This document shows, piece after piece, positions 1 through 64,000 of a DNA stretch of 64,000 bases. Both the position numbers and the translations under genes were made by a program. Numbering within the stretch: position 1 is the stretch's first letter; each line of letters begins with the position of its first letter. The stretch comes from Anaeramoeba ignava BMAN. Lineage: Eukaryota > Protista > Anaeramoebae. The notes beneath the pieces are model-generated. The model was not told where the DNA came from. It made no database searches and saw nothing but the letters and a program-made list of their open reading frames with translations. Location: NCBI GenBank assembly GCA_028826165.1, contig JAPDFW010000003.1:1-64000 (forward strand), written 5' to 3'.

Positions 1-2660
1 ATTATGATTCAACAGAAAAATTTGAGTAAATCAATTTATTTTCTTACACTTTTTCAATCTAAATTAACTTTCAAATTAAAATGTTTAGGGTTAATTTCGA
101 AACTAATCAAATTCAATATGTTTTTATGGGATGCCAAACTGGATCTTATTCAGCAGATTTATATTCCGAATGCCAACCTTGTGGATATGGACGCTATTCA
201 TCATCAAGAGGTTCTTTTTGTAATTATTGCCCATTAGGATATTATACAAATCAAACAGGATCATCAGATTGTTCACCATGTTCACAAGGCACATTTTCTT
301 CAAAAACTGGAGCAATAAATTGCCAGCTTTGTGTCCCTGGAACTTTTACTGCAAATAATGGATCACAATGGTGTTCAGAATGTCCTGATGGATATTATTC
401 TGATTATGAAGGAGCAACTGAGTGCACAAAAATGTGGAACAGGTCATCAAACAAAAATCCTTCTAGTTGTGATCCTTGTAAAAGTGGAACTTATAATAAT
501 AAAGAAGCATCTACTTGTGTTCTTTGTTCTTCTGGAACATATTCTGGAGTTGGAGCAATTTCATGCACTCCATGTGGAAAAGAATTATTATCAAGATCAA
601 CTTGGTATTTTAATTTTAATTTGATTTGATTTTAAATATTTTAATTTAATTTTAATTTGAATTTGTTAGGTCAACCAAGTTGTAAAAATTGTCCTGCAAA
701 TACAATCACTTTTAGTCAAGCTTCAACTTTAATTCTGAATGTGTTTGTAAAGAAGGAATGTATGGAGAACCTGGTGGAAATTGTAAAGAATGCCCTGAAG
801 GAGGTATTTGTGATGAAGCAGGAATTACAGAACCAGAAGTAAAAGCAGGATATTGGGCTGATGATAACCTCAATTTCTATCATTGTGATCCTTTTGAAGC
901 TTGTCCTGGAGGAGCAAAAGGAACTTGTAATTCAAATTTGGGATATGAAGGTGTGATGTGTTCAGAATGTTCTAAAGGATTTTATAGGATTTCTGGTAGA
1001 TGTGAAAAATGTCCAGCAAATGCAAAAACTAGATTGATAATTGCTTTCTTTTTAATCATGATATTTGCTATCATCTTGTTAATTATTGTTAGAAGTCAAG
1101 CAAGATCTTATTTTGGAAGTTTAAGTATTGCATTTTCTTTCTTCCAAATCTTAGCAACACTTCCCAAAATGAATATTAATTGGCCGCCAAGATTACAAAA
1201 ATTTCATGAATAGTTTAACTTCTTTTAATTTCAATGTTGATTTGGTTGCTCCTGAATGTAGTATCTCAGCTTCATTCACTGGCAAATGGTTTGCAGTTAT
1301 GTTGATTCCTTTTGTAGTTCTTGCAATGTTTGCTTTTCTTTTTCTTATTGTTAGACTTCATGCAATTATCGTGAAAAAATGCGGTTCAAAATTTGCTAAT
1401 AAATTCCCAAGATTTTGTTCAAGACCAACAAGGAAAACAACAAACAAATATCTTCTTCCCTTCTCATGGATCCGTTTCCAAATTAGCAAATTATTCACAC
1501 ATGGGAATTCATCAGCTAAAAAATTATATTCCACTTTCATTAACGGATATGTTGCTTTTGCTTTTCTTGTTTATTTGGTTTTATGCCAATGGGTATTCGA
1601 TTTATTTTCTTGCACAAAACAAGCAGATGGGATTTACACATTAAATGCAGCACCAAGCTATCGATGCTATAACGATCCTTGGTGGAAAAAAATGGCAGTT
1701 GGAGGTGTTCTTTTTGGATTGCTTTATGTTATTGGAATTCCAGCTTTTATTATCTTTATGCTTTTTTATCACAGTAAAAAATATAATGATGAAATGTTTT
1801 ATTCAAGACTCAGTTTGTTATGCTCAAGATTTAGAAGAGAATGGTTTTTCTGGGAATTGATTGTGATGGCAAGAAAAGCCTTGTTTGTTTTTGCTTTACT
1901 TTATTTCAATTTTGCTTCTGATTTGCAAATTCGATTGTTGATTCTTATTCTTTTGATTGCCATTATTTTACAAGTTGCTTTTGAACCTTATGATACTCAA
2001 GGAAGAAATCGAGCGGAAATCATTTTGTTATGTGTTCTTGAAATTGTGATGATTTCGAGTTTTGTTTTTGTTTCAGATGAAAGTGGAGATACAAAAGCCA
2101 AAGAAAGAATTGAAACTTTCATTTTGATTCTAATTTGGATGGCAATTATTGTTATATTCTTTGTTCTTTTCAATGAAATTGTTGAAAGAGTGAAATACAA
2201 AAAAGAAAAGAGAAAGATCAAAAAAAGGAATCGAGAAAGAGATCTTCTTGAAGTTCTTAAAGAATCTGAATTTATTGTGTTTCTGGATCAAAAACCTTCA
2301 TTTGATTTGATTGTTCAATGGATTGGAACATTAAGTAAAAAAGAATCATCCAAATTTGCAAATTTTATCAGTCAATTTGATGGTTTAATTCAAAAAAATT
2401 CAGTTCAATTTCCAGAACAAAAATATTTGGATAATTGGAGAGAATTAATTGAAACTGAATTGAAAAATTGGTATGAACAAAGAGCAACTATTAAAGAGAA
2501 ATTGATGTTTTCAAATCTTATTAATTCACTTTTTATGTATCTTGTTGAAAAAGGAGATAATCCAATTCAAAGATGGAGATCGAATACTCAAAATATAATT
2601 CCACTTTCTCAAAACGAAAATGAAAAAGAAAAAGAAAAAGAATCAAATGATTTGAATTGA
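1..2660 (+). CDS. Cys-rich (GCC2/GCC3, TNFR/ephrin-receptor-like repeats) ectodomain plus multi-pass TM protein, 5'-partial
   Basis: ORF pieces 81-629, 758-1213 and 1206-2660 give CxxCxxGxY/F repeats followed by about 9 hydrophobic helices with WELIVMARK. Intron 605-669 (GT..TAG). The pieces are joined by apparent single-base frameshifts. Confidence 0.75.
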
Positions 2661-2731
2661 AAACCAAAATATTTTTTTTTCATTTTTTTCTTTTCAAAAA
2701 AATTCAAAAACTAAAAAATAAAAAAAAGAAA

Positions 2732-4582
2732 ATGAATGAAATTTTATTTTTTGGTCAAAATTCAAATCCAAAACTTTTCAAAAATGAATCAGATAAAATA
2801 ACAAAACCAATTCAATTTAAATTTGAAAATGAAAATGAAAATGAAAATGAAAAACAAATTAAACAAATTTCATCAGGAAATTATTCAACAATTTTCCTTT
2901 TTGAAAATGGAAAAGCAGTAGAATACTTAAATGAAAATTATTCAAATCAAAATCCTGAAAATATTCAAATTGAAAATATTCAAAAAGTAACTGTTGGTTA
3001 TCGAAATGAAGCTATTTTAACAATAGAGGGAAATGTATTTGCCAAAGGAATATATATCAATCCATTTAATCCAAAAGAATTTATCAATATTTCATCATTA
3101 ATTGAAGATATAAATGATAGAATAATTGAAGATATTGTTTCTGGATTTGATTCAATTTACTTATTAACTTCAAATCATAATGTTTATGGAATTGGTTCAA
3201 ATTCTTATGGTCAACTTGGTTTTGATTCTGAAACACTTCAAAAAACAGAAAAACCAATTTTAATGATGAAAAATGTTTCTAAAATATTTTCAGGAAATTC
3301 TTCAAATCATGTTTTTCTTTTAAATTCAAATCAAAAATTATTTGGATGCGGTCATAATTATTATAGTCAACTTGGATTAGGAGAATCAATAGAAGAAGAA
3401 AGAATCAAAAAATTAACCAAAATCCAAAATATTCCAAAAGGCAAAATAATTGATATTCAATGTGGATATTCTCATTCAATAATGTTGATTGAAGATGAAA
3501 ATGAAAATGAAAATCCAAAAAGAAAGCTTTATTCATGTGGAAATCCTGGATGCAATGGGTTTGGCAAAGATGAAAATACTTATGAATTTACTGAAATTAA
3601 ATCATCTTTATTTGAAAATGATGATAATATTATTGATTTTTCTGTTGGATGTTTCCAGAATTTGATTTTAACTTCTAAAAGAAAGATTATAGGTTTTGGA
3701 AGTAATTTTTCTGGTGAATTAGGAACTGGAGATACAAATACACAACCAATTCCAATTCAAATTGAACTTCCTAAATTAAGATTTAATGAAAATATTTCCA
3801 ATTATCATATTTCTTCTGCATATTACAATTCATTTCTTTATTATTCTTCTCTTTCTTTTTCCAATCTTGAAGAAGATTTGATAAAACTATTTAGAAGAAA
3901 AGAATTTTGTGATATTTCATTTAAAACCAAAAATGGAGAAATAATTGAAGCTCATAAATTAATATTGAAATATAGATTAAATCAAAATCAAAATCAAAAT
4001 CAAATTGAAAAACTTCAAGAAATTATTTCAAAAAAATCAATTAAAGAATCAAATCAAATATTTGAAATGATTTATTCAAACAGAATAATAAATCCAATAT
4101 TATATTCTGAAATTAAAGAAATTATAAATTCAAATGAAAAAATTGAAGAAACAATGAAAAGAATTTATTTAAATGAAAATGAAAATGAAAAAGATTTTAT
4201 AATTGAAAGAAAAGAAAAACAATATAAATTTCCAAAATTAATATTAATAATGAGAAGTGAATTATATCGAGGAATGTTTTTATCTGTAACTGAAGATAAA
4301 TCTAATAAAGTTACAGATTATAGTGAATTAAGTAATAAATCATTTCAAATATTTGAATATTGGATTTATTCAAATCAAATTAAAGAAGATATCCAAATTA
4401 CACAAGAAATAATTGATGAAATTCAAGTTGGAATTGATTATTTTCAATTAAATCAAACAAATCCAAATTTATTTGATTTATTAATTAAAAAATTTAATAA
4501 TCAAGAACTGAAGAAAAAAGAAAAAGACAAAAAAAAGAGAGTAACAAAAAAAGAGAAATCAGATAAATGCTCTATATTTTAA
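2732..4582 (+). CDS. RCC1-repeat beta-propeller plus tandem BTB/POZ protein, copy 1, with C-terminal polybasic CaaX tail
   Basis: GSNSYGQLG and CGYSHS RCC1 motifs; FCDISF..IEAHKLILKYR and KDFII..FPKLILIMRSELYRGMF BTB motifs; ATG 2732 in AAAATG context; ends KKEKSDKCSIF. Confidence 0.9.
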   Translation: MNEILFFGQNSNPKLFKNESDKITKPIQFKFENENENENEKQIKQISSGNYSTIFLFENGKAVEYLNENYSNQNPENIQIENIQKVTVGYRNEAILTIEGNVFAKGIYINPFNPKEFINISSLIEDINDRIIEDIVSGFDSIYLLTSNHNVYGIGSNSYGQLGFDSETLQKTEKPILMMKNVSKIFSGNSSNHVFLLNSNQKLFGCGHNYYSQLGLGESIEEERIKKLTKIQNIPKGKIIDIQCGYSHSIMLIEDENENENPKRKLYSCGNPGCNGFGKDENTYEFTEIKSSLFENDDNIIDFSVGCFQNLILTSKRKIIGFGSNFSGELGTGDTNTQPIPIQIELPKLRFNENISNYHISSAYYNSFLYYSSLSFSNLEEDLIKLFRRKEFCDISFKTKNGEIIEAHKLILKYRLNQNQNQNQIEKLQEIISKKSIKESNQIFEMIYSNRIINPILYSEIKEIINSNEKIEETMKRIYLNENENEKDFIIERKEKQYKFPKLILIMRSELYRGMFLSVTEDKSNKVTDYSELSNKSFQIFEYWIYSNQIKEDIQITQEIIDEIQVGIDYFQLNQTNPNLFDLLIKKFNNQELKKKEKDKKKRVTKKEKSDKCSIF

Positions 4583-4651
4583 ATTAAAATTAAAATTAAA
4601 ATTAAAATTAAAATCTAAATTTTCATTTTTTCATTTTTTTTCTTTTCAAAA

Positions 4652-6421
4652 ATGAATGATTGTTTATTTTTTGGTTTAAATCAATATCCAAAACTTTTCA
4701 AAAATAAACCAGAAGAAATAACAAAACCAATTCAATTTAAATTTGAAAATGAAAATGAAAATGAAAATGAAAATGAAAATGAAAAACAAATTAAACAAAT
4801 TTCAACAAGTTATTCTGGAACAATTTTCCTTTTTGAAAATGGAAAAGCAATAGAATATTCAAATCAAAATCTTGAAAAAATCCAAATTGAAAATATTCAA
4901 AAAGTAACTGTTGGTTTGCGAAATGAAGCTATTTTAACAATAGAAGGAAATGTATTTGCCAAAGGAAGTTATATCAACTCAAAAAATCCAAATGAATTTA
5001 TCAATATTTCATCATTAATCGGAGATACAAATGATAGAATAATTGAAGATATTATTTCTGGAGAAAGCTCAATTTACTTATTAACTTCAAATCAAAATGC
5101 TTATGGAATTGGTTCAAATTATTTTGGTCAATTTGGTTTAGATTCTGAAACACTTCCAAAAACAGAAAAACCAATTTTAATAATGAAAAATGTTTCTAAA
5201 ATATTTTCAGGAAATTCTTCACAACATGTTTTTCTTTTAAATTCAAATCAAGAATTATTTGGATGCGGTCATAATTATTATAGTCAACTTGGATTAGGAG
5301 AATCAAGAAAACAAGAAAAAATTCCTAAATTAACCAAAATCCAAAATATTCCAAAAGGCAAAATAATTGATATTCAATCTGGATATTCTCATTCAATAAT
5401 GTTGATTGAAGATGAAAATCAAAATCAAAATCCAAAAAGAAAACTTTATTCATGTGGATTTTATCAATTTAATGGACTTGGCCAAAATGAAAGTACTTAT
5501 GAATTTACTGAAATCAAATCATCTTTATTTGAAAATGATGATTATATTCTTGATTTTTCTATTGGAAATGTTCATACTTTGATTTTAACTTCCAAATCAA
5601 AATTAATTGGTTTTGGAGGTAATTCTTATGGTCAATTAGGAACTGGAAATACAAAAAATCAATTAATTCCTATTCAAATCGAACTTCCTAAATTAAGATT
5701 TAATGAAAAAATTTCTAATTATCATTTTTGTTCTGCATATTACAATTCATTTCTTTATTATTCTCCTTTTCTTTCTCCTTTTTCCAATCTTGAAGAAGAT
5801 TTGATAAAATTATTTAGAAGAAAAGAATTTTGTGATATTTCATTTAAAACAGAAAATGGAGAAATAATTGAAGCTCATAAATTAATATTGAAATATAGAT
5901 TAAATCAAAATCAAAATCAAATTGAAAAACTTCAAGAAATTATTTCAAAAAAATCAATTAAAGAATCAAATCAAATATTTGAAATGATTTATTCAAACAG
6001 AATAATAAATCCAAAATTATATTTTGAAATTAAAGAAATTATAAATTCCAATGAAAAAATTGAAGAAACAATTAAAAGAATTTATTTAAATGAAAAAGAA
6101 AAAGATTTTATTATTGAAAGAAAAGAAAAACAATATAAATTTCCTAAATTAATATTAATAATGAGAAGTGAATTATATCGAGGAATGTTTTTATCTGTAA
6201 CTGAAGATAAATCTAATAAAGTTACAGATTATAGTGAATTAAGTAATAAATCATTTCAAATATTTGAATATTGGATTTATTCAAATCAAATTAAAGATGG
6301 AATTAAAATTACACAAGAAATAATTAATGAAATTCAAATTGGAATTGATTATTTTCAATTAAATGAAACAAATCCAAATTTATTTGATTTATTAATTAAC
6401 AAATTTAATAATCAAAATTAA
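4652..6421 (+). CDS. RCC1-repeat plus BTB protein, copy 2
   Basis: Intact 589-aa ORF, colinear with copy 1. Confidence 0.9.
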   Translation: MNDCLFFGLNQYPKLFKNKPEEITKPIQFKFENENENENENENEKQIKQISTSYSGTIFLFENGKAIEYSNQNLEKIQIENIQKVTVGLRNEAILTIEGNVFAKGSYINSKNPNEFINISSLIGDTNDRIIEDIISGESSIYLLTSNQNAYGIGSNYFGQFGLDSETLPKTEKPILIMKNVSKIFSGNSSQHVFLLNSNQELFGCGHNYYSQLGLGESRKQEKIPKLTKIQNIPKGKIIDIQSGYSHSIMLIEDENQNQNPKRKLYSCGFYQFNGLGQNESTYEFTEIKSSLFENDDYILDFSIGNVHTLILTSKSKLIGFGGNSYGQLGTGNTKNQLIPIQIELPKLRFNEKISNYHFCSAYYNSFLYYSPFLSPFSNLEEDLIKLFRRKEFCDISFKTENGEIIEAHKLILKYRLNQNQNQIEKLQEIISKKSIKESNQIFEMIYSNRIINPKLYFEIKEIINSNEKIEETIKRIYLNEKEKDFIIERKEKQYKFPKLILIMRSELYRGMFLSVTEDKSNKVTDYSELSNKSFQIFEYWIYSNQIKDGIKITQEIINEIQIGIDYFQLNETNPNLFDLLINKFNNQN

Positions 6422-6481
6422 AATTAAAATTAAAATTAAAATTAAAATTAAAATTAAAAATAAAATTTTTTTGCTTTTTTT

Positions 6482-8725
6482 TCATTTCAAAAAAAAATCT
6501 AAAATGGAATTTGGATTTAATTGATAATAATCTTTTAAATCTTCTAATTCTTCTCTCTTCATTTCTTTTGTTTCATCAAATTTATCATGATAAAGAAAAT
6601 AAATTAACTGTTGAATTGTTTCAAATGATTTTTTTGAATAATCATGAACTTGATTAGAAGAATCTTGAACATTTAATTGAAACATTCCTTTAAATAAATC
6701 ACTTCTCATTATTAATACTAATTTATGAACTTTAATTTCTTTTTCTTCTTCGTTTTCATTTGAGATAATTATTGTAAAATCTTTTGTTGATTCATTTTGA
6801 TATAATTTATGAAAATCTTTTATTATTCCTTTTCTTCCTCTTTTTGATTCAATCCAATTTGAAGTAAATCCCATCTCTTTGAAAAAATCTTCAATTTGAT
6901 TTTGATTTTTTTCATTGTTTATGTTTTCGTTTTCTTTGATTTTTTGTTTTATGTGTTGGAAATCAGTAAATCCCGTATAAAGAAAACTTAATGAAATCTC
7001 AACAATTTCTTTAGATTTGTGAGAGCAAAGATCCACAAATTTGTCTAACATTGATTCTTTTTCATCAAGTCTACTGAATAAAATCAACTTATGGACTTTA
7101 AATTTCGAAAAATCATGAGATTGAATTTGAAAATCGGAAAAATCATTTGAATGAAGCAAATTCTTCATATCTTCGTTGAATGAGTAAATTTGCGAAAATA
7201 AATCAGTAAATTCTTTTGTGATTTTGGTTTTTTGTAAATCATAAAAAATAGCATCGTTAATTAATAGATATTCAACAAGATCCCATTTTTTTTTGAGAAT
7301 AGCAATCGAAAGAGGTGTTTGATTTTGGTTTTGTTTTTCATTTATATCCATCCCTTGTGAAACTAGATATTTCACAACTTGAAGTGAATTTCTCCAACAA
7401 GCAATATGTAAAGCTGTTTGATTTTGTTTGTTTTTTGCATTGAGCTCGGCTCCTTTTTCCACAAGAAACTGAATAACTTCAACTGAATTTTTACAGCATG
7501 CAAAATGTAAACAGGTTTCATTCAAAATTGTTTTTTCATTTATATCCAATCCTTTTAAAACCAAATATTCTATAACTTCTAGCGAATTCCCCAAACAAGC
7601 AATATGCAAAGGCGATTTATTTTGGTTATCTACTGCAGTTAAATCAGCACCTTTTTCCACAAGAAATTTGATAGTTTTAAATGAATTTTTCAAACATGCA
7701 ATATGCAAACATGTTTCTTCTCCATTTGTTTTTGCATTTATATTCAATCCTTTTGAAACCAAATATTCAACAGCACTGTAAGAATTATTCCAACAAGCTA
7801 AATGTAATGCAGTTTGATTGTCATAATTTGTTGAATTTAGATCAATTCCCTTTTCCACAAGAAATTTGATAGTTTTAAATGAATTTTTCCAACATGCAAT
7901 ATGCAAACATGTTTCTTCGCCATTTATTTTTGCATTTATATCCAATCCTTTTGAAATTAAATATTCAATAACTTGTAGTGAATTTTTTTGGCATGCCAAA
8001 TGTAATACAGATTGATTATCACTAGTTTTTTCATTTATATCCAATCCTTTTGAAATTAAATATTCAATAACTTGTAGTGAATTTTTTTGGCATGCAAAAT
8101 GTAATGTTGTTTTATTATCACTAGTTTTTTCATTTATATCCAATCCTTTGGAAATTAAATATTCAATAACTTCAATGGAATTATTCCAACAAGCAAAATG
8201 TAATGGTGTTTCATTATTATTTGTTTTTGCATTTATATCCAATCCTTTGGAAATTAAATATTCAATGATTTCAATGGAACTATTCCAACAAGCAAAATGT
8301 AATGGTGTTTCATTATTATTTGTTTTTGCATTTATATCCAATCCTTTGGAAATTAGAAATTCCATTTTTTCAATAAAAGTCTCTTTTTCCAAATAAATCA
8401 TTGAATAATAAAGAACCGTTTTTTCTTTAGTATCTTTTAAATTAAGCGGAACTCCTTTTGAAATTAATAACTCAAATATATCAATTCCTGAATTATTGAT
8501 CATCGCAATATGTAATGGATTTCTGCCTAATTTATTCATTGAGTTTGGATTGATTCCTTTTTCAATCAAAAGTTGAATCATTTCTTTTGAATTTTTCTTT
8601 TCGATTGCAAAATGTAAAATTGGTTTTTCATCATTTTCTAGATCTTTTTGGGAAAGGAAATTAATTTGTTTTAATAATTGGATTTGATTTTTTTCAATTA
8701 TTTCATAAATATTTATTTTATTCAT
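6482..8725 (-). CDS. Ankyrin-repeat plus tandem BTB protein
   Basis: About 14 repeats of TPLHFAC..NS.EVIEYLISKGLDINAK, then FSDFQI..VHKLIL and KDFTII..VHKLVLIMRSDLFKGMF. Confidence 0.9.
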   Translation of the reverse strand: MNKINIYEIIEKNQIQLLKQINFLSQKDLENDEKPILHFAIEKKNSKEMIQLLIEKGINPNSMNKLGRNPLHIAMINNSGIDIFELLISKGVPLNLKDTKEKTVLYYSMIYLEKETFIEKMEFLISKGLDINAKTNNNETPLHFACWNSSIEIIEYLISKGLDINAKTNNNETPLHFACWNNSIEVIEYLISKGLDINEKTSDNKTTLHFACQKNSLQVIEYLISKGLDINEKTSDNQSVLHLACQKNSLQVIEYLISKGLDINAKINGEETCLHIACWKNSFKTIKFLVEKGIDLNSTNYDNQTALHLACWNNSYSAVEYLVSKGLNINAKTNGEETCLHIACLKNSFKTIKFLVEKGADLTAVDNQNKSPLHIACLGNSLEVIEYLVLKGLDINEKTILNETCLHFACCKNSVEVIQFLVEKGAELNAKNKQNQTALHIACWRNSLQVVKYLVSQGMDINEKQNQNQTPLSIAILKKKWDLVEYLLINDAIFYDLQKTKITKEFTDLFSQIYSFNEDMKNLLHSNDFSDFQIQSHDFSKFKVHKLILFSRLDEKESMLDKFVDLCSHKSKEIVEISLSFLYTGFTDFQHIKQKIKENENINNEKNQNQIEDFFKEMGFTSNWIESKRGRKGIIKDFHKLYQNESTKDFTIIISNENEEEKEIKVHKLVLIMRSDLFKGMFQLNVQDSSNQVHDYSKKSFETIQQLIYFLYHDKFDETKEMKREELEDLKDYYQLNPNSILDFFLK

Positions 8726-8808
8726 TTAAAATTAAAAAATTAAAAAATTAAAAAAAAAAATGATTTTCAAAATTTCATTTTTTTTTTTTCTTCTGTTTAT
8801 TAATTTTA

Positions 8809-10738
8809 ATGAAAGCTGTTTTTGGAAGAAGTAAAGGAAAGGTTTTTGGAATGAAACTTGATCCAAATCAACCTGTTCATCCTTTTGTTCAATCTTGTAT
8901 TGAATATATTCGAGGAAATGGTTGTTTTTTATTAAAAGAAAGAAAAAAAAAAAATTCAAATATTAAAATAATATCAATATTTCTTTTTTAATTTTATTAT
9001 TAATATTATTAATAATATTGATTAGGATTAACAAGTCAAAATATTTTTGCTGTTGAAGTTAAAGAAGATTTATTAGAATCTTTAAAAAAAAAATAAATAA
9101 AGGAGAAGAAATTATTTTTGATTCTTTTGGAGTTGATGTTGTTTGTTCTCTATTGAAAAGATATATCCAAGATTTACAAGTGCCTTTATTGCCGTTGAAT
9201 CATTTCATGCAGATTCTAGGTAAACAATTTTTATTTTTATAAATTTTAAATTATTTTTTTATAATTATTTTTTTAAAAAATTTTTTAGATTATTCTCCAA
9301 ATCGTAAAGTAAGAGCAATTTCTGAAATTTTCCCAAAGATTCCTTCTCAAAATCAAGTGCTACTATTTTCAATCTTGGAATTGTTTAGTGATATCATTTC
9401 AAAAGAACAACAAAATTTAATGAATATTGAGAAACTTTCATCAATTTTTGCTCCATTGATTCTTCGATTTGAGAAAGGAATGGAGAATAAATTTGCAGAT
9501 CATTTCAATATTGAGAATCAAAACCTTTCATCTGTAATTTCTGTGCTAATTCAAAATTATAAAAAAATCATGAGAAAAACGATTTTAAGAAAAGTAAAAT
9601 TCATTTATAAAATTAAAATAAAATTCATTTATAAAATTATAATAAAATTCATTTATAAAATTAAAACTAGAATTCAAAAAATAATATCAATTTAACTCAA
9701 AATACTCAAATGAGTGAATCAATTCAACGTTCAAATTCATCACAAAGTGTTAAAATACAAAGTGATTTGAGTGATAACGAACAAGTTCAAACTAAAGTAT
9801 CACGTAAACAATTAAAAAAAATGGAAAAAGAAGATAAAGAAGAAAAAGAAAGAGTTATTGAAATGCTTGAAAAAGAATTAACATTCTTAAAAAAACAACA
9901 ATTTGCTTTAAAAGAAAGAAACATTAATAAGTTTGAAAAAATTCGCAAAAGAACAAATGAACAGAAAAAACTTTTTGATGATTTTACAAAGCAAATCCAA
10001 GATCATCATACTCAAAAAATTAGTGATCTTGATCAAATTTCCAATCTTGCCAAGCAATCAGAAGAAATTGATGAGATTTGTAAAAATTTAGAACAAGAAT
10101 GTGAAATATTATCCAAAAAAATTGAAGAAAAAGAAAAAGAATTCCACAATTCAAGTGAGGAACTCAAAGACTCACGACTCAAATTTGAAAAGTTTATTGA
10201 GGAAACCAATTTCCAAATTTTTCGGTTGCAATTTGATTATCGATGGCTTTTAGAATATCGTTCACAATTAGAAAGAATCCAACAAAATTTTGCTCATGAA
10301 ATTCGTGAATCCATTGAAAATGAAAAAAATGCCAAAATTCAATCAATTATTTTAAAACAACAAATTAGATCATTTGGAAGTAAAATTCCTGAATTACAGA
10401 AAAATTACGATGAAAAAAAACAAGAATTGAATCAACAAGAAAGAGATTTAATTGATTTGTCGCATGCTTTGAATGAAGAAAGAGAAAGAATGGCAAAAAT
10501 ATATAACGAGAATGAATCTGAGATTGCTCGTTTATCTTATATTTATAATAATAAAATCCAACAAAATGATTTATTAATAAAAAATCAAGATTTACTTGAT
10601 TCAGAATTCAAATTCTCAACAGAATTTCTCCCTCAACTTGAACAAGAAGTTCAAAAAGCGCAAGAATTTTCTGACCAACAAGAAAAATACTTACAAATTC
10701 TTGCTATTCATTATTCAAAACTAAACCAAAAAAAATAA
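8809..10738 (+). CDS. RhoGAP-like domain plus long coiled coil (4 exons: 8809-8920, 9026-9219, 9289-9593, 9671-10738)
   Basis: VFGMKL..VHPFVQSCIEYIRGNGLTSQNIF..VCSLLKRYIQDLQVPLLP..NLMNIEKLSSIFAPLILR is the RhoGAP pattern. Introns restore frame; one missing A in the poly-A at ~9084-9093 is needed. Confidence 0.75.
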
Positions 10739-10806
10739 TTAAATTTAATTTTAAATTTAAAATTTAAAATTTATAAAATTGTTTTTCATTTTTTTTCTTT
10801 TCAAAA

Positions 10807-12582
10807 ATGGATGAAGTTTTTTTTTCTGGTTTGAATTTATTTCCTTCTTTATCTGGATTCAAAGGATCAAAAACAAACACAAAATTTATTCCAATTCAAT
10901 TTAAATTTGAAAATGAAAGTGAAAATGAAAATGAAAAACAAATTAAACAAATTCACAGAATCTTTTCAACAAACAAAATTACTTTCCTTTTTAAAAATGG
11001 AGAAATTTCTATTCATCAAATGAAAGAGAAAAAACCTGAAAAAATCCAAATTGAAGAAAATATTCAAAAAGTAACTGTTGGTTCTCATAATGAAGCTATT
11101 TTAACAAAAGAAGGAAATGTATTTGCAAAAGGAGAAGATATTAATCCGAAAAATCCAAAAAATTTATCAATATTTCATCATTAATTGAAGATACAAATGA
11201 TAGAATAATTAAAGATATTGTTTCGAGTTTGAGTTCAATTTACTTATTAACTTCAAATCAAAATGCTTATGGAATTGGTTCAAATAACCTTGGTCAACTT
11301 GGTTTTGATTCTAAAACACTTCCAAAAACAGAAAAACCAATTTTAATGATGAAAAATGTTTCTAAAATATTTTCAGGAAATGATTCTCTTTTTGTTTTTC
11401 TTTTAAATTCAAATCAAGAATTATTTGGATGCGGATACAATTTAGATGATCAACTTGGATTAGGAGAAATAAAATACAATCGAAAAACACCCATCAAAAT
11501 CCAAAATATTCCAAAAGGCAAAATAATTGATATTCAATGTGGATATTCTCATTCAATAATGTTGATTGAAAATCAAAATCAAAATCCAAAAAGAAAACTT
11601 TATTCATGTGGATATTATCAATTTAATGGACTTTGGCAAAAATAAAAATATAAAAGAATTTACTGAAATCAAATCATCTTTATTTGAAAATGATGATAAT
11701 ATTATTGATTTTTCTGTTGGATCTACAGATACTTTGATTTTAACTTCCAATTCAAAATTAATAGTATTTGGAAGTAATGAATATGGTCAATTAGGAACAG
11801 GAGATACAAATAATCAATTAATTCCTATTCAAATTGAAATTCCTAAATTAAGATTTAATGAAGATATTTCCAATTATCATATTTCTTGTGGTATTTTCAA
11901 TTCATTTATTTATTATTCTCCTCCTTCTTTTTCCAATCTTGAAGAAGATTTGATAAAATTATTTGAAAGAAAAGAATTTTGTAATATTTCATTTAAAACA
12001 GAAAATGGAGAAATAATCAAAGCTCATAAATTAATATTGAAATATAGATTAAATCAAAATCAAAATCAAATTGAAAAACTTCAAGAAATTATTTCAAAAA
12101 AATCAATTAAAGAATCTAATCAAATATTTGAAATGATTTATTCAAACAGAATAATAAATCCAAAATTATATTCTGAAATTAAAGAAATTATAAATTCAAA
12201 TGAAAAAATTGAAGAAACAATGAAAAGAATTTATTTAAATGAAAATGAAAATGAAAAATATTTTATTATTGAAAGAAAAGAAAAACAATATAAATTTCCT
12301 AAATTAATATTAATAATGAGAAGTGAATTATATCGAGGAATGTTTTTATCTGTAACAGAAGATAAATCTAATAAAGTTACAGATTATAGTGAATTAAGTA
12401 ATAAATCATTTCAAATATTAGAATATTGGATTTATTCAAATCAAATTAAAGATGAAATTAAAATTACACAAGAAATAATTAATGAAATAGAAAGAGGAAT
12501 TGATTATTTTCAATTAAATCAAACAAATCCAAATTTATTTGATTTATTAATTAATAAATTTAATAATCAAAATAAAAATTAA
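10807..12582 (+). CDS. RCC1-repeat plus BTB protein, copy 3 (two apparent frameshifts at ~11160 and ~11633)
   Basis: Three ORF fragments align end to end with copies 1 and 2. Confidence 0.8.
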
Positions 12583-12633
12583 AATCAAAAATTAAAAATT
12601 AAAATTTATAAAATCATTTTTTTCATTTTAAAA

Positions 12634-14404
12634 ATGAATGAAATTTTATTTTTTGGTATAAGCCACTCACCAACTCTTTTGAAAAATAAACCAAAACAAA
12701 TCAAAAGAACAATTCAATTTAAATTTGAAAATGAAAATGAAAATGAAAATGAAAATGAAAAACAATTTAAACAAATTTCATCAAGTTGGATTTCAACAAT
12801 TTTCCTTTTTAAAAATGGAAAAGCAATAGAATATTTATATGAAAATGATTCAAATCAAAATCCTTCAAAAATCCAAATTGAAGAGAATATTCAAAAAGTA
12901 ACTGTTGGTTATCGAAATGAAGCTATTTTAACAATAGAAGGAAATGTATTTGCCAAAGGAGAAGATATTAATCCAGAAAATCCAAATGAATTTATCAATA
13001 TTTCATCATTAATTGAAGATAAAAATGATAGAATAATTCAAGATATTATTTGCTCAAGATTTTCAATTTACTTATTAACTTCAAATCAAAATGCTTATGG
13101 AATTGGTTCAAATATTTATGGTCAACTCGGTTTTGATTCTGGAACAATTGAAAAAACAGAAAAACCAATTTTAATGATGAAAAATGTTTCTAAAATATTT
13201 TCAGGAAATTGTTCAAATCATATTTTTACTTTTAAATTCAAATCAAAAATTATTTGGATGCGGTCATAATTATTATAGTCAACTTGGATTAGGAGAATCA
13301 ATAGAAGAAGAAAGAATCCAAAAATTAACCAAAATCCAAAATATTCCAAAAGGCAAAATAATTGATATTAAATGTGGATATGTCCATTCAATAATGTTGA
13401 TTGAAAATGAAAATCAAAATCCAAAAAGAAAACTTTATTCATGTGGAAATTATCAATTTAATGGACTTGGTAAATATAAAAATACTTATGAATTTACTGA
13501 AATCAAATCATCTTTATTTGAAAATGATGATATTCGTGATTTTTCTGTTGGATTTAATCATACTTTGATTTTAACTTTAAAAGGGAAATTAATTGGTTTT
13601 GGAAGTAATTCTTATGGTCAATTAGGAATCGGAAGTAAAATGAATATATTAAATCCAATTAAAATTGAACTTCCTAAATTAAGATTTAATGAAGATATTT
13701 CCAATTATCATATTTCTTGTGGAGAATTCAATTCATTTCTTTATTATTCTCCTTCTTTTTCCAATCTTGAAGAAGATTTGATAAAATTATTTAGAAGAAA
13801 AGAATTTTGTGATATTTCATTTAAAACAGAAAATGGAGAAATAATTGAATCTCATAAATTAATATTGAAATATAGATTAAATCAAAATCAAATTGAAATT
13901 GAAAAACTTCAAGAAATTATTTCAAAAAAATCAATTAAAGAATCAAATCAAATATTTGAAATGATTTATTCAAACAGAATTATAAATCCAAAATTATATT
14001 CTGAAATTAAAGAAATTATAAATTCAAATGAAAAAATTGAAGAAACAATGAAAAGAATTTATTTAAATGAAAATGAAAATGAAAAAGATTTTATAATTGA
14101 AAGAAAAGAAAAACAATATAAATTTCCTAAATTAATATTAATAATGAGAAGTGAATTATATAGAGGAATGTTTTTATCTGTAACAGAAGATAAATCTAAT
14201 AAAGTTACAGATTATAGTGAATTGAGTAATAAATCATTTCAAATATTAGAATATTGGATTTATTCAAATCAAATTAAAGATGAAATTGAAATTACACAAG
14301 AAATGATTGACGAAATAGAAAGAGGAATTGATTATTTTCAATTAAATCAAACAAATCCAAATTTATTTGATTTATTAATTCAAAAATTTAATAATTATAA
14401 TTAA
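12634..14404 (+). CDS. RCC1-repeat plus BTB protein, copy 4 (apparent frameshift at ~13228)
   Basis: Two ORF fragments align with copies 1 and 2. Confidence 0.8.
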
Positions 14405-14522
14405 AATTAAAATTAAAAAAGAAAAAAAATAAATGAAAGAAATTGGACTTTATTTTGTATTTTTTTTAAAAAAAAAAAAGAGAACATTTTGAATTTGAAA
14501 ATTTTTTAAGAGAACTCAGAAA

Positions 14523-17500
14523 TTAAACATCATCCGAAAGTTCCATTTCTTTGGTTGTTGAATTATCTTCTTTTTTTGGTTTTTTAGATCGATGACGAAT
14601 CCACATAATAACGATAATAATAATTGCAATTACCACAATTGGTACAATTACTGCGGGAACAATTACTTTGATATCTGATGAACTTTCACTTGTTTCTTGT
14701 GTTGTTGGAGCTAATGTTGTAATTGAAACTGTTGAGGGCAACCCTGAATATTCATTTGTTTCACATCTCCAATCACTTGAAGCAAATATTGAGATCTCAT
14801 AATTTTCTCCTCCAATTAAATTGAAAATTGAAATCTGGTTCATTGACTTTGCAAAGCAAATTGTTTTTGAATTGTAAGTTATTCCATATCCTCTTAATCC
14901 TGATGATAATTCCATTAAATCCCAATTGCATTCAAACCCACAAATTATTGGATTACAATTAAATGAGGTGATGTTTCCTAATTTTGGTTTGATTAGAATA
15001 GGAGAATTTGGTATTCCTGCAAATTCTAATGTACAATTTAGATCAGAGCATCCTCTAATTGCAATATAATATTCTACATTTCCGGCTAATTCATTAATTG
15101 TTCCGATCATTTCATTTCCATTTGGATTTAATGTAGTGAAATTTCTCCAACTTATTTTTCCGTCAATTGAAACCAAATAAGATTTAGCTTGAGCTAAGCT
15201 TGTGAAAATGATCTCAACTTCTTCAATTTTGGAATTGGATTGGATAATTGAAGGAGCAGGGATGTAATCTGTTTTGATCCATGTTGATGCAGATATCCCT
15301 GAATATCCATTTGATTCACAATTTGGACTATCACAAGCAAATATCGAAATTTGATAATCTTCTCCTCCAAGTAATTCTGAAACTGAACGACTTGTTGCTG
15401 ATTTATCTAAGCAAAGAGATTCTGTATTGTATGTGAACGAATATGATTGTAATCCATCTGCAAGTGTTAACGGATCCCAATTGCATTCAAACCCACAAAT
15501 TATTGGATTGCAATTAAATGAAGTAATGTTTCCTAATTTTGTTCTAATTTGAACTACTTCACTTATCAAGCCCAGATATTCAGGTGCACAACTGATTTCA
15601 GAGCATCCTCGGACTGAAACATTATAAACAACATTTCCCTGTAATCCAGTAATTGTTCCGGTAATTTCACTTCCGTTTGACTTCATTGATGTGAAGTTTG
15701 CCCAAGTATTTCCTTTATTTATTGAAACTAAATAGGATTTTGCTTGAGTTACTTTTGTGAAGATGATTTCCAGTTGTTCAATTCCAGAGACAGAATCGGT
15801 GATATTTGGGCTTGAAATATTTGTGGTATTAATTTCTACTGTTGAAATTGCTCCGCATTGATAATTTGAATCGCAAGCAGAAACATTAATCTGATAGGTT
15901 TGATTTGGAAGATGAACCGAGAAGTCAATTTCTGTTGAAGTTGTTTGCAATACTTTTTCATCTCCAAATGACTGGGATTGATATGTCACATTATAATACG
16001 TAGGATCTCGAAAGCCTGTGCATTGGAACCAAACACACGAGATATCTAAAACATTTGAAACTGAACAACGAAGAATTCCAACCTGTCCAAATCCAGTTGT
16101 TACATTATATCCAACAACCTCTCCTTGATCATATCCTTCGCATTCATAAGTTTTGCAAGCATAGACATTACCCCAATATCCAGTGTTTGGATCAAGAGAT
16201 GAATATTCACTAGAAGTTGCAGTATTTTCTAAGTAATCGTAGCTACCCCATCCTGGAGCTTCGAACATAACAATGTATTTATAAATATTCGGAATTCCAT
16301 TATATATCGCGACATTGGGAGGCTGCCAATTAAGTTCAATAGAATATGGAGTTGTGATAACCGAGAAATTTGTTACCGCTCCAATTCCTGTTGTTATGCG
16401 GGTTGTTGGGGTTAAACTGCCACATAATCCTGTTGAATCACAAGCTCTCAAGTTGAATGAATATTCTTGATTCCCAATCATGAAAGGAAAATTTGAAGAA
16501 TTGAAAACATAATAAAACAAATCCGTTTCAACATCAAAAAAAGGGTCTGTAATATTAATCCATTCAGCTCCAAAGTCAATTTGATAATGAAGGGAAAAAT
16601 TGTTTTCAGGTTGTTGCCAATAGCATGCAAACCCAGAAAATGAGGGCGTGCAATTGACTAAAACGATTTCAGAACCAGGAATTCCAAGATGATAAAACTG
16701 AACTTCGTTGGAATAAGGAGCGGAAACAAGCAAATAATCTCCAGAAATTGCAACAGAAGTGCCAAAACCATCAGGACCCGATATCGATTGAACTTGATAC
16801 CAATATTGGCTATCAGAAGAATAATTATAAACATAAACACTATTTGTCAAGTTAGCTCCAACAACAAGTATAGTTCCATCTTGTGAAACCGCAACACTTG
16901 ATCCGAAATTGCAATCACCAACATAAAGATTCTGCTCTATATTCCAAGTCTCTCCCAAAATTCTCCACACAGAAACAACATTTGCAAGCATAGCAGCAAC
17001 AATAATCACATCTCCATTACTCGACATAGTAATATCATTCCCATAGCCATTGAAGTATGAACCAAGATTCGCAACCCTTGTCCATAATCCTTGTTGTAAT
17101 TGATACAAATACAGATTGTTTGTATCATCAGTTGAACCCGCAATAGTGCTTCCATCACTTGAGATCGCTACACTAAATCCCAGATTTTCTCCTGGTTCTC
17201 CATCTAGCACAGTTTCATTTTCCCAAGAAACCAAAAGTTGATTATCTAAAGTATCTCCAATCACATAAATATCTCCCTCAGGTTCAATATCATCCGCAAT
17301 TGCAACCCATCCTCCAAAACTGGAAGGATTTTCAGAACTTGAATAATTACTATCATATGCAAATAAGTCATTTTCAAATTTATAAGTAAATGCTGTTTTT
17401 CCATCAGGAGCTCCTACAATAATTGCAGATGAATTATTTCCTATCCCAACACTCCATCCAAAACTGGAATAAGATTCTGTCATTGTTTGCAGGTAATCCC

Positions 17501-17744
17501 AATAATTTTGTTCAAGTTTATGAACAATAATTTTTTGTTGACTAGGATCCCCAATCACACAATAATCATCAGAAAGATCAACACTGTACCCAAAAGTTTC
17601 AGAAGAATCATTTGAAGAAATTTTTTGACAGAAAGTCCACACATAATCTCCATCTATTAATTTGGGTTTTGGGATTTCTTCATTTTGAGCGAATGAAACT
17701 AAAAAAAGCAGAGTAATAAAAAGAATTGTTGTTGATGTTTTCAT
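14523..17744 (-). CDS. Type I surface protein: signal peptide, FG-GAP-like propeller, fibronectin-III repeats, TM, short tail
   Basis: Repeated FGxSVAIS..(L/I)VVGAP motifs; FN3-like W..P / Y.V.V.AC patterns; internally duplicated two-domain block (KLGNITSFNCNPIICGFECNWD twice); TM VIVPAVIVPIVVIAIIIIVIMW. Confidence 0.85.
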   Translation of the reverse strand: MKTSTTILFITLLFLVSFAQNEEIPKPKLIDGDYVWTFCQKISSNDSSETFGYSVDLSDDYCVIGDPSQQKIIVHKLEQNYWDYLQTMTESYSSFGWSVGIGNNSSAIIVGAPDGKTAFTYKFENDLFAYDSNYSSSENPSSFGGWVAIADDIEPEGDIYVIGDTLDNQLLVSWENETVLDGEPGENLGFSVAISSDGSTIAGSTDDTNNLYLYQLQQGLWTRVANLGSYFNGYGNDITMSSNGDVIIVAAMLANVVSVWRILGETWNIEQNLYVGDCNFGSSVAVSQDGTILVVGANLTNSVYVYNYSSDSQYWYQVQSISGPDGFGTSVAISGDYLLVSAPYSNEVQFYHLGIPGSEIVLVNCTPSFSGFACYWQQPENNFSLHYQIDFGAEWINITDPFFDVETDLFYYVFNSSNFPFMIGNQEYSFNLRACDSTGLCGSLTPTTRITTGIGAVTNFSVITTPYSIELNWQPPNVAIYNGIPNIYKYIVMFEAPGWGSYDYLENTATSSEYSSLDPNTGYWGNVYACKTYECEGYDQGEVVGYNVTTGFGQVGILRCSVSNVLDISCVWFQCTGFRDPTYYNVTYQSQSFGDEKVLQTTSTEIDFSVHLPNQTYQINVSACDSNYQCGAISTVEINTTNISSPNITDSVSGIEQLEIIFTKVTQAKSYLVSINKGNTWANFTSMKSNGSEITGTITGLQGNVVYNVSVRGCSEISCAPEYLGLISEVVQIRTKLGNITSFNCNPIICGFECNWDPLTLADGLQSYSFTYNTESLCLDKSATSRSVSELLGGEDYQISIFACDSPNCESNGYSGISASTWIKTDYIPAPSIIQSNSKIEEVEIIFTSLAQAKSYLVSIDGKISWRNFTTLNPNGNEMIGTINELAGNVEYYIAIRGCSDLNCTLEFAGIPNSPILIKPKLGNITSFNCNPIICGFECNWDLMELSSGLRGYGITYNSKTICFAKSMNQISIFNLIGGENYEISIFASSDWRCETNEYSGLPSTVSITTLAPTTQETSESSSDIKVIVPAVIVPIVVIAIIIIVIMWIRHRSKKPKKEDNSTTKEMELSDDV

Positions 17745-18049
17745 TTTGCTTTCTTTTTATGTGATTTATGAAATAAAAAATAAATTAAATTAGTAAATAA
17801 TTTATTTAGATTTAAATTTGTTTTGTTTGAATTAGCAAAAAAGAGTGCTTACTTGGAATTAAAAAAAAAGCCAATTAAAAACAAAAAAGGAAAAAAAATG
17901 AAAAGAAAAAAATAAAATGAAACTAAAAATTTAATTTGTTTTTGTTTTAAATTCTAAAATAAGAATAAAATAAGAATAAAATAAGAATAAAATAAGAATA
18001 AAATCAATCAAAAAAGTGATCAACAAAAAAAAAAGGGGAAAAACAATTT

Positions 18050-19395
18050 AATTTTATTAATTTAAAATAAATTTATTTCTAAATTAAATTATTATTAAAT
18101 ATTATTAAAATTATTTAAATATTTTTATTAAAATATTTTTAATTTTTTAAATTTATTTTTAATATATTTTATTATAATTAAAATTGGAATAATAAATAAT
18201 TAAAAATATTAATTTAATAAATAAAAATATTATTTCAATTTAAAATAAATTTCCAAATTTATTAAATTAAAAATTATTAGAATATTTTATTAAAATTATT
18301 TAAATATTTTTATTAATTAAAAATATTTTTAATTTTTAAATTTATTTTTAATATATTTTATTATAATTAAAATTGGATTAATAAATAATCAAAAATATTA
18401 ATTTAATAAATAAAAATATTATTATTTTTAATTAAAAATAAATTTATTTCCAAATTAAATTATTATTCAAAATTATTAAAATTATTTAAATATTTTTATT
18501 AAAATATTTTTAAAAATTTTTAAAATTAATTTTTAATATATTTTATTATAATTAAAATTGGAATAATAAATAATTAAAAATAATTATTAATTTAATAATA
18601 AAAGTAAAAATATTATTTCAATTTAAAATAAATTCATTTCCTTAAATTAAATTATTATTAAAATATTATTAAAATTATTTAAATATTTTTATTAAAATAT
18701 TTTTTTAATTTTTAAATTTATTTTTAATATATTTTATTATAATTAAAATTGGGATAATAAATAATCAAAAATATTAATTTAATAAATAAAATTATTATTT
18801 CAATTTAAAATAAATTCATTTCTAAATTAAATTATTATTCAATATTATTAAAATTATTTAAATATTTTTATTAAAATATTTTTAATTTTTAAATTTATTT
18901 TTTAATATATTTTATTATAATTAAAATTGGAATAATAAATAATTAAAAATATTAATTTAATAAATAAAATTATTATTTCAATTTAAAATAAATTCATTTC
19001 CAAATTAAATATTTATTCAATATTATTAAAATTAATTTATATATCTTTATTAAAATATTTTTAAATTTTTAAATTAATTTTTAATTATATTTTATTATAA
19101 TTTAAATTTTGTAATTAAAATTGGGATAATAAATAATCAAAAATATTAATTTAATAAAGTAAAAATATTATTTCAAATTAAAATAAAATAAATTTAAATT
19201 AAATTATTATTCAATATTATTAAAATTATTTAAATATTTTTATTAAAATATTTTTAATTTTTTAAATTAATTTTTAATATATTTTATTATAATTAAAATT
19301 GGAATAATAAATAATTAAAAATATTAATTTAATAAGTAAAAATATTATTTCAATTTAAAATAAATTCATTTCTAAATTAAATTATTATTCAAAAT
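18050..19395. repeat. ~185-bp AT-rich tandem satellite, about 7 units, with alternating A/B variants
   Basis: Marker AAAATTGG recurs with GG at ~18186, 18375, 18560, 18751, 18929, 19123 and 19301 (spacing 178-194). Confidence 0.9.
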
Positions 19396-19400
19396 TAGTT

Positions 19401-19449
19401 TTTTTCATTTTTCATTTTTTCATTTTTTTCATTTCTTTTTCATTTTAAA
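19401..19449 (+). promoter_or_regulatory. Reiterated TTTTCATTTT initiator-like elements directly before AAAATG
   Basis: Five TCATTT copies here; the same motif precedes the ATGs at 4652, 10807, 12634, 20723, 24312 and 47981. Confidence 0.55.
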
Positions 19450-20517
19450 ATGAAACTTCATTTCATTTTCTTTTTAATTTTCTTTTTAAAATTAACATTT
19501 GAGTGTGGATTTGTGACACATTTTTACATTTCACAAAATGCAATTGGAGAATCAGAAAATCAAGTTGATCCAACACTTTACAATTTACTTTCAAGTCACC
19601 TCGACACTGTTCAATTAGGGTCATGCACACCTGATTGGGGATACAGTTTATTAATCAACAAATATCACGAACTATCAGATATCATACACGAAGAAGGATT
19701 TCTATATGCATCATTTGATTATTTAAAAGAAAAATATTCTGACTTTAGTGATTCAGAAGCACAAAAATATTTAGCGTACTTTATTGGGATTGGTGGACAT
19801 CAAACAGCAGACATTTATTGGCATGGATACAATGGTGATCCACTTGCTTTTATGTTCCAAGTTGCCAAAAATGATTTTGGTTCTGATAGTATTGATGGCA
19901 TCATTCATCAAGTCATGGAAGCTACTGCTGATGTTTTTCTTTTTCATGAACATGATCCTCATGTTGAGTTCAAATGGTGGATTCCTGCACAAGCTGTTTG
20001 CGACGTTTATATGCGCTACAAAGAAGTGGAAGTCTCCACAACTGAATTTATTATTGGAATGGATGTTTTGAAAGTTGCAATGATTCTTTTAAAAACTTTG
20101 AATTGGGTTGGAAGTGAATTAGGAATGCTAATTGAGCCATGGAGTCATGCTAATTACATCACTTGGGGACATGGTGGAATTGATAATTGTATTGATATGT
20201 CTGTTCCTTATTATACTGATGCTTGGCTTTATTTGAATGATAAACAATCTGTTGTTTTACCTCATTTCAATTATGTTAGTTATCCTTATTCTAATACTGG
20301 TGATACTAGTTTCTTTGAGAATATCCTTCCTGCTGCTAGAGAACTTATTGATTCTGGTATTATTTCTATTGATCATACTCAAAATGATGATGGTTCTGTT
20401 ACTTCAGAAATTCCTCATATTGCTGATTTCTCAAAATTCCTTGGTTTGATTCAACGTTATTTTGGAATTAATACTTTGGAACATCTTGCTTATCAATTCC
20501 TTAATGAATTTCTTTAA
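19450..20517 (+). CDS. Secreted Zn-dependent phospholipase, GPI-PLD (GPLD1) catalytic-domain-like, copy 1
   Basis: Signal peptide then CG.VTH, G...PDWGY, H.LSD..H and G..GHQ.AD..WH, matching the GPLD1/Zn_dep_PLPC motif order. Confidence 0.8.
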   Translation: MKLHFIFFLIFFLKLTFECGFVTHFYISQNAIGESENQVDPTLYNLLSSHLDTVQLGSCTPDWGYSLLINKYHELSDIIHEEGFLYASFDYLKEKYSDFSDSEAQKYLAYFIGIGGHQTADIYWHGYNGDPLAFMFQVAKNDFGSDSIDGIIHQVMEATADVFLFHEHDPHVEFKWWIPAQAVCDVYMRYKEVEVSTTEFIIGMDVLKVAMILLKTLNWVGSELGMLIEPWSHANYITWGHGGIDNCIDMSVPYYTDAWLYLNDKQSVVLPHFNYVSYPYSNTGDTSFFENILPAARELIDSGIISIDHTQNDDGSVTSEIPHIADFSKFLGLIQRYFGINTLEHLAYQFLNEFL

Positions 20518-20722
20518 TTTCAAATTCAAATTCAAATTCTTTTTCGATTTCTTTTTCAAATTCAATTTTGATTTAGCAAAAAATCTTTTAATTAATTTCT
20601 TTTTCAAATTAAGAAAAAAATTAAGAAAAAATTAAGAAAAAATTCCCCTTTTTCTATTTTATTTTTTTCTTATTTTTTTCATTTTTCATTTTTCATTTTT
20701 CATTTTTCTTTTTCATTTTAAA

Positions 20723-21790
20723 ATGAAACTTCATTTCATTTTCTTTTTAATTTTCTTTTTAAAAGCAACACTCCAATGCGGTTACATCACACATTTTTAC
20801 ATTTCACAAAATGCAATTGGAGAATCAGAAAATCAAGTTGATCCAACACTTTACAATTTACTTTCAAGTCACCTCGACACTGTTCAATTAGGGTCATGCA
20901 CACCTGATTGGGGATATAACTTATTAATCAACAAATATCACGATTTGTCAGATATCATACACGAAGAAGGATTTTTATATGCATCATTTGATTATTTAAA
21001 AGAAAAATATCCTGACTTTAGTGATTCAGAAGCACAAAAATATTTAGCATACTTTATTGGGATTGGCGGACATCAAACTGCAGACATTTATTGGCATGGA
21101 TACAATGGTGATCCACTTGCTTTTATGTTCCAAGTTGCCAAAAATGATTTTGATTCTGATAGTATTGATGGCATCATTCATCAAGTCATGGAAGCTACTG
21201 CTGATATGTTCATTGCTAATGAGCATGATCCTCATGTTGGACTCAAATGGTGGATTCCTGCACAAGCTGTTTGCGATGTTTATATGCGCTACAAAGAAGT
21301 GGAAGTCTCCACAACTGAATTTATTATTGGAATGGATGTTTTGAAAGTTTTAATGGTTCTTTTAAAAACTTTGAATTGGGCTGGAACTGAATTAGGAAAG
21401 ATTATTGAGCCATGGAGTCATGCTAATTACATGACTTGGGGACATGGTGGAATTGATAATTGTGTTGATATGTCTGTTCCTTATTATACTGATGCTTGGC
21501 TTTATTTGAATGATAAACAATCTGTTGTTTTACCTCATTTCAATTATGTTAGTTATCCTTATTCTAATACTGGTGATACTAGTTTCTTTGAAAATCTCGT
21601 TCCTGCTGCTAGAGAACTTATTGATTCTGGTATTATTTCTATTGATCATACTCAAAATGATGATGGTTCTGTTACTTCTGAAATTCCTCATATTGCTGAT
21701 TTCTCAAAATTCCTTGGTTTGATTCAACGTTATTTCGGAATTAGTGCTTTGGAACATCTTTCTTATCAATTCCTTAATGAATTGATTTAA
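20723..21790 (+). CDS. GPI-PLD catalytic-domain-like protein, copy 2
   Basis: Near-identical to copy 1, also 355 aa. Confidence 0.8.
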   Translation: MKLHFIFFLIFFLKATLQCGYITHFYISQNAIGESENQVDPTLYNLLSSHLDTVQLGSCTPDWGYNLLINKYHDLSDIIHEEGFLYASFDYLKEKYPDFSDSEAQKYLAYFIGIGGHQTADIYWHGYNGDPLAFMFQVAKNDFDSDSIDGIIHQVMEATADMFIANEHDPHVGLKWWIPAQAVCDVYMRYKEVEVSTTEFIIGMDVLKVLMVLLKTLNWAGTELGKIIEPWSHANYMTWGHGGIDNCVDMSVPYYTDAWLYLNDKQSVVLPHFNYVSYPYSNTGDTSFFENLVPAARELIDSGIISIDHTQNDDGSVTSEIPHIADFSKFLGLIQRYFGISALEHLSYQFLNELI

Positions 21791-21965
21791 TTCCAAATTC
21801 AAATTCGATTTCTTTTTCAATTTCTTTTTCAATTTCAATTTCTTTTCAATTTCAAATTCAAATTCAAACAATGAAAAATCCAAAAAACAAAAAAAAGCAA
21901 TTTTCATTAATTTTCATTAATTTTAAATTTTAAATTTTCATTTTTATTTTCTAATTTTTTTTAAA

Positions 21966-23042
21966 ATGAAACTCCATTTCGTTTTCTTTTTAATTTTCTT
22001 TTTAAAATTCACTTTCCAATGCTCATTTATTACACATTTCTACATAACAGAACATTCAATTTCTGATGCTCAAAATACACTTGATCCAAAATTCTACACA
22101 CTTTTAACAAACAATTTAATAACTTCACAAGTTGGATCGATGTCACCTGATTGGGGTTACCTAGGAGATGATTACCATCACGATTTAGCTGAAATTATGC
22201 ACGGTTCAGAATATTTATACGCATCATTTGATTATTTAAAAGAAAAATATCCAAATATTAACGATGAAGAATCACAAAAGCATTGGGCGTTCTTTGTTGG
22301 AATAGGTTGTCATCAAGTGGCAGACATTTATTGGCATGGACTCAACGGAGATCCACTTGGTTTCATGAAGGAAGCCAACCGAAAAGACATCGATAGACTC
22401 AATATCAGTTGGATTACTGATGTTATTATTGAACCTGCTGTCGACATGTTTATTGTTGATAAATACCATCCCCAAATCAGCTTCAAATGGTGGATCCCCG
22501 CCCAGGATGTTTGTGATGTTTACTCCGTTCTTGGCGCCACTGTTGAACCAGATGATTTTATTCTCGGAATCGATGTTTTGAAGGTTTTGATGATTTTGAT
22601 GAAAACTTTGAATTGGGCTGGAACTGAATTAGGCAAAGTTATTTTGGAATGGAGCTATGCAAACTATATGACTTGGCCACATGGAGGTGTCCAAAATTGT
22701 ATTGATATGTCTGTTCCTTATTACACTGATGCTTGGCTTTATTTGAATGATAACAAATTATTCCCCCAAAATTTTTCACCTTATTTTTCACCTTTTTTTG
22801 ACAACTTTTTTTCTTTTAATGATATTACTGATAATTTCTTCCAAAATCTTATTCCTGCTGCTAGAGAACTTATTGATTCTGGTATTATCACCATTTCTCA
22901 CACTCAAAATGATGATGGTTCTGTTACTTCTGAAAATCCTCATATTGCTGATTTCTCAAAATTCCTTGGTTTGATTCAACGTTATTTTGGAATTAATACT
23001 TTGGAACATCTTTCTTATCAATTTCTTAATGAATTTCTTTAA
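21966..23042 (+). CDS. GPI-PLD catalytic-domain-like protein, copy 3 (more diverged)
   Basis: Retains TH, PDWGY, HQVADIYWH; C-terminus nearly identical to copies 1 and 2. Confidence 0.8.
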   Translation: MKLHFVFFLIFFLKFTFQCSFITHFYITEHSISDAQNTLDPKFYTLLTNNLITSQVGSMSPDWGYLGDDYHHDLAEIMHGSEYLYASFDYLKEKYPNINDEESQKHWAFFVGIGCHQVADIYWHGLNGDPLGFMKEANRKDIDRLNISWITDVIIEPAVDMFIVDKYHPQISFKWWIPAQDVCDVYSVLGATVEPDDFILGIDVLKVLMILMKTLNWAGTELGKVILEWSYANYMTWPHGGVQNCIDMSVPYYTDAWLYLNDNKLFPQNFSPYFSPFFDNFFSFNDITDNFFQNLIPAARELIDSGIITISHTQNDDGSVTSENPHIADFSKFLGLIQRYFGINTLEHLSYQFLNEFL

Positions 23043-23176
23043 TTTCAAATTTTGATTTTTCTTCAAAAAACACAAATTTTTTTTAATTTGATCTTTTTTT
23101 TTTAATTTCAAATGAAAGAAAGAAAGAAAGAAAGAAAAGAAAAAAATATTTGTTTAATTTTTCCAAATATCTTTCT

Positions 23177-24238
23177 TCAAAATAATCGAAGAGTCCCTTT
23201 CTTTTTGTTGCTTGTAATTGTTAAATCGGATACACAATAACGCCAAGAAGTTTCCGAATCAACAATAACAAGATCATTTTCAGAATCAAGAAATTTAAAA
23301 CTAGTTATATTTCCAAATTTGCTATTTAATACTTCAGAAATTTGAGGAAATTTATAATCTGAAGGAATTTGAATTAAACGATACGGAACATTTTTAGCTG
23401 TTGCAATTTTGAACAATAATTTCTAATAATAATAATAATAGCATTAATAATAAAAATATTAATCAAAATATTAACAATATTTTTTTATTATTAATATTTT
23501 TACTTTTTCTCTTTCTCTTTCTTTTTCTTTTTCTTTTTCTTTTTCTTTTTCTTTTTCTTCATTATTATCATTCTTGGATTTACTTTCTGTTATAAATTTA
23601 TTGCTCTTGTATAATCTAAAACTTAGTGGTGGATCATCTTTTTCTTTATTTTCCTCTTTATCTCTGAAATCAATTAAATGACAAAAATATTCATTCAATA
23701 CAAGATCATAAATAGTTGAATCTTCTATAAAAATTTCATCACCACTTTCATCAACATAAGCCGCATAATCAAACGAGCTTAACTTCTTGGTTAGAAGCTC
23801 TATCACTTCGCTAAAGGGTGATCCTGTCGAAACCTCAATGATCTGCGACTTATTTTTTTTTGTGCATTCAATTTGAATCTTTTTGATTTTGATTTAAAAT
23901 TCAATTTTTTTAATTTTTTTAATTTTTTAATTTTTTTCAATCCTTTGCTAATAAATAAATTAAAAGTAAATTCTCCCTAGAAAATCTTTCAGATAAAGAT
24001 TTCAGGAACAAAATTCAATTTGTTTTTGGCTTTGAAATATATATACAATATCTTCATTAGAAAAAGGAACTTCACCAAGAAGATGCTTGTATTTTTGTAT
24101 TTTTTTTTGTATTTCCTTAAGCTCTTTTTCAGCTTGGATCTGTTTAGATAATTCTGTTTGAAATTGTTCTTTCAATTCTGAAAGTTGTTTTTGTAATTGG
24201 ATAACTTCATCATTATCTTCTTGTTGTTGTTGAGCCAT
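23177..24238 (-). CDS. Coiled coil plus two PB1-like domains (exons 24238-24047, 23878-23504, 23422-23177)
   Basis: OPCA-like motifs YVDESGDEIFIED and FLDSENDLVIVDSE; two phase-0 GT-AG introns (168 and 81 nt) join three ORFs in frame. Confidence 0.65.
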
Positions 24239-24311
24239 TTAAATAATCAAAAGCAAAAAAAAAATGAAAGTAATTTTTTTTCATTTTTTTCATTTTCATT
24301 TTTTTCTTTAA

Positions 24312-25136
24312 ATGAATTTTTTTATTTTCCTTTTTTTAGTTCTGATTTTAATCATTTTAATAATTGCAAATTTCCAAAAAAATGATAAAAGAAAAAGAAA
24401 AAGAAAAAGAAAAAAACAAAATATTTTAATTCAACATTTACTCAATTTAATAAATTTTCTTTTAGAACAATTTATTATTCTTATCAAAAAAATTATTTTA
24501 TCATCAACTCAAAAAAAGAACAAAAATAATAATAATATTAATAATAATAATATTAATAATAATATTAATATTAATAATAATAATAATAATATTAATAATA
24601 ATAATAATAATATTAATATTAATAAAGAATCTTTTCAAAATCAACTTTCCAAAATTATTCAAAATGATTTTACTGAAACTCAATATTACTCTCAATTATA
24701 TTCAATTATTTTTGGAACTTGTCAAAAATACAATCAAAAAAAATCATATGAATTTGCAACTTCAATTCGAAAATTACCAGTAAAAAAGAATTACAAAGAA
24801 AAACAAAAAATACGAAGGATTGAATCAATATTTTTTTTGGAAGCATATAACCCTTGGAAACAAATTCACACAATAAAAAAGATTGATTTACATGAACAAA
24901 AAGCAGCAATGGCAATGCAAATTCTTGTTTTTTTCATTGAGAAATTTGCACAATATTTATCCAAATACCAAATAGTTGTTGGTCAAGGAAATCATTCTCA
25001 AGATGGTGTTCCAATCTTGAAAAAATTAGTGATTGATTATCTTGAAGAAAATAAAATTTCTTATGTTTTATTAAATCCTGGTTTATTGGAGATTCAAAAT
25101 AAAAAAATAGAGAAAATGGAAAAAGTGTTTAATTAA
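24312..25136 (+). CDS. Smr-domain protein with N-terminal membrane anchor
   Basis: IDLHEQ..IVVGQGNHS..LKKLVIDYL..NPGLL Smr signature; hydrophobic N-terminus followed by KRKRKRKRKK; poly-N tract. Confidence 0.75.
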   Translation: MNFFIFLFLVLILIILIIANFQKNDKRKRKRKRKKQNILIQHLLNLINFLLEQFIILIKKIILSSTQKKNKNNNNINNNNINNNININNNNNNINNNNNNININKESFQNQLSKIIQNDFTETQYYSQLYSIIFGTCQKYNQKKSYEFATSIRKLPVKKNYKEKQKIRRIESIFFLEAYNPWKQIHTIKKIDLHEQKAAMAMQILVFFIEKFAQYLSKYQIVVGQGNHSQDGVPILKKLVIDYLEENKISYVLLNPGLLEIQNKKIEKMEKVFN

Positions 25137-25266
25137 AAATATTTGGATTATTTTAACAGATCAAGAATATTTCAACAAAACAAAAAACAACAAAAATAGA
25201 AACAAATACAATTCAAATTCAAATTCAAATTCAAATCCAAAATCAAATTATAAAATTTTTCTTTTT

Positions 25267-25302
<36 letters not shown>

Positions 25303-27932
25303 TCATTTTTCATCAATAAATCTTAAAAATTCTTGCGCTTCATCAAAAGAAGTAAAGGATAGAAAATTCGCAGTTGGATCTGTTCTTTGTTGAATTCGAA
25401 TAATGTTTTTTATTTTTGGATGAATAAAGGTTCTTAAGTTTGTTCTTAGAAATGAAAAATTCAATTCATTATCACTTGAAATCAAATCAAGAGTATCTGG
25501 TTTTAAAAGAAGAATTCCAGAGTTTTTTTTCGAATAATCACGATCCAAAATATTAACATCAAATTTTTGGATCACTTCTTCCTTATCGTTTACCAATTTG
25601 GTTTCATTTTTTTTGTCGAGTTTTAATTGCTTTTTTGCTTTCTTTTGGTTCTTTTTTAATTCTTTTAAACATAATTTTTGCATTTCTTTGGATTTGAATT
25701 GAAATATAATTATATTTTGTTGGATTTTCATTTGGATTGATCTTTTCTCTTTGGAATGATTGGAAATCTTTTCTATTTGAAGAATATTAATTGATATATC
25801 TTCTTTCTCTTGATTTTGGAATTGGATCATTTTCCTTTCCACAATTAATTGGGTTTCCCATTCCAAAAGGGAAGGTTTGTATTGTTTAATTTTCACATCG
25901 AAAATTAGGTTTTTGTTGTTGATTCTTGAAGCTGTGTTTGTGCTTTTATTTTCGATAATTTTCTTGCTTGGTGATTTTTGATTTTCTTGTTTGAAATTAT
26001 TGATCAAATCCAAAAAATTTTCAATTTGAGAATAAGACAATAGAGAAAGCAAAATATAAATTTTCTTTTGCTGAGTTTTGTCTGTAACTTCAATAATATT
26101 TTGGTTTTGTTCGTTTCTTTTTGCTCCAATATTATCTCTTTTTAGGATTGTTTGATGGAAACCAGACAAAAAAAAGACATAAAGTTCAGTAACTGTTATC
26201 CCAAGAGGCATAACAACCTTGTAATCTCTTGTGACCAAATTTGCTGAACAAGTATAAATCATTGCTCCATAATTTGGAATTGAGTCCAAATCAATAATGC
26301 TTTTGGATTTTTCTTGTTTTCTCATTTCTGTTTCATTTTGCATTTCCAATTCTTCAAAATTCCCAAAATTTTCATCCACTTTTCTTGGATCATATCCATC
26401 TTCACAAAATGCCTCCTCAACTTCATTTTCAGGAACTTCGCTTTCAGACATAAGTTCATTTGTTTCCTTGTGAACTTTGATATTTGCCTCCAAATCAAAA
26501 GTAGAGATACTTTCCCTTTTTGTTTGATATATTTTTTCTGCAAAAGAAATGTATTTTTCTTTTTTCTCTTTCATTTTCTGTCTGAAATATGGATTAAATG
26601 ATCGATTTTTCATGTATTGATAAAGATAAATGAACTTCTTTGTTATCTTCGGTTTATTCAATGAAATGATAAAATTGTATGATTTCATTGATATCTGGAC
26701 TAGATATTGTGTGCGAAGATCATAAAACAAAGTAACTTTTTTATATCTTGAGCGAAAAATTGTTTTTTTAAAAATCACATCAAATTCCAATAAATCACAA
26801 ATTATAATTCCTTCTTTGACTTTTGATTTTGAATCTTTTTTCAAGATTATTTTGGTTCGAAAAAAGATTGGTTTTTGCAAGAGATCTTTTTGTTTTTATA
26901 TTATATTATATTATATCCAAAATTTAATAATTTAATAATTTAATTTATAAAATTATTAAATGAATACCATTAGATTTTTCAGAAAAAATATTCATATTTA
27001 ATTTTAATTCTTCATTTCCATCCATTTGTTCTTCTAAACCATCTTTTTCACTCTGGAAATTATCTGAAGTAAGACATTCACTGTCTGTTTGTTTTTCGCT
27101 TAGGAATTTTTGTTCTGAATCTTCGTTTCCACTTTCTGAATTATATTCCTTTTCAACTTCAAAAAAATATTCATTATCAGAATCATCTGAATCTTCTGAA
27201 ATGAAATCCATTTCATTTTCATTTTCATTTTCATTTTCATTTTCATTTTCATTTTCACTTTTGTAAATTTCCATCTCATAATTAATTGTTTGAAGAAATA
27301 AATTTTTTTGATATTCATTTGCAAAAGAAACTAAAAAATGTTCATCTTCTTTCAATAAAATATCCAAAATATTTGGATCTGAAAAAGAATTAATAAAACC
27401 AATTTGTGAATTAAGTGGAAAAGTTATATTTGTTAAACCATTCTTGATTAATAAGTTTTGATTTATTTTTTGAATTTCCAATTCTCCAAAATTTATAACT
27501 TGGAAAGATTCATTTAAAAATCTAATTAAAAATTGAGATTTTTCTTTTTGAAATATTTCTTGTTTTTTTTTCTCAAGTTCAAATTTTAAATTTTCAATAA
27601 TAATATAAAGGTTTTTCTTTGCATTTTGTTCAATTATCTTTTCATTAACTCCTTCATTTTTACAGAAATGGAAAAATATTTTGAGATTTTTTGTAATTGA
27701 ATTTCTTTTTAATTTTTTTTTTTTAATAAACCAAATAAAAATTAAATCAAAAAAATTAAATTAATTTGTTTTACTTTTCAATTTCTTTTTCATTTATTTT
27801 TTCATTTCTGAATTGATTTATAAGTTTAACAAGAGAAATAGATAAATTTTTTTGATTTAATTTTTCAAATTTTAGATCAATTTTATTAAGTTCTTTTAAT
27901 AATTGAGTAATTTCTTGTTTTTTTGTTAACAT
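25303..27932 (-). CDS. Uncharacterised multi-exon protein with probable PH-like domains; 5' end uncertain
   Basis: ORFs 26945-27481 and 25303-26880 are joined by intron 26886-26967 (GT..AAG, phase 1). Upstream coding-like sequence runs to ATG ~27932 but needs a further intron or frameshift. Confidence 0.5.
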
Positions 27933-28034
27933 GAAGGAAAAAAAGAAAAAAAGAAAAAAAATGAATAAAATTTTTTTCGATTTAAAAACAACAAAAACAA
28001 AAACAAAAACAACAACAAAAACAAAAATAAAATA

Positions 28035-28384
28035 ATTTTAATTTAAATAATTTAAATAATTTTAATAATTTGAATAATTTTAATAATTTGAATAATTTTA
28101 ATAATTTAATTCAATTTAATTTAAATAATTTTAATTTAAATAATTTAAATAATTTTAAATAATTTAAATAATTTTAATAATTTTAATAATTTTAATAATT
28201 TTATTTTGAAATAATTTTAATAATTTTAATAAAATAAATTTAATTTGAATAATTTAAATAATTTAAATAATTTTAATAATTTTAATAATTTAAATAATTT
28301 TAATAATTTTAATTTAAATAATTTAAATAATTTTAATAATTTTAATAATTTGAATAATTTTATTTTGAAATAATTTTAATAAAT
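28035..28384. repeat. (AATAATTTT/AATAATTTA)n degenerate 9-mer array
   Basis: Directly visible tandem units downstream of the CWC24 stop. Confidence 0.8.
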
Positions 28385-29230
28385 TCATTTTTCTCCATAA
28401 GCAACTTTAATTTCAGGAGCTGGATGAAAAATTCCATGAGTAGGCTTTTGACAAATAGCACATTTATCAGTTTTTTTATATCTTTTAATTGCACAAGCTT
28501 CACAAAAATAATGACCACATAAAGTTTTAACAGGATTAACAAAAGGTTTGCGACAAATATGGCAACCAAAAGGGAGATTTTGAGAAGATTTTTTTTCATC
28601 TTTTTGATTCAAAAGTGAATCTTCATCATCACTATCAAAACCCTCTTGCATTTCCTTCAAAGCAGCCTTCATTTTCTTCTCTTGCTGCTCTTTTTCCCAC
28701 TCTTTTTCTAATACATATGATTGTTTGAAGTTTTCTCTCATATGTAAAAATTTGCAAGAATCTCCAAACCCACAATATCCTGTTTCATACCAATCCTTAC
28801 AAATATCTGGTTGAAAATCAACTATTGTTGATACTTTAATATGTTGTGAAAGAGTGGGTCCTGAAAATTTATTTAAGTTGCTTGATTTTTTAGTTATTTT
28901 TTTAATGATATATTTTTTTTCTTTTCCAGAAGCATTTTTTTCATTTTTTAAACTTTCTTCATTTTTTAAACTTTCTTCATTTCCTCCATTTCCTTCAATT
29001 TTATCCATATTAAGTTTTACTTGTGCTTCTTCAACTTCTTTTTTTTCTTTTTTTTCTTCAACTGAATGTAATGGATTTTCAAGTGAAATTAATTTTTCTT
29101 TTTGTTTTTGTTCATTTTTTGTTTTTTTAATTGCATCATTTGTTTTAATTTCATTTAAAAAATCTGAATCGTCAATAGTTTTCTTTCTAGTCATTCTATT
29201 TCTTCTTGTTGATTTTCTAAAAGATGTCAT
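28385..29230 (-). CDS. CWC24: Pre-mRNA splicing factor Cwc24/RNF113 (CCCH zinc finger plus RING)
   Basis: DFQPDICKDWYETGYCGFGDSCKFLHMRE and LPFGCHICRKPFVNPVKTLCGHYFCEACA..CAICQKPTHGIF. Confidence 0.95.
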   Translation of the reverse strand: MTSFRKSTRRNRMTRKKTIDDSDFLNEIKTNDAIKKTKNEQKQKEKLISLENPLHSVEEKKEKKEVEEAQVKLNMDKIEGNGGNEESLKNEESLKNEKNASGKEKKYIIKKITKKSSNLNKFSGPTLSQHIKVSTIVDFQPDICKDWYETGYCGFGDSCKFLHMRENFKQSYVLEKEWEKEQQEKKMKAALKEMQEGFDSDDEDSLLNQKDEKKSSQNLPFGCHICRKPFVNPVKTLCGHYFCEACAIKRYKKTDKCAICQKPTHGIFHPAPEIKVAYGEK

Positions 29231-29432
29231 TGTTTATTTTATTATTTAAAAAAAAAGAAAAGAAAGGAAAAAAATGAAAAAAAGTTTTTCCGAATTTAAA
29301 TTTTTTTTTTCTCCTTTTTTAATTTTTTAATTTTTTAATTTAATTTTTAACGAAATTTTCTTTTTTCATTTTTTTTCTTTTAAATTAAAAATTAAAAATT
29401 AAAAATTAAAAATTAAAAATTAAAAATTAAAA

Positions 29433-30575
29433 ATGGATTTAAATGTATTTTATAATTTAAAAACTTTAAAAATTCAAAGTTATTCTTATTCTGTTTGTTT
29501 TTTTGTTTTTTAGAATTCAAATGAAATAATTTTTTATTTTTTTGGTTTATTTTCTTGTAATTCAATTCAAAATGATAAGGATTTAATTAATATTTTTATC
29601 AAAAAAGAAGATTTTAAATTAGTGAAAAAAATTTCCAAAATTTTTGATTCAAATCAAAATATAAATTTGGATCTAAATTCAAATTCAAATTCAAATTCAA
29701 ATTGGATTACAATTAATTTACCTAAATCAATGGTTCATTCACTTTTAATCAAAACAGGATTTAAAGAAAACGAAGAATTCATTTCAAACAAAGAAATCAA
29801 AATAGATCATCTCCCAGATAACACAAAAGAGGAATTAAAACTCGCATTTTTTAGAGCCATTTTTGATAATTATGGAACAATTGAAAAAACACTTAAAAAT
29901 TCACCAATTTGTGTTTTATTTCTGAACCAAAATATAAATATTTCTCATCTTCCATCCGTTCCTTTTGAAAAGACGCCAAGAGGAATTGAATGGGAAGGTG
30001 TTAGTGCTTTTGATTTACTTTCTTGCCTTTATAAAAACCCCAAAATATACAGCAAACATAACTATAAAAAATATGTGGAACTTTCAAATCACAATTTCCA
30101 ATTCTTGAATTCAAATCAACCAAAACAACTCGAATTCCATTTCACAAAAGCATTAGAAGAAGCAATAGAACCACAAAAGCAAAACGGTTCAGATGCTGGA
30201 TTTGATCTTTGGATTGTTAAGAAAATCAAAGAGCAAAACAATGTCCACTATTTTGATACTGGAATTATTGTTGAACCTCCTTTTGGATTCTATTTCGATA
30301 TGGTTGCAAGAAGCTCCATATCAAAAACTGGTTATATTCTTGCTAATAGTGTTGGAATCATCGATTCTGGTTATCGAGGTCATGTTATTGTTGCCTTGAT
30401 AAAACTTGATCCAAAATTCCCAGAAATTCAACTTCCTGCAAGAATTGTTCAACTCATTCCAAGATTATTCTGGCATATGAATTGTATTGAATCTAAAGAT
30501 TTGAGTCAGACTACTAGAAATGTTGGTGGTTTTGGAAGTACTCATGATTCTAACGAAAATTCAATTAAAAAATAG
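29433..30575 (+). CDS. dut: Trimeric dUTPase fused to an N-terminal degenerate LAGLIDADG-like domain (exons 29433-29444, 29514-30575)
   Basis: All five dUTPase motifs are present (AGFDL, ARSS, GIIDSGYRG, RIVQL, RNVGGFGST). The N-terminal half has FYFFGLFSCNS and LAFFRAIFDNYGTI helices. 69-nt GT..TAG intron after MDLN. Confidence 0.85.
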
Positions 30576-30828
30576 AAATTAAACAAAAAAAATAAGTTTA
30601 TTTTTGTTTTTGTTCCAGAAAATCAAATTAAATCAAAATCATTTTTTAAGTAATGGAATTAATTGATCTATTTTCAGTTTCAAATTATTATATTTTGGAA
30701 ATTTTTTCTTTGCTTTTTTAAAATGAAAAAAATGAAAAAAATGAAATTTTGTTTTTTGATCTTTTTTGAAGAATTGAAATTAAAATTGGAATTGAAATTA
30801 AAAATGAAAAATGAAATTAAAAATGAAA

Positions 30829-33800
30829 TTAAAATAATTGTTTTGCTTTTTGTTTTAATTCATCAGCTTTCATTGTTTTGCAATTCTTTCCAATCCAAGT
30901 TGTCGCTTTTTTAGCAATTAATTTCCATTCAATAGATTTATCATTAAAAAAGATTTCAAAATAAGTAAGTGCAATAGCTGTTGCCCAAATAATTTCAGAA
31001 ATATCTTTTGGAATATTATCAGTAATCTTCTTTTTATCAATTCCCATTAAAGAAATAAAAGAACTTGAAAGAGGAAATGAACCATCTGCATTTTGAAGAT
31101 CAATTACTTTATAAAGATTTCCAGAAGGTTGAGTTGGTTTTGGAGGTTCTTTTGGTTTCATATCAAAATGTGAAACAAAAGCATCATCTTCCATTTCCAT
31201 TTCCATAAGACTTTCTTCTTTTAATTGAGGACTAAATGCTTCTTTTTTTGACATTTCAAAATCCATTGAAAGTAAATTAAGAGAAGGTTGAAGTTGTTGT
31301 TGTTGTTGTTGTTGTGCTTGTTGTGGTTTTTGTATAGATTCAAATGCTAATAAATCACTGAATTGATCTTTTTCTTTTTCTACTTTTTTTTTTTCTGAAC
31401 GTCTTGATAAAGATCTTGATTTAACAGATTTATCCATTGATTTTTTTGGAGAAGAATCTTTTTTCTTCTTCATTTTCAGTGAATCTTTACTAAATGCATT
31501 AATTGAAGATAATAAACTATCTCTTTGAGGAGGTTCATAAGATTTTTGAGGAAGTACTGCTGTTGATTTTGGTTGAGGAGGAGGAATCATTGGAGGAGGA
31601 CCACCACCACCACCACCCATTGGTGGAGGAGGAGGACCCATTAGAGAAAAACTATCACCCATTGGAGGAGGTATTGTGGGAATTGATGTTGGAGGAGGTG
31701 GTGGTGGTCCACTTCTTTGTTGGCTGTATACCATAGGTCTTGGTGGTGGTTTAGATATTCCTCTTCCTCTTCCTCCTCCATATCCAGTTGGTGGAGGACT
31801 TTTATTAAATCCTCCTCCAAAGAAGTTTCCTCCTAATGATGGCATTGGTTTAGATGGTGGTTGTGCTCCAAAACTAAGTGATTGTTGTGCCATTGATGTT
31901 GATGTTGTTGAAAATTGTGATTGAAATACTGGTTGTGTTTGTTGAACTGATATTTTACGAGTAATCATTTCTCCTAAATCTTGTTCATTTGAATCTTGTT
32001 CTAAATCTTTAACAACTGAAATAAAACTTGTTTTACTTGACATAACTCCTGCTTTGGTTGATAATTCAATTATTTTCTTATCAATATCTTTTTCTGTTTT
32101 TCCTGTTATTACTTTTCCATTTTCATCATGAAATTGACTTATTTTATTTTCTAAATCTTTAATCATTTTTCTTGCTGCTAAACAATGAATTGATTTTCCT
32201 TCAATTCCATCTTCTTTAGGATTTAATTTCATTTTCCATTCTACTTTTTTTTCTGATGATATTCCTCTTAATGTTGCTTCAACTTCTTCTCCATTTTTTA
32301 ATAATGCATATACAAGAAGTCTTGTTTCAGCAAATATTGATGGTAATCGATATGGAACAACAATATCGGGTTTAGTTCCTTTCCATTCAATTTTAACATT
32401 GGTTATTGCTGGTTGTAATGCTCTATTAAGTTGTCTCATAACTGATGGTCGAATATCTTCATTATTTACAATAAATTCTGCTTTTCCTCCTCCTGCTTCT
32501 GCTATTCCACTAACTAATGCTCTTGATGCTGATGCTCCAACTCCAAATGTAAATACTCTTGTTGTTGATGATTGGAATCTAACTAAATTAATAATTTCAT
32601 CTGTATTATATACTTCTCCATCAGTTAATAAAAATACTTGTCTTGCATATCCTGTTTTGGGTTCTTTGGAAAATATATATTTTAGTGGTCCAAGTAATGA
32701 TGTTCCTCCAAGGTTAGCTCTTAATTTATTTCCATGTTCTTTAGCTTTTTCTAATGATTTTTGTGAATAAGTTTCACTTTCTGGAAATAATGTTTCATAT
32801 CTTGATCCAAATCCAATTATATTAAAAACACAAGTTTCAGGAATTGCATGTAAAAATATTTTTAAAGTTTCAGCAACTGATCTTATTGGTGAACCACTCA
32901 TACTTCCACTTCTATCAATCAAAAATATTAATTCAGTTCTTACATCTTTTTCTGAAAGATCTGGATAAAATGATAATAAAGCTGCATATTCTTTTTCTTC
33001 TTCATTTTTGGTTTTTTCATATTGGATAATTGCTCTTGGTTGATGAGGTTCTGAAACTTCAATTAAAACTTCAAAATCTTTTGAAAATGATTCTTTTGGA
33101 TCTGAAAGTAATGTAACAGTTGCAAATTTCTTATTAATTTGAGATGAAATTTCATGAGATTGAGATTTAATGTTTGTAATTTCACTTGCCATTGTAACAT
33201 TAAGATTTAAAGATAAACCAAATGTAACTTTTGGAGTATAATTTGTTTCAAGAAGGGGAGTAACATCATTAATTTCCATTTCATTAGGAACAAAAGGAGG
33301 TGTTATTGTTGTTGGTAAAAAGAATCTTAATTCTTTATCTTCTGTTGCAATTAATTCTGTAACATATCTTATTGTAACAATACATTGTTTTTCAGGAGGA
33401 ATATTTCCAACACTCATATTAAATACTCCTTCAATTTCTTGTTCCATTTTGATTCTATTTTTATTTTTAAATTAAATATAAATTAAATATAAATAAAATA
33501 TTAATAAAAAATAAATTAAATATTAATAAAATATAAATTAAATATAAACAAAATATTAATTAAATATTAATAAAATATAAATTAAATATTAATAAAATAT
33601 TAATTAAATACAAATTAAATATAAATTAAATATAAATTAAATATAAATTAAATATAAATTAAATATTAATTAAATATAAATAAAATATTAATAAAATATA
33701 AATTAAATATAAATTAAATATTAATAAAATATAAATTAAATATAAATTAAATATAAATAAAATATAAATTAAATATTAATAATAAAATTAAATATAAATT

Positions 33801-35123
33801 AAATATTAATAATAAATTAAATATAAATTAAATATAAATAAAATATAAATTAAATATTAATAAAATATAAATTAAATATTAATTAAATATTAATAATAAA
33901 TTAAAATATAAATTAAATATAAATAAAATAAAAATAAAATAAAAATAAAAATATTAAATAAAAATATAAAAATAAAAATTAATAATAAATTAAATATAAA
34001 TTAAATATTAATTAAATATAAATTAAATATTAATTAAATATTAATTAAATATTAATTAAATATTAATTAAATATAAATAAAATATAAATTAAATATTAAT
34101 AATAAATAAAAATATAAATTAAATATTAAAATAAAAAAATTAAATATTAATTAAATATTAATAAAATATAAATTAAATATAAATTAAATATTAATTAAAT
34201 ATAAATAAAATAAAATATAAATTAAATATAAATTAAATATTAATAATTAAATATAAATTAAATATTAATTAAATATAAATTAAATATTAATTAAAATATA
34301 AATTAAATATTAATTAAATATAAATTAAATATTAATTAAATATTAATTAAATATTAATTAAATATAAATTAAATATTAATAAAATATAAATTAAATATTA
34401 ATAATAAATTAAATATAAATAAAATTAATAAAATATTAATAAAAATATCAATAAAATATTAAATACAATATTAATTATTAATTAAATATTAAATACAAAT
34501 TAAATACAAATTAAATATTAATAAAATATAAATTAAATATTAATAAAATATAAATTAAATATTAATAAAATATAAATTAAATATAAATTAAATATTAATT
34601 AAATATAAATTAAATATTAATAAAATATAAATTAAATATTAATAAAATATAAATAAAATATAAATAAAATATTAATAAAATATAAATAAAATATAAATTA
34701 AATATTAATTAAATATTAATTAAATATTAATAAAATATAAATTAAATATAAATTAAATATAAATTAAATATAAATAAAATATAAATTAAATATAAATAAA
34801 ATATTAATAAAATATCAAAAATGAAATAAATACGCTGTGTGACCTTGAGCAATAGCATCATCATATTTATCTTTTGCTTTTTCTTTTTCTTTTACTTTTC
34901 CAATAACATGTTTTCCTTCCATAAATACTTCAAATCCACAAATTGAACATTCTGGATCAAGCGGAAAAACGAAAATAGTTTCTATTGGTTGTTTTTCTCT
35001 GTTTTCATATCTTTGATTAATTGTAACTTCTGCTGTAAAATCAACAATATTTGCTGTAACTGATACTCCTCTTAATGGAACACTTTCTTCAGTTTTTTTA
35101 TTTATTAATCCTAATTTAACCAT
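30829..35123 (-). CDS. VIT plus vWA protein (VWA5A-like), paralog 1, Pro-rich/WH2-like cassette (exons 35123-34834, 33454-30829)
   Basis: VIT domain (FVFPLD..ICGFEV), MIDAS DRSGSM..T..LLTDG, C-terminal LQNADGSF..WATAIA..W. The phase-2 intron of 1379 nt joins GHTA|IKMEQ. Confidence 0.9.
33470..34815. repeat. Intronic (AAATATAAATT/AAATATTAAT)n array
   Basis: Fills intron 33455-34833. Confidence 0.9.
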
Positions 35124-35602
35124 TATTTATTTACTTATTTATGATGTGTTTCTTTAATTTATTTTATTTTTGTTTTTGTTTTTGTTTTTGAAATAAAAAA
35201 TAAATTTCCAATTTAAAAATAGAAATAAATTGAAAAGGAAAAAAATGAAAATAAAAAAATTTAAAAATTAATTAAAAAAAAAGATTTTTTTTTTTTGCTT
35301 TTTTTTATTTTAGTTCCAACTTTAATAAATAAAATAAAATAAATAAAATAATTTTAAATTAAAAAAAAATTAATTTAAAAAAAATAATTAAAAAAAAATC
35401 TTTAATTAAATTTTAAATTTAAATTAGAATTTAACATTAATTTAACATTAATTTGATTTAATTTAATTAAAATAAAATAAAAATATTTTTTAAAAATTAA
35501 ATTTGAATTTGATTTGAATTTGGATTTTTATTTGAATTTTGAATTAAAATGAAAATAAAATTGGAAAATGAAATAAAATGGAAAATGAAATGGAAATTAA
35601 AA

Positions 35603-38600
35603 TTAAAATAATTGTTTTGCTTTTTGTTTTAATTCATCAGCTTTCATTGTTTTGCAATTCTTTCCAATCCAATTTGATGCTTTTTTAGCAATTAATTCCC
35701 ATTCGATAGATTTATCATTAAAAAAGATTTCAAAATAAGCAAGTGCAATAGCTGTTGCCCAAATAATTTCAGAAATATCTTTTGGAATATTATCATTAAT
35801 TTTCTTTTTATCAATTCCCATTAAAGAAATAAAAGAACTTGAAAGAGGAAATGAACCATCTGCATTTTGAAGATCAATTACTTTATAAAGATTTCCAGAA
35901 GGTTGAGTTGGTTTTAATGGTTCTTTTGGTTTTTTTGGTTCTTTATCTTTTTTTTGTTTTTCTTCTTTTTCATCTTCACTTTCAGAATCACTTGAACTTT
36001 CTGATTCTTGATCATCTTCATCTTCATCTTCATAATCATCAAAGTTTGAGACTTTTGATTTAAATAATAATTCTGATTTTTCTGGCATTACTATTTTTCT
36101 TTCTTCTTCCATTTTCATACCCATTTGCATATCCATTTGCATATCCATTTTCATTTTTGGAATTGCAATTTCTTTTTCTTTTTCTTTTTTCATTTCCATT
36201 TTCTTTTGAGGTTTTCTTGCTAATGGTTTTTTCATTTTCTTTTTCTTTTTTTCATTTGGCGCTAACTTTCGAGAGAATGATTTCTCTTGAACTTCTTTTT
36301 TCATTTCTCTATCTTTGAGAACTTTTCCTTTTCCTTTCTTTCCACTTTTAACACTTTTAGTGAAATGAATAGCATTATTTATTCGAGTGTTGCTTAGTGG
36401 AGCAGCTGAACTCATTCTTGACATTTGCAAATTCTGAGCAATAACATTAGTATTAGCATTACGAGCTACTCCCCATCGCATATTCGATTTTTGAGATATT
36501 GGTTGTGTTTGTTGAACTGATATTTTACGAGTAATCATTTCTCCTAAATCTTGTTCATTTGAATCTTGTTCTAAATCTTTAACAACTGAAATGAAACTTG
36601 TTTTACTTGACATAACTCCTGCTTTGGTTGATAATTCAATTATTTTCTTATCAATATCTTTTTCTGTTTTTCCTGTTATTACTTTTCCATTTTCATCATG
36701 AAATTGACTTATTTTATTTTCTAAATCTTTGATCATTTTTCTTGCTGCTAAACAATGAATTGATTTTCCTTCAATTCCATCTTCTTTGGGATTTAATTTC
36801 ATTTTCCATTCTACTTTTTTTTCTGATGATATTCCTCTTAATGTTGCTTCAACTTCTTCTCCATTTTTTAATAATGCATATACAAGAAGTCTTGTTTCAG
36901 CAAATATTGATGGTAATCGATATGGAACAACAATATCGGGTTTAGTTCCTTTCCATGTAATTTTAACATTGGTTATTGCTGGTTGTAATGCTCTTTTTAA
37001 TTGTCTCATAACTGATGGTCGAATATCTTCATTATTTACAATAAATTCTGCTTTTCCTCCTCCTGCTTCTGCTATTCCACTAACTAATGCTCTTGATGCT
37101 GATGCTCCAACTCCAAATGTAAATACTCTTGTTGTTGATGATTGGAATCTAACTAAATTAATAATTTCATCTGTATTATATACTTCTCCATCAGTTAATA
37201 AAAATACTTGTCTTGCGTATCCTGTTTTGGGTTTTTTAGAAAATATATATTTTAATGGTCCAAGTAATGATGTTCCTCCAAGGTTAGCTCTTAATTTATT
37301 TGCATGTTCTTTAGCTTTTTCTAATGATTTTTGTGAATAAGTTTCACTTTCTGGAAATAATGTTTCATATCTTGATCCAAACCCAATTATATTAAAAACA
37401 CAAGTTTCAGGAATTGCATGTAAAAATATTTTTAAAGTTTCAGCAACTGAATTGATTGGTGAACCACTCATACTTCCACTTCTATCAATCAAAAATATTA
37501 ATTCAGTTCTTACATCTTTTTCTGAAAGATCTGGATAAAATGATAATAAAGCTGCATATTCTTTTTCTTCTTCATTTTTGGTTTTTTCATATTGAATAAT
37601 TGCTCTTGGTTGATGAGGTTCTGAAACTTCAATTAAAACTTCAAAATCTTTTGAAAATGATTCTTTTGGATCTGAAAGTAATGTAACAGTTGCAAATTTC
37701 TTGTTAATTTGAGATGAAATTTCATGAGATTGAGATTTAATGTTTGTAATTTCACTTGCCATTGTAACATTAAGATTTAAAGATAAACCAAATGTAACTT
37801 TTGGAGTATAATTTGTTTCAAGAAGGGGAGTAACATCATTAATTTCCATTTCATTAGGAACAAAAGGAGGTGTTATTGTTGTTGGTAAAAAGAATCTTAA
37901 TTCTTTATTTTCTGTTGCAATTAATTCTGTAACATATCTTATTGTAACAATACATTGTTTTTCAGGAGGAATATTTCCAACACTCATATTAAATACTCCT
38001 TCAATTTCTTGTTCCATTTTGATTCTATTTTATTTTTATAAATATTTTATAAATAAATATAAATTAAATATAAATTAAATATTAATAAAATATAAATAAA
38101 TTAAATATAAATTAATAAATTAAAATAAATTAAATAATTAAATAAAATATTAATTAAAAATTAAAATAAATAAATTAAAATAAATAAAATATAAATTAAA
38201 ATAAATTAAATATTAATAAAAATATAAATTAAATATAAATAAAATATTAATTAAATATTAATAAAATATAAATAAAATATTAATAATATATAAATTAAAT
38301 ACAAATTAAATATAAATTAAATATAAAATTAAAATATAAATAAAAATAATAAATATATATAAATAAATAATTAAAATATAAATTAAAATATTAATAAAAT
38401 ATAAATTATAAATTAAAATAAATATAATTAATAAATATAAATTAAATATAAATAAAAATAAAAAAATATTAATAAAAATAAATAAAATATTAATAAAATA
38501 AATTTAATTAATATAAATAAAATATAAATTAAATATTAATAAAAATAATATAAATTAAATATTAATAAAATATAAATTAAATATAAATTAAAATATTAAT

Positions 38601-39445
38601 TAAAATATAAATAAAATATAAATTAAATATTAATTAAATATAAATTAAAATATTCAATAATAAATAATAAAATATAAATAAAATATTAATAAAAATAAAT
38701 TAAATATAAATTAAATATAAATTAAATATAAATTAAATATAAATAAATATAAATTAAATATAAATTAAATATTAAAAAAATAAAATACAAATAAAAAAAT
38801 TAAAATAAAAAATAAATTAAATTAAATTATTAATAAAATAAAAATTAAATATAAATTAAATATTAATAAAATATAAATTAAATATAAATAATAAATTAAA
38901 TATAAATTAAATATTAATTAAATATAAATTAAATATTAATTAAATATTAATTAAATATTAATTAAATATTAATTAAATATAAATTAAATATAAATTAAAT
39001 ATTAATAATAAATTAAATATTAATAATAAATTAAATATTAATAAAATATTAATTAAATATAAATTAAATATTAATTAAATATTAATTAAATATTAATTAA
39101 ATATAAACAAAATATTAATTAAATATAAATTAAATATCAAAAATGAAATAAATACGCTGTGTGACCTTGAGCAATAGCATCATCATATTTATCTTTTGCT
39201 TTTTCTTTTTCTTTTACTTTTCCAATAACATGTTTTCCTTCCATAAATACTTCAAATCCACAAATTGAACATTCTGGATCAAGTGGAAAAACGAAAATAG
39301 TTTCTATTGGTTGTTTTTCTCTGTTTTCATATCTTTGATTAATTGTAACTTCTGCTGTAAAATCAACAATATTTGCTGTAACAGATACTCCTCTTAATGG
39401 AACACTTTCTTCAGTTTTTTTATTTATTAATCCTAATTTAACCAT
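35603..39445 (-). CDS. VIT plus vWA protein, paralog 2, K/M/E-rich cassette (exons 39445-39156, 38024-35603)
   Basis: Near-identical to paralog 1 outside the cassette; intron 1131 nt. Confidence 0.9.
38045..39136. repeat. Intronic (AAATATAAATT)n degenerate array
   Basis: Fills intron 38025-39155. Confidence 0.9.
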
Positions 39446-39924
39446 TATTTATTTACTTATTTTTGATGTGTTTCTTTAATTTAATTTGTTTTTGTTTTTG
39501 TTTTTGTTTTTGAAATAAAAAATAAATTTCCAATTTAAAAATAGAAATAAATTGAAAAGGAAAAAAATGAAAATAAAAAAAATTAAAAATTAATTAAAAA
39601 AAAAGATTTTTTTTTTGCTTTTTTTTTTATTTTAGTTCCAACTTTAATAAATAAAATAAAATAAATAAAATAATTTTAAATTAAAAAAAATTAATTTAAA
39701 AAAAATAAATTAAAAAAAAAATCTTTAATTAAATTTTAAATTTAAATTTGAATTTAACATTAATTTAACATTAATTTGATTTAATTTAATTAAATTAAAA
39801 TAAAAATATTTTTTAAAAATTAAATTTGAATTTGATTTGAATTTGGATTTTTATTTGAATTTTGAATTAAAATGAAATTGAAATGAAAATGAAATAAAAA
39901 TTGAAAATAAAATGGAAATTAAAA

Positions 39925-42900
39925 TTAAAATAATTGTTTTGCTTTTTGTTTTAATTCATCAGCTTTCATTGTTTTGCAATTCTTTCCAATCCAATTTGAT
40001 GCTTTTTTAGCAATTAATTCCCATTCAATAGATTTATCATTAAAAAATATTTCAAAATAAGCAAGTGCAATAGCTGTTGCCCAAATAATTTCAGAAATAT
40101 CTTTTGGAATATTATCAGTAATTTTCTTTTTATCAATTCCCATTAAAGAAATAAAAGAACTTGAAAGAGGAAATGAACCATCTGCATTTTGAAGATCAAT
40201 TACTTTATAAAGATTTCCAGAAGGTTGAGTTGGTTTTGTTGGTTCTTTTGGTTTTTTGGTTCTTTATCTTTTTTTTGTTTTTCTTCTTTTTCATCTTCAC
40301 TTTCAGAATCACTTGAACTTTCTTTTGATTTTGATTTTGATTTTGATTTTGATTCTGATTTTGATTCTGATTTTGATTTTGATTTTGATTTTGATTTTGA
40401 TTTTGATTTTGATTCTGATTTTGATTTTGATTCTGATTCTGATTTTTGATTTTTGTTCTTATTTTTCTTTTTATGTTTATTTTTATGTTTATTTTTATGT
40501 TTAGAATGATTCTCACTCATTTTATAATCACGAGAATGAGAGTGTTTAGCTTTAGAATGATGAAAATGAGAGTGTTTAGCTTTAGAATGATGAAAATGAG
40601 AGTGTTTAGCTTTGGAATGATGAATATGAGAGTTCTGAGGTAAAGAATTATTATATTGGTTTTGTAATGAATAATTCAATGAATTTTGATTTTGATATTG
40701 AGGTTGATATTGATTCTGATTATGAAATTGATTAAAATTATGAAATTGATTAAAATTTTGATTTCGATTATGAAGTTGACTAAATTTTCGATATTGATTA
40801 AAATTTTGATTAAAATTAAGATTTTGATTAAAATTAAGATTTTGATATTGATGTTGATATTGATTCTGATTATGAAATGAATTAGAATTAGGATCAGGAG
40901 GCAAGAGATAATTGTTGGAATTCTGATTATTTTGTGATAACAATATCCCACGATTCGTTTGGGAAGGATGTAATTTCCAAGAATTTATTGGAATTACTGG
41001 AACAGAATTTTGATTATAAATGTTGGTTTCAGTTTGTTGAACTGATATTTTACGAGTAATCATTTCTCCTAAATCTTGTTCATTTGAATCTTGTTCTAAA
41101 TCTTTAACAACTGAAATGAAACTTGTTTTACTTGACATAACTCCTGCTTTAGTTGATAATTCAATTATTTTCTTATCAATATCTTTTTCTGTTTTGCCTG
41201 TTATTACTTTTCCATTTTCATCATGAAATTGACTTATTTTATTTTCTAAATCTTTGATCATTTTTCTTGCTGCTAAACAATGAATTGATTTTCCTTCAAT
41301 TCCATCTTCTTTGGGATTTAGTTTCATTTTCCATTCTACTTTTTTTTCTGATGATATTCCTCTTAATGTTGCTTCAACTTCTTCTCCATTTTTCAATAAT
41401 GCATATACAAGAAGTCTTGTTTCAGCAAATATTGATGGTAATCGATATGGAACAACAATATCGGGTTTAGTTCCTTTCCATTCAATTTTAACATTGGTTA
41501 TTGCTGGTTGTAATGCTCTTTTTAATTGTCTCATAACTGATGGTCGAATATCTTCATTATTTACAATAAATTCTGCTTTTCCTCCTCCTGCTTCTGCTAT
41601 TCCACTAACTAATGCTCTTGATGCTGATGCTCCAACTCCAAATGTAAATACTCTTGTTGTTGATGATTGGAATCTAACTAAATTAATAATTTCATCTGTA
41701 TTATATACTTCTCCATCAGTTAATAAAAATACTTGTCTTGCATATCCTGTTTTGGGTTCTTTAGAAAATATATATTTTAATGGTCCAAGTAATGATGTTC
41801 CTCCAAGGTTAGCTTTTAATTTATTTGCATGTTCTTTAGCTTTTTCTAATGATTTTTGTGAATAAGTTTCACTTTCTGGAAATAATGTTTTATATTTTGA
41901 TCCAAATCCAATTATATTAAAAACACAAGTTTCAGGAATTGCATGTAAAAATATTTTCAAAGTTTCAGCAACTGATCTTATTGGTGAACCACTCATACTT
42001 CCACTTCTATCAATCAAGAATATTAATTCAGTTCTTACATCTTTTTCTGAAAGATCTGGATAAAATGATAATAAAGCTGCATATTCTTTTTCTTCTTCAT
42101 TTTTGGTTTTTTCATATTGGATAATTGCTCTTGGTTGATGAGGTTCTGAAACTTCAATTAAAACTTCAAAATCTTTTGAAAATGATTCTTTTGGATCTGA
42201 AAGTAATGTAACAGTTGCAAATTTCTTGTTAATTTGAGATGAAATTTCATGAGATTGAGATTTAATGTTTGTAATTTCACTTGCCATTGTAACATTAAGA
42301 TTTAAAGATAAACCAAATGTAACTTTTGGAGTATAATTTGTTTCAAGAAGGGGAGTAACATCATTAATTTCCATTTCATTAGGAACAAAAGGAGGTGTTA
42401 TTGTTGTTGGTAAAAAGAATCTTAATTCTTTATTTTCTGTTGCAATTAATTCTGTAACATATCTTATTGTAACAATACATTGTTTTTCAGGAGGAATATT
42501 TCCAACACTCATATTAAATACTCCTTCAATTTCTTGTTCCATTTTGATTCTATTTTTATTTTTAAATTAAATATTGATTAAATATAAATTAAATATTAAT
42601 AAAATATAAATTAAATATAAATAATGAAATAAATACGCTGTGTGACCTTGAGCAATAGCATCATCATATTTATCTTTTGCTTTTTCTTTTTCTTTTACTT
42701 CTCCAATAACATGTTTTCCTTCCATAAATACTTCAAATCCACAAATTGAACATTCTGGATCAAGTGGAAAAACGAAAATTAGTTTCTATTGGTTGTTTTT
42801 CTCTGTTTTCATATCTTTGATTAATTGTAACTTCTGCTGTAAAATCAACAATATTTGCTGTAACTGATACTCCTCTTAATGGAACATTTTCTTCAGTTTT

Positions 42901-42927
42901 TTTATTTATTAATCCTAATTTAACCAT
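39925..42927 (-). CDS. VIT plus vWA protein, paralog 3, N/Q-, His- and SK-rich cassette (exons 42927-42637, 42549-39925)
   Basis: Same framework; intron only 87 nt. One extra base at ~42780 and one missing T at ~40252-40257 relative to the paralogs, probably sequencing errors. Confidence 0.8.
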
Positions 42928-43628
42928 TATTTATTTACTTATTTTTGATGTGTTTCTTTAATTTAATTTATTTTTGTTTTTGTTTTTGTTTTTGTTTTTG
43001 TTTTTGAAATAAATTTCCAATTTAAAAAGAAAAAATGATTCTTATTTTATATTTACTTTTCTTTTATTCTTTTTTTTTTCCTTTTTATTTTATTTTTTGT
43101 TTTATTTTAATTTTATTTTTCTATTTTATTTTGATTTATTTTCCATTTTTTTCTTTTTAATTTTATTTATTTTTATTTGATGAAAAAAAAAAAGAAGAAA
43201 AAAAAAAATTCAAAAAGGAGAAAAAAAAAAAATGGGAAAAAAACAAAAATTAAAATTAAAATTATTTTAATAAAAAGAATAAAAGATCAATTAAAGAATT
43301 AATTTGAAAAAAATATCAAAAAGTGAAAAAAATAAAAAAATCTTTATTCTTTTTAATAAAAATATCTTTTATTTTATTAATAATTAAATAATATTAAAAG
43401 ATCTTTTTTTTTATTTTGAAAAACTTCCATAAAAACAAAACAAACAAAAAACAAACAAACAAAAATAAACACCTAACAATAAAATTTAAACAGAAACAAA
43501 AACAAAAATAAAAACAAAACACACAAATACAAAAAACAAAAACACAAACATTTTTTTTTTAACAAAATTTTTTTTAAAAAACAAAAAATGAAAAGATCAT
43601 TTTTTTTCTTTTTTAAATTTTTTTCAGA

Positions 43629-46600
43629 ATGAGTTTTGGTTTTCGAAACGAATTTGATTTATTTGACTTTGATGATCCAGAATTTCAAGACAGATTTTCA
43701 TCACCTCGAATTAATCAATTTTCATTCCAAGAAGAACTTATTGAATCAAAGTAAAATTTTTTTATTAATTCACGACATTAAATAAAATAACAAAACATTT
43801 GACGTTCTCAATCGTTATTCTTGATTGGAAATTTTTGATTTAAAACAATAAATTCATTCTTTATTTTTTTTTTTAAAATAATTTTTTTTAAATAAATTTT
43901 TTTTAGTCTTCTTCAACAAACAAAAGATTCAACAATTAAGTTTCCAGATATGGAAACAAATTCTAAAAAAGAACAACAAGGCATTCCACAACAGCAAAGA
44001 CAACAAGAAAAGTAAATAAAACCAATTAAAAATTCGAATAAAAATTAAAATTAAAATTAAAATTAAAATTACAATTACAATTAAAATTAAAATTGAAATT
44101 AAAATTCATTTATAATATTAAAATTAAAATTAAAATTAAAATTAAAATTACAATTCATTTATAATATTAAAATTAATATTAAAATTAAAATTAAAATTAA
44201 AATTAAAATTGAAATTAAAATTAAAATTAAAATTAAAATTAAAATTAAAATTAAAATTAAAATTAAAATTGAAATTAAAATTAAAATTAAAATTAAAATT
44301 AAAATTAAAATTAAAATTAAAATTAAAATTAAAATTACAATTAAAATTCATTTATAAAATTACAATTAAAATTAAAATTAAAATTAAAATTAAAATTAAA
44401 ATTAAAATTAAAATTCAAATTAAAATTCAATTTAAAATTACAATTAAAATTAAAATTAAAATTAAAATTAAAATTCATTTATAAAATTAAAATTCAAATT
44501 AAAATTAAAATTAAAATTAAAATTACAATTAAAATTAAAATAAAAATTAAAATTAAAATTCATTTATAAAATTAAAATTACAATTAAAATTAAAATTACA
44601 ATTAAAATTAAAATTAAAATTAAAATTAAAATTAAAATTAAAATTAAAAATTAAAATTTAAAATTAAAATCAAAATTAAAATTAAAATTAAAATTAAAAT
44701 TAAAAATTAAAATTAAAATTAAAATTAAATTAATTTTATAAAATTAAAATTAAAATTAAAATTAAAATTAAAATTAAAATTAAAATTAAAATTGAAATTA
44801 AAATTAAAATTGAAATTAAAATTAAAATCAAAATTAAAATTAAAATCAAAATTAAAATCAAAATTAAAAATTAAAATTAAAATCAAAATTAAAATCAAAA
44901 ATTAAAATTAAAAATTAAAATTAAAATTAAAATTAAAATTTCAAATTAAAATTAAAATTAAAATTAAAATTAAAATTAAAATTAAAATTAAAATTAAAAT
45001 TAAAATTAAAATTAAAATTAAAATTAAAATTAAAATTAAAATTAAAATTAAAATTAAAATTAAAATTAAATTTCATTTATAAAATTAAAATTAAAATAAA
45101 TTAAAATTCATTTATAATATTAAACTTGTCTTTTTTCTTCTTTAAAATTCTTTAAGAAATCGTGAATCAACATCTAATATTACAAAAAACCAATCATCAC
45201 ACTTTCCAATTATGAACCAAGGCACATCAGTATTTAGTTTGTTTCCAAACGAGAGACAGTACCAACCAACATACCAGAAAAATGAAAATATGCAAGGCCA
45301 AATGTATCCGTTTTATCACACATCAGATTACTCAATGGACTTGAATTTTCCAACAAAAGGTTTTGAACAAGAAAAATTTGATTTCGCAAACCCAATTTCA
45401 GATCCAACGTTTTCTCTTATGAGTATTCACGACAAACAAGATTCATTCTCGATGATATCCCCAAAACAAACTTCTATTTCTACACATAAAATACCCCCAA
45501 ATTACGGAAATTTCACAACATATAACTACCAGTTTCCTCAGTATCCAGCCTACAAACCAATCAATAACCAAGTTGGGAATACACTAGATCTTCATGATTC
45601 GACTGATTATAACGACACAAACCCAATTGATTTCATAAAGGCAAATAAAGACCAAGAAAACGATTACGAATATAATTACCAAAATATCAATGAATTCGAA
45701 CAGCCAAATCAAAATACAGGTGGAAACAGGAATAGTGAAAGTTCACTTAGAAATGAGTATGATTACGATGATGAATACAATAACGATTACAGATTTGAAA
45801 ATGAAAATGAAAACGAAAACGAAAATGAAAACGAAAACGAAAATGATAATGAAAACGAAAACGATAATCATAGTCATAATCAAAAAATTAAAAATAATCA
45901 AAATAAATTTGTAAATATAAATATAAATGAAGAACAACAACATGGTAGAAAATCACCGAAAAATTTGAAAAAGAACCAAAAAAGAAAGAAAAAGGAGGTT
46001 GAAGTATCAAATGAAATTAAAAAATCCAAACAAAAAACAAATACGGAGCAAAGAAAAAACGCAGAAAAAAAAAGGGTTGCGAAGAAAGAAATCATCAAAA
46101 GAAAGCCCACTTCGTCGACAAAAAAGTTGCGAACAATCCTAGTGAAACCCAAAGTGAACCCATCGATGCCACTTCAAAACGATGGGAAACAACCGAAAAG
46201 CGAAAGAGCTTATATTCTTCAATGCGCAGGCAAGTTTGGCATCCGCAGATTGCAACCTTTTTGGGATAATTTAAAAACAAGGAAGGTCCCCAAAATAACA
46301 AAGCAAGAGTCAGAAAATTCGAAGGCAAAAAAAGCAAATAAAGAAAAGAAAAAGAAAAGAAACCGCTTTGTCAAGTCAAAGCAGGCAACAAAACATTTCC
46401 ACGAAATCAACTGGTTTGATGAAGAAGTTGCGATTTTTAGAGAATTCGTTGTTGCCTTTGGAAGAGACTGGAAAAAAATCTCCGACTTGATGGGCAACAC
46501 TAAAAGTCCAACACAAATCAAGGCTCTTTATTATAAAAAACGGCTTGAGGTTTTCTCAGACGTTCTTGGAATTGATGAAGATGAGGAATTCGAAATTCCT

Positions 46601-47626
46601 GCCCAAAGAACCATCATAAACAAGCAAAATAATTCAAATCCAAATCCAAATCCAAATCAAAATGAAAATGAAAATGAAAATGATAATGAAACAACTTTTT
46701 CAAAACCTCATTTTGTCGAAAAAACAGAGTTTATCAAAGGAAGTATTTTTCGATCAAACTCAGGATTGCCGCGGATTTTCCAACAAAATACAACGAATTT
46801 AAAGCAGTCAAAAAGTTTGCAACAAATCCACAACGAACTTGAAAAAAATACACTTGAGAATAGATCAATCCTAAATTCAAACTCAATTTGGATAGAATCC
46901 AACGAAATAATGGTTGATCTTGAAAACATGAGCGAAGAATGCGTTGCAAAAGCGAAAATTGTATTCCAAGCAATGCCCCAAATCACGCTTCAAGAAATGA
47001 AGCTTTGGTCAAATATTTTCGACAAAGTCACGCTTCTTGGAGAAACCGAACCTGATGTGAAAATGATTCGCGACTGGAAATCACTAACAAATGCGCATTT
47101 CTCAAAACTGAAGATTGGAGAGCCTCATTTATTTTATGCAGAATATATTTCCGTTTTCCACGAAACACTTTCTTTGATTCCAATTAAAAACGCAATCAAA
47201 TTAATCACAATCCAAAATCTTGACGAACAGAAATCGTGGATAGCTGAGTATTTTGTTGCAATTTTACTTGCGTTGACAATTTCAATTAACCATTCTGTTC
47301 TTAAAGAAAAACTTGAAAAATCACAAGTTGTTTTTTCTTTTGATCGAATTGTTAATGATAAAGAATTCACTCAAATGTCAAAACAAAGTTTGAATTCAAT
47401 TAAACTGTTTTTATCTTGGTTGGAACTTCGTTTGCAAGCTAAAAAATTCCTCCAAATTAAAGCTGAGCAAATTAGTTCTATTCATATTCGCAACATTAAC
47501 GAACTCACTGAAACTACTGATATTTTAGTTAAAATGAGAGATCTTATTCAGGAATTTAGAATGTTTAAATTATTGATTCTCGAAATAGTTTCTCAAGTTT
47601 TCATTTCATTCATTCAAACAATTTAG
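43629..47626 (+). CDS. SANT/Myb-domain protein (exons 43629-43750, 43907-44011, 45157-47626)
   Basis: WFDEEVAIFREFVVAFGRDWKKISDLMGNTKSPTQIKALYY SANT repeat; two phase-2 introns join the upstream exons in frame to ORF 45212. Confidence 0.8.
44040..45122. repeat. Intronic (AAAATT)n array with CATTTATAAAATT variant units
   Basis: Fills intron 44012-45156. Confidence 0.9.
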
Positions 47627-47980
47627 GTTAATTTTTTCCCAATTTTTTTTTTGTTGTGAATTATTCAATCTAAAAGAAGGAAACCAAATTTAGAACAAAA
47701 AAAAAACAATTTAAAAAAATTATTTAAAAATTATTACTTGATTACAATTTAAAAAAAAATAATATATTTTTCAATTCTTTTTAAGTTTTAATTGGATAAT
47801 TCGAAAAAAAAAAAGAAAAAGAAATTGAAATTGTTTTTATTTTTAAAAGAAAAAAAAAATATCAAAACAATTTAAACAAAAAGAAACAATTTTTTTTTTT
47901 AAAAAGAGTAGATAAAATCAATAAAATTTAAAATTAAAAATTAAAAATTTAATTTTCATTTTTTTCATTTTAAAAATAAA

Positions 47981-50900
47981 ATGTCAATTTTTTCAGATAA
48001 ATTATTTGATTCTTTTCAAATAAATAAAAAAAAACCTTTAAAAAAAAAAGAGGAAACAAATCAATTTAAAAATCCAAATCAAAAAATATATACAAAAAAT
48101 TTTCAAAAGCCAAAACAAAAAAACGTACAAAGAAATAAAAAGAAAATTAATGAAAAAAGTCAAATAAAAAATAATTTAGAGAATGAGAATAAAGAAGATG
48201 AAGATGATGAAGATTCTTTAATAGAAAAAGAGAAAATTGATAAAACAATATCAGCAGAAATTGGAGAAGTATTTATAGAAAATTGTTTACATGAAGTTTC
48301 TCTTCCTGAAGGATATGATATTAAAGGAAATGAAGGTTAAAATTAAAATTCATTTATAAAATTTTAAATTTAATTAAAATTTAAAATTTTTTTTTATTTA
48401 TTTAGATATTTTTAATCCTATTTATCCACAAGAACCTGCAAGAAATTATCCTTTTAAATTAGATCCTTTTCAAAAAACTGGAATTGCTTGTTTGAATAGA
48501 GGTGATTCTGTTATTGTTTCTGCGCATACTTCTGCAGGAAAAACTGTTGTTGCTGAGTAAATTCATTTATAAAATCAAAATTAAAATTCATTTATAAAAT
48601 TAAAATTAAATTAAAATTCAAATTAAAATTAAAATTAAAATTAAAATTAAAATTCAAATTAATATTAAAATTAAAAATAAAATCAAAATTAAAATTAAAA
48701 TTAAAATTAAAATCAAAATTCATTTATAAAATTAAAATTAAAATTCATTTATAAAATTAAAATTAAAATTAAAATCAAAAGATATGCTATCGCACAAGCT
48801 TTAAAAAATAATGCAAGAGTTATTTATACATCTCCAATTAAAGTATTTTTTTTCTAAACAAAATCTTTGTTTCCATTATTTATTTCCATATTTATTTTAT
48901 AAAAAAAAATCAAGGCTTTAAGTAATCAAAAATATAGAGAACTTAGTGATGAATTTAAAGATGCAGGACTTATGACTGGAGATGTTACAATTAATCCAAA
49001 TTCATCTTGTATTGTTATGACAACAGAAGTAAAAAATTCAATTAAAAAATTCAATTAAAAAATTCAAATAAAAATTTCAATTAAAAAATTCAATTAAAAA
49101 ATTTCAATATTATTACTATTTAATAAGATTCTTCGTAACATGCTTTATAGAGGATCGGAAATTCTCAGAGAAGTTCAATGTGTTATATTTGATGAAATTC
49201 ATTATATGAAAGATATTGGTTTGAAATCTTTTAAATCAAAATTAAAAATGAAATTTAAAATTAAAATTAAAATTAAAATTAAAATTAAAATTAAAATTAA
49301 AATTAAAATTAAAATTTAAAATTAAAATTAAAATTAAAATGAAATTCAAAATTAAAATCAAAAATAAAATTCAAAATTAAAATGAAATTTAAAATTCAAA
49401 ATCAAAATTAAAATCAAAATTAAAATCAAAATTAAAATTAATATTAAAATTAAAATTAAAATTCAAAATGAAATTCAAAATTTAAATTTAAAATTGAATT
49501 GGTAATAATTATTAGAAAGAGGAGTAGTTTGGGAAGAAACAATTATTCTTCTTCCAGATACAATTAGATTTGTTTTTTTATCTGCAACAATTCCTAATGC
49601 AAAAGAATTTTCTGATTGGATTGCAAAAATTCATTCACAACCTTGTCATGTTGTTTATTCAGATGTTAGACCAATTCCTTTACAACATTACGTATTTCCT
49701 GCAGGTGGAAATGGTTTATATTTAGTTGTTGATGAACAAGGAAATTTTAGGGTTATTTTTAATTTAAATTTTTAATTTAAATTTTTATTTATTAATTTTT
49801 AATTATTAATTTTTAATTGAAATTTTTAATTATTAATTTTTAAAATAGGAAAAAAATTTCCAAAAAGCAATGTCTGTAATTTCAAATGCTCCAAATCAAT
49901 GTATGAATAAAAAATAAATTTATTATTCTTTTTAGGATGAAAATGGAAATAATTTTATTGATTTTTTATTATTAATAATTTGTGTTGGAAATATTAAGAT
50001 AATGATAGAAGACCACAAAATCAAAAATATAAATCAGATATTTATAAGATTATTAATTTGATTCTTGAAAGAAAATTTGAGCCTGTTATTGTGTTTAGTT
50101 TTAGTAGAAAAGAGTGTGAAATTAAAGCTTTAAAACTTGCTAAAGTGATTATTTTTATTTGATGAAAGAAAATTATTGAATTATTTATATTTATAATTAT
50201 TTATAATTATTTTTATTGTTGAAAAAATTGAAATAATAGATGGATCTTAATGATGAAAATGAAAAAACTTTAGTTGATGAAATTTTTACTAATGCTATTG
50301 ATTCTTTATCAGATGAAGACAAGAAAATTCCAGCAGTTTGTTAAAAAAAAAAAGAAAAAAAAATATTTTTAATTAAATATTAAAATATTATTATTATTAT
50401 AATTATAAACTTTTTGTTAAAAGGTTCAACATATTCTTCCTTTATTAAAAAGAGGAATTGCTATTCATCATTCAGGATTATTACCAATTCTTAAAGAAGT
50501 TATTGAAATTTTATTTCAAGAAGGTTTAGTCAAAGTATTTGATAATAATTTGATAATAATTTAATAATAATTTCAAAATAATTTAATAATAATTTAATAA
50601 TAATTTAATAATAATTTCAAAATAATTTAATAATTTAATAATAATTTCAAAATAATTTGATAATAATTTAATAATTTAAAAATAATTTAATAATAATTTA
50701 ATAATAAATGATAATAATTTAATAATAATTTAATAATAATTTAATAATAATTTGATAATAATTTCTTTAATAATAATTTAATAATAATTTCATAATAATT
50801 TAATAATAATTTCATAATAATTTAATAATAATTTAATAATAAATTCATAATAATTTGATAATTTATAATAAAAGGTTTTATTTGCAACAGAGACATTTTC

Positions 50901-53272
50901 AATGGGATTAAATATGCCAGCAAAAACAGTAATATTTAGTAGTGTAAGAAAATTTGATGGAAGTTCATTTAGATATATAACATGTGGAGAATATACACAA
51001 ATGTCAGGAAGAGCAGGAAGACGTGGTCTTGATCAAAGAGGAATTGTTATTACAATGCTTGATGAGAAAATGGAACCTTCTGATGCAAAAAATACTTTGA
51101 GAGGAGATCTCGATCCTTTGAATTCTACTTTCCATCTTAGTTATAATATGTTGTTAAATTTATTGAGAGTTGAGGATATTGATCCTGAATATCTTCTTTC
51201 TAAATCTTTTCATCAATTCCAAAATGAAAGAAAACATCCAGAATTACAAGAAAGTATATTTCAAAAATTATTTAAAAAATTATTTCAAAAATTATTTATA
51301 AAATTATTTATAAAATTATTTCAAAAATTATTTCAAAAATTATTTATAAAATTATTTATAAAATTATTTATAAAATTATTTCAAAAATTATTTCAAAAAT
51401 TATTTATAAAATTATTATAAAATCAAATACAAAATTATTTATAAAATTATTTATAAAATTATTTATAAAATTATTTATAAAATTATTTATAAAATTATTT
51501 ATAAAATTAATTATTAAATTATTTATAAAATTATTTATAAAATTATTAATAAAATTATTTATAAAATTATTTTCAAAAATTATTTCAAAAATTATTTATA
51601 AAATCAAATACAAAATTATTTATAAAATTATTTATAAAATTATTTCAAAAATTATTTATAAAATTATTTATAAAATTATTTATAAAATTATTTATAAAAT
51701 TATTTATAAAATTATTTATAAAATTATATATTAAATTATTTATAAAATTATTTATAAAATTATTTATAAAATTATTAATAAAATTATTTATAAAATTATT
51801 TATAAAATTAAATATAAAATTATTTATAAAATTATTTATAAAATTATTTATAAAATTAATTATTAAATTATTTATAAAATTATTTATTAAATTAAATATA
51901 AAATTATTTATAAAAAATTTCAAAAGATCTCCAAAAACTTCAATTACAATTTGATTCTTTAAATATTGAAGAGGAAAAAAGTGTAACAGAATTTCATTCT
52001 GTAAAACAACAAATCGATAATTTAAAACAAAAAATCAAGGAAATCACATTCAAACCAGTAAATATCCTTCCATTTCTTCAACAAGGAAGATTAGTGAAAA
52101 TCAAGACAATAAAACAAGATTGGGATTGGGGAATAATGATTGATTTCGAATATATTTATGATAACAACCCAAAAGGAGAAATAATAATAAATGGAGAAGC
52201 AACAGATTATGTGATGAATATAATAATTGAAACAAAACAAAATTCAAATTCAAATTCAAATTCAAATATAAATGAAGAACCAGAAGCAGTTGAAGAAACC
52301 AATCGAGGAAACGGAGAAATGAAAATATTGCAGTTTCCTCTTCTTAGTTTGGATCAAGTAAGTCTTCTTCGAGTTCCAATTCCAAACGATGTACGAAGAA
52401 GCGAGAATGTTCAACATTATAAAAGAGTTCTTTCCGAAATTCGGAAAAGATTTGAAAAAAACATCCCACTTTTGGATCCAGTGAAGGATATGAAAATAAG
52501 TGATAAAAACTTCAATAAATTTGTGGAAAGAGTGAATAATTTAGAAGGAAGAATGATAAACCAAAAAATATTCCAGAACAATCAAATGACAGAAGAGTAC
52601 CAAAAGTACCAAGAAAAGCTCAATTTACAGGAGCAAATTGATGGTGTAAGAAAATCGCTTAAGGAATCTGAGGATGTTTTATTGAAAGAAAATCTGAAAT
52701 ACATGAAAAGAGTACTGAGAAAATTGGGATATACTAACAACGAGAATATCATTGAAACCAAGGGAAGAATTGCATGTGAAATCAGCTCAGGAGACGAACT
52801 GCTAATTACAGAGATGATTTTCTCAGGAGCGTTTAATGAAATGGAAGTGGAACAAATTGTGGCTTTATCAAGTTGTTTTGTTTTCCAAGAAAAAGTGGAC
52901 GAAATGTTAAAATTGAGAGAAGAACTTGAAACTCCCTTCCAAAAATTACAATCAACAGCGCGATCGATAGCAATGGTTGCGCAGGAATGCAGAGTCGATA
53001 TTGATATTGATAGATATGTTGAATCTTTTAAGCCAAATTTAATGGAAGTTGTTTATGAATGGGCAAAAGGAAAATCTTTTCTTGAAATTTCGAAAATGAC
53101 GAATATTTTTGAGGGAAGTGTTATTCGCACAATGAGAAGATTGGATGAAATTTTAAGGCAAATGTGTGCTGCTGCTCGTGCTATTGGAAATGGAGAATTG
53201 GAAGAGAAGTTTGCTCAAGGAATTACAAAAATTAAAAGAGATGTTGTTTTTGCAGCCAGTCTTTATTTATAA
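47981..53272 (+). CDS. MTR4: Exosome RNA helicase MTR4/SKIV2L2, 12 exons
   Basis: Spliced product has [69 protein letters not shown]-terminal FAASLYL. Introns 48336-48405, 48557-48781, 48843-48914, 49029-49127, 49219-49515, 49752-49848, 49901-49998, 50145-50239, 50336-50423, 50535-50874, 51254-51926. Confidence 0.95.
50535..50870. repeat. Intronic (ATAATAATTTA)n array
   Basis: MTR4 intron 10. Confidence 0.85.
51258..51920. repeat. Intronic (AAAATTATTTAT)n 12-mer array
   Basis: MTR4 intron 11. Confidence 0.9.
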
Positions 53273-53275
53273 GCG

Positions 53276-54690
53276 AATTTATCAATTTACAACAAAATTT
53301 ATCAAAGAATTTATAAAAGAATTTATCAAAGAATTTATAACAAAATTTATAAAAGAATTTATAACAGAATTTATAAAAGAATTTATAACAAAATTTATCA
53401 AAGAATTTATAAAAGAATTTATAAAAGAATTTATAAAAGAATTTATCAAAGAATTTATAAAAGAATTTATAAAAAAATTTATAACAAAATTTATAACAAA
53501 ATTTATAACAAAATTTATAACAAAATTTATAAAAGAATTTATCAAAGAATTTATAACAAAATTTATAAAAGAATTTATAACAAAATTTATAACAAAATTT
53601 ATAAAAGAATTTATAAAAAAATTTATAACAAAATTTATAAAAATTTATAACAAAATTTATAAAAGAATTTATAACAAAATTTATAAAAAAATTTATAAAA
53701 GAATTTATAAAAAAATTTATAAAAGAATTTATAAAAGAATTTATAAAAGAATTTATAAAAAAATTTATAAAAGAATTTATAAAAGAATTTATAAAAGAAT
53801 TTATAAAAGAATTTATAACAAAATTTATAAAAGAATTTATAACAAAATTTATAACAAAATTTATAAAAGAATTTATAACAAAATTTATAAAAAAATTTAT
53901 AACAAAATTTATAACAAAATTTATAACAAAATTTATAACAAAATTTATAACAAAATTTATAACAAATTTATAACAAAATTTATAACAAAATTTATAACAA
54001 AATTTATAACAAAATTTATAACAAAATTTATAACAAAATTTATAAAAGAATTTATAACAAAATTTATAAAAAATTTATAACAAAATTTATAACAAAATTT
54101 ATAAAAAAATTTATAAAAGAATTTATAACAAAATTTATAAAAAAATTTATAAAAAAATTTATAAAAAAATTTATAAAAAAAATTTATAAAAAAATTTATA
54201 AAAAAAAATTTATAAAAAAAATTTATAAAAAAATTTATAACAAAATTTATAACAAAATTTATAACAAAATTTATAACAAAATTTATAACAAAATTTATAA
54301 CAAAATTTATAACAAAATTTATAAAAGAATTTATAACAAAATTTATAACAAAATTTATAAAAAATTTATAACAAAATTTATAAAAGAATTTATAACAAAA
54401 TTTATAAAAAAATTTATAAAAAAATTTATAAAAAAATTTATAAAAAAATTTATAAAAAAATTTATAAAAAAATTTATAAAAAAATTTATAAAAAAATTTA
54501 TAACAAAATTTATAAAAAAATTTATAAAAAAATTTATAAAAAAAATTTATAAAAAGAATTTATAAAAAAATTTATAAAAAAATTTACAAAAAAATTTATC
54601 AAAAATTTTTATCAAAGAATTTATAAAAAGAATTTATAAAAATTTATAAAAGAATTTATAAAAGAATTTATAAAAGAAATCTAAAAGAAT
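53276..54690. repeat. (AAAAGAATTTAT/AACAAAATTTAT)n 12-mer array between convergent genes
   Basis: Begins immediately after the MTR4 stop codon. Confidence 0.9.
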
Positions 54691-54816
54691 TTTCTTTTTC
54701 TTTTTCTTTTTCTTTTTCTTTTTTTTCTTTTTTCTTTTTCTTTTTCTTTTTCTTTTTCTTAAATAGATTTTTTTTTTGAAATACAAACCAAAATTTTTCT
54801 TTATTATTTTTAAATT

Positions 54817-55275
54817 TTATTTTTGTTTCTTTCTTTTTTTATCTTTTGATTTCTTTTTCTCTTTTTCTTTTGATTTCTTTTCTTTTGATTTTTCAATTTG
54901 AATTTCATTTTCCATTTGATTTTCTAATGATTTTTGTAATTCTTCTTTTGATTGAATTTTTGAAATTAATTGTGAAATTTTTTGATTAATTAAACTTGTT
55001 TTAATTGCAGAAAGAAAGAAAGTTTGATAATTTTGATAACTATTTTTAAGAATATTTTTATCAGGTTTTAAAATTTGAGGATTTGTATTAGAAATAACAC
55101 TTGTTAAATCTTCTTGAATTTCATTTATTGTTCTTAAATATTGATAATTAGATCCTTGAATTTTAGTTTCATTTGGATTTTCTTGAGATAATTCAGTTAA
55201 AGATTCAGAAGCGTATTGAAGAGAGTTAATAATTTGAAGTTCAATTTGTTGTAAAGTTTCTATATTAGTTTGCAT
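54817..55275 (-). CDS. MED11: Mediator subunit 11-like protein
   Basis: IETLQQIELQIINSLQYASESLTELSQE..YLRTINEIQEDLTSVI resembles the Med11 helical pattern; ATG at 55275. Confidence 0.6.
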   Translation of the reverse strand: MQTNIETLQQIELQIINSLQYASESLTELSQENPNETKIQGSNYQYLRTINEIQEDLTSVISNTNPQILKPDKNILKNSYQNYQTFFLSAIKTSLINQKISQLISKIQSKEELQKSLENQMENEIQIEKSKEKKSKEKEKKKSKDKKRKKQK

Positions 55276-55643
55276 TATAAGGAAAAAAATGAAAAACAAA
55301 AAAAATGAAAAAATGAATTTTAATTTTAATTTTAATTTTAATTTAAATTTTAATTTTAACTTTAATTTTAAATTTTGAAATGAATTTTAATTTTAATTTT
55401 AATTTTAATTTTAATTTTAATTTTAATTTTAATTTTAATTTTTAATTTTAATTTTAATTAATTTTATAAATGAATTTTAAATTTTTTAATTTTAAAATTT
55501 TAATTTTAAATTTTTAATTTTTGAATTTTAATTTTTTTTCATTTTTATTTTAATTTTTTTTAATTTTTTTTCATTTTTAATTTTTTAATTTTTTTATTTT
55601 TAAAAATTTTTCAATTTGAAACAAAAAAAGCAAAAACAATAAA

Positions 55644-58600
55644 ATGACGGATCAAAACATATTATTAGGGGAAGAAAACAAATATCAAGGAGAAGAAACA
55701 ATTGAGATAACAGATAAAGATGGGATCAAAGATCCCGAGAAACCAAAAGCGTTACCAATCTGTTCTAAGCCATTAAGAGTAGTTGGAGTGCAAGAAAAAA
55801 GCCCAGTATCATGGTCACCTGATGGGAATATGTTTGCATTTGTGTCAGGAAATCACTCAATTTATTTGATTCGAAAAAATGAACGGAAATCTCAACAAGG
55901 AACAATTGCTCTTTCTTTTTCCGTTGAAGCTACACTTGAAGACCATGTGTCCCCTGTTACTTCTCTTTTGTTTCATCCTAATAAGCCTATCCTTGTTTCT
56001 GGTGGTCATGAAGGTCTTTTTATTTGGGATCTTAGGAATTCTACTTTGAAACAGAAAATTAAAACTGGTTCCCATATTTCCGCTCATGATGGCGCTGTTG
56101 AATGTTTGATTTGGCTCCAGAATGGTGATTGTTTAATTACTGGTATTTGTTTTTGTTGTTAAAAAAAAAAAAAGCAAAAAAAAAAAAAAAAAAAAGAAAA
56201 TTCGATGATTCAACATAATATCTTTATATTTCATTTAGTTTAGAATGAAAATTTATTTTAAAATTAAAATTCATTCCAAAATTAAATTTCATTTATAAAA
56301 TTACAATTACAATTCATTTATAAAATTAAAATTAAAATTAAAATTAAAATTCATTTCAAAATTATTTATAAATTAAATTAAAATTAAATTCAAAATTAAA
56401 ATTACAATTAAAATTAAAATTAAAATTCATTTCAAAATTACAATTAAAATTAAAATTAAAATTAAAAATTAATTTCAAAATTAAAATTAAAATTAAAATT
56501 GATATTAAAATTAAAAATTAAAATTAAAATTAAAATTAAAATTAAAATTCATTTATAAAATTAAAATTAAAATTATAATTTGAAATTAAAATTCAAAATA
56601 AAAATTTAAAATTACAATTAAAATTAAAATTAAAATTAAAATTCATTTTCAAAATTAAAATTAAAATTAAAATTAAAATTGATATTAAAATTAAAAATTA
56701 AAATTAAAATAAATTAAAATTAAAATTAAAAATTAAAATTAAAAATTAAAATTAAAATTACAATTAAAATTAAAATTAAAATTAAAATTAAAATTACAAT
56801 TAAAATTAAAATTAATTTCAAAATTAAAATTCAAAAATTACAATTAAAATTTAAATTAAAATTAAAATTAAAATTAAAATTAAAATTAAAATTGATATTA
56901 AAATTAAAATTAAATTTAAATTAAAATTTAAAATTAAAATTAAAATTAAATTTAAAATTAAAATTAAAATTAAAATTAAAATTTAAATTAAATTAAAAAT
57001 TAAAATTAAAATTAAAATTAAAATTAAAATCAATATTAAAATTAAAATTCATTTTCAAAATTAAAATCTAGTAAATTAAAATTAAAAATTTAAATTAAAA
57101 TTTAAATTAAAATTAAAATTAAAATTTAAATTAAAATTAATTAAAATTATAATTAAAATTCAAAATAAAATTAATATTAAAATTAAAATTAAAATTAAAA
57201 TTAAAAATTTCAAAATTAAAATTCATTTATAAAATTGAAAATAAAATAATAAAAGGATCATCTGATACAACCTTAAAAGCATGGGATATGAGAGGAGATC
57301 AAGCACAATGCATTGATACAATAAACGCACACAAAGCACCAATTCTAGTATTTACGTATTGCCCAGCAACTCAAATATTAGCGAGTGCAGGAAGAGATTC
57401 AACAATAAAATTATGGGATATAAGCAAATTGAATCACTTTTTCACAGCTGATGAACATGAAAAGGATGACACTAGCGTAAAAATAGTTCAAAATAACTCA
57501 ATAGAAGGACATAGAGGTGATATTACTGCGCTTACTTTTACAAGAGATGGTTCTAGAATTTGGAGCGGTGCAAGAGATAATGATATTATTTTGTGGAGTA
57601 CAAAATCAGCTAAAAAAGTTGATTCTATTTCAGGTCATAAAGGTGATATTAAAAAGCTTTTGTTAATGAAAAATGAAACTGTTCTTATTTCTGCTTCTGC
57701 TGATAAGACTATTAAAGTTTGGGAGTTATCTTCAAAAGGTGATAAAGAAGAAAGTAGGATTTAAAATTTAAAATTAAAATTCATTTCAAAATTTAAATTC
57801 ATTTCAAAATTAAAATTCATTTTAAAATTAAAATTCATTTTAAAATTAAAATTCATTTTAAAATTAAAATTCATTTCAAAATTAAAATTCATTTTAAAAT
57901 TAAAATTCATTTCAAAATTTAAATTCATTTCAAAATTCATTTCAAAATTTAAATTAAAATTAAAATTAAAATTCATTTCAAAATTAAAATTCATTTCAAA
58001 ATTTAAATTAAAATTAAAATCCATTTATAAAATTCATTTCAAAATTAAAATTCATTTCAAAATTTAAATTCATTTCAAAATTAAAATTCATTTCAAAATT
58101 TAAATTCATTTCAAAATTAAAATCCATTTATAAAATTAAAATTGATTTCAAAATTAAAATCCATTTTAAAATTAAAATTAAAATTAAAATTAAATTTAAA
58201 TTTAAAATTAAAATTCATTTATAAAATTTAAATTCATTTCAAAATTAAAATTCATTTCAAAATTTAAATTCATTTCAAAATTAAAATTGATTTCAAAATT
58301 AAAATTGATTTCAAAATTTAAATTCATTTCAAAATTTAAATTCATTTTAAAATTAAAATCAAAATTAAAATTCAAATTCATTTATAAAATTAAAATTAAA
58401 ATTCAAAATTAAAATTAAAATTAAAATTTAAATTCATTTCAAAATTAAAATTAAAATTCATTTCAAAATTAAAATTCATTTCAAAATTTAAATTAAAAAA
58501 TTTAAAAAATTAAAAATTTATAAAATTAAAATTCATTTTTTAAAATTAAAATTCATTTCAAAATTAAAATTAAAATTCAAATCCATTTCAAAATTAAAAT

Positions 58601-60312
58601 TCATTTCAAAATTAAAATTAAAATTAAAATTAAAATTCAAATTAAAATTAAAATTTATAAATTAAAATTAAAATTCATTTATAAAATTAAAATTCATTTC
58701 AAAATTAAAATTCATTTCTAAATTAAAATTCATTTCAAAATTAAAATTAAAATTAAAATTCATTTCAAAATTAAAATTTATAAATTAAAAAGAAACCGAA
58801 AAAACGGAAACAAGAGGAGATGGAGGACTTGAGGACGTACTTCAAACAGTGGACAACGAAGCACTGCGAAAAATTCTTGAGGACGACATATCACTAACAA
58901 CATTAATAAAAGATCAATTAGAAGGAGGAGCACACCTATTGAACGAGCTTGAGGCACACGAAGAAGGGATAGCCTCACTAGAGATGTCACCAACGGCACC
59001 ACTTGGGATCACATCATCAATGCACAATTCAATCCGTATCTGGAGCTTTGTGAACCCACTGAAGATCGGATTTGTGCACGAATTCATTGGACAAAGCAAG
59101 GCAATCACATCGATCCGCTTGGACGAGCGAGCAGACGATGATGATTTAAACGAAAACAATCAAGATCAAAATCGAGAAACAGCACTTCGCACTATTTTCT
59201 CAGGATCTCTTGACTACACTGTCCATCAATACGACGTCGAAACCGTTGGTCGATTGATGCAGATTAATTTCCGCAATTCGGTACAATCTCTGGATGTTTC
59301 CCCAGATAAACAATTCCTTGTCATCGGCGGATCTTCTTATGATCTTAAAGGATACGCACTTCATCCAAGTTACGTCAAAGATAACGACGCAACTTGCGTT
59401 CTTCAGGAAGTCGCACGCTTTGTCGGGCACAGCGGGAAGATCAAATACATCGCAATCTCGCCAGATGGAAACATGATGACGTCTTCTTCGAATGATTTCA
59501 AGTTACTGACTTGGAAACTTAAAAAACCGTATTCGCCAAAACGAATGACTCGAGGAGAATTATTAACCCAAAGTGATTTCGATGTTAATTCGTTTGATTT
59601 CAAGCCGGGAGTTCAGCATGTTCTTGTGCCCGAGAAAATCAAGCCAACGGACACAGTCCACGAACATGAAGGACATGTAAATTGCTTTGGATTCAACAGC
59701 AATGCAACATTGTTTGCGTCATGCGGAAACGATCATAAAATTGTTGTGTACAAACCAAACACACGCAAAGCAGGATTGAGCAAGAAATTTGCGCAATCCA
59801 ACGCGCACAATGCGGTTATCGAGTGCATGTGTTGGTGCAAGGATTTCCAATCAAACAAAGAACTTCTTTGCACTGGATCCTGGGACAAAACCGCCAAAAT
59901 ATGGCGCATTGATGACAATCAAAAGGGGATGAAATGCGTGCGAACAATCACTGATCACTGGGGGAAAATTGTCGGTATTGGCGCCTCTGGTGACAACCGT
60001 TTCCTTCTTACTTGTTCCGTTGACTTCACTGTTCGTTGCTTTAGTCTTACTGAGCCCTTTGACTGCGTCGCTTTGTACTCAATCCCCCAGGAAGCCCCCT
60101 TTACTTGTCTTGCCGTTGGAAAAGACTCCTTTGTTACAGGTAGTGAAAATGGTATGCTTAGGGTTTGGCCTATGTTCGGTGGTAGATTCGATAATTCTTT
60201 TATTCAGAAAATCCCTCTTAATGAACAAATTGAATATGATAGGAAATTGGCTGCTATTCAATCCGAGAGAAGAAGAAAAGCAAAGAAAGTTGATAGGACT
60301 CAAGTTATTTGA
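55644..60312 (+). CDS. Large WD40-repeat protein (exons 55644-56142, 57256-57753, 58793-60312)
   Basis: Many GH...WD repeats; phase-1 introns of 1113 and 1039 nt join LITG|SSDTTLKAWD in frame. Confidence 0.9.
56260..57240. repeat. Intronic (AAAATT)n array
   Basis: WD40 intron 1. Confidence 0.9.
57762..58790. repeat. Intronic (AAAATTCATTTCAAAATT)n 18-mer/6-mer array
   Basis: WD40 intron 2. Confidence 0.9.
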
Positions 60313-60514
60313 TTTGATTTGATTTCGATTTGATTTGATTTCTTTTCTTTTCTTTTAATTTATCTTCTTCTGGATTTCTTTCTTTTCGTTTTCATTTTTT
60401 CTTTTATTTCAAAAAAAAAGATCACAAAACAAAACAAAACAAAACAAAACAAAACAAAACAACAATTTTATTTTTATTTTTTTAAACATAAAGTGAACAT
60501 TTTAATTTTTGGTT

Positions 60515-62005
60515 TAATTTGATTTAAATTGATTTAAATTGATTTAAATTATAAATTGATTTAATTTAATTTAAATTGATTTAAATTGATTTAATTTGAT
60601 TTAATTTGATTTAAATTGATTTAATTTGATTTAATTTGATTTAATTTGATTTAAATTGATTTAATTTGATTTAATTTGATTTAATTGATTTAATTTGATT
60701 TAATTTGATTTAATTTGATTTAATTTGGTTTAATTTGATTTAAATTGATTTAAATTGATTTAATTTGATTTAATTTGATTTAATTTGATTTAATTTGATT
60801 TAATTTGATTTAATTGATTTAAATTTGGATTAAATTGATTTAATTTTTGATTTAAATTGATTTAAATTGATTTAAATTTGGATTTAATTTGATTTAAATT
60901 GATTTAAATTGATTTAATTTGATTTAATTTGATTTAATTTGATTTAATTTGATTTAATTGATTTAATTTGATTTAAATTGATTTAAATTATTAATTTGAT
61001 TTAAATTAATTTAATTTGATTTTAATTTGATTTAAATTGATTTAATTGATTTAATTTGGATTTAATTTGATTTTAAATGATTTAATTTGATTTAATTTGA
61101 TTTAATTTGATTTAAATTGATTTAATTTGATTTAATTTGATTTAATTGATTTAATTTGATTTAAATTGATTTAATTTGATTTAATTTGATTTAATTTGAT
61201 TTAATTTGATTTAATTTGATTTAATTTGGATTTAATTTGATTTAAGTTGATTTAAATTGATTTAATTTGATTTAATTTGATTTAATTTGATTTAATTGAT
61301 TTAAATTGATTTAATTTGATTTAATTTGATTTAATTTGATTTAATTTGATTTAATTTGATTTAAATTGATTTAATTTGATTTAATTTGATTTAAATTGAT
61401 TTAATTTGATTTAATTGATTTAATTGATTTAATTTGATTTAATTTGATTTAATTTGATGTAATTGATTTAATTTGATTTAAATTGATTTAAATTATTAAT
61501 TTGATTTAAATTAATTTAATTTGATTTTAATTTGATTTAAATTGATTTAATTGATTTAATTTGGATTTAATTTGATTTTAAATGATTTAATTTGATTTAA
61601 TTTGATTTAAATTGATTTAAATTGATTTAAATTGATTTAAATTTGATTTAATTTGATTTAATTTGATTTAAATTGATTTAATTTGATTTAAATTGATATA
61701 AATTGATTTAAATTGATTTAATTTATTATTAATTGATTTAAATTGATTTAAATTGATTTAAATTGATTTAAATTGATTTAATTTGATTTAATTTGATTTA
61801 AATTGGATTTAATTGATTTAAATTGATTTAATTTGATTTAAATTGATTTAATTTGATTTAAATTGATTTAATTGATTTAATTGATTTAAATTGATTTAAT
61901 TGATTTAATTTAATTTGATTTAATTGATTTAATTTAATTTGATTTAATTGATTTAATTTGATTTAATTGATTTAATTTGATTTAATTTAATTTAATTTGA
62001 TTTAA
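60515..62005. repeat. Intergenic (TTGATTTAAW)n 10-mer array
   Basis: Directly visible; seed-like TTTGA repeats also follow the WD40 stop codon. Confidence 0.9.
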
Positions 62006-62217
62006 AAGAAAATTTTTCCCTTTTTTTTTCCTTTTTTTTAATTATAAAACGTCATAAAATTTAAATCAAATTTACATTTAAAAATTAAAATTTGTTTTTC
62101 TAAAAAGGAGACATTAGAAATTTAAAAGAAAAACAAAAAAAAATAATTTTGCTTTTTTTTACTTTATTTTTTTTTGTTTTTATTTTTTTTTCATTTTCTT
62201 TCTTTTTTAAAAAAAAA

Positions 62218-64000
62218 ATGGTTCGTTTTGGTTTATATCCAAAAAAAAGTACATCACCAGTTTCAGTTTTAGGAGTAGCAGCGCATATAAACGTAAATGA
62301 TTATTTAGCGAATGTTTCATTAACACAATTATATGAGAATAATACTGATAAACCAATTGAATGCCAATTTATTTTCCCTCTTGATGAAACTGCTGTTGTT
62401 ACTGGTTTGGAAATTTATCTTGATGGTGCTCATAAATCTTTAAAAGTTCAAGATAAAACTAAAGCAGAAAATAAATATAATGATGGTATTTCTCGTGGAA
62501 GAACTGCGTATGTTATACAAAAAAATTTTTTTCCCTTTTTTTTCTTTTTTGTTCTTAATTTAATTTAAAATCCAAAATTAAATTAAAAATATATAAATAT
62601 AAATATAAATATAAATATAAATATAAATATAAATATAAATATAAATATAAATATAAATATAAATATAAATATAAATATAAATATAAATATAAATATAAAT
62701 ATAAATATAATTATAAATATAAATATAAATATAAATATAAATATAAAAATAAATATAAATATAAATATAAATATAAATATAAATATAAATATAAATATAA
62801 ATATAAATATAAATATAAATATAAATATAAATATAAATATAAATATAAATATAAATATAAATATAAATATAAATATAAATATAAATATAAATATAAATAT
62901 AAATCTAAATATAAATATAAATATAAATATAAATATAAATATAAATATAAATATAAATATAAATATAAATCAAAATCAAAATCAAAATCAAAATTAAATT
63001 AAAAATATAAATATAAATATAAATATAAATATAAAATAAAAATATAAATATAAATATAAATATAAATAAATATAAAATATAAATATAATATAAATATAAA
63101 AATATAAATATAAACTAGAAATAAGAAATATAAATATAAATATAAATATAAATATAAATATAAAATAAATATAAATATAAATATAAATATAAATATAAAT
63201 ATAAATATAAATATAAATATAAATATAAATATAAAATATAAATATAAATATAAAAATATAAATATAAAATATAAATAAAATATATAAATAATAAAATAAT
63301 AATAAATAATAAATATAAATAAAATATAAATATAAATATAAATATAAATATAAATATAAAATATAAATATAAATATAAATATAAATATAAAATAAAAATA
63401 AATCAAATATAAATATAAATATAAATATAAATATAAATATAAATATAAATATAAATATAAATATATAAATATAAATATAAATATAAATATAAATATAAAT
63501 ATAAATATAAATATAAATATAATTAATATAAATATAAATATAAATATAAATATAAATATAAATATAAAATATAAATATAAATATAAATATAAATATAAAT
63601 ATAAATATAAATATAAATATAATTATAAATATAAATATAAATATAAATATAAATATAAATATAAAAATAAATATAAATATAAATATAAATATAAATATAA
63701 ATATAAATATAAATATAAATATAAATATAAATATAAATATAAATATCAAAAATTAAAAATTAAAAATTAAAAAAGTTTCAGAGCACAGAAACAGGCAAAC
63801 ATCTTCAAAATTGATGTCGGAAACCTTAAACCACACAACAAATGCATCCTCATTTTCAAATTCATCTCCCTTTTAAACATGGACTCAGACCAATCAATCA
63901 AATTCATTCTTCCCTATTTCAACGTAACACAAATTGACGATAAAAAATACGAAGAAATCTCAAAAGAATTCCCACAATTTCCATCAGCACCACCAAAAGG
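62218..64000 (+). CDS. Divergent VIT-domain (VWA5A-like) protein, 3'-partial (exons 62218-62507, 63776-end)
   Basis: FIFPLDETAVVTGLEI..AENKYNDGISRGRTA|FRAQKQANIFKIDVGNL aligns with the tandem VIT-vWA paralogs; same 290-nt first exon and phase-2 intron (1268 nt). Confidence 0.85.
62590..63746. repeat. Intronic (ATATAA)n array
   Basis: Fills intron 62508-63775. Confidence 0.9.

Follow-up and report, generated by a model that had tools for sequence, protein, structure and literature searches.

Silent sites in the protein-coding exons of Anaeramoeba ignava can change from A-ending to T-ending part-way through an exon and start over at the next one. Read 5'→3' away from the nearest non-coding AT-rich spacer, whether a long intron or an intergenic tract, either strand of a coding island has silent sites rich in A and poor in T; where the strand, read in the same direction, comes up to the following spacer, the silent sites of its last ~220–340 nt are rich in T and poor in purines. 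Our analysis of a 64,000-nucleotide window, with counts taken over the whole 103.5-kb contig, showed that this sawtooth is anchored on the spacers and belongs to the nucleic acid rather than to translation. To explain it, we favor a strand-polar bias of mutation or repair that would act on the DNA beside the spacers; it is a serious candidate for the cause, although we hold it at somewhat less than an even chance.

Silent sites switch and reset in the WD40 gene

The exon coordinates and frames of the plus-strand WD40 gene match a public A. ignava protein (P0001, M0811_13830, 838 aa). Four-fold degenerate sites go from purine-ending to pyrimidine-ending in all three of its exons (permutation p<0.002 each; change-point permutation p=0.000 each, 0/500 shuffles). 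Exon 1, whose model the public protein confirms, has 27 of 32 sites ending in A or G over positions 55644–55909, mostly in A, and 36 of 38 ending in T or C over the following 233 nt, a T-ending block (55910–56142; LLR 23.6, p=0.000). These counts reproduce exactly those of a sequence-only reading of the window, which had put near 55905 the switch that we place at ~55910. Exon 2 opens with an A-ending block (57256–57448; 20/23 purine) and passes at ~57449 into a T-ending block of 305 nt (57449–57753; 27/37 pyrimidine, p=0.000); the restart noted earlier is present, with these counts. The A-rich start and T/C-rich end that had been described for exon 3 were also found, with a mixed middle between them. 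Its head and middle span 58793–59972, where the first ~400 nt are A-rich and the middle contains a weak T/C patch at ~59170–59490. The terminal T-ending block, 340 nt long, ends at the stop codon (59973–60312; 45/49 pyrimidine from ~59973, LLR 25.7, p=0.000).

The spacers of the gene take part in the pattern. Intron 1 (56143–57255) is T-rich for its first ~18 nt, followed by an A run and then by an A-rich satellite of AAAATT type (GC 2–6%). Intron 2 (57754–58792) is an A-rich satellite with a AATTCATTTC/ATAAAATT unit and uses AAG as acceptor. In both introns the sign of the skew is that of the head of the next exon, and the whole 1.1-kb intron is A-rich. Beyond the stop codon, the T block is prolonged by ~100 nt into the 3' UTR before flipping to an A run (T-rich flank, 60313–60420).

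At intron 1, the proportion of pyrimidine-ending sites falls from 25/25 at the end of exon 1 to 5/25 at the opening of exon 2 (p=2e-9), and at intron 2 from 20/25 at the end of exon 2 to 5/25 at the opening of exon 3 (p=5e-5). As the sequence-only reading had it, composition is thus reset at introns instead of following position in the whole CDS. Amino-acid content was controlled by Cochran-Mantel-Haenszel tests stratified by codon box, and the switch persists within boxes (p=2e-7, 9e-4 and 2e-9 for exons 1, 2 and 3). Together with the permutations, these tests rule out chance and amino-acid composition. An assembly artefact was likewise rejected: the frames are intact, the public protein agrees with them, and a paralogue with 83% identity on another contig (C125) shows the same flip.

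Extent and strength of the pattern on the contig

Over the whole contig, a significant switch was detected in 20 of 55 exon segments, and 18 of these 20 run from purine to pyrimidine. The per-exon sawtooth is therefore real but not universal: 35 segments have no significant switch, two are reversed (14526–17753 and 40212–40640), and genes on the plus strand carry nearly all of the pattern on this contig (24:4, against 10:10 for the minus strand). The T-rich block mostly measures 220–340 nt and is anchored on the 3' end of the exon. The switch lies at the exon midpoint, where it had first been placed, only in exons of ~500 nt or shorter; longer exons have a mixed middle and a terminal T block covering their last 220–340 nt. 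Switches are abrupt, plateaus reach up to ~95% purity, and the sign flips within every patterned exon and then again in or at the spacer.

The other genes for which the same polarity had been proposed all show a significant purine-to-pyrimidine switch. These are an internal exon of MTR4 (50884–51255, plus strand), with 19 consecutive A at four-fold sites before a T-rich part (p=0.000); the first exon of the plus-strand VIT-vWA gene (62218–62508; p=0.006); an exon of the dUTPase gene (29622–30575, plus strand; p=0.010); and three tandem single-ORF genes (19450–23042, plus strand) resembling Zn-dependent phospholipase C (PLD-like in the first description), each of which is A-rich first and then shows runs of as many as 30 T at four-fold sites. 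A Myb-domain gene (45155–47626, plus strand) has an A-rich body and T-ending codons over its final ~330 nt. On the minus strand, a zf-CCCH/RING gene (28388–29233) has the full pattern and is one of only two such genes on the contig. An FG-GAP/fn3 surface-protein gene (14526–17753, minus strand) is a counter-example, T-rich first and A-rich last (pyrimidine to purine, p=0.002).

Strength also varies between classes of genes. The pattern is strong in conserved, GC-richer genes (NuoF, prefoldin, MTR4, dUTPase, WD40), which are probably better expressed, and weak in expanded families (ankyrin, VIT); its amplitude correlates with exon GC and GC3 (rho about 0.4–0.5).

The two blocks are near mirror images and do not reflect translation

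Four-fold sites have the composition A.63, T.19, G.09, C.08 in the purine blocks and T.67, A.23, C.08, G.02 in the pyrimidine blocks. The two are near mirror images, which bears out the symmetry under reverse complement that had been claimed, and codon positions 1 and 2 hardly shift between them. The A/T fractions along long exons (.63/.26,.47/.33 and.29/.64) show that both ends depart from the mid-exon baseline. At the independent two-fold sites, transitions move in complementary directions: in the T block, C makes up 0.17 of NNY instead of 0.27, and G makes up 0.16 of NNR instead of 0.11. There, leucine moves from TTA to CTT/TTG and isoleucine away from ATA. GC3 is lowest, not highest, beside AT tracts.

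Since T-ending four-fold codons, TTG and AAG look like yeast-type preferred codons, a codon ramp or a position-dependent codon optimality along the mRNA could be imagined. We give such a translational effect next to no chance. The ribosome never sees introns, yet the composition resets there, which refutes it; moreover, NNC is not favored but falls in the T block, T-richness reaches into UTR and intron, and polarity in NuoF tracks species-specific intron positions (below). The same observations support the earlier argument that neither codon optimality nor a simple transcription-strand bias explains the reset.

Several other known sources of skew were rejected. Transcription-associated asymmetry has one sign per transcription unit, and here the sign changes inside each patterned exon. 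Replication skew forms domains of tens to hundreds of kb; the blocks measure only 0.2–1 kb and are phase-locked to exons.

The pattern follows AT-rich spacers and, in NuoF, species-specific introns

The longer the AT tract downstream of an exon, the stronger its 3' block (lnA/T −0.12, −0.43 and −0.87; regression t=2.6), while the 5' A block shows no scaling with upstream tract length. In an alignment of NuoF, where each species has an intron of its own, silent sites just before such an intron are T-rich, and the corresponding columns of the other species, which lacks the intron, are A-rich (A. ignava vs A. flamelloides, Fisher p=0.001 and 0.03). The pattern is thus not quite specific to A. ignava, as A. 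flamelloides NuoF has a weak version of it. Overall, A. flamelloides shows a faint version (2/24 segments vs 20/55 in A. ignava), and the pattern was not seen in its WD40 and VIT homologues. The introns of A. flamelloides are ordinary and retain short pyrimidine tracts, whereas A. ignava acceptors are AAG or TAG after A-rich sequence and lack such a tract.

AT tracts alone do not suffice. The minus-strand VIT-vWA paralogue (30844–35093) shares 38% identity with the plus-strand gene and has the identical layout of a short exon, a 1.4-kb satellite intron and a long exon, but no clear sawtooth; most minus-strand genes here also lack the pattern. The sequence-only reading had proposed, as one of two options, a bidirectional DNA-level process launched from each AT-rich tract. 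A process at the level of DNA is still the explanation we favor, but it needs more than the tract, and origin firing, one of the sources named for it, is a poor candidate at a scale of 0.2–1 kb.

A proposed strand-polar process at the level of DNA

In the mechanism that we favor, the strand with its 3' end toward the spacer would be repeatedly single-stranded or left unrepaired, for example as the lagging-strand template behind a fork stalled on entry into the satellite, or as a 3' overhang after a break in the tract. The exposed strand would lose purines to T, by an abasic-site or A-rule type of event, with some C→T and A→G in addition. Support comes from the non-translational nature of the pattern, its tracking of introns in NuoF, its mirror symmetry and the deviation at both exon ends. 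The rise of the 3' block with tract length, and the strong pattern of A. ignava with its satellite spacers compared with the faint one of A. flamelloides, point the same way. We found no Y-family polymerase in six-frame searches and Pol zeta is reported absent (PMC10710043), which also speaks for such a process. The shifts at two-fold sites are those expected of single-strand exposure (C→T, A→G) and equally of selection on A/U content, and the dominant change is A↔T.

Other observations argue against a strand-polar process. A tract-driven process should be blind to gene strand, and minus-strand genes stand at 10:10. The minus-strand VIT-vWA gene lacks the pattern despite the same layout; since genes of identical tract layout differ in this way, the process would need to be modulated by gene activity or chromatin state. 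The 5' A block is independent of upstream tract length. Plateaus of ~95% with abrupt switches would require a complementary rate asymmetry of ~20-fold over a fairly fixed range. To our knowledge, this exceeds the mutational asymmetries described in nuclear genomes. Finally, strength that tracks conserved, GC-richer genes is a classical signature of selection.

A bias in fixation would yield high plateaus and sharp switches, and strand-asymmetric biased gene conversion might provide one: breaks in the tract would produce heteroduplexes of opposite strand make-up on the two sides, and unequal repair of A.A and T.T mismatches would enrich T to one side of the break and A to the opposite side. Polarity and mirror symmetry fit this scheme. 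We nevertheless consider it very improbable, as GC3 is lowest beside the tracts and programmed meiotic breaks are doubtful: Spo11 domains were not found, and DMC1 is not reported (PMC12722695). Spo11 hotspots in the tracts are doubtful for the same reasons, and meiotic breaks join origin firing among the poor candidates.

T-rich stretches give way to A runs immediately before start codons and immediately after stop codons and the donor of intron 1. T|A steps lie in non-coding rather than coding DNA by 14:2, as counted by skew-step detection on all codon positions, an approach too coarse to be of use. Such steps would fit selection at the level of chromatin, with directional poly(dA:dT) boundaries in the spacers excluding nucleosomes, as at yeast nucleosome-depleted regions, and the roughly two flanking coding nucleosomes carrying a matching A-out/T-in polarity at silent sites. 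A block of 220–340 nt corresponds to about two nucleosomes, and reverse-complement symmetry fits as well. This explanation appears unlikely, however. A nucleosomal signature should have a period of 150–170 bp, and in long exons the autocorrelation of third-position A/T stays positive to ~180 nt and then levels off, showing neither a negative lobe nor a repeat. In addition, the whole 1.1-kb intron is A-rich with no symmetric flip, and the heterogeneity between genes and strands is left unexplained.

A possible composition code at exon ends

Selection could also act on the pre-mRNA or on co-transcriptional events, in line with the other option of the sequence-only reading, an exon-definition code. 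A. ignava would then mark every large exon and transcript with an A-rich acceptor or start side and a U-rich donor or end side, and the splicing and 3'-end machinery would read this code in place of a polypyrimidine tract. Acceptors and start codons would lie in an A-rich, U-poor context made of the 3' part of the intron and the 5' block of the exon; donors and stop or poly(A) sites would lie in a U-rich, purine-poor context made of the 3' block and the first intron bases or the 3' UTR. Factors reading these contexts would help to define large exons amid kilobase A-rich satellite introns. We regard an exon-end code of this kind as the main rival of a DNA-level process, as a possibility worth considering and, in the form just given, as a tentative proposal.

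Such a code fits the phase-locking to splice sites and the tracking of species-specific introns. It also fits the acceptors of A. ignava, which lack the pyrimidine tracts retained by A. flamelloides, where the pattern is faint, and the stronger donor-side block before longer spacers. High strength in conserved housekeeping genes, weakness in the ankyrin and VIT families and the correlation with GC and GC3 are expected if selection scales with expression, and the contrast between the VIT paralogues, with the same architecture, would reflect a gene-specific intensity of selection. Bias close to saturation, at ~95%, is what selection typically produces where microbial populations are large.

Against such a code, single-ORF genes and the start and stop ends of genes, which have no splice sites, are patterned as strongly as spliced exon ends; a pure splice-site code would therefore have to cover transcript ends too. 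The signal, 220–340 nt and ~80 silent sites long, goes far beyond known splicing enhancers, and two separate RNA signals would hardly be expected to form quantitative mirror images. Many spliced genes, including most on the minus strand, lack the pattern. A version based on avoidance of local RNA structure was rejected, since keeping A-ending and U-ending codons apart brings no reduction in predicted structure: compared with shuffles of their synonymous positions, real exons are no less folded (mean z=−0.27).

Comparison with known asymmetries

We found no published description of this per-exon A-to-T flip of silent sites in the literature. Opposite strand asymmetries of exons and introns have been linked to splicing (Zhang, Li, Krainer & Zhang 2008, the "RNA landscape"; Touchon et al. 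2004; both as presented in PMC10030826). As far as that account goes, they share with A. ignava an A/T skew bound to exon-intron structure and have been proposed to aid exon-intron discrimination; they have one sign per exon and the other per intron and are absent from intronless genes. In A. ignava, by contrast, the flip is within the exon, introns take the sign of the next head, the single-ORF phospholipase C-like genes are patterned and silent sites come near saturation, so that we rejected this reading.

Polak and Arndt are said to have described, in 2008, a mirror-image mutational strand asymmetry around mammalian transcription start sites with divergent transcription. It shares with our pattern a sign change at a point, reverse-complement symmetry and a decay of limited range. 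It differs in its kilobase scale, its single switch per promoter, its small amplitude and its opposite A/T sign, whereas A. ignava has one cycle per exon-plus-spacer unit and places the A-to-T switch in coding DNA. In vertebrate mitochondrial DNA, gradients of single-strand exposure skew silent sites. The strong skew is common to both systems, and two-fold transitions in A. ignava shift in the directions that exposure predicts. Mitochondria, however, have one transition-driven gradient per genome, while the A. ignava pattern is nuclear, dominated by A↔T transversions and alternates in sign every few hundred bases.

Fission yeasts reportedly carry species-specific "nucleosomal signatures" (work attributed to Quintales et al., 2015, and Gonzalez et al., 2016). 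As here, a mirror-symmetric A/T asymmetry is encoded by codon choice; theirs repeats at the nucleosome period of ~150 bp, and ours has no such period, its unit being the exon. Purine-rich exonic splicing enhancers skew codon use near exon ends, where splicing signals mould silent sites, as they may in A. ignava. The reach of enhancers is tens of bases, and they make both ends rich in purines, whereas the exon ends of A. ignava are opposite over about 250–300 nt.

Implications for A. ignava

Silent sites are usually taken as a near-neutral readout of genome-wide mutation bias and weak translational selection. In A. ignava they are almost fully set by how far away, and on which side, the closest non-coding spacer lies, with up to 30 identical third letters running, and the rule reverses within one exon. 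Whatever its cause, the pattern is a source of bias in codon models, dS estimates and gene finding in this genome, and exon ends, as well as introns lost or gained recently, can be recognized from it without annotation. If a composition code exists, the choice of codons would be governed, across hundreds of bases, by how far the nearest RNA-processing site lies; a selective origin would make the pattern a new type of exon-end signal, used by an organism with no pyrimidine tracts in its introns. A mutational cause would mean that a nuclear genome has a very strong strand asymmetry on a local scale, and it may help to explain the drift to 81% A+T in a eukaryote in which no translesion polymerases were detected.

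Silent sites switch within each exon of the WD40 gene and reset at its introns

The focal gene lies on a contig of 103,549 bp (C5) in a 42.8-Mb assembly, and its product is identical to Anaeramoeba ignava M0811_13830 (838 aa, hereafter P0001). Its three exons (55644-56142, 57256-57753 and 58793-60312, plus strand) have boundaries that agree with the P0001 sequence, and a search of the spliced model one exon at a time detected Pfam WD40 repeats in all three. The sequence-only reading had described a change from A/G-ending to T/C-ending four-fold codons within exon 1, and its hand counts were exact: of the first 32 sites 27 are A/G, and 36 of the following 38 are T/C, the change falling at about 55910. 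The restart described for exon 2 was recovered on recount (20/23 purine, then 27/37 pyrimidine; change at about 57449), as was the A-rich start and T/C-rich end of exon 3, which opens A-rich, is mixed in its middle part and carries pyrimidines at 45 of 49 sites across its terminal 340 nt. For each exon, the single-change-point likelihood was equalled in 0/500 shuffles. Amino-acid usage cannot account for the switch, since it survives stratification by codon box (p=2e-7, 9e-4 and 2e-9 for exons 1, 2 and 3).

The proposed reset at introns also held. All of the final 25 four-fold sites of exon 1 are pyrimidines, against 5/25 initial sites of exon 2 (p=2e-9); across the exon 2/exon 3 junction the count falls from 20/25 to 5/25 (p=5e-5). 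Full-text literature searches returned exon-versus-intron asymmetries, promoter-centred mutational asymmetries and exon-end enhancers, and no description of a within-exon silent-site flip that resets at introns. The A. ignava genome paper, which gives 80.65% A+T overall and 91.86% in introns, contains neither "skew" nor "codon usage" in its text and makes no mention of such a flip. The sequence-only reading, which knew of no description of a per-exon sawtooth, agrees with what these searches returned.

A paralogue on contig C125 (83% identical) flips at the same codon and has the same type of satellite intron. The region concerned, C125:132345-135843, carries a second copy of WD40 exon 1 of equal length; its upstream satellite is unrelated to that of the WD40 gene and its intron satellite is the same, which suggests a segmental duplication of the entire gene. 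The kilobase introns of the WD40 gene (56200-57255 and 57754-58790) consist of AAAATT-type satellites interspersed with a sense-oriented AATTCATTT(A/C)(T/A)AAAATT unit. This satellite also fills intron 1 of the C125 paralogue and introns of unrelated genes, namely the upstream intron of NuoF and, downstream, 72391-73080.

Long exons carry weaker internal T/C-rich patches followed by a return to A, as in exon 3 (about 59170-59490) and beyond the window (about C5 64800-65300). They resemble a fainter repeat of the cycle, possibly the trace of an intron since lost; no intron interrupts the A. flamelloides WD40 orthologue where exon 3 has its patch.

The polarity recurs along the contig

We surveyed contig C5 alone (103.5 kb). 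The exon caller was a self-trained codon model that treats A and T at third positions as one letter and is therefore blind to the sawtooth; exon ends are accurate to about 10-15 nt. A significant change point was found in 20/55 segments of at least 250 nt, 18 running from purine to pyrimidine in the sense direction and 2 in the opposite one. With paralogue duplicates removed (n=48), four-fold A/T skew was higher in the 5' zone than in the 3' zone in 34 segments and lower in 14 (Wilcoxon p=0.001). The genes for which the same polarity had been proposed (an MTR4 exon, a VIT exon, the dUTPase and three PLD-like, phospholipase C-like, genes) were all significant, and so were NuoF, prefoldin, a Myb gene and a zf-CCCH/RING gene. 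A gene (14526-17753, minus strand) whose FG-GAP/fn3 product has a C-terminal membrane anchor is significantly reversed, with T-ending codons before A-ending ones; recent arrival or a different mode of control may be the reason.

Block compositions approach mirror symmetry

Between blocks, codon positions 1 and 2 stay almost unchanged. Four-fold composition in patterned exons is A.63, T.19, G.09, C.08 in the purine block and T.67, A.23, C.08, G.02 in the pyrimidine block, close to a mirror image. Independent two-fold sites shift complementarily from the first block to the second (C of NNY codons.27 to.17; G of NNR codons.11 to.16), Leu usage moves from TTA to CTT/TTG and Ile shifts off ATA. Separating A-ending from U-ending codons does not lower predicted local RNA folding relative to synonymous-position shuffles (mean z=-0.27, 12 patterned exons), and avoidance of such folding was rejected as a cause.

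Along long exons, four-fold A/T goes from.63/.26 over the first 150 nt through.47/.33 in mid-exon to.29/.64 over the last 150 nt, and G+C is lowest at both ends. The T block measures 219-339 nt in 11 of 15 clear cases; the switch lies near the exon midpoint, as first described for exon 1, only in exons of about 500 nt or less. Little pattern is seen where short exons adjoin short introns, for example in the 5' part of MTR4. No nucleosome-length period was found in long exons, which excludes nucleosome periodicity as a cause.

The composition extends into non-coding DNA. T-richness outlasts the coding end by about 100 nt of 3' flank, or by about 18 nt of intron 1, before giving way to an A run, and an A-rich stretch lies 5' of start codons, behind a T-rich promoter region. 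Ahead of start codons, at 19390-19449, 62150-62217, 29234-29290 and in another piece of C5 (L006 5880-5945), T-rich stretches in which TCATTT-type (initiator-like) motifs recur lead into a short run of A. Similar steps occur 3' of stop codons (60313-60430) and of the intron 1 donor (56143-56200), so that gene ends and long-intron starts look promoter-like.

Amplitude varies with spacer length, GC content and strand

The longer the AT-rich spacer downstream, the stronger the 3' T block: lnA/T is -0.12 where the downstream gap is 60-200 nt, -0.43 at 200-600 nt and -0.87 above 600 nt. Among C5 segments, the strength of the 5' A block was independent of upstream spacer length. Amplitude increases with exon GC (rho about 0.4-0.5). 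On C5 plus-strand genes carry nearly all of the sawtooth: the 5'-over-3' skew was present in 24/28 plus-strand segments and in 10/20 minus-strand segments, where it is absent on average. A regression showed contributions from strand (t=4.2), from GC (t=3.2) and from the downstream gap (t=2.6), the strand effect persisting with the other two controlled. This effect may be a coincidence of gene class, or strand may interact with some direction at contig scale, for instance that of fork movement.

Two VIT-vWA genes, 62218-66149 (plus strand) and 30844-35093 (minus strand), encode proteins 38% identical and share a short exon, a satellite intron of about 1.3 kb and a long exon. Their GC3 differs about four-fold (0.35 and 0.07-0.10, respectively), and the sawtooth is confined to the plus-strand copy, which is the GC3-rich one. 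The pair is a clean internal control: AT tracts are not sufficient. Among gene classes, conserved housekeeping genes show the strongest sawtooth, and members of the ankyrin and VIT families the faintest.

These results bear on position-dependent selection on pre-mRNA, that is, an exon-end composition code. Such a code predicts the outcome of the VIT control, the greater strength in conserved genes and a very large asymmetry, all of which count against a process acting on DNA. It must in turn account for a signal that spans 250-300 nt, for its mirror symmetry and for its occurrence at the start and stop ends of intronless genes, and we consider it possible, somewhat less likely than a process acting on DNA.

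Polarity follows present intron positions in NuoF

The A. flamelloides sample, 138 kb in all, surrounds the homologues of three genes. Only 2/24 exon segments were significant, each of them exon 2 of a NuoF paralogue; over the 24 segments the 5' skew exceeded the 3' skew by 0.13, which was not significant, and the WD40 and VIT homologues showed no flip. NuoF introns fall after residues 58 and 111 in A. ignava, and A. flamelloides has one, after residue 214. Just 5' of the latter, silent sites are 17 pyrimidine to 5 purine, against 4 to 18 in the same, intron-free columns of A. ignava (p=2e-4). The contrast is reversed 5' of A. ignava intron 2, where T:A is 9:3 in A. ignava and 2:7 in A. flamelloides (p=0.03). 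Polarity thus tracks present intron positions and not the protein.

The A. flamelloides NuoF intron (L008 10643-11116) is T-rich in its first 60-100 nt or so and A/C-rich in its last 150 nt or so, before a short pyrimidine tract, which places a T-to-A step inside it. On either side of this step the sense strand has more C than G.

Because polarity resets at introns and tracks the NuoF introns of each species, translation is excluded as the cause, and the argument that codon-optimality bias could not explain the reset was sound. Replication-scale skew was excluded because the blocks measure 0.2-1 kb and keep phase with exons, and a single-sign transcription asymmetry because the sign changes within every patterned exon.

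Candidate mechanisms

Both alternatives put forward in the sequence-only reading, a DNA-level process at AT tracts and an exon-definition code, remain; mirror symmetry and tract length favour the former, and the insufficiency of tracts weighs against it. Chromatin-boundary selection ranks behind both and appears unlikely. Strand-asymmetric gene conversion, lower still, is highly improbable: Spo11 domains (PF04406, PF21180) were not found in six-frame searches of the A. ignava genome, in which exon splitting could hide short domains, and DMC1 is not reported in Anaeramoeba (PMC12722695).

We tentatively place first a strand-polar DNA-level process adjoining AT-rich spacers, as it best accounts for the mirror-image compositions, the non-coding extension, the tract-length dependence and the species contrast. 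Besides the points that an exon-end code predicts, it faces the fact that most minus-strand genes are unaffected, which neither account explains. The Y-family polymerase domain PF00817 was not found in the same six-frame searches, subject to the same effect of exon splitting, and Pol zeta is reported absent in Anaeramoeba (PMC10710043). Under the DNA-level process, the exposed strand would be the one whose 3' end points at the spacer, which fits the observed polarity; it could be the template of the lagging strand, lying behind a fork that stalls at the satellite, or an overhang after a break. With Y-family polymerases and Pol zeta apparently lacking, lesions in this single-stranded DNA would be copied with A.
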